NCBI RefSeq assembly: GCF_000007145.1
Contig: NC_003902.1
Location: 1,987,436 to 2,019,435 of the forward strand
Length of the DNA stretch: 32,000 nucleotides
Direction: 5' to 3'
DNA from: Xanthomonas campestris pv. campestris str. ATCC 33913
Lineage (GTDB): Bacteria > Pseudomonadota > Gammaproteobacteria > Xanthomonadales > Xanthomonadaceae
The notes under the pieces were generated by a model that had not been told where the DNA came from, made no database searches, and worked only from the letters and a program-made list of their open reading frames with translations. This document shows positions 1-32,000 of the stretch, one piece after another. Position 1 is the stretch's first letter. Every line of letters starts with the position of its first letter. The translations under genes were made by a program, and so were the position numbers.

Positions 1-1824
<1,824 letters not shown>

Positions 1825-1852
1825 CGCCTGGTGGTCAGCTGCATGAAACGCG

Positions 1853-1882
1853 CAAGGCCAGGAGCGATCCTGGCCTTGTTGC
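1853..1882 (+). terminator. Hairpin downstream of ftsH (caaggccagg-agcgat-cctggccttg followed by ttgc)
   Basis: 10-bp perfect stem read directly 29 nt after the ftsH stop. The T-tract is weak. Confidence 0.4.
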
Positions 1883-2136
1883 ATTGTGGTGGATTGAATT
1901 GCCGGTCCAATGTCAGTGGCTCCTGCGCCACCGATGGCAAGTGCAGGGATGATGTGCAGAGGCCGATGCGCTGCGCGACAATGCCCGCCCCACGCCAGTG
2001 AGTAAGCGGGGCTGAGGTTGCCGCTGTCTCAACCACGCGTCACCGCGTTCCGCGACAAGATGCTGCGCGGCGAAATGCGCGCACGGCTGCATGCCAAGTG
2101 CGCATGCGGATCCTTCTTCCTGATCGAGAATTGCCG

Positions 2137-3039
2137 ATGTTTGACACCACACCGCAATTGAACTGCGCCGGCCGCCTCCTGCGCCTGGATGGCCCGCAGG
2201 TGATGGGCATCGTCAATGTCACGCCGGACTCGTTCTCCGATGGCGGTCAGCACACGACGGTGGACGCGGCGGTGGCCCATGGGCTGCGACTGGTCGCAGA
2301 AGGTGCGGCGGTGCTGGATGTGGGCGGTGAATCCACCCGGCCTGGCGCCAATGCGGTATCGGTGGAAGAGGAGCTGCAGCGGGTGATCCCGGTGATCCAG
2401 GCCCTGAGCGCGCAGACCGCTGTGCCGATCAGCGTGGACACCTACAAGCCCGAGGTCATGCGCGCCGCAGTCGGCGCGGGCGCGGGCATGATCAACGATG
2501 TACACGCGTTGCGGTCGCCGGGCGCGCTGGAGGCGGCTGCGGAACTCGCGGTGCCGGTGGTGCTGATGCATGCGCGCAGCGCACCGCATGCGATGCAGGC
2601 CGAGCCGCATTACGACGATGTGGTGGCCGAGGTGCATCGCTTTCTGGCCGAGCGTATTTTTGCTGCGGAAATGGCCGGCATCGACAAGCGTCGGCTGATC
2701 CTCGACCCCGGATTCGGCTTCGACAAGAGCACCGCGCACAACCTCACCGTGCTGGCGCAACTGCAGCGGCTGCAAGAATTTGGCCTGCCGGTGCTGGCGG
2801 GATTCTCGCGCAAGCGCACGATCGGTGAATTGACCGGTCGCCAGGTTGCGGCCGACCGCGTGCATGGCTCGGTGGCCGCGCATCTGATCGCCGCCCAGCA
2901 GGGCGCGCAACTGCTGCGCGTGCATGACGTGGCGGCGACCGTGGATGCGTTGAAGGTATGGCGTGCGGTGGCTGCAATTCCCACCCCGCGCGCGGCAGCA
3001 CCTGCGGCGCCGACGATTCGCTGGCCGGACGAGGACTGA
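2137..3039 (+). CDS. folP: Dihydropteroate synthase
   Basis: Pterin-binding motifs [16 protein letters not shown] and [14 protein letters not shown] 2137 is preferred over GTG 2098. The stop TGA at 3037-3039 overlaps the miaA ATG (TGATG). Confidence 0.93.
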
Positions 3040-4022
3040 TGGCAGCCGACCAGCGCCCGCTTGCGATCGCCGTGATGGGCCCGACCGCCAGCGGCAAGAC
3101 GGCACTGGCGATCGAGGCGGCGCAGCGCTGGGGCGGTGAGATCGTCAGTGTCGACTCCGCGCTGGTCTACCGCGGTCTGGACATCGGTGCAGCCAAGCCG
3201 GACGCGGCGATGCGTGCGGCGGTTCCTCACCATCTGCTCGACCTGCGCGATCCGTGGCAGGTCTATTCGGCGGCGGAATTTGCCGCTGACGCGCGCACCG
3301 CCATGGCGCAGATCGTAGCGCGCGGCAAGATTCCGATCCTGGCGGGCGGGACGGGGCTGTATTTCCGTGCGGCATTGGAGGGGCTGGCGCAGATGCCCGA
3401 AGCCGACCCCGCGGTGCGGCTGGCGATCGCTGCTGAAGCCGAGCAGGTGGGGTGGGGGGCACTGCATGCGCAGCTGGCACGGATTGATCCGGTTGCTGCC
3501 GCGCGCATCCATGCCACCGACCGGCAACGCATCCAGCGTGCGCTGGAGGTCTACCGCATCAGCGGCAAGCCGATCAGCTACTGGCAGACGCGACCAGCGG
3601 GCCCACGTGCGCCGGTGCGGGTGCTCAAACTGGTGCTCGCGCCCCGGCAACGCGCCGTGCTGCATGCACGCATTGCCATGCGCCTGGACGTGATGCTGGC
3701 GGACGGCTTCCTGACCGAGGTCGAGCAGCTGCGCGCGTTGCCGCAGATGCGCGCGGTGGCGGCGCCACTGGATTTGCCGGCGGTGCGGGCAGTGGGCTAC
3801 CGGCAGGCCTGGGAGTATCTGGATGGGGCCGGCAGCCTGGCCGAGTTCCGCGACAAGGCAGTGCAGGCCACCCGGCAGCTGGCCAAGCGGCAGCTGACCT
3901 GGCTGCGTGGCGAGCTCGACGCGCGCTGGTTCGACCCGGAGCGTGATCGCGGTCAATTGGAACAGGCGGTTGCCGGCTTCCTCGGCCAACGGCGCACTAT
4001 GCAGCAGCCTTCAGCCGTGTAA
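3039..4022 (+). CDS. miaA: tRNA dimethylallyltransferase
   Basis: P-loop GPTASGKT, then [16 protein letters not shown] and QRQLTWLR-type C-terminus. Conserved miaA-hfq-hflX order. Confidence 0.95.
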
Positions 4023-4098
4023 CATCCCGTTTCCGGGACCGGCTGGGGAAAGCAGGGTCGACCGGAATCATAAGAACAATAATGAAGAGGATTTTTCG

Positions 4099-4377
4099 AT
4101 GGCCAAGGGGCAATCTTTACAGGATCCATTCCTTAACGCGCTGCGTCGCGAGCGGGTGCCGGTCTCTGTGTATCTGGTCAACGGCATCAAGTTGCAGGGT
4201 ACGATCGAATCGTTCGACCAGTTCGTGGTGCTGCTGCGCAATACCGTGAGCCAGATGGTCTACAAGCACGCCATTTCCACCGTTGTTCCGGCGCGCAACG
4301 TGCGCGTGGGCCCGGGTGGCGGCTATGTGCAATCCAATGAAAACAACCAGGCGGAAGATGACGACGTCGAGCAATGA
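4099..4377 (+). CDS. hfq: RNA chaperone Hfq
   Basis: [46 protein letters not shown] (Sm1/Sm2 motifs). SD gaagagga lies upstream of ATG 4099. The longer in-frame ORF from 3907 overlaps miaA and is not used. Confidence 0.97.
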
Positions 4378-4388
4378 TGGAGTAGTGC

Positions 4389-5708
4389 GTGTTTGATCGC
4401 TCACGCAAGGGTGAACACGCGTTGTTGATTCAGACCCACTCCGGTGGGCCTGCCGAAGAGGATGTGCTGGAGGAGTTCGCCGAGCTTGCCAAGTCGGCGG
4501 GCGCCACGGTAGCGGCCACGCTCACCGCGCGCATCGATAAACCCAGCCCGTCGACATTGATCGGCAGCGGCAAGCTGGAAGAGGTCAAGGCTGCGGCCGA
4601 GGCCACCGGCGCGGATCTGGTGCTGGTCAACCACACCTTGTCGCCGGGCCAGGAGCGCAACCTCGAGCGGTATCTGGAGCGGCGCGTGATCGACCGCACC
4701 GGGCTCATCCTGGATATCTTCGCGCAACGCGCGCGCAGCCACGAAGGCAAGTTGCAGGTGGAACTGGCGCAGCTGCGCCACATGGCCACGCGCCTGGTGC
4801 GCGGTTGGACTCACTTGGAACGTCAGCGCGGCGGTGCGATCGGTCTGCGCGGCCCGGGCGAAACCCAGCTGGAAACCGACCGCCGCCTGCTGCAGAAGCG
4901 TGTGGAGCAGCTGCAGAAGCGGCTGGAAAAAGTCGAAGTGCAGCGGACCCAGATGCGTCGTGCGCGCATGCGCAGCGAATTGCCGCGGATTGCGCTGGTG
5001 GGCTACACCAATGCTGGCAAGTCCACGCTGTTCAATGCGTTGACCGGCGCCGATGCCTACGCGGCCGACCAGCTGTTCGCCACGCTCGACCCCACGGTGC
5101 GGCGCATTGCCTTGCCAGGTGGCAGCGCGGTGCTGGCCGACACGGTGGGCTTCGTGCGGGATCTGCCGCACGAACTGGTGGCTGCATTCCGGTCGACCTT
5201 GTCCGAAGCGCGCGATGCGGATCTGCTGTTGCATATCGTTGATGCGGCGGACCCGTTGCGCGAAGAACGCATCCATCAGGTCGATGAGGTCTTGCAGGCC
5301 GTCGGTGCAGGCGATCTGCCGCAGCTGCTGGTGTTCAACAAGATCGACAAGATCGAGGGCGCCGAGGTGCGCCATGACGCGCAGGACGGCATCCCCGACC
5401 AGGCACGCCGCGAGCGCGTCTGGATTTCTGCGCGTGATGGACGTGGCCTGGAAGAACTGCAGCGTGCGTTGGGCCATCGGCTGGACCTGCGCCACATCAC
5501 CGGTTCGCTCCGCTTGCCGGCCTCTGCCGGTCGTCTGCGCTCCAAGCTGCATCAGCTGGAAGTGATCCGTAGCGAGCAGGTGGACGAGGAGGGCTGGTTG
5601 CTGGAAGTCGACTTGCCCTATGTCGAAGCCGAACGTCTTGCCGCCGGCGAAGACGGTGCACCGCTGCGCGCGTTGTTGCCGGATCGCCGTGAGGACTGGG
5701 AGACCTGA
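4389..5708 (+). CDS. hflX: GTPase HflX
   Basis: GTG start 11 nt after hfq. G1 GYTNAGKST, G3 DTVGF, G4 NKID. HflX N-terminal domain (RAHEGKLQVELAQL). Confidence 0.95.
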   Translation: MFDRSRKGEHALLIQTHSGGPAEEDVLEEFAELAKSAGATVAATLTARIDKPSPSTLIGSGKLEEVKAAAEATGADLVLVNHTLSPGQERNLERYLERRVIDRTGLILDIFAQRARSHEGKLQVELAQLRHMATRLVRGWTHLERQRGGAIGLRGPGETQLETDRRLLQKRVEQLQKRLEKVEVQRTQMRRARMRSELPRIALVGYTNAGKSTLFNALTGADAYAADQLFATLDPTVRRIALPGGSAVLADTVGFVRDLPHELVAAFRSTLSEARDADLLLHIVDAADPLREERIHQVDEVLQAVGAGDLPQLLVFNKIDKIEGAEVRHDAQDGIPDQARRERVWISARDGRGLEELQRALGHRLDLRHITGSLRLPASAGRLRSKLHQLEVIRSEQVDEEGWLLEVDLPYVEAERLAAGEDGAPLRALLPDRREDWET

Positions 5709-5716
5709 TGCATGAC

Positions 5717-5744
5717 GGTGCGGCCGCTGCGATGCGGCCGCTCC
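5717..5744 (+). terminator. GC-rich hairpin just after the hflX stop (ggtGCGGCCGC-tgcgat-GCGGCCGCtcc)
   Basis: 11-nt arms with one mismatch, read directly. No U-tract, so its function as a terminator is uncertain. Confidence 0.35.
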
Positions 5745-6113
5745 GGCATCGCATGTCATCCGTTGCTTCCGCAGCATCGCGTAACGCGCCTGGGGTGCGC
5801 GCTGGCGACCGATGGAGTCTGTTAGCGGCAGATCCACCTTCCTGTGGTCGCCTGCGGCCCCGCAATGCGCATCGCACACGCGGCCGAGAATCTCGCAAAG
5901 AGCTATAGGCGTGTCTGCGGCTAGCAGACGGCCAGCTTGGTCGGTTGACGCGGTGGCTATTCTTTTCTGGTGCAGCCCGCGTCGGGGCAGTGGCGACGCG
6001 CTGCGCATGTAGCCACTGAACCGCGGCCGCCCAGTAACCCGTCCTGTGCTGGTCTCACCGCAGACATTGGCGATGAATTGGGCTAAAACGTCGATTCCCC
6101 ACACGCCGTGCCC

Positions 6114-6608
6114 ATGTCCATGTCCACCGATTCCGAATTGCAGCAGCTGTCCGAGGTGTTGGGGCAGCAGTTGCTTGCCGCGCGCGAGCGCCTGGTCACC
6201 GCCGAGAGCTGCACCGGCGGCTGGATTGCCAAGGCGGTGACCGACGTGGCCGGCTCTTCGCACTGGTTCGAGTGCGGCATGGCCGCCTACAGCTACGAGG
6301 CCAAACAGGCCTTGCTTGGTGTGCGGCCGCAGACGCTGGAAGTACATGGTGCGGTGAGTCGCGAGACGGTGATCGAGATGGTCTCCGGCGCGCTCGTGAA
6401 TTCCGGCGCCAGCATCGCCGTCGCCGTAACGGGCATTGCCGGCCCCGGTGGTGGAAGCGACGACAAGCCAGTCGGCACGGTCTGGATCGGCTGGAAGCGG
6501 CGCGGCGGCTATGCCACTGCGCAGTTGTTCCATTTCAGCGGCGACCGCGACGCGGTACGTCGGCAGACGGTGGCCGCTGCGCTACGTGGCCTGAGCGCGC
6601 TGCTTTAG
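6114..6608 (+). CDS. pncC: CinA C-terminal domain / nicotinamide-nucleotide amidohydrolase PncC family
   Basis: AESCTGGWIAKAVTDVAGSS and VAVTGIAGPGGG motifs typical of CinA/PncC. The start is ambiguous (GTG 6108, ATG 6114, ATG 6120). Confidence 0.85.
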   Translation: MSMSTDSELQQLSEVLGQQLLAARERLVTAESCTGGWIAKAVTDVAGSSHWFECGMAAYSYEAKQALLGVRPQTLEVHGAVSRETVIEMVSGALVNSGASIAVAVTGIAGPGGGSDDKPVGTVWIGWKRRGGYATAQLFHFSGDRDAVRRQTVAAALRGLSALL

Positions 6609-7119
6609 CACGCGCATTGCGCACTGCTGCACGGCGCGCTGCCTTGCAGGTGCTCCAGGCACGCGCTGCGGCGCCGTCATCCCTGAAGTGTCGAATACCC
6701 GGTAGTTGTAAGGCCGCGCCTCAGCGCGAGAGGCCGTTCGCGTTGCATGTAAGCAGCGGCAGTACCGCATCCTGCGAGGTCACGACCGATCTAAGAGTGG
6801 CTGACAAAACGTAGCAAGCAATTGGCAGGCGAGCTCGGACGGCGCATAGGATCCGGAGTGCTAAGGCTGCACATGAGAATTCCGAGCGCCGGCCGCGCTC
6901 ACCTGTCGGCCGCGCAGTCGGGTTGATGGCTGCTGTAAACCGCGGCCGTGCTCACACAAGCGAGCACGGAGTCGCCTGGCGTTCGTCGCGCGAGCGATGG
7001 ATTCGGTCATGCGCCCGCTGCGTAGATGCGCGAACGGTAGCGTTGCTTGTGACATATCTCGCGGCCGTCGCCGCATGATGCAGTCGCAGCGTCTCACCGC
7101 CTCACCGCCGGGAAACCCA

Positions 7120-9660
7120 ATGCATATCGATCACCGACGCGGTGGCAGGCTTGCGCTTGCCATCTTCGTAGCGACGCACGCGCCCTGGCTGTACGCACAA
7201 GCGCAGAGTGACGCGCCTGCCGAACGCACGGAACCAGCGACCTTGGCCGCCTTGACGGTCACTGCGCAGAAGCGCGAAGAAGCATTGCAGGACGTACCGA
7301 TCATCGTTTCGGTGCTGCCCGAGCAACTGTTGCTGGACAACGGCGTCCACGACATCAAGGATTTGCAGGTGCTGGTGCCGGGATTGATCGTCACCAGTAC
7401 CCAGAGCGCTGCGCAAACCACTGCACGTATCCGCGGCATCGGCACGGTGGGCGATAACGCAGGCCTGGAATCTTCGGTGGGCGTGGTGATCGACGGGGTG
7501 CCGCGTGCGCGTAACGGTGTGGGGTTCTCGGACCTCGGCGAGCTGGAACGCATCGAGGTGCTGAAGGGTCCTCAGGGCACCGTATTCGGCAAGAACACCT
7601 CGGCCGGCGTCATCAATGTGGTGACGCGCCGCCCCAGCTTCACGCGTAGCGCGGAAGCAGAACTGACGGCCGGCAACTACGGAGCGTTCGGTCTGGCTGC
7701 GGCATTCAACGATGCAGTGGGAGAAACCAGCGCGCTGCGCGTCTATGCCGCCAAACGCCGCCGCGACGGGTTTGAAAATGTCGTGACTGGTGCCGGCCCG
7801 CGCACGGCGACCGACGACGGCGACCAGAATCTGGAGACCGGCCGCATCCAGCTGCTGTGGGAGCCGTCGCATGAACTGGCCATCAATATCGCCGCCGATG
7901 CCACCAATCGCAACGAGAACTGCTGTGTCACCGTCACCACCGAGCGTGGGCCGACCGCCGCGATCCTCAACGCGCTGACGCCAGGCGGGCAGGGCACCAT
8001 CGGGCAGGCGGATCCGTCCCGGCGGCTGGCCTACAGCAATCGCAGCACCGCGCAGGACATTCGCGACCGTGGGGTGTCGGCGCAGGTGGACTGGACCACG
8101 CCCTGGCTGGGCGCGCCGGTGCTGACGTCGATCACCGCGTTACGTGACTGGACCTCGGTCAACGGCCTGGATTTCGATTTCAGTGCCGCAGACGTGCTGT
8201 ACCGCGCACCGCAGCAGGATGAAATGCTCACCGGGTTCAGAACCTTCAGCCAGGAGCTGCGGCTGGCCGGTTCCAGTGAGCAGCTGGACTGGATGGTGGG
8301 CGCGTTTTACGCCGATGAAACCGTGCATCGCAACGAGTCGTACCGCTTTGGAACGGCCTACGAGCCGTACCTCTCCACGGCGCTGTTAGGACGCATCAAT
8401 CCGGCGCTGGCCGCACGTGCGGATGCACCGCGCTTTCTCGCCGATGCCACCGGCCTGCCCACCGGTTCGCTGTTTCGCGGCCAGGGCAGCCAGGACCGCT
8501 TCCGCCAGGATGGCCGGAGCGTTGCCGTGTTCACCAACAATACCTGGCATGCCACCGATGCGCTGGATGTGGTGGTGGGGCTGCGCTACACCTACGAACA
8601 CAAAGCGCTGGCTTCCTCGTTCGAGAACCCGGATGGCAGCCCAGCCTGCGCGAGCTACTTCGCCGCGAACGGGCAGCTGGATCCGGCTGCGGCGCGACGC
8701 ATTGGTGCGGCGCTGACTGCGCGTGGCGTACCGGCAGCAGCCGTGCCGAGCATCGCTCCGCAAGTGGTGGGCTTTAGCTGCCTGCCGTGGAGCAATGTGG
8801 CGCATGACGGCCGCAGGACCCAGCAACAACTGACGGAGCGCGAATGGTCCGGCACTGCCAAGCTGGCGTATCGCTGGAACGACGCGCTGATGACGTATGT
8901 GTCGGCGGCGCGCGGCTACAAGGCTGGCGGCTTCAACCTGGACCGCGTGCAATCTGCTGACGGTTTGTCCACGGGCGTGCAAGGCATCGTGCCAGTGGAC
9001 GACACCGCCTTCCCGGGCGAGTTCGTCGACAGTTACGAGCTTGGCGCCAAAACCACGTGGTTGGGTGGCAACCTGCTACTGAACGCCGCGTTGTTCTACC
9101 AGGATTTCAGCGACTTCCAGCTCAATAATTTTCTGGGCACCAGCTTCGTGGTGCGCGCCATTCCCACGGTGATCTCGCAAGGCGTGGACGCGGAAGTGCT
9201 GTGGCAGACGGGGTTGCCCGGCCTGATGCTGCAAGGTGGCCTCAGCTATACGGATACCGCCTACGGTCAGGACCGCCTGCCCGATGCGGACCTGGCATTG
9301 CTGCCCGGCAGCCGTACGAGTTTTGCGCCGCGCTTGTCTGGCAACCTCGCGCTGAGCTACGAACACGCGATCGGCAGCCAGCTGATCGGTCGTGCCAATC
9401 TGGGCGCCAAGTACAGCTCCGATTACAACGTCGGCACCGACCTGGATCCGCAGAAGCTGCAGCCGTCCTACACCATCGTCAACGCGCGATTGGGCATCGG
9501 CGCCAGCGATAAACGCTGGCAACTGGAAGCCTGGGCAGAGAACCTTGGTAATGTCACCTATCGGCAGGTGGCCATCGATGCACCGCTGCAGGCCGGCTCG
9601 TGGAATGCATTTTTGGGTGCGCCACGCACCTTCGGCATGACGCTGCGCTTGCGCTACTGA
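7120..9660 (+). CDS. TonB-dependent outer-membrane receptor
   Basis: Signal peptide ending AQAQ. TonB-box-like ATLAALTVTA. Plug motifs (RIEVLKGPQGTVFGKNTSAGVINVVT). Long beta-barrel ending FGMTLRLRY. ATG 7120 is preferred over upstream in-frame starts at 6997 and 7075. Confidence 0.9.
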   Translation: MHIDHRRGGRLALAIFVATHAPWLYAQAQSDAPAERTEPATLAALTVTAQKREEALQDVPIIVSVLPEQLLLDNGVHDIKDLQVLVPGLIVTSTQSAAQTTARIRGIGTVGDNAGLESSVGVVIDGVPRARNGVGFSDLGELERIEVLKGPQGTVFGKNTSAGVINVVTRRPSFTRSAEAELTAGNYGAFGLAAAFNDAVGETSALRVYAAKRRRDGFENVVTGAGPRTATDDGDQNLETGRIQLLWEPSHELAINIAADATNRNENCCVTVTTERGPTAAILNALTPGGQGTIGQADPSRRLAYSNRSTAQDIRDRGVSAQVDWTTPWLGAPVLTSITALRDWTSVNGLDFDFSAADVLYRAPQQDEMLTGFRTFSQELRLAGSSEQLDWMVGAFYADETVHRNESYRFGTAYEPYLSTALLGRINPALAARADAPRFLADATGLPTGSLFRGQGSQDRFRQDGRSVAVFTNNTWHATDALDVVVGLRYTYEHKALASSFENPDGSPACASYFAANGQLDPAAARRIGAALTARGVPAAAVPSIAPQVVGFSCLPWSNVAHDGRRTQQQLTEREWSGTAKLAYRWNDALMTYVSAARGYKAGGFNLDRVQSADGLSTGVQGIVPVDDTAFPGEFVDSYELGAKTTWLGGNLLLNAALFYQDFSDFQLNNFLGTSFVVRAIPTVISQGVDAEVLWQTGLPGLMLQGGLSYTDTAYGQDRLPDADLALLPGSRTSFAPRLSGNLALSYEHAIGSQLIGRANLGAKYSSDYNVGTDLDPQKLQPSYTIVNARLGIGASDKRWQLEAWAENLGNVTYRQVAIDAPLQAGSWNAFLGAPRTFGMTLRLRY

Positions 9661-10084
9661 GATAGGTGCAGCGCCTGCCTGCACGCGCTTCCGCGCTGCG
9701 TGGCCTGGGTAATCCAAGGGCTGGGTGCGGCGTCTGCTTCAGCTGCGCAGGCGACAGATGCGGGCGGATCGGCTACAAACGTATATCGTTCCCGTGTGCG
9801 TGACCCATGCGTTTGTCTCCTGCTTTCTCGTTGCGCGCGCTCGTCGCGCCGTCGCTCGCCACGGGCCTGCGGCGTTCCAGTGCGCGCATGCGTGTGCTGC
9901 GGCATGCGCCTCGCTTTCAACAGTCTGTGTGGATGGCACTGCGTGCTGATGCGGTGGGCTCCGCGCTGCTGATCGCTCCGCGTACGCGCGCGGCCGCTGC
10001 GTTATGGCGAGTCAAAGTGCAGGGCAGTGTCCAGGCATCTGCGTCGCTGCGTTGCGCAATCGCTGCGTCGCAAGGAGCACGCTG

Positions 10085-11761
10085 ATGTGGGAAGCACTTG
10101 GCACCGTCCGTGACCTTGGGCGCCTGCAGGAAATCGCATCCGTCCTGATCCGCTATGGCTTCGGCGATGTGGTGCGGCGGATCGGCCTGGCCGACGTGCT
10201 GGAGCGTGCGGGCCGGCTGTTGCACTGGACCAATGCCGAAGGCCGTCTGCGCATGTCCGCGGCCACGCGTGTCCGTCGCGCCTTGGAAGAGCTCGGTCCA
10301 ACCTTCGTCAAGCTTGGGCAGGTGTTGGCCACGCGCGTGGATCTGTTGCCGCCAGACTGGATCGAGGAACTCAGCGAGCTGCAGAACGCCGTGCCGGCGC
10401 TGCCGTTCGCACACATCCGCCCGCAACTGGTGGCCGCGCTGGGAATGGAACCGGAGCAGGTCTTCGCGCGGCTGGATGAAGAGCCACTGGCGGCCGCATC
10501 GCTGGCGCAGACGCATCGCGCCTGGCTGGCCGACGGCACCGCGGTGGTGCTCAAGATCCGGCGCCCCGGCATCGGCGACACCATCGATGCCGACCTGCGT
10601 CTGCTCGCACGGCTGGCCGAAATCGTCGAAACCCGCGCGCCGGATCTGAAGCGCTATCGCCCCGCCGAAGTGGTGCAGCAGTTCACGCTGTCGCTGCGCC
10701 GCGAGCTCGATTTCGCCGCCGAGTGCCGCAATGCCGAGCGCATCGCCGCCAACTTCGCCAACGATCCACAGATCCTCATTCCCGCCGTGCATTGGGAATG
10801 GACCTGCGAGTCGCTCAACGTGCAGGACTTCGTCGACGGCATTCCCGGGCGCGATCTTGTTGCTGTGGATGCCGCCGGCCTGGACCGCAAGGCGCTGGCA
10901 CGCACCGGCGCCGGCATCGTGTTGAAGATGGTGCTGCAGGACGGCTGTTTTCATGCCGATCCGCATCCCGGCAATATTTTCTATCTGCGCGACGGGCGCA
11001 TCGCGGTCATCGACTTCGGCATGGTCGGGCGCATTTCCGAACAGCGCCGCTTCCAGGTCGCGCAACTGTTGCACGGCATGGTGAGCTACGACGCCGAGTC
11101 GGTGATCGACGTGTTGCTGGAATGGGCAGGCACCAGCCTGGACATCGACGAGCCGCGCCTGCAACAGGACATCGGCGCCTTCGTCGATGCTTATCGTGGC
11201 GTACCGCTCAAGGAGCTGCGTATCGGCGCGATGCTGGGCGATGTCACTGCCATCCTGCGCGATCACGGGCTGACGTTGCCATCGGACCTGGCGCTGATGA
11301 TCAAGGCCTTCCTCACCCTGGAAGGCATGGGGCGCCAGCTCGACCCGGATTTCGACATGGCTAGCGAAGCGCGCCCCTATCTCGAACGCGTGGTGCTGCA
11401 GCGGTATGCGCCCAGTGCGATGCTGCGGCGTGGCCGGCGTACGGTGACCGGGGCGATTGATCTGATCGGCGATCTGCCGCGCGATCTCAAGCGGCTGATC
11501 CAGGCCGCGCGACGCGGCAAGCTGCAGCTGCATGTGGAAACGCGAGCCTTGCGCGAATTCGGCGAGCAGGTCGACCGCGCCGCCAACCGCCTCACCATGG
11601 GAATCGTCACCGCCGCATTGGTGATTGGCTCGTCGATCGTGATGAACAGCGTTGGCGGCATTGCCAGCCGCTGGCTGCTGGCGCTGGGCGTCAGCGGGTT
11701 CATCGGCGCGGCCTTGTGCGGGGTCTGGATCCTGTTCTCGATCTGGCGCAGCCGCCGCTGA
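10085..11761 (+). CDS. ABC1/UbiB-family atypical protein kinase with C-terminal TM helices
   Basis: SD aaggag lies 8 nt upstream of ATG 10085. Motifs LGPTFVKLGQVLATRVDLLP, AAASLAQTHRA, HADPHPGNIF and IDFGMVG. Two hydrophobic C-terminal helices. Confidence 0.85.
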   Translation: MWEALGTVRDLGRLQEIASVLIRYGFGDVVRRIGLADVLERAGRLLHWTNAEGRLRMSAATRVRRALEELGPTFVKLGQVLATRVDLLPPDWIEELSELQNAVPALPFAHIRPQLVAALGMEPEQVFARLDEEPLAAASLAQTHRAWLADGTAVVLKIRRPGIGDTIDADLRLLARLAEIVETRAPDLKRYRPAEVVQQFTLSLRRELDFAAECRNAERIAANFANDPQILIPAVHWEWTCESLNVQDFVDGIPGRDLVAVDAAGLDRKALARTGAGIVLKMVLQDGCFHADPHPGNIFYLRDGRIAVIDFGMVGRISEQRRFQVAQLLHGMVSYDAESVIDVLLEWAGTSLDIDEPRLQQDIGAFVDAYRGVPLKELRIGAMLGDVTAILRDHGLTLPSDLALMIKAFLTLEGMGRQLDPDFDMASEARPYLERVVLQRYAPSAMLRRGRRTVTGAIDLIGDLPRDLKRLIQAARRGKLQLHVETRALREFGEQVDRAANRLTMGIVTAALVIGSSIVMNSVGGIASRWLLALGVSGFIGAALCGVWILFSIWRSRR

Positions 11762-11806
11762 CGCGGTCCCTGCGGCGGAGCAAGCAATCGCTTGCGCGCA
11801 CGGTCG

Positions 11807-11825
11807 TTAGTAGTAATACTACTAA
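11807..11825 (+). promoter_or_regulatory. LexA operator (SOS box) of lexA: TTAGTAGTAATACTACTAA
   Basis: Perfect 19-bp palindrome fitting the Xylella/Xanthomonas LexA motif TTAG-N6-TACTA. It ends 2 nt before the lexA ATG. Confidence 0.85.
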
Positions 11826-11827
11826 CC

Positions 11828-12469
11828 ATGGGCCTGACCGATACCCAGCAAGCAATCCTCGCCCTCATCGCCGAGCGGATCGAGACCGATGGCGTACCGC
11901 CCTCGCAGACCGAGATCGCGCGGGCATTCGGCTTCAAGGGCGTGCGCGCCGCGCAATACCATCTGGAGGCGCTGGAGCAGGCCGGCGCCATCCGTCGCGT
12001 GCCGGGCCAGGCGCGTGGTATCCGGCTTGCCGGCGCCGCTGCGCACGCCAGGGCCGCCCCTGCAGAGGAGCCGGTTCGCGATGACGTGCTGCGCTTGCCG
12101 GTGCTGGGGCGCGTGGCGGCCGGGCTGCCGATCGGTGCCGACATCGGGTCGGACGATTTCGTGGTGCTGGACCGGGTCTTCTTCTCGCCATCGCCGGATT
12201 ACCTGCTCAAGGTGCAGGGCGATTCGATGCGCGACGAAGGCATCTTCAACGGCGACCTGATCGGCGTGCATCGCACCCGCGACGCCCGCTCGGGGCAGAT
12301 CGTGGTGGCCCGGATCGACGAAGAGATCACCGTCAAGCTGCTCAAGATCGGCAAGGACCGCATCCGACTGCTGCCGCGCAATCCAGACTACGCGCCGATC
12401 GAAGTGCTGCCGGATCAGGATTTCGCCATCGAGGGCCTGTATTGCGGCCTGTTGCGGCCCAACCGTTGA
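11828..12469 (+). CDS. lexA: SOS repressor LexA
   Basis: N-terminal wHTH (PPSQTEIARAFGF), Ala-Gly cleavage site in GRVAAGLPI, catalytic GDSM Ser and downstream Lys (ITVKLL). The start aligns with the helix-1 position of other LexA proteins. Confidence 0.95.
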   Translation: MGLTDTQQAILALIAERIETDGVPPSQTEIARAFGFKGVRAAQYHLEALEQAGAIRRVPGQARGIRLAGAAAHARAAPAEEPVRDDVLRLPVLGRVAAGLPIGADIGSDDFVVLDRVFFSPSPDYLLKVQGDSMRDEGIFNGDLIGVHRTRDARSGQIVVARIDEEITVKLLKIGKDRIRLLPRNPDYAPIEVLPDQDFAIEGLYCGLLRPNR

Positions 12470-12603
12470 GCACTGCGCCGATGCATGCGCTGGCCGTTTC
12501 CCGAGCCGGTAGCGCAGAATTTCCCGCTGCCGCCACCAGGTTGGCCTCCCTAATCTAAGTGTGTCGCAGGCAGTCTCAGTCCGTGCGATACACCGCCGCT
12601 ACA

Positions 12604-12619
12604 TTAGCCCCATACCGAA
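12604..12619 (+). promoter_or_regulatory. Putative LexA site upstream of recA: TTAGCCCCATACCGAA
   Basis: Matches, from memory, the recA operator reported for Xanthomonas citri. It lies 23 nt upstream of the recA ATG. It is a non-palindromic half-consensus site, so confidence is moderate. Confidence 0.55.
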
Positions 12620-12641
12620 ATCACTGACGAGGATCACCCAG

Positions 12642-13673
12642 ATGGATGAGAACAAGAAGCGCGCCCTTTCCGCCGCCCTGAGCCAGATCGAAAAGCAATT
12701 CGGCAAAGGCTCGGTGATGCGCATGGGCGACCGGGTCATCGAGGCCGTCGAGGTCATCCCGACCGGTTCGCTGATGCTGGACATCGCACTGGGGATCGGC
12801 GGCCTGCCGAAGGGCCGCGTGGTCGAGATCTACGGGCCGGAATCCTCGGGCAAGACCACCCTCACACTGCAGGCCATTGCCGAATGCCAGAAGCTGGGCG
12901 GCACCGCGGCCTTCATCGACGCCGAGCATGCGCTGGACCCGATCTATGCCGCCAAGCTGGGCGTCAATGTCGATGACCTGCTGCTGTCGCAGCCGGATAC
13001 CGGTGAGCAGGCGCTGGAAATCGCCGACATGCTGGTGCGTTCGAGCTCGGTGGACATCGTGGTGATCGACTCGGTTGCCGCGCTGACCCCAAAGGCCGAA
13101 ATCGAAGGCGAGATGGGCGATCAGCTGCCCGGCCTGCAGGCCCGTTTGATGAGCCAGGCGCTGCGCAAGCTCACCGGCAACATCAAGCGCTCCAACACGT
13201 TGGTGGTCTTCATCAACCAGCTGCGCATGAAGATCGGCGTGATGATGCCGGGCCAGAGCCCGGAAGTGACCACCGGCGGCAATGCGCTGAAGTTCTACGC
13301 CTCGGTCCGCCTGGACATCCGCCGCATCGGTGCGATCAAGAAGGGTGACGAGATCATCGGCAACCAGACCAAGATCAAGGTGGTCAAGAACAAGCTGGCG
13401 CCTCCGTTCAAGCAGGTCATCACCGAGATCCTGTACGGCGAAGGCATCAGCCGCGAGGGTGAGCTGATCGATATGGGCGTGGAAGCCAAGCTGGTCGACA
13501 AGGCAGGTGCCTGGTACAGCTACGGCGACGAGCGCATCGGCCAGGGCAAGGACAACGCCCGTGGGTATCTGCGCGACAACCCGCAGGTGGCGATCAAGCT
13601 CGAAGCCGAGCTGCGCGAGAAGTTCCAGCCCGCCGAGGCGCCGCGTGAAGCCGGCGAGACCGAGAGCGAGTGA
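12642..13673 (+). CDS. recA: Recombinase RecA
   Basis: [30 protein letters not shown], Walker [10 protein letters not shown], and L1/L2 loop regions. SD gagga lies upstream of ATG 12642. Confidence 0.98.
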
Positions 13674-13684
13674 GTTTTCCCTAT

Positions 13685-13721
13685 CGCGGGGACGGCGGAG
13701 TCAGTGCCGTCGCTCCTCGCG
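13685..13721 (+). other. Imperfect GC hairpin in the recA-recX spacer (possible attenuator)
   Basis: cgcg..gacggc-ggagtcagt-gccgtc..cgcg read directly. Partial termination between recA and recX is known in E. coli. The structure here is weak. Confidence 0.3.
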
Positions 13722-13788
13722 GTAGTTCTATCGAAAGCCAGGAGGGCGGGCGCCACGGACGGCGCATTTACCTTCGGGACACGTCACG

Positions 13789-14277
13789 ATGAGTGAGCAA
13801 GCGCCCGCACCGAAGCGGGGACGTCGGTTCAAGGAACAGACGCCGGTCCAACGTGCACTGGGATTACTGGTGCGCCGTGAACATTCCAAAAAAGAGTTGA
13901 ACCGCAAGTTGCAGGCGCGTGGCATCGAGCCCGAGGCCGCACAGGCCGCCGTTGAGCGGCTCGCAGGCGAGGGCTGGCAGGACGATGTACGCTTTGCAGC
14001 CTCGGTGGTCCGTAACCGGGCCAGTTCGGGGTATGGGCCGTTGCACATCCGCGCAGAACTTGGAACCCACGGCCTGGATAGCGACGCGGTCAGTGCAGCG
14101 ATGGCAACCTTCGAAGGGGACTGGACCGAAAACGCACTCGATCTGATACGTCGTCGTTTCGGCGAGGATGGGCCGGTTGACTTGGCACAGCGGCGCAAGG
14201 CTGCCGACCTGCTGGCGCGGCGCGGCTTCGATGGCAACAGCATTCGGCTGGCAACACGCTTCGACCTTGAGGACTGA
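13789..14277 (+). CDS. recX: RecA regulator RecX
   Basis: Position immediately after recA. About 160-aa helical-repeat protein ([39 protein letters not shown]). Confidence 0.92.
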
Positions 14278-14378
14278 GGGCGTCAGGCCTGCTACCCTTC
14301 GTGGTTTCAGGTTGTTCCGCTCCTCTGCGCCCACATCTCATGGGGTGACCGGGACCACCGCCCGCCCAATGCCAGCCC

Positions 14379-17027
14379 ATGAACGCACCCGCCAAATTCA
14401 GCACTTCCCAGATCCGTAGTGACTTCCTCGCGTTCTTCGAGGGGAAGGGCCACACCATCGTGCCATCCGCGCCGCTGGTGCCGGGCAACGATCCAACCTT
14501 GCTGTTCACCAATTCCGGCATGGTCCAGTTCAAGGATGTCTTCCTTGGCGCGGAAAAGCGCAGCTACGTGCGTGCCGCGGACGTGCAGCGCTGCCTGCGT
14601 GCCGGTGGCAAGCACAACGATCTGGATTCGGTGGGCTACACCGCGCGCCACCACACCTTCTTCGAGATGTTGGGCAACTGGTCGTTCGGTGATTACTTCA
14701 AGAAGGACGCCATTGCCTGGGCGTGGGAGCTGCTGACGCAGGTCTGGAAGCTGCCGGCTGATCGCTTGCTGGTCACGGTGTACCACACCGACGAAGAGGC
14801 CTTTGAACTCTGGCGCGACATGATCGGCATCCCGGAAAGCCGCATCGTGCGCATCGGCGACAACAAGGGCGCGCCGTATGCCTCGGACAACTTCTGGCAG
14901 ATGGCCGACACCGGTCCCTGCGGTCCGTGCACCGAAATTTTCTTCGATCATGGCGATCACATCGCCGGCGGCCCACCGGGTTCGCCCGATGAAGACGGCG
15001 ACCGCTTCATCGAAATCTGGAACCTGGTGTTCATGCAGTTCGATCGCCAGCCAGACGGCACCCTGGTGGCGTTGCCGGCCCCGTGCGTGGATACCGGCAT
15101 GGGCCTGGAGCGGCTGGCCGCCATCCTGCAGCACGTGCACACCAATTACGAAATCGACGTCTTCCAGGCGCTGATCGGTAAGGCCAGCGCGCTGACCGGC
15201 ATTGCGGATCTGGAAAACAAGTCGCTGCGGGTGATCGCCGATCACATCCGCGCCTGTTCGTTCCTGATCGTGGATGGCGTGTTGCCATCCAATGAAGGGC
15301 GTGGCTATGTGCTGCGCCGGATCATCCGTCGCGCGTTGCGGCATGGCTGGATGCTGGGCGTCCGCCAGCTGTTCTTCAGCAAGATGGTGCCCACGCTGGT
15401 CGAGCTGATGGGCGAGGCCTATCCCGAGCTGGTGGTCGCGCAGGAGACCGTGGCGCGTGCGTTGCTGGCCGAAGAAGAACGGTTTGCCGAGACGCTCGAC
15501 GCTGGCATGAAGATCTTCGATGACGTCGCGTCGCGCTCGCAGGAGATCATTCCGGGCGCGGATGCGTTCCGTCTTTACGACACCTACGGCTTCCCGGTCG
15601 ATCTCACCGCCGACATCGCACGTGAGCGCGGAATGCGCGTGGACATGGAGGGCTTTGAGTTCGCCATGGAGCGTCAGCGCGAAACCGCGCGCGCGGCAGG
15701 CAAATTCGGTGGCGGCGTGGCGCTGCCTGCGGATCTGGTGGCCACCATGGCGCCGACCGTGTTCCTTGGCTACGAAGCCCAGGATGCTGACGCGCTGAAG
15801 GTCGTCGCGTTGCTCAAGCAGGGGCGGCCGGTGGACCGTGCCGAGGCCGGTGATGAGGTCATCGTGTTCACCGATCGCACGCCGTTCTACGCCGAATCTG
15901 GCGGCCAGGTCGGCGACAGCGGTCAGCTCAGCGGCACGGACGTCAGTATTGAGGTCGCCGACACACAAAAGTTCGCTGGCCAATTCCATGGGCATGTCGG
16001 GCGTATCGCGGAGGGCGCACTGAAACTTGGCGACGTGTTGTCCGGTGGTATCGATGTGCAGCGTCGTGGCAAGACCATCCTCAACCACTCGGCCACGCAT
16101 CTGCTGCATGCCGCGTTGCGCGAGGTGCTGGGGACCCACGTGCAGCAGAAGGGCTCGCTGGTGGCGCCGGATCGCCTGCGCTTTGACTTCTCGCATTTCC
16201 AGCCGATCACTGCGGAAGAACTTGCAGTGATCGAGCGCAAGGTCAATGCGGAAGTGCGCACCAACCACAGCGTTGAAGTGCACAACATGGCCATGCAGGA
16301 GGCCCTGGACTTCGGTGCGATGGCGCTGTTTGGCGAAAAGTATGGCGAGCGCGTACGCGTGCTCAAGATGGGCGGCTATTCGACCGAACTGTGCGGCGGC
16401 ACCCATGTCAGCCGCACCGGTGACATCGGCTTGTTCAAGATCACCTCTGAAGGCGGCGTCTCTTCCGGCGTGCGCCGCATCGAAGCGGTGACAGGGCAGG
16501 GCGCACTCGACTACGTGGCTGAAGAGGAGCGTCGTCTGGGTGAGGCCGCAAACCTGCTCGGCGGCAACAGCACCGAGATCGTCGACAAGGTGCGGGCGCT
16601 GACCGATCGCCAGAAGCGCCTGGAGCGCGAGCTGGAGTCGCTCAAAGCCAAGCTTGCATCCGGCGCGACCGCCGACCTCGGCGCCAGCGCGGTGGACGTG
16701 GCAGGCGTCAAGGTGATTGCGGTGCGCCTTGAGGGATTCGACGCCAAGGCGTTGCGCGAGGCCATGGATCGCCTGAAACAACAATTGGGCGACTCGGTGA
16801 TCGTGCTGGCCGGCGCTGCAGGCGGCAAGGTCGCCCTGGTGGCCGGCGTGAACGGCAGCCCAACTGGCAAGGTGAAGGCAGGGGAACTCCTTGGCCATAT
16901 CGCCAGTCAGATCGGGGGCAAGGGCGGTGGCCGTCCGGATCTCGCCCAGGGTGGTGGCGAGGACGGGCCCGCCCTTGCGACTGCGCTCCAAGGCGTGCCC
17001 TCCTGGGTCAAGCAACACTTGGGCTGA
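14379..17027 (+). CDS. alaS: Alanine--tRNA ligase
   Basis: [33 protein letters not shown], editing-domain HSATHLLH and CGGTHV, C-terminal [15 protein letters not shown]. Confidence 0.98.
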
Positions 17028-17035
17028 ACACTTGT

Positions 17036-17061
17036 CCTGCCAAGCCTTGCTGGCTGGCAGG
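17036..17061 (+). other. Hairpin after alaS (cctgcca-N12-tggcagg)
   Basis: 7-bp stem read directly 9 nt after the alaS stop. There is no T-tract. Confidence 0.3.
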
Positions 17062-17168
17062 ATGTCCCGCTACCATTTCTGGTCTTTATCCCCTTTACCT
17101 AGGGCGCGTCTCATTCAGGAGGCCGCCGATGCTGGTGGGATACCTGCCAGTTCCAGGAGATTTGCAAA

Positions 17169-17381
17169 ATGTTGATCCTCACTCGCCGAGTAGGCGAAAC
17201 CCTGATGATCGGCGACTTGGTCACCGTGACCGTGCTCGGCGTCAAGGGAAATCAGGTGCGCATTGGCATTGACGCGCCTAAGGATGTTGCCGTGCATCGC
17301 GAAGAAATCTATCAGCGCATCCAGCGCGGTGACGAGCCGGTTGCGTCCGGTGCGCATCACAACGACGATTGTTCGGACTGA
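17169..17381 (+). CDS. csrA: Carbon storage regulator CsrA/RsmA
   Basis: [37 protein letters not shown] aggaga lies 8 nt upstream. Confidence 0.96.
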
Positions 17382-17395
17382 TTGATTCAAAAGGG

Positions 17396-17425
17396 TTTAC
17401 GTTAGCCCCTCTTACCCGGTATTCT
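17396..17425 (+). promoter_or_regulatory. Candidate sigma70 promoter for tRNA-Ser (TTTACG-18 nt-TATTCT, then a GC-rich discriminator)
   Basis: Hexamers read by eye, each 4/6 to consensus. It lies about 40 nt upstream of the tRNA. Confidence 0.3.
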
Positions 17426-17466
17426 TCGCGGCCTGCCACGAGACACCGCGGCAGGATGCAAAAACT

Positions 17467-17559
17467 GGAGCGATGCCCGAGCGGCTGAAGGGGCTCCCCT
17501 GCTAAGGGAGTATAGGGTCAAAAGCTCTATCGAGGGTTCGAATCCCTCTCGCTCCGCCA
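17467..17559 (+). tRNA. serV: tRNA-Ser (anticodon GCU), long variable arm, encoded CCA
   Basis: Cloverleaf folded by hand. Acceptor GGAGCGA/TCGCTCC, anticodon stem CTCCC/GGGAG with loop CT-GCT-AA, variable arm ATAG..CTAT, T-arm GAGGG-TTCGAAT-CCCTC. Confidence 0.95.
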
Positions 17560-17563
17560 GTTC

Positions 17564-17600
17564 AAAAAACACCCGCAAATCCCTGATTTGCGGGTGTTTT
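17564..17600 (+). terminator. Rho-independent terminator after tRNA-Ser
   Basis: aaaaaacacccgcaaat-ccctg-atttgcgggtgtttt: a long perfect stem flanked by A and T runs. Confidence 0.85.
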
Positions 17601-18595
17601 CATTTGTGCGTTCGCCAAGTAGAAGATATCGCTCCATCTGCTTCGCACGCTCGGATGCTCCGTGTGGTTGCAGTGGTCAAAGTGATTGTCCAGGCGGACG
17701 GCGCTACCCAGCATCACACGTGCAGTGCGATCACTTGCAGGCATGACCCGTCCACTGGCATGCAGGCCCTAAAGCCGCCTCGGCGCTACTTTCAGGTCTA
17801 TGCAGGCATCTTGGAGTTGCGGATGGCGTGGTGTTGGCTGCTGTTGCCATGCATTGCGGTGCCGGTGTCGAACGGCATCAGCGCGTGCCGGCGTGCAATG
17901 CGGCTGTTCGCTGGGCCCTGGGTATGACCACGCATCGCCTGGCCTTGAGCGCAGGGCCGTTCCTTTTGGCTACATCCTGTGCTCGATCAGCTAAACAGCA
18001 AACGCAGCATCGTCAGGCGTTGCTTCTGCTGCACTTGCTCGCCGGCTGATATGGCTGAGATGCCTCCAATTGATGATGGTTTCGGTTTCTAGCGAAGGTC
18101 GCTCCGGAATTTCGGCACGACAGTCTCTGCCTGCAGATTGAGACTACCGGTGTGGCTGGCATTGATTGGATGCGTTGCGTCGTGGTCGCATCACAGGGTG
18201 CCGATGGTGTCTCAACCGCATCCGTGGCACAGCACCGCGTCCGATGATCACGCGATCTATTTCCTTGGCGTCCACGCAACGATAGTGCGATTGCCGCCTG
18301 GCGTGGGTGCTTCGTCCTTGGAGCGATTTCATGGCATTGCGAAGAGTAAACTCGCAATGCCAGGGCGGCCTTTGCATGCGCGCAAGCCATGCCGGCCGCC
18401 GATGGATAGGAACAACTGATCGATGAGCGCTCGCGAGATAGCGCTACCTAAGCTTCTTCAGTGATGTGGCCGGTCCAGAAGAGCCCGGTTTTCGCCTTAA
18501 ATCATGCATAAACCTGCCTTCGTGCGCGCTCGGAAACGGTCAAGGATTCGATCGGTGAGCCGCTAAAGATGTGACCCACGCCACGGAACGTTGGA

Positions 18596-20560
18596 ATGCG
18601 CTTGCAGCCGCTTGTTGGACGTCTTACCTCTCTTTGGACCCGAGGGCTGCAGCACAAGGCCACCGCGATGGATCGGGTCATGGCCGTCATCGAGTTCGAT
18701 CTGGAGGGCCGCATCCTGGATGCGAACCACAACTTCCTCGCTTTGATGGGCTATCGGCTGGAAGATGTGGTCGGCAAGCATCACCGCATGTTCGTGCACC
18801 CGAGCGAGCGCGAGAGCGATGGGTACCGGCAGTTCTGGGACACGCTGCGGCGCGGCGACTTCCATGCAGGGCGCTATTGCCGCCTGGGTAATGGTGAGCG
18901 CGAGGTGTGGATCAACGCCTCCTATAACCCGCTGCTGGATCGCTCCGGTAAGCCGTATCGCGTGGTGAAGTACGCCACCGACATCACCGCGCAGGTGCGC
19001 CAGACCGCCGATTTCGAAGGCCGCATCGACGCGATCGACAAGGTGATGGCGGTGATCGAGTTTTCGCTGGATGGCACGGTGCTCGATGCCAATGCCAATT
19101 TTCTTGAGGTCATGGGCTACCGGCTGGACGAAATCCGTGGCCAGCACCACCGTCTGTTTGTCGAACCGGCGCAGCGGCAGTCGGCCGAATACCGCGTGTT
19201 CTGGGAAAAGCTCGGGCGTGGCGAATTCGATGCCGGGCGCTACAAACGCGTGGGCAGGGACGGGCGCGAGGTCTGGATCCAGGCCTCCTACAACCCGGTG
19301 CTGGACGAGCGTGGGCGCCCTTACAAGGTCATCAAGTACGCCACCGACATCACGCGTCAGGTGGTGGAATCCGCCGATGCGGACGGCCGGATCCAGGCGA
19401 TCGCCAAGGTGATGGGGGTGATTGAGTTCGACCTGGATGGCCGGGTGCTGAGTGCCAATGACAACTTTCTGGCGATCCTTGGTTACCGCGCCGACGAGGC
19501 GATCGGCAAGCATCACAGCGTGTTCGTCGATGCTGCCTACAGCGCCTCGGAAGACTACCGTCAGTTCTGGGCCACGCTGGCGCGCGGGCAGTTCGATGCG
19601 GGCCGGTATCGGCGCCTGCGCAAGGACGGCAGCACGGCCTGGATCCAGGCCTCCTACAACCCGATCCTGGATGTGTCCGGGCGCCCATACAAAGTGGTGA
19701 AGTACGCCACCGACGTCACCGACCAGGTGCGCTCGGCCGAGCGCATGCGCGATCTGGTGCGGCAAACCATGGGCATTGCGCAGAACGTACAGCGCGAGGC
19801 GCACCATATTTCGGCAAGCAACCAGGAATTGGTGAGCCGTGCGGCCAGCCAGTCCGATGCCGTGCAGCAGACCTCCACCAGCATCGAGCAGCTGGCCGAG
19901 ACGGTGCGCGCCAATTCGGAAAACGCCGGCGCTGCGCAACACATGGCCGAAGAGTCAGCCACTGTGGCGCGCAAGGGCGCGCACGTCATTGCCGAGGTCG
20001 TGCAGACCACTTCCAGCATTCGCAAGGCGACCGACCGTATCGGCCAGATCATCGAGGTGATCGACGGCATTGCCTTTCAGACCAACATCCTGGCGCTCAA
20101 CGCAGCGGTGGAAGCGGCGCGTGCAGGCGAGCAGGGCAGGGGCTTTGCCGTGGTGGCGACCGAGGTGCGCAGCCTGGCGCAGCGCTGCAGCGTGTCTGCG
20201 CGCGAAATTCGCTCACTGATCGAAGACGCCACCAATCAGGTGGGCGATGGCTCACGCCTGGCCGAGCAGGCCGGCAAGGTGATGCAGGACATGGTCACCT
20301 CGGTGTTGAAGGTGACCGCGACCGTGGAGCAGATCGCCGCAGCCAGCCAGGTGCAGGCGCAGGACATTTCCACTGCCAATCAGGCGCTGCAGTCGATCGG
20401 TGTACAGGCGCGTGATCAGGCGCAGATGGTCGATGATCTGGCGCGCTCTGCGCGTGTGCTGGAGGCCGATGCGGACGCATTATTCGCGCTGGTCAATGGC
20501 GACGAGGTCGGTCAGCCGCAGGACGCACCCGCGGTGGAGGTGTTGGCACGGCGTGCGTGA
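18596..20560 (+). CDS. Soluble methyl-accepting chemotaxis protein with three tandem PAS domains (BdlA/McpS-like architecture)
   Basis: No hydrophobic TM segment. Three 122-aa PAS modules are followed by the MCP signalling hairpin EAARAGEQGRGFAVVATEVRSLAQR. The start is uncertain (ATG 18596 or ATG 18668). Confidence 0.9.
   Translation: MRLQPLVGRLTSLWTRGLQHKATAMDRVMAVIEFDLEGRILDANHNFLALMGYRLEDVVGKHHRMFVHPSERESDGYRQFWDTLRRGDFHAGRYCRLGNGEREVWINASYNPLLDRSGKPYRVVKYATDITAQVRQTADFEGRIDAIDKVMAVIEFSLDGTVLDANANFLEVMGYRLDEIRGQHHRLFVEPAQRQSAEYRVFWEKLGRGEFDAGRYKRVGRDGREVWIQASYNPVLDERGRPYKVIKYATDITRQVVESADADGRIQAIAKVMGVIEFDLDGRVLSANDNFLAILGYRADEAIGKHHSVFVDAAYSASEDYRQFWATLARGQFDAGRYRRLRKDGSTAWIQASYNPILDVSGRPYKVVKYATDVTDQVRSAERMRDLVRQTMGIAQNVQREAHHISASNQELVSRAASQSDAVQQTSTSIEQLAETVRANSENAGAAQHMAEESATVARKGAHVIAEVVQTTSSIRKATDRIGQIIEVIDGIAFQTNILALNAAVEAARAGEQGRGFAVVATEVRSLAQRCSVSAREIRSLIEDATNQVGDGSRLAEQAGKVMQDMVTSVLKVTATVEQIAAASQVQAQDISTANQALQSIGVQARDQAQMVDDLARSARVLEADADALFALVNGDEVGQPQDAPAVEVLARRA
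18668..19765 (+). repeat. Three in-frame 366-bp (122-aa) PAS-module repeats inside the MCP gene (18668-19033, 19034-19399, 19400-19765)
   Basis: Repeat 1 and repeat 2 share 76/122 residues by hand count. All three share V(I/M)EF..G..L.AN.NFL...GYR...G.HH..FV...Y..FW..L.RG.F.AGRY.R....G...WI.ASYNP.LD..G.PY.V.KYATD.T. Confidence 0.9.
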
Positions 20561-21158
20561 TGCATGTGGCTAGCATTCTTTGCGGGCGCTGACTGTTTCG
20601 CTTGCACGTGGGTTGGAGTCCGGTTGGTTGGATAAAGCGCGTGTGCTGGAGCAGTGGCAGGCATGCTCGTTCTGCTGATCGACCGGTATGCTCAGTGCGT
20701 GGCTAGCGAGTGATGCAACGCGCCGTGTGTGCAGCGCCGCTGGAGTGCTCCGCGTTGGTCGCCGTGTGGCGCGTGTGGTGCGATTTGTCCGTAGTGCGGT
20801 GGACCCGGAAGCGCCCACGTTGCAGAGCATGCCTGTGCGAAATGCACGCTTGTACGTCCTGCGGTTTGTGATGTGCCGAGCAGAGTGCTTCTCGAATCGT
20901 CGTGCGTTGATTCGGATTGCTTGCATCGCATCAAATCGCGGCGCGTTCATTGCGTTTGGCCCGTGTCGTCGCGTGGCTGACTACTGCAAGAAGCGCAGCC
21001 CCTATGGTTCTACTGCCGTTATCGCCGCCAGGCAGCCGAGGCTGCAGCGCAGAGGTGCGGCTACACCCTTGGCATGACACGGTGCCTACGCCACCTGTCA
21101 TTCAATCAAGCAGGCATGTTCTAACGCCTGCTGCAGTCGAGGCAGCCGATGCCACAAC

Positions 21159-21184
21159 AAAAACCCGCCAGTCGGCGGGTTTTT
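21159..21184. terminator. Bidirectional rho-independent terminator (aaaaacccgcc-agtc-ggcgggttttt)
   Basis: Perfect stem with an A-run and a T-run. It lies 67 nt beyond the pirin stop (minus strand) and about 600 nt beyond the MCP stop (plus strand). Confidence 0.8.
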
Positions 21185-21250
21185 GCATTACTGGTGCGCA
21201 GTCGCAGCGCTCGTGACTCCGATGCATGAAGGCGACGCACTGCCAACCAC

Positions 21251-21952
21251 TCACTGCGGCAGGTCGAACACCAACACTTCGGCATCACGGGCATCGGCCA
21301 GCACGATCTCCGGCTCGCCCGTCACCTGCAAGGCATCACCGGCCGACAGCACCTGGCCGTTGACGGTCAGGCTACCGCGCGCCACCTGCACATAGCCGAG
21401 GCGGCCCTGAGCCAGCGGGTGCTGCAGGCGACCGTCGCCGTCCAGGATGGTGGCGTACAGGCGCGCATCCTGGTGCAGCTTCAGCGAGCCACCGTCGCCG
21501 TTGGGCGAGGCGATCAGGCGCAAGGTGTTGCGCTTGCTGTCGGCGTCGAAATGCTTTTCCTCGTAGCTGGGCTCGATGCCGTTGCGCTCGGGCATCACCC
21601 AGATCTGCAGGAAGTGCACCGGGTCGCTGGCCGAGTGGTTGAACTCGCTGTGGGTCACGCCGCTGCCGGCGCTCATGCGCTGCACATCTCCGTAATGCAG
21701 GACCGAGCTGGTGCCCATGCTGTCCTTGTGCTCCAGTGCGCCGTCCAGCACGTAGGAAATGATCTCCATGTCGCGGTGGGCATGCGTACCGAAACCTTCG
21801 CCCGCCTTTACCTTGTCTTCGTTGATCACGCGCAGCGGGCCGATGCCCATGTGGCGCGGATCGTGGTAGCTGGCGAAGGAGAAGGTATGACGCGAGGACA
21901 GCCAGCCGTGCTCGGCGCGGCCACGGGTTTCGCTCTTGCGGACAGTCAACAT
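21251..21952 (-). CDS. Pirin-family bicupin protein (YhhW/quercetinase-like)
   Basis: [40 protein letters not shown] cupin metal-site motif, and a second cupin domain. SD ggagaa lies upstream of ATG 21952. Confidence 0.93.
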
Positions 21953-22190
21953 GGTGCTTCTCCTTGGAAAGATTCGAATGAGGCGGAAGGTGCGTTCGCC
22001 TTTACCTTGTCTTCGTTGATCACGCGCAGCGGGCCGATGCCCATGTGGCGCGGATCGTGGTAGCTGGCGAAGGAGAAGGTATGACGCGAGGAGAGCCAGC
22101 CGTGCTCGGCGCGGCCACGGGTTTCGCTCTTGCGGACAGTCAACATGGTGCTTCTCCTTGGAAAGATTCGAATGAGGCGGAAGGTGCGTT
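21803..22190. repeat. Head-to-tail tandem duplication, 2 x 194 bp (21803-21996 and 21997-22190)
   Basis: The copies were aligned by eye at a 194-bp offset over their whole length. The only difference found is C 21899 versus G 22093. Each copy contains the pirin leader, SD, ATG and codons 1-50. Confidence 0.95.
21946..22146 (-). pseudogene. Duplicated 5' fragment of the pirin gene (50 pirin codons plus 16 codons read through the duplicated leader)
   Basis: Translation is [50 protein letters not shown] then [16 protein letters not shown]-stop. The 112-aa track ORF 21946..22284 is this fragment extended upstream into the intergenic region. Confidence 0.75.
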
Positions 22191-22283
22191 TTGCTTGCCC
22201 GTCCCGTTGATGCGTAGTGTGGAGAGATGCCCCGGGTAAAAAAAGCGAGTAGATTTGACTGCTATCATCGAAAAAATCGAACA

Positions 22284-23228
22284 ATGAAAATCAGCCTGGA
22301 TGCGTTGCAAATCCTGGACGCGATCGACCGCCGTGGCTCTTTCACTGCCGCGGCGAAGGTGTTGTTCAAGGTGCCGTCGACGATCTCCTACACGGTCGCC
22401 AAGCTGGAGGAGGACCTGGGCGTTCAGTTGTTCGAGCGCGTTGGCCCCAAGGCCACGCCAACGCAGGCCGGCCGCGAGCTGTTGCGTGAGGGGCGGCAAT
22501 TGCTGCGCGCGGCGCAGGAGCTGGAAGTGCGGGTGCGGCGGGTCGCCTCCGGCTGGGAGTCGGAGTTCGCCATTGGTCTGGACGCGGTGCTGCCGGCGTC
22601 ATTGCTGCTGCCGCAATTGCTGGACTTCTATCGCATCGCTGACAGCACCCGGTTGCGCGTGGTGAGCGAGTCGCTCTCCGGTAGCTGGGAGGCGCTGCTG
22701 GATCGACGTGTGGATCTGGTGGTTGCTGCTGGCGAGGGGCCGAGCGGTGGCGGTTATGTCGCCGAGCCGATCGGCTCGCTGCGGTTCGTGTTCGCAGTGG
22801 CCGCCACGCACCCGCTGGTGGACGCCGGAGTGCTGGGCGTGGCGGAGCTGGCCGAGCATCGCGCGATCGCGGCAGCGGACTCCGCACGCCGGCTGCTGCC
22901 ACGCACGGTGGGGCTGCTGTCCGGCCGCGACGTGCTTACCGTGCCGGACATGCAGACCAAGTTGCAGCTGCAGCTGGCTGGGGCCGGCTATGGCTTCCTG
23001 CCCGAGCCGTACGCGCGCGGCGCATTGCAGGCCGGCGCCCTGCGCGCGCTTGCGGTGGAAACGCACAAGCCGGACGAGACGTTCTACCTGGCGTGGCGTC
23101 CGGGCGAGGAGGGCGAGGCGCTAAGTTGGTGGCGGCAGGCGCTGCGCAGCGAGGGGTTATTTGCGCGCTGGCTGGAGCAGCTGGCCGAAACGTATCGTTC
23201 CGTCCCCACCGGGCAGCCGGTAGCGTAG
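22284..23228 (+). CDS. LysR-family transcriptional regulator, divergent from pirin
   Basis: N-terminal [36 protein letters not shown] followed by a LysR substrate-binding domain. ATG 22284 is preferred over the upstream in-frame start at 22227. Confidence 0.92.
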
Positions 23229-23272
23229 CGATAGGCGGATAATGGCCGCTCGCCGTCGCGCCAGGGTGCCGC

Positions 23273-24265
23273 ATGCAAGGCTTGATCGAACAGTACGGAT
23301 TGGCGCTGGTGTTCGCCAACGTGCTGGCGTTGTCGCTCGGTCTGCCGGTGCCGGCCATGCCGACCCTGGTGCTGGTGGGCGCCGGCTATGCCTTGCATGG
23401 CGGCAGCGCCGCGTGGAGTGCCGCGCTGGCAGCACTGGCTGTTTCGGTATTCGCCAGCGTGCTGGGCGATCTGGTCTGGTATCTGGCCGGGCGCCGTTTC
23501 GGCAATCGCACCTTGCAGTCGCTGTGCCGGCTGTCGCTGTCGCGCGATACCTGCATGAAGAAGACCGAGCGTTTCTTCGGGCGCTGGGGCGTACGCGTGC
23601 TGGCGGTGGCCAAGTTCGTGCCTGGCCTGTCGATGGTATCGGTGCCGATGGCGGGCGCGATGCAGGTGCGGCCAGGAGCATTCCTGCGCTACGACGCGTT
23701 TGGCGCGTTGCTGTGGGCAGCGGTGGGGCTTGGGTTGGGCGCGCTGTTCGCCGATCAGGTGCAGGACGTGCTGCACTTTCTCTCCACGCTGGGCTCGGGC
23801 GCCGTGCTGGTGGTGGCGTTGCTGTTGGCCGGTTATGTCGGCTGGCGCTGGTGGCGCCGCCATACGCTGCTGCGCTCGCTGGAGACCGCGCGCATTGCGG
23901 TCGAAGAACTGGTGCCGATGCTCGCCGCCGACGAAGCGATGCGGCCGGCGGTGCTGGATATCCGCGCGCAGGGCTTTCGCGATCTGCAGCCGTACACGAT
24001 TCCCGGTGCGGTGTTTGCCGATGAGCGCGAGCTGGCGCAGATTCTGGCAACGGTGCCGCGCGATCGCAGCGTGGTGATCTATTGCGCCTGCCCGGATGAA
24101 GTGTCCGCCGCCTGGTTGGCTGGGCGCTTGCGCGAGCGCGGGTATCGCGATGTGCGTCCGCTACTGGGTGGGCTGGATGCCTGGCGCGATGCGGGGCATC
24201 CGGTGGTGTCACTGGTGCCATTGGCCACGCTTGCGCCGACCGGCGAAGCGGGCGCACTGGCCTGA
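23273..24265 (+). CDS. DedA-family membrane protein fused to a C-terminal rhodanese domain
   Basis: The N-terminal ~200 aa are hydrophobic with a DedA/SNARE-associated pattern (GDLVWYLAGRRFG, KFVPGLSMVSVPMAG). The C-terminal rhodanese has active-site loop VVIYCACPDEVSAA and GGLDAWRDAGHP. Confidence 0.85.
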   Translation: MQGLIEQYGLALVFANVLALSLGLPVPAMPTLVLVGAGYALHGGSAAWSAALAALAVSVFASVLGDLVWYLAGRRFGNRTLQSLCRLSLSRDTCMKKTERFFGRWGVRVLAVAKFVPGLSMVSVPMAGAMQVRPGAFLRYDAFGALLWAAVGLGLGALFADQVQDVLHFLSTLGSGAVLVVALLLAGYVGWRWWRRHTLLRSLETARIAVEELVPMLAADEAMRPAVLDIRAQGFRDLQPYTIPGAVFADERELAQILATVPRDRSVVIYCACPDEVSAAWLAGRLRERGYRDVRPLLGGLDAWRDAGHPVVSLVPLATLAPTGEAGALA

Positions 24266-24291
24266 CGCACGGTCCGCTGGATCTGATGGGC

Positions 24292-24323
24292 AAAAAAAAA
24301 CGACCAGCAAGCTGGTCGTTTTT
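24292..24323. terminator. Bidirectional terminator (A9-cgaccagc-aa-gctggtcg-T5)
   Basis: Perfect 8-bp stem flanked by A and T runs. It sits between the DedA-rhodanese stop (plus strand) and the distal tRNA-Arg (minus strand). Confidence 0.85.
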
Positions 24324-24330
24324 CCAAGAA

Positions 24331-24407
24331 TGGTGCGCCCGGAGAGATTCGAACTCCCGACCGCCTGGTTCGTAGCCAGGTACTCTATCCAACTGAGCTA
24401 CGGGCGC
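24331..24407 (-). tRNA. argV: tRNA-Arg (anticodon ACG), encoded CCA
   Basis: The reverse complement is GCGCCCGTAGCTCAGTTGGATAGAGTACCTGGCTACGAACCAGGCGGTCGGGAGTTCGAATCTCTCCGGGCGCACCA. Anticodon stem CCTGG/CCAGG with loop CT-ACG-AA. Confidence 0.95.
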
Positions 24408-24461
24408 ATGTCTTGTTTGAGTGGTGCAGATCCGCCGCAATGCGATCGAACCTTTGTAACT

Positions 24462-24488
24462 AAAAAGACAGCGGTTGAAGGCTGTCTT
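24462..24488 (-). terminator. Hairpin plus T-run between the two tRNA-Arg genes (aagacagc-N8-gctgtctt-ttttt on the minus strand)
   Basis: 8-bp stem read directly. It may be a terminator or an RNA-processing element. Confidence 0.5.
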
Positions 24489-24503
24489 ATGTTGTTCTGA
24501 AGA

Positions 24504-24580
24504 TGGTGCGCCCGGAGAGATTCGAACTCCCGACCGCCTGGTTCGTAGCCAGGTACTCTATCCAACTGAGCTACGGGCGC
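24504..24580 (-). tRNA. argV: tRNA-Arg (anticodon ACG), identical second copy
   Basis: The 77-nt sequence is identical to 24331-24407. Confidence 0.95.
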
Positions 24581-24595
24581 CTCGTCAGGAGCGGA

Positions 24596-24624
24596 ATTAT
24601 GCGGATGCCTGACGCGTGCGTCAA
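24596..24624 (-). promoter_or_regulatory. Strong sigma70-type promoter for the tRNA-Arg pair (TTGACG-17 nt-CATAAT, GC-rich discriminator)
   Basis: Read on the minus strand, the -35 is at 24624-24619 and the -10 at 24601-24596. The tRNA starts 15 nt after the -10. Confidence 0.55.
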
Positions 24625-24648
24625 TCCCTTTGTGACGATCCCGTGGCG

Positions 24649-25500
24649 CTATCGATCGTGCAGCGACGTGCGTAACGCAGCGGCGACCGCGATGGGTGCG
24701 CGCATCCACGCGAAATGGTCGCTGCGCATGCCCAGCGCTGCGTCGTCGAGCAGGCGCAGCGTCGTGGGCGCCTGCGGCATCTTGGCGCAAAGCGCGTGCA
24801 GCGCTGTAGCGGGGCCGAAGCGGTCGCGTGCGAACACCACACCGTCGACCGGGCAGGTGACACTGGCCAGTGCCTGCTCCAGATCCCACGGTGCGCCCGC
24901 AGCGCGGTAGCGATTGCTGCGGCCGACGCGCGCCCAGTCGGCGATCAGGCTGCGCGCTTCGGTCCCCGCAAAGCCGAGCCGCCGCCCGTGCAGCACGCCT
25001 TGCACACGTGCCAGCCATGGCAGGAACCGGTACGCCAACGGCAGCCCATAACGCAGCGGTGACGGAAAGTTGCGCCAGTACGGCGAGCCGCTGGCGACCA
25101 GCCACAGGCGCGCCGCATTGCCCGGATGCAACGCGGCATGGCAGCAGGCCAGTTGCCCACCCAGGCTGTGGCCGCCCAGCAGCCGCGGCAGCGGCGGTGA
25201 CTGCGCAGCGACAATGGCCTGGCTGGCCGGCAGATCATGTTCAAGCAGGGTGCGAAACCCCCAATCGTGGTGACGCGATGCACGCAAGGTGCTGCTGCCG
25301 TTGCCACGCCATTCGTGCACGAAGACCGCAATGCCGCGCTCGGCCAATGCCTGCGCGAATGGCGCGTAGTGCCGGGCCGCCACGCCCAATGCAGGTAACC
25401 ACAACAGGCTGGCGATCGGCTGCGCAGGCGCGTAGTGCAGCAGCTGCCAGCCGTGCCCATCCGCCGCGATGGCCGTGTGTGCGGCGTTGATCAATCCCAT
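24649..25500 (-). CDS. Alpha/beta-fold hydrolase of unknown specificity
   Basis: Nucleophile elbow GHSLGG, candidate His in SDHFAWM. ATG 25500 overlaps the thiD 3' end by 10 nt. The track ORF extends upstream to 25632 only by running through thiD. Confidence 0.8.
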   Translation of the reverse strand: MGLINAAHTAIAADGHGWQLLHYAPAQPIASLLWLPALGVAARHYAPFAQALAERGIAVFVHEWRGNGSSTLRASRHHDWGFRTLLEHDLPASQAIVAAQSPPLPRLLGGHSLGGQLACCHAALHPGNAARLWLVASGSPYWRNFPSPLRYGLPLAYRFLPWLARVQGVLHGRRLGFAGTEARSLIADWARVGRSNRYRAAGAPWDLEQALASVTCPVDGVVFARDRFGPATALHALCAKMPQAPTTLRLLDDAALGMRSDHFAWMRAPIAVAAALRTSLHDR

Positions 25501-26306
25501 GCGTGCGGCGCGGCACCAAAGTGATCCAGCACCACCACATCGCTCTGGCCCGGACGCTGGCCATTGGCAATTGCACGGGCCACATAATCGATCGCGGCCT
25601 CGCAGGCGTTGAGCAACGACAGGCCCTGACACAACTGCGCGGCAATGGCGGCAGAGAGGGTGCAGCCGGTGCCGTGTGTGTCCAGTTCCAGGCGCGGATG
25701 CATGAAGATCTCCTGCGCAACGCCGTCGTCGAACCGATCGATCACGCGCGTGCCTTCGCGCAAATGCCCGCCCTTGAGCAACACGGCGTTGGCGCCCAGC
25801 TCCAGCAAGGCGGCGGTTGCATGGTCGGCGGCATCGGGGGTGTCGATACGGCGGCCGGTGAGTAATTCGGCCTCGGGCGTATTGGGCGTGATCAAGTTCG
25901 CCAGCGGCAACAGGCGAGTGCGCAGTGCGTCCAACGCGGCGTCTTCGAGCAAACGCGCACCGCTGGTGGCCACCATCACCGGGTCGAGCACCACGAATGG
26001 CGGGCGGTACTGTTCGAGCAGGTCGGCCACGCAGTGGATGACCTCGGCGTTGGCCAGCATGCCGAGCTTGACCGCCTGGATCTGGAAATCGGCAAAGCAG
26101 GCATCGACCTGGGCGCGCAGGAATGCCAGGGGCGGCACGTGCACGGCGGTGACACCACGGGTGTGTTGCGCGGTCAGCGCGGTAATGGCGGACAAGCCGT
26201 GCACGCGATGCGCGGCGAAGGTCTTCAGATCGGCCTGGATGCCGGCACCACCGCCGGAATCCGAACCGGCGATGGTCAATGCGGACAGCGTGCTGGGCGT
26301 GGTCAT
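25491..26306 (-). CDS. thiD: Hydroxymethylpyrimidine/phosphomethylpyrimidine kinase
   Basis: [34 protein letters not shown]. The start is ATG 26306 or GTG 26321. Confidence 0.93.
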
Positions 26307-26372
26307 GCGGCGATTCTGCACTGCCGCGGCGCGACTGTGCAGACTCCCTTCAACGCCTTGGATCGTGGTCGA

Positions 26373-26852
26373 TCAGGCGCCGCCGTTGATGGCGATTTCC
26401 GAGAACGCGCCAGTTTGCGGGTCGTACAACGCGCCCCAGAAGGCAGCCCCGCCATCACAGGCACCCACTGCGGTCGTGGCCGGTTTCAGCGAGGGGCCAT
26501 CGGGCAGCTTGAACGCATTGATGTAGATCAGCTCACGCCCATCGACCACCACGCCCACGTATTGGCGGTCGAAGTCGCGCGGCTCGGCGATGGTGGGGGT
26601 GAGTGCGTCCTGGCGCGATTCCAGCAGTTCGATCTGCTGATGGGTCGGCGCCCAGTAGCCGGTGATCCTGCCCGGTTGGCGTGCCGGGCTGTCGCGCGAG
26701 CAGGTGTCCAGCACCTGATCGGCGATGGTCTGCCGTGTGATCACCCACGACTGGCCGCTTTTCAGGTTGGTCGGCACGCTGGCCGGCTGGGTGGTTGCGC
26801 AGCCAGCCAGGGTGAGCAACGTCAGCGCCGCAGCGCTGCGCAGCGTGGGCAT
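26373..26852 (-). CDS. Lipoprotein of unknown function
   Basis: Signal peptide with lipobox [18 protein letters not shown]. Its ATG shares one base with the stop of the upstream PIN-PhoH gene (TGATG). I recognise no family. Confidence 0.75.
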
Positions 26853-28249
26853 CACAGCACCTCCGAAGCGAAGTCGGCCAGCCGCGAACGCTCGCCGCGA
26901 CGCAGCGTGATGTGCGCGCTGTGCGGCCAGGCCTTGAAGCGATCCACCGCATAGGTCAGGCCGGACGTGGTCTCGGTGAGGTAGGGCGTGTCGATCTGCT
27001 CCACGTTGCCCAGGCACACGATCTTGGTGCCGGGGCCGGCACGGGTGATCAGCGTCTTCATCTGCTTGGGCGTGAGGTTTTGCGCTTCATCCAGGATCAG
27101 ATAACGCGACAGGAAGGTGCGCCCGCGCATGAAGTTCATCGAGCGGATCTTGATGCGGCTGGCGAGCAGGTCGTTGGTGGCCGCGCGGCCCCATGAGCCA
27201 CCGTCCTGGTTGTGGGTGAGCACTTCCAGATTGTCGGTGAGCGCGCCCATCCACGGGGTCATCTTTTCTTCTTCGGTGCCGGGCAGGAAGCCGATGTCTT
27301 CGCCCACGCTCACCGTCGCGCGGGTCATGATGATTTCGCGGTAACGCTGCTGGTCCATCGTCTGCGCCAGGCCCGCGGCCAGCGCGAGCAGCGTCTTGCC
27401 GGTGCCGGCGGTGCCGAGCAGGGTGACGAAATCGATCTCCGGGTCCATCAGCGCATTGAGCGCGAAGTTCTGCTCGCGGTTGCGCGCGGCAATGCCCCAG
27501 ACCGCGTGCTGGGTATGGCGGAAGTCATCCACCAGGCACAGCGTGGCCTTGCCGCCGCCGACCTTGGCCACGCGCAGTTCCACTTCGTCTTCGCCCGGCA
27601 GATACAGGTACTGATTGGGATACCAGTCTTCGTCGTCGGCCAGCACGATCTCGTAATGGGTGCGTCCGCGCTCGTTCCAGCTGCGCAGGTCTTCGTTGTG
27701 TTTTTGCCAGAAGTCTTCCGGCAGCTCGATCGCGCCGGTGAACAGCAGGCTGAAATCGTCCAGCGCGCGATCGTTCTGGTAGTCCTCGGCGACCAGGCCG
27801 CTGATGTAGGCCTTGATGCGCAGGTTGATGTCCTTGGACACCAGGATCACCGGCACATCGGGGTTCTCTTCGCGCAGCGCCAGCACCGAGGCGAGGATCT
27901 TGTTGTCCGGCAGCATTGCGCCGAAGGTGCGGCCCGGCTCGATCGGGTGGATCTGGAAATACAGCCGCCCGATCGCGGCCTGGCCCTTGAGCTGGATGCC
28001 CTGCGGATGACTCAGCAGGATGCCGGCCTGGATCTGCTCGGCGTTGGTGTTTTCCAGCAATTCGTCCAGGAAGCGGCTGACCTGGCGCGCGTTGCGGCTG
28101 ACTTCGGAGGTGCCCTTCTTGGCGTTGTCGAGTTCTTCGATCACCTGCATCGGCAGGAAGACATCGTGTTCTTCGAATTTGAACAGCGCGGTGGGATCGT
28201 GCATCAGCACGTTGGTGTCCAGCACGTAGATGCGCTTGCCTCGGGTCAT
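26852..28249 (-). CDS. PhoH-like ATPase with N-terminal PIN domain (PhoH2/YlaK type)
   Basis: PIN motif YVLDTNVLMHD, Walker A GTAGTGKT, Walker B LILDEAQN, and a PhoH C-terminal region. ATG 28249 is preferred over TTG 28261. Confidence 0.9.
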   Translation of the reverse strand: MTRGKRIYVLDTNVLMHDPTALFKFEEHDVFLPMQVIEELDNAKKGTSEVSRNARQVSRFLDELLENTNAEQIQAGILLSHPQGIQLKGQAAIGRLYFQIHPIEPGRTFGAMLPDNKILASVLALREENPDVPVILVSKDINLRIKAYISGLVAEDYQNDRALDDFSLLFTGAIELPEDFWQKHNEDLRSWNERGRTHYEIVLADDEDWYPNQYLYLPGEDEVELRVAKVGGGKATLCLVDDFRHTQHAVWGIAARNREQNFALNALMDPEIDFVTLLGTAGTGKTLLALAAGLAQTMDQQRYREIIMTRATVSVGEDIGFLPGTEEEKMTPWMGALTDNLEVLTHNQDGGSWGRAATNDLLASRIKIRSMNFMRGRTFLSRYLILDEAQNLTPKQMKTLITRAGPGTKIVCLGNVEQIDTPYLTETTSGLTYAVDRFKAWPHSAHITLRRGERSRLADFASEVL

Positions 28250-28331
28250 TGGGTCTTCCAAGTGATGGAGCAGGGGCGAGCCATCGCGCCTGCGCAGGCA
28301 GGGTGATGGAGGACGCGGGAAACGAGGGGAC

Positions 28332-28814
28332 TCACTGTTTGGCGTGCGCCTTCAACGCGGCCAGCACCGCATCGGCATGGCCGGCGACCTTGACCTTGCG
28401 CCAGGCCTGCACGACCTGCCCCTCGGGCGACAGCAGGAAGGTGCTGCGCTCGATGCCGAGCACCTGCTTGCCGTACATGTTCTTTTCCTTGATCACGTCG
28501 AAGGCGCGGCACAGTGCTTCATCGCCATCGCTGACCAGCGGAAATGCAAACCCCTGCTTGGCGCAGAAGTTGTCGTGCGACTTCACCGAATCGCGCGAGA
28601 CGCCCAGGATCTTGGCGCCGGCCTTGTCGAATTCCGGCAGCAGCGCGTTGAAGTCCAGGCCTTCGGTGGTGCAGCCGGGCGTGCTGTCCTTGGGGTAGAA
28701 GTAGATCACCAGCCAGTGGCCGGCATGGGCACGCAAGGTGGTCTGGGTGCCGCCGGACAGCGACAGCGGCAGATCGAAGGTTGCAGCGGGCAGTTCCAGT
28801 ACAGCGTCGGTCAT
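28332..28814 (-). CDS. bcp: Thiol peroxidase Bcp (peroxiredoxin)
   Basis: YFYPKDSTPGCTTE peroxidatic-Cys motif. About 160 aa with a thioredoxin fold. Confidence 0.95.
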   Translation of the reverse strand: MTDAVLELPAATFDLPLSLSGGTQTTLRAHAGHWLVIYFYPKDSTPGCTTEGLDFNALLPEFDKAGAKILGVSRDSVKSHDNFCAKQGFAFPLVSDGDEALCRAFDVIKEKNMYGKQVLGIERSTFLLSPEGQVVQAWRKVKVAGHADAVLAALKAHAKQ

Positions 28815-28852
28815 CGTTGCTCAGCCTGAAGGGGAGAGGCGGTCGGTGCCGA

Positions 28853-29203
28853 TCAGGCCGGCCCGACGTCCATCCCATCATAAGCAGCCACATGGAAACG
28901 TTTGGCGAGTGCATCGAACGCGGCATTGCGCTGATTCAGCGTTTCCAGGGTGTGGTGTTCCAGTTTGTCCACATGCAGGAAGTACGACTCTTCGTCGTCA
29001 CCATCGTCCTCATCGCGTTCGCCGAGAAAGATATCGATGACGCGGTAGCCGTCCTTGGTCAGTTGCTCGGCCAGCTGCTGCAGCGGTTGCTGCGCCGGAT
29101 CGGCAAAGAAGTATTCCCAGCGCAACGGGCCGTCCAGGTTCCAGTCGGTTTCCGAGCGGATGTGGTCGAACATCTGTTTCAGCGCGGACATCGCGATGGC
29201 CAT
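28853..29203 (-). CDS. RraB-like (regulator of RNase E activity B family) acidic protein
   Basis: An acidic stretch (ERDEDDGDDEE) and C-terminal AKRFHVAAYDGMDVG resemble E. coli RraB AEKFDVEYDGWG. SD aggag is present. The family call is by eye only. Confidence 0.6.
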   Translation of the reverse strand: MAIAMSALKQMFDHIRSETDWNLDGPLRWEYFFADPAQQPLQQLAEQLTKDGYRVIDIFLGERDEDDGDDEESYFLHVDKLEHHTLETLNQRNAAFDALAKRFHVAAYDGMDVGPA

Positions 29204-29216
29204 GCGAACTCCTGTC

Positions 29217-29792
29217 TTAAAACTTCATCGGGTCCATGATCGCGTCGAGATTGAGGTGATCACAGAATTCCAGGAAATCATCGCGCAAGGCAGCGATGTG
29301 CATGTTGGCCGGCACGCCGATGGTCACCTGCGCAGAGAACATCTCCGCACCGGTCTGCATCGCGCGGTAACGGGTGCTCTGCAGGTTCTCGATGGTGATG
29401 CCCTGGCGGTCGAAGAAATCGGCAAGCTGGAACAGGATGCCGGGCTTGTCGGCGGCGATCACCTCGACGATGTACGGCAGCAGATTGGATTGCGCCTGCT
29501 TGGGGCCGGTGCGGTACCACACCAGCTTCAGGCCTTCTTCGCGTTCGAGCCGCGTCAGCATGGCTTCGAGCTTGGCAACCGAGTCCCAGGAGCCGGTGGC
29601 CAGCGCGGTGACCGAGACATCGCGCCCCACGGTGGCCAGGCGGGCGTCCACGAGATTGCAGCCGCTGTCGGCGATGCGGCGGGTGACGGGCAACAGGGGG
29701 GACTCCGGATGCGTCGTGTAGGCGTTGATCAGGAGGTGGTTTTCGGTCGGCGAAGGCCGGGGAGTCGAGTCAGTCAAAGGGGCTTCCGGCAT
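29217..29792 (-). CDS. gcvR: Glycine cleavage system transcriptional repressor GcvR-like (tandem ACT domains)
   Basis: SGCNLVDARLATVG and GSWDSV match the GcvR pattern (E. coli SCGCNIEDSRLAMLG, GSWNAI). The position divergent from dapA matches E. coli. ATG 29792 is preferred over longer in-frame starts. Confidence 0.8.
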   Translation of the reverse strand: MPEAPLTDSTPRPSPTENHLLINAYTTHPESPLLPVTRRIADSGCNLVDARLATVGRDVSVTALATGSWDSVAKLEAMLTRLEREEGLKLVWYRTGPKQAQSNLLPYIVEVIAADKPGILFQLADFFDRQGITIENLQSTRYRAMQTGAEMFSAQVTIGVPANMHIAALRDDFLEFCDHLNLDAIMDPMKF

Positions 29793-29935
29793 TGCATCAG
29801 GCTGAATGGCCGCCCGGGCAGGCGCCCTGGCGGTGACCAGCATACTTGCCCGTGCTTTCGCGCCGCAAGTAACATGCAGGCGGCCACAACCCGCGTGCGC
29901 GCGGGCCTTTCCTGTCACGTAAGAGCAGCAGAATC

Positions 29936-30844
29936 TTGTCCCTTTCCGGCATCATCACCGCGCTGGCGACCCCTTTCGGGCCGGACGGCACACTCGACCT
30001 GGATGCCTGGCGACGGCTGCTGGAGCAGCAGCTGCACGGCGGTGTCCAGGGAATCGTGGTTGCCGGCTCGACCGGCGAAGCGGCGGCACTGAGCGACGAC
30101 GAGTACGACACGCTGGTGCGTGCGGCCGTGGCACAGGTGGCCGGTCGTGTGCAGGTACTGGCTGGCACCGGGCTCTCCGGTACCGCAAAAACCATCGCGC
30201 AGACCCGCCGTGCCGCCACGCTGGGCGCGCAGTACGCGCTGGTGGTGACGCCGCCTTACGTGCGGCCCACCCAGGCCGGCCTGCTGGCGCACTTCCAGGC
30301 GGTTGCCGACAACGGCGGCCTGCCGGTGGTGCTGTACAACGTGCCGGGCCGTACCGGCTGCGACCTGCTGCCGGAAACGGTCGCCGCGCTGGTGAGCCAC
30401 CCGAACATCGTCGGCATCAAGGAAGCGCGCAGCGAACCGGAGCGGGTTGCCGCGCTGGTGGCCATGCGCAGCGACAGATTCGTGGTGCTCAGCGGTGACG
30501 ACGGCAGCGCCGCCCAGTCAATGCTGGCCGGCGCCGACGGCCTGGTGTCGGTGGCGTCCAACGCGCTGCCGTCGGCCTACCGCCGGCTCTGCGATCTGGC
30601 CCGCACTGGTCAGCACGAGGCCGCCAACGCCTGGGACACGCGTCTGAGCGAGTACCACAGCTTCTGCGGCATCGAATCCAATCCCATCCCCGTCAAGGCG
30701 CTGCTGCAGCGCGCCGGGATCGGCCACGGCCTGCGCTTGCCGTTGCTGCCACTTTCTGCGGCCCATCAGCCGGCCGCCGACCGCCTTGCCGCCAACGCAG
30801 TTGCGTTGGAAGCGCTTTCCAGCCGCGAAATGCTCGCGGCCTGA
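29936..30844 (+). CDS. dapA: 4-hydroxy-tetrahydrodipicolinate synthase
   Basis: [17 protein letters not shown], active-site Lys in IVGIKEA. The apparent start is TTG at 29936. Confidence 0.94.
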
Positions 30845-30860
30845 CCCAGGAGATCTATCG

Positions 30861-31379
30861 ATGCGTCATTCCGTTTCCCCCGTCCGCGTGCTCTCGCTCG
30901 CGTTGCTGGCGACCGCCACCGTCGCCGCCACGAACGGCTGCAGCTGGTTCCACAAGGGCGCGCGCGGCGACTATGCGCTGGCCCCGGAGGCACGTCCGCT
31001 GGAAGTGCCGCCGGATCTGAACCTGCCCGACACCTCCGGTGCCATGAAGGTGCCGACGCTGGCGTCCACCACCCAGCAGAACGCCAACACGCCGCCATCG
31101 GCCAGCGCCAACAGCGGCTTCACCGTGCCGGGCGAGCGCGATGCGGTGTTTGCCAAGGTGGGCGACGCGCTGGCCGATATCCCGGGCCTGACCATCGCCA
31201 GCAAGGCGCAGATGCTGGGCTCCTACGACGTCACCTACGAGGGCGCCAGCTTCCTGGTGCGCGTGGTCAAGGTCGAAGCCGGCAGCTACGTCTCGGCGGT
31301 TGATCCGCGCGGCATGCCTGCCACTGCGGCGGCGCCGGTGGCGTTGATCGCCTCGCTGAAGGGCAAGCTGGGCGGCTGA
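30861..31379 (+). CDS. bamC: Short BamC/NlpB-like outer-membrane lipoprotein
   Basis: SD aggag. Lipobox LLATATVAATNG-C. LEVPPDL motif. The position directly after dapA matches the dapA-bamC arrangement of E. coli. It is only 172 aa. Confidence 0.6.
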   Translation: MRHSVSPVRVLSLALLATATVAATNGCSWFHKGARGDYALAPEARPLEVPPDLNLPDTSGAMKVPTLASTTQQNANTPPSASANSGFTVPGERDAVFAKVGDALADIPGLTIASKAQMLGSYDVTYEGASFLVRVVKVEAGSYVSAVDPRGMPATAAAPVALIASLKGKLGG

Positions 31380-31402
31380 GGCCGGTTGGCAGTGCAGACA
31401 GC

Positions 31403-31429
31403 AAAACGGGCGCCCAGGGCGCCCGTTTT
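31403..31429. terminator. Bidirectional terminator (aaaacgggcgcc-cag-ggcgcccgtttt)
   Basis: Perfect 12-bp stem lying between the convergent bamC-like and fdxA genes. Confidence 0.85.
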
Positions 31430-31455
31430 GTATTTGCGGCCGGCGGCGCTACGGA

Positions 31456-31779
31456 TCAGCGCTGCAGCAGCGGCAATTTGTCCGGCTTGCCGTCCCACTC
31501 GGCGGCGTCGGGCAACGGCTCCTGGCGCACTGTCAGCACCGGCCAGGCCTTGGCCAGCTCGGCGTTGAGGGCAACGAAGGCTTCCTGTCCCGCCGGCACG
31601 TCGTCCTCGGGATAGATCGCGTTGGCCGGGCACTCAGGCTCGCACAGGGTGCAATCGATGCACTCATCCGGGTCGATGACCAGAAAGTTCGGGCCTGCGT
31701 GGAAGCAATCCACCGGACAGACCTCGACGCAGTCGGTGTATTTGCACTTGATGCAGTTTTCGGTGACAACAAAAGGCAT
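31456..31779 (-). CDS. fdxA: 7Fe ferredoxin (Azotobacter FdxA type, [3Fe-4S][4Fe-4S])
   Basis: [26 protein letters not shown] and [12 protein letters not shown] cysteine clusters. ATG 31779 is preferred over the upstream in-frame start at 31806. Confidence 0.93.
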
Positions 31780-32000
31780 GGCAACTTCCGGCGTTAAGCC
31801 GCGCAATTCTAAAGCAGTCGCGTGGTGGGTGTGCGGGTGAGGCGTGATCTTGCAGTGATTTGGCGGTGCGGGGGCGGTTGGCGGTGCTGCCGCCTCGCGC
31901 GCCCTACGCGTGCGGCGCGGGCATTAGGGCGAACGCGCGCTGGGGGCCCGCAGCCGCGCCTCCTCGCCTCACCGCGAGAAGGCGTTGCCGAGGTCAGGCA

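Follow-up and report, generated by a model that had tools for sequence, protein, structure and literature searches.

The divergent pirin-lysR region of Xanthomonas campestris pv. campestris ATCC 33913 raises a simple question: why does the start of the pirin gene occur twice, head to tail, in front of a complete copy of that gene, and does the additional copy matter? A first-pass annotation of the window (the whole stretch of DNA that was analysed, 32 kb in length) described the repeat and offered three explanations for it, namely a reversible switch in copy number that acts on a stress gene under LysR control, a strain-specific mutation, or an assembly artefact. The analysis reported here leads to a different answer. 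The repeat is probably a tolerated, near-neutral, vertically inherited tandem duplication allele that segregates in one lineage.

The array at 21803-22190 is the only one that Tandem Repeats Finder detects within the 32-kb window (period 194, 2.0 copies, 99% matches, 0 indels, score 769). Its main features are as follows:

21803-21996, minus strand: gene-proximal 194-bp unit, made of a 44-nt leader and codons 1-50, running on into the rest of the intact pirin gene (Tandem Repeats Finder and base comparison)
21997-22190, minus strand: distal (promoter-proximal) 194-bp unit with identical leader, Shine-Dalgarno, ATG and codons 1-50, adjoining the unduplicated promoter/operator region (Tandem Repeats Finder and base comparison)
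21996-21997: novel junction, read on the minus strand as ...AAGGCG/AACGCACC..., identical in every two-unit locus examined (sequence comparison)
21972-21979: leader palindrome ATTCGAAT of the proximal unit, kept in the campestris/hortorum group but not in X. translucens or Stenotrophomonas (sequence)
22166-22173: leader palindrome ATTCGAAT of the distal unit (sequence)
21899, minus strand: variable site in the proximal unit, minus-strand G (CTG), ancestral (alignment)
22093, minus strand: variable site in the distal unit, minus-strand C (CTC), derived (alignment)

The arrangement and content of the units (44-nt leader, Shine-Dalgarno, palindrome, ATG, and codons 1-50) are those given by the first-pass annotation, and the base-by-base comparison returned the same single mismatch, C at 21899 versus G at 22093. 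The mismatch is synonymous, as had been stated, both codons encoding Leu18 (CTG in the proximal unit, CTC in the distal one). The Shine-Dalgarno AAGGAGAAG is found in both leaders, at 21957-21965 and 22151-22159. The increase in pirin-lysR spacing was also estimated correctly: it is 331 nt in the window (21953-22283) versus 137 nt in one-unit strains. Because the flanks differ from the first base outside both ends, the unit boundaries are exact, and the comparison of the unit ends revealed no microhomology at the 21996/21997 junction. Adjacent head-to-tail units, joined by a novel junction that is missing from relatives, identify the array as a tandem duplication. Elsewhere in the window, Rfam recognized, above gathering score, the Xanthomonas small RNAs sX7 (13673-13768, plus strand, 117.7 bits) and sX9 (6799-6874, minus strand, 52.6 bits). 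Past the rhodanese/VTT-domain gene, there is a tandem pair of tRNA-Arg(ACG) genes (24331-24407 and 24504-24580, minus strand), 173 nt apart and with equal Rfam scores.

The duplication is a real, inherited variant, present in about half of one X. campestris pv. campestris lineage. A 66-aa ORF that is specific to the duplication can be used as its tracer. By exact-sequence look-up, this ORF was retrieved from 174 assembly-collection blocks, 34 of them with contigs >1 Mb. Its records, on 102 contigs, bear names including 'hypothetical protein [Xanthomonas campestris]', AAM41022.1, and Q8P9W6_XANCP, and AAM41022.1 has been part of the ATCC 33913 reference annotation since its beginning. One and the same junction is found across many independent complete genomes. 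As it recurs in the genomes of independent projects, the assembly artefact considered by the first-pass annotation is excluded. In one assembly (CM002622.1, locus L103), a 100-N scaffold gap (positions 2901-3000 of the locus) is located exactly where the distal unit starts, with unrelated TspO genes beyond it, not lysR. The repeat broke the short-read assembly of CM002622.1, and the scaffold is probably misjoined.

The distribution of the two-unit allele is narrow. Within-species sampling was based on exact-protein look-ups, taking the 24 blocks with the longest contigs for each query. For the window's exact pirin allele, two units were found in 11 of the 24 longest contigs and one unit in the other 13, including CP000050. 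For three other X. campestris pirin alleles, B100-type and pv. raphani type included, two units were found in 0 of 73 contigs, every displayed locus being verified by sequence. The orthologous region of related Xanthomonas, whose comparison had been recommended, was covered by a scan of GTDB species representatives, in which X. campestris itself is not among the matches listed. Among the matches listed, all 80 loci of other species have one unit only, with no second copy of the gene's first 60 nt. From this distribution across alleles and species, it follows that the duplication is a polymorphism within one lineage of one pathovar.

The variable site provides information about the history of the two units. 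G (CTG) is ancestral, since all other species and all other X. campestris alleles have it, and the one-unit loci with the window's pirin allele all share the derived C (CTC). Three states were observed among two-unit alleles: C-G (most of them, the window included), G-G (L081, L083/L088, and L103), and C-C (L104, which is CP011946). In CP011946, the proximal unit moreover begins with a private A>G change, which alters the 66-aa ORF by N51D. Locus L081 has the same flanks as the window over 6.4 kb, yet is G-G. Together, the three states and L081 indicate that sequence is exchanged between the units, or between them and other alleles. The first-pass annotation had considered the duplication young because its units are so similar. 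This holds in part only: with three states observed, and the derived C shared with one-unit strains, the near-identity of the units is kept up at least partly by exchange, and is no simple clock.

The flanks of the two-unit allele are diverse. Over 13.8 kb, it is found on at least five different flanking haplotypes, up to 123 sites apart, which refutes the strain-specific mutation put forward earlier. These 13.8-kb flanks form a visible recombination mosaic. Upstream of pirin's promoter, over about 22300-31500 of the window (lysR and the genes beyond it), two or three divergent haplotypes alternate in blocks with sharp limits, recombined in combinations that differ among strains. Homologous recombination is common around the pirin-lysR locus. 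Some strains also differ by insertions. In JAHBQQ010000001.1 (L131), the segment 14539-20702 contains phage-type integrase and tail-fibre-like genes after the PAS/MCP gene, where other strains have csrA-alaS-recX-recA. It looks like a strain-specific prophage insertion, and a search over 13000-15000 revealed no tRNA at its edge. In some strains with pirin allele P0007 (L105 and L109, positions 3874-4672), pirin and the PAS/MCP gene are separated by an inserted IS element (DDE_Tnp_1 transposase, 266 aa).

One derived state in the flanks, a C at alignment column 3752, some 1 kb downstream from where pirin starts, is present in all two-unit loci but CP011946 and in no one-unit locus. CP011946 (L125, two units, C-C) and JAHBRH010000002 (L130, one unit, C) differ, extra unit aside, at 2 of 13,845 aligned columns, and one of these two differences is the private junction SNP. 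Other locus pairs differ at 10-123 columns. The junction has no microhomology and is yet the same everywhere, so that its independent re-creation is very unlikely. Given this identity of the junction and the near-identity of the two loci, the pair marks a recent copy-number change. The most economical reading of this change is that the units of a two-unit allele in the C-C state recombined and the allele collapsed, although the two-unit allele may instead have been imported on a short recombination tract. The recombinational instability that the first-pass annotation expected of the repeat is, therefore, borne out in part, by this pair and on an evolutionary time scale. Collapse would be infrequent, because all 13 of the 13 one-unit contigs carry C, and repeated collapse of C-G alleles would yield G about half of the time. 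No three-unit allele was found in any locus examined.

The consequences of the duplication for the gene depend on what was copied and on what was left in place. At the pirin start, three overlapping features have to be distinguished:

21251-21952, minus strand: intact pirin gene, 233 aa, YhhW-type, quercetin 2,3-dioxygenase family (Pfam and PDB alignment)
21946-22146, minus strand: 66-aa upstream ORF, made of pirin residues 1-50 and 16 residues from the proximal leader, hypothetical protein AAM41022.1 / Q8P9W6_XANCP (ORF list and look-up)
21946-21952, minus strand: ATGTTGA, in which the TGA of the upstream ORF (21948-21946) overlaps the pirin ATG (21952-21950), with zero untranslated gap (sequence)

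The 233-aa pirin protein is a bicupin, with the Pfam domains Pirin (PF02678) and Pirin_C_2 (PF17954). Its residues 1-232 align end to end with the E. coli YhhW structures PDB 6uts/1tq5 (E ~3e-72), and it is far less similar to YhaK than to YhhW in the structure-database alignment. The metal ligands H57, H59, H101, and E103, aligned with 6uts/1tq5, are all C-terminal of residue 50. With its bicupin architecture, Pirin N- and C-terminal domains, and H-H-H-E metal site, the protein has the predicted characteristics of a YhhW-type quercetinase. No NCBIfam family was found for pirin or for the 66-aa ORF.

Since 194 nt do not make up a whole number of codons, the distal ATG (22146) opens a 66-codon ORF that reads through the proximal leader. 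This ORF has its own Shine-Dalgarno and ATG, both the same as those of pirin, and a stop that overlaps the downstream start, which is the form of a translationally coupled upstream ORF. The true pirin start retains its own 44-nt leader and Shine-Dalgarno in the two-unit allele. Since the proximal Shine-Dalgarno is kept, pirin initiation independent of the upstream ORF is also conceivable, and coupling between the two is putative. The 66-aa product is most likely a non-functional by-product.

Upstream of the distal unit, the control region contains the following features:

22267-22281: candidate LysR-type box TTCGATTTTTTCGAT, TCG-N7-CGA (T-N11-A dyad), abutting the lysR ATG and outside the duplication, conserved across Xanthomonas species (box form as in PMC5031710)
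22284-23228, plus strand: divergent LysR-family regulator, 314 aa, untouched by the duplication (Pfam HTH_1 and LysR_substrate)
22216-22221, minus strand: inferred pirin -10 hexamer CACACT (NANACT across species), deduced from the conservation alignment and missed by a consensus scan

A protein with HTH_1 and LysR_substrate domains, encoded divergently from its neighbor, and a T-N11-A dyad between the two genes are what is found in a LysR regulator-target pair. The 22267-22281 box and the divergent lysR thus suggest a putative LTTR-controlled pirin arrangement. For the regulator itself, the closest curated NCBIfam model is PunR, with a score below the model cut-off. In an alignment of intergenic regions from 14 additional Xanthomonadaceae loci and from two X. 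campestris loci with one unit, three conserved blocks stand out, all outside the duplicated unit: TTCGA(A/T)TTTTTCGAT, which adjoins the lysR ATG, CAAATCTACTCGCTTTTT, and (G/C)A(G/C/A)ACTACGCATCAA. If NANACT (22221-22216) is read as the pirin -10, transcription would start at about 22208 and the LysR box would be centered at about -66. A location of about -66 is the textbook position of an LTTR box. The duplicated unit would start about 18 nt downstream of this transcription start and carry no promoter, and the two-unit allele would be expressed as a single transcript, with a translated leader longer by 194 nt. No sigma-70-like site was found on either strand of 21700-22400 by the consensus scan, which misses even native promoters, and the sole terminator-like match in the same interval is at the junction, on the non-transcribed sense. 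ARAGORN reports an 83-nt tRNA-Ile(TAT) at 22723-22805 (plus strand) within lysR; it has no Rfam confirmation and is probably a false positive. No paper on the pirin-lysR locus of X. campestris was found in the literature, and one on the LysR Crt1 was set aside, as it deals with a different gene, not with this LysR.

In the leader, AAGGAGAAG (21957-21965) is perfectly complementary to CTTCTCCTT (21875-21883; codons 24-26, TFSF motif), a match repeated at +194, and the two segments are paired in the predicted fold of each unit. The predicted probability of being unpaired, for the region from the Shine-Dalgarno to the AUG, is 0.46 in the one-unit versus 0.41-0.42 in the two-unit context, and the accessibility of the ribosome site is predicted to be the same in both. 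Compared with shuffled sequences, the leader fold has no excess of stability (z = +1.03). The palindrome ATTCGAAT was considered as a second LysR operator, a role that is unsupported: it has no TCG-N7-CGA dyad and is unconserved beyond the closest species. In [Pseudomonas] boreopolis (L011), the pirin leader contains ATCGATAGAATCGAA (TCGA-N6-TCGA), just 5' of the Shine-Dalgarno and similar to the LysR box. This hints that TCGA motifs in pirin leaders may act as a second operator in some lineages.

The following scenario would account for these observations. The lineage in question has the pirin protein allele of ATCC 33913 and CP000050. A single illegitimate join, without microhomology, would have duplicated codons 1-50 together with the 44 nt of 5' leader that precede them. 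The duplication would be tolerated because nothing was broken, the control region and the gene being kept and the insert being translated. Beside the distal unit, lysR, the LysR box, and the conserved promoter blocks all remain, and the inserted 194 nt would be translated as the 66-codon ORF ending on the true start (ATGTTGA). As the stop of this ORF overlaps the pirin start, ribosomes would cover the extra leader and could re-initiate. Because the 194 nt are near-identical, the units would exchange sequence and occasionally collapse to one by homologous recombination, on an evolutionary time scale and not as a programmed switch. The allele would since have drifted and have been moved by recombination inside the lineage, with occasional gene conversion. 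A direct repeat of 194 bp is expected to collapse at measurable rates by RecA-dependent repeat deletion. Its long persistence is, therefore, mildly surprising if the allele is strictly neutral, and its presence in about half of the lineage, on several flanking haplotypes, could instead reflect selection. A quantitative effect of the duplication on the amount of pirin made is also conceivable.

Selection would mean an adaptive cis-regulatory variant, in which the longer translated leader, the coupling, or the second palindrome alters pirin output and an intermediate frequency is maintained. This is an unlikely explanation. The frequency of about 46% among the sampled lineage genomes and the number of haplotypes (at least five) would fit with it, but recombination, as seen in the mosaic flanks, is able to spread a neutral allele. 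The stop/start overlap does have the form of translational coupling, but no change in ribosome-site accessibility is predicted, and the leader fold is not above shuffles (z = +1.0). Similarly, the palindrome is kept in the closest species, but without the TCG-N7-CGA dyad of the LysR box. The E. coli ortholog yhhW is LTTR-activated and hydroquinone-induced (PMC5031710), which would also favor this explanation. Against it, one unit suffices in all other X. campestris lineages and in all other species. A more ambitious proposal, and a quite doubtful one, is that the two-unit allele is a selected, heritable, and revertible expression variant of a flavonoid-/quinol-detoxifying pirin, the coupled start copy shifting output up or down. 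If this were true, RecA collapse and gene conversion would move lineages between states, constituting a 'duplication rheostat' at the 5' leader of a crucifer pathogen gene.

The reversible switch suggested by the first-pass annotation would be a high-frequency one, with phase variation through a tandem duplication that is gained and lost, as described for pneumococcal cap3A, and is very improbable. It is true that the repeat is a substrate for homologous recombination, that sequence exchange between its units is evident, and that a near-identical one-/two-unit pair exists. Nevertheless, the pirin gene is uninterrupted and its promoter region intact in both states, with unchanged predicted accessibility, and a three-unit allele is absent from all loci examined. 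In addition, copy number and a flanking SNP at a distance of about 1 kb are linked in all two-unit loci but one, and the presence of C in 13 of 13 sampled one-unit contigs argues against many independent C-G collapses.

It is scarcely credible that the 66-aa ORF encodes a functional new small protein. Its Shine-Dalgarno and ATG are identical to those of pirin, which makes its translation almost certain if pirin is translated, but the product would be a 50-residue cupin-barrel fragment without any of the four metal ligands of pirin. It reaches 16.9 bits against Pfam Pirin, under the cut-off, its tail derives from leader sequence, and one strain already has N51D at the junction. An assembly or sequencing artefact is the least credible of all, since, despite the short-read trouble at this locus (the 100-N gap of CM002622 where the distal unit begins), dozens of complete genomes obtained independently have the same junction, and the units are told apart by a SNP whose states vary among strains.

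A tolerated, near-neutral duplication allele thus remains the probable explanation. It accounts for the 'hypothetical protein' AAM41022.1 / Q8P9W6 as a by-product of partial gene duplication, and it flags the locus as a spot where short-read assemblies break or are mis-scaffolded. The 194-bp length difference, together with one SNP, constitutes a simple PCR-sized marker that splits one pathogen lineage. The locus also illustrates, in nature, how a short tandem duplication evolves in concert and probably collapses, having persisted owing to the position at which its reading frame ends. Its significance would be greater only if pirin expression or host interaction depended on which of the two alleles is present.

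Comparison with known systems helps to place the locus. Ordinary short tandem (segmental) duplications, studied by Roth, Andersson, Lovett, and others, arise through illegitimate recombination and disappear when their copies recombine in a RecA-dependent manner. The pirin repeat resembles them in being head-to-tail, near-identical, and polymorphic among close relatives, with an exact novel junction, exchange between its copies, and one recent copy-number change. Unlike them, it is unusually long-lived and widespread (about half of the lineage, several haplotypes), and has no microhomology at its junction. In translationally coupled upstream ORFs, the stop and start codons overlap. The 66-aa ORF is similar, with a strong Shine-Dalgarno and a TGA inside the first two codons of pirin, coupling being putative. 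It differs from them as an accidental copy of pirin's own start, absent from related species, and not a conserved leader peptide.

In Streptococcus pneumoniae cap3A, a reversible tandem duplication inside the ORF switches the gene off, and its precise loss restores the single copy (Waite et al. 2001, as summarized in PMC11163986). With cap3A, as described in that summary, the pirin locus has only the substrate in common, a gene-associated tandem duplication in the range of tens to hundreds of bp. Unlike the duplication summarized there, that of pirin leaves the gene, the ribosome site, and the promoter region in place, so that an on/off state is not apparent: the gene still encodes all 233 aa of pirin and has retained a Shine-Dalgarno and an ATG of its own. 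The E. coli LTTR YhaJ activates yhhW and yhaK on hydroquinone via a T-N11-A box (PMC5031710), and an LTTR-controlled pirin is, therefore, a familiar arrangement. The regulator studied here differs from YhaJ, being closest to PunR (below cut-off), with a TCG-N7-CGA box versus TCA-N7-TGA, and LysR control of pirin is putative. The resemblance to the YhaJ-yhhW pair lies in a pirin that matches YhhW over its full length, a divergent LysR-family gene, and a T-N11-A dyad between the two.
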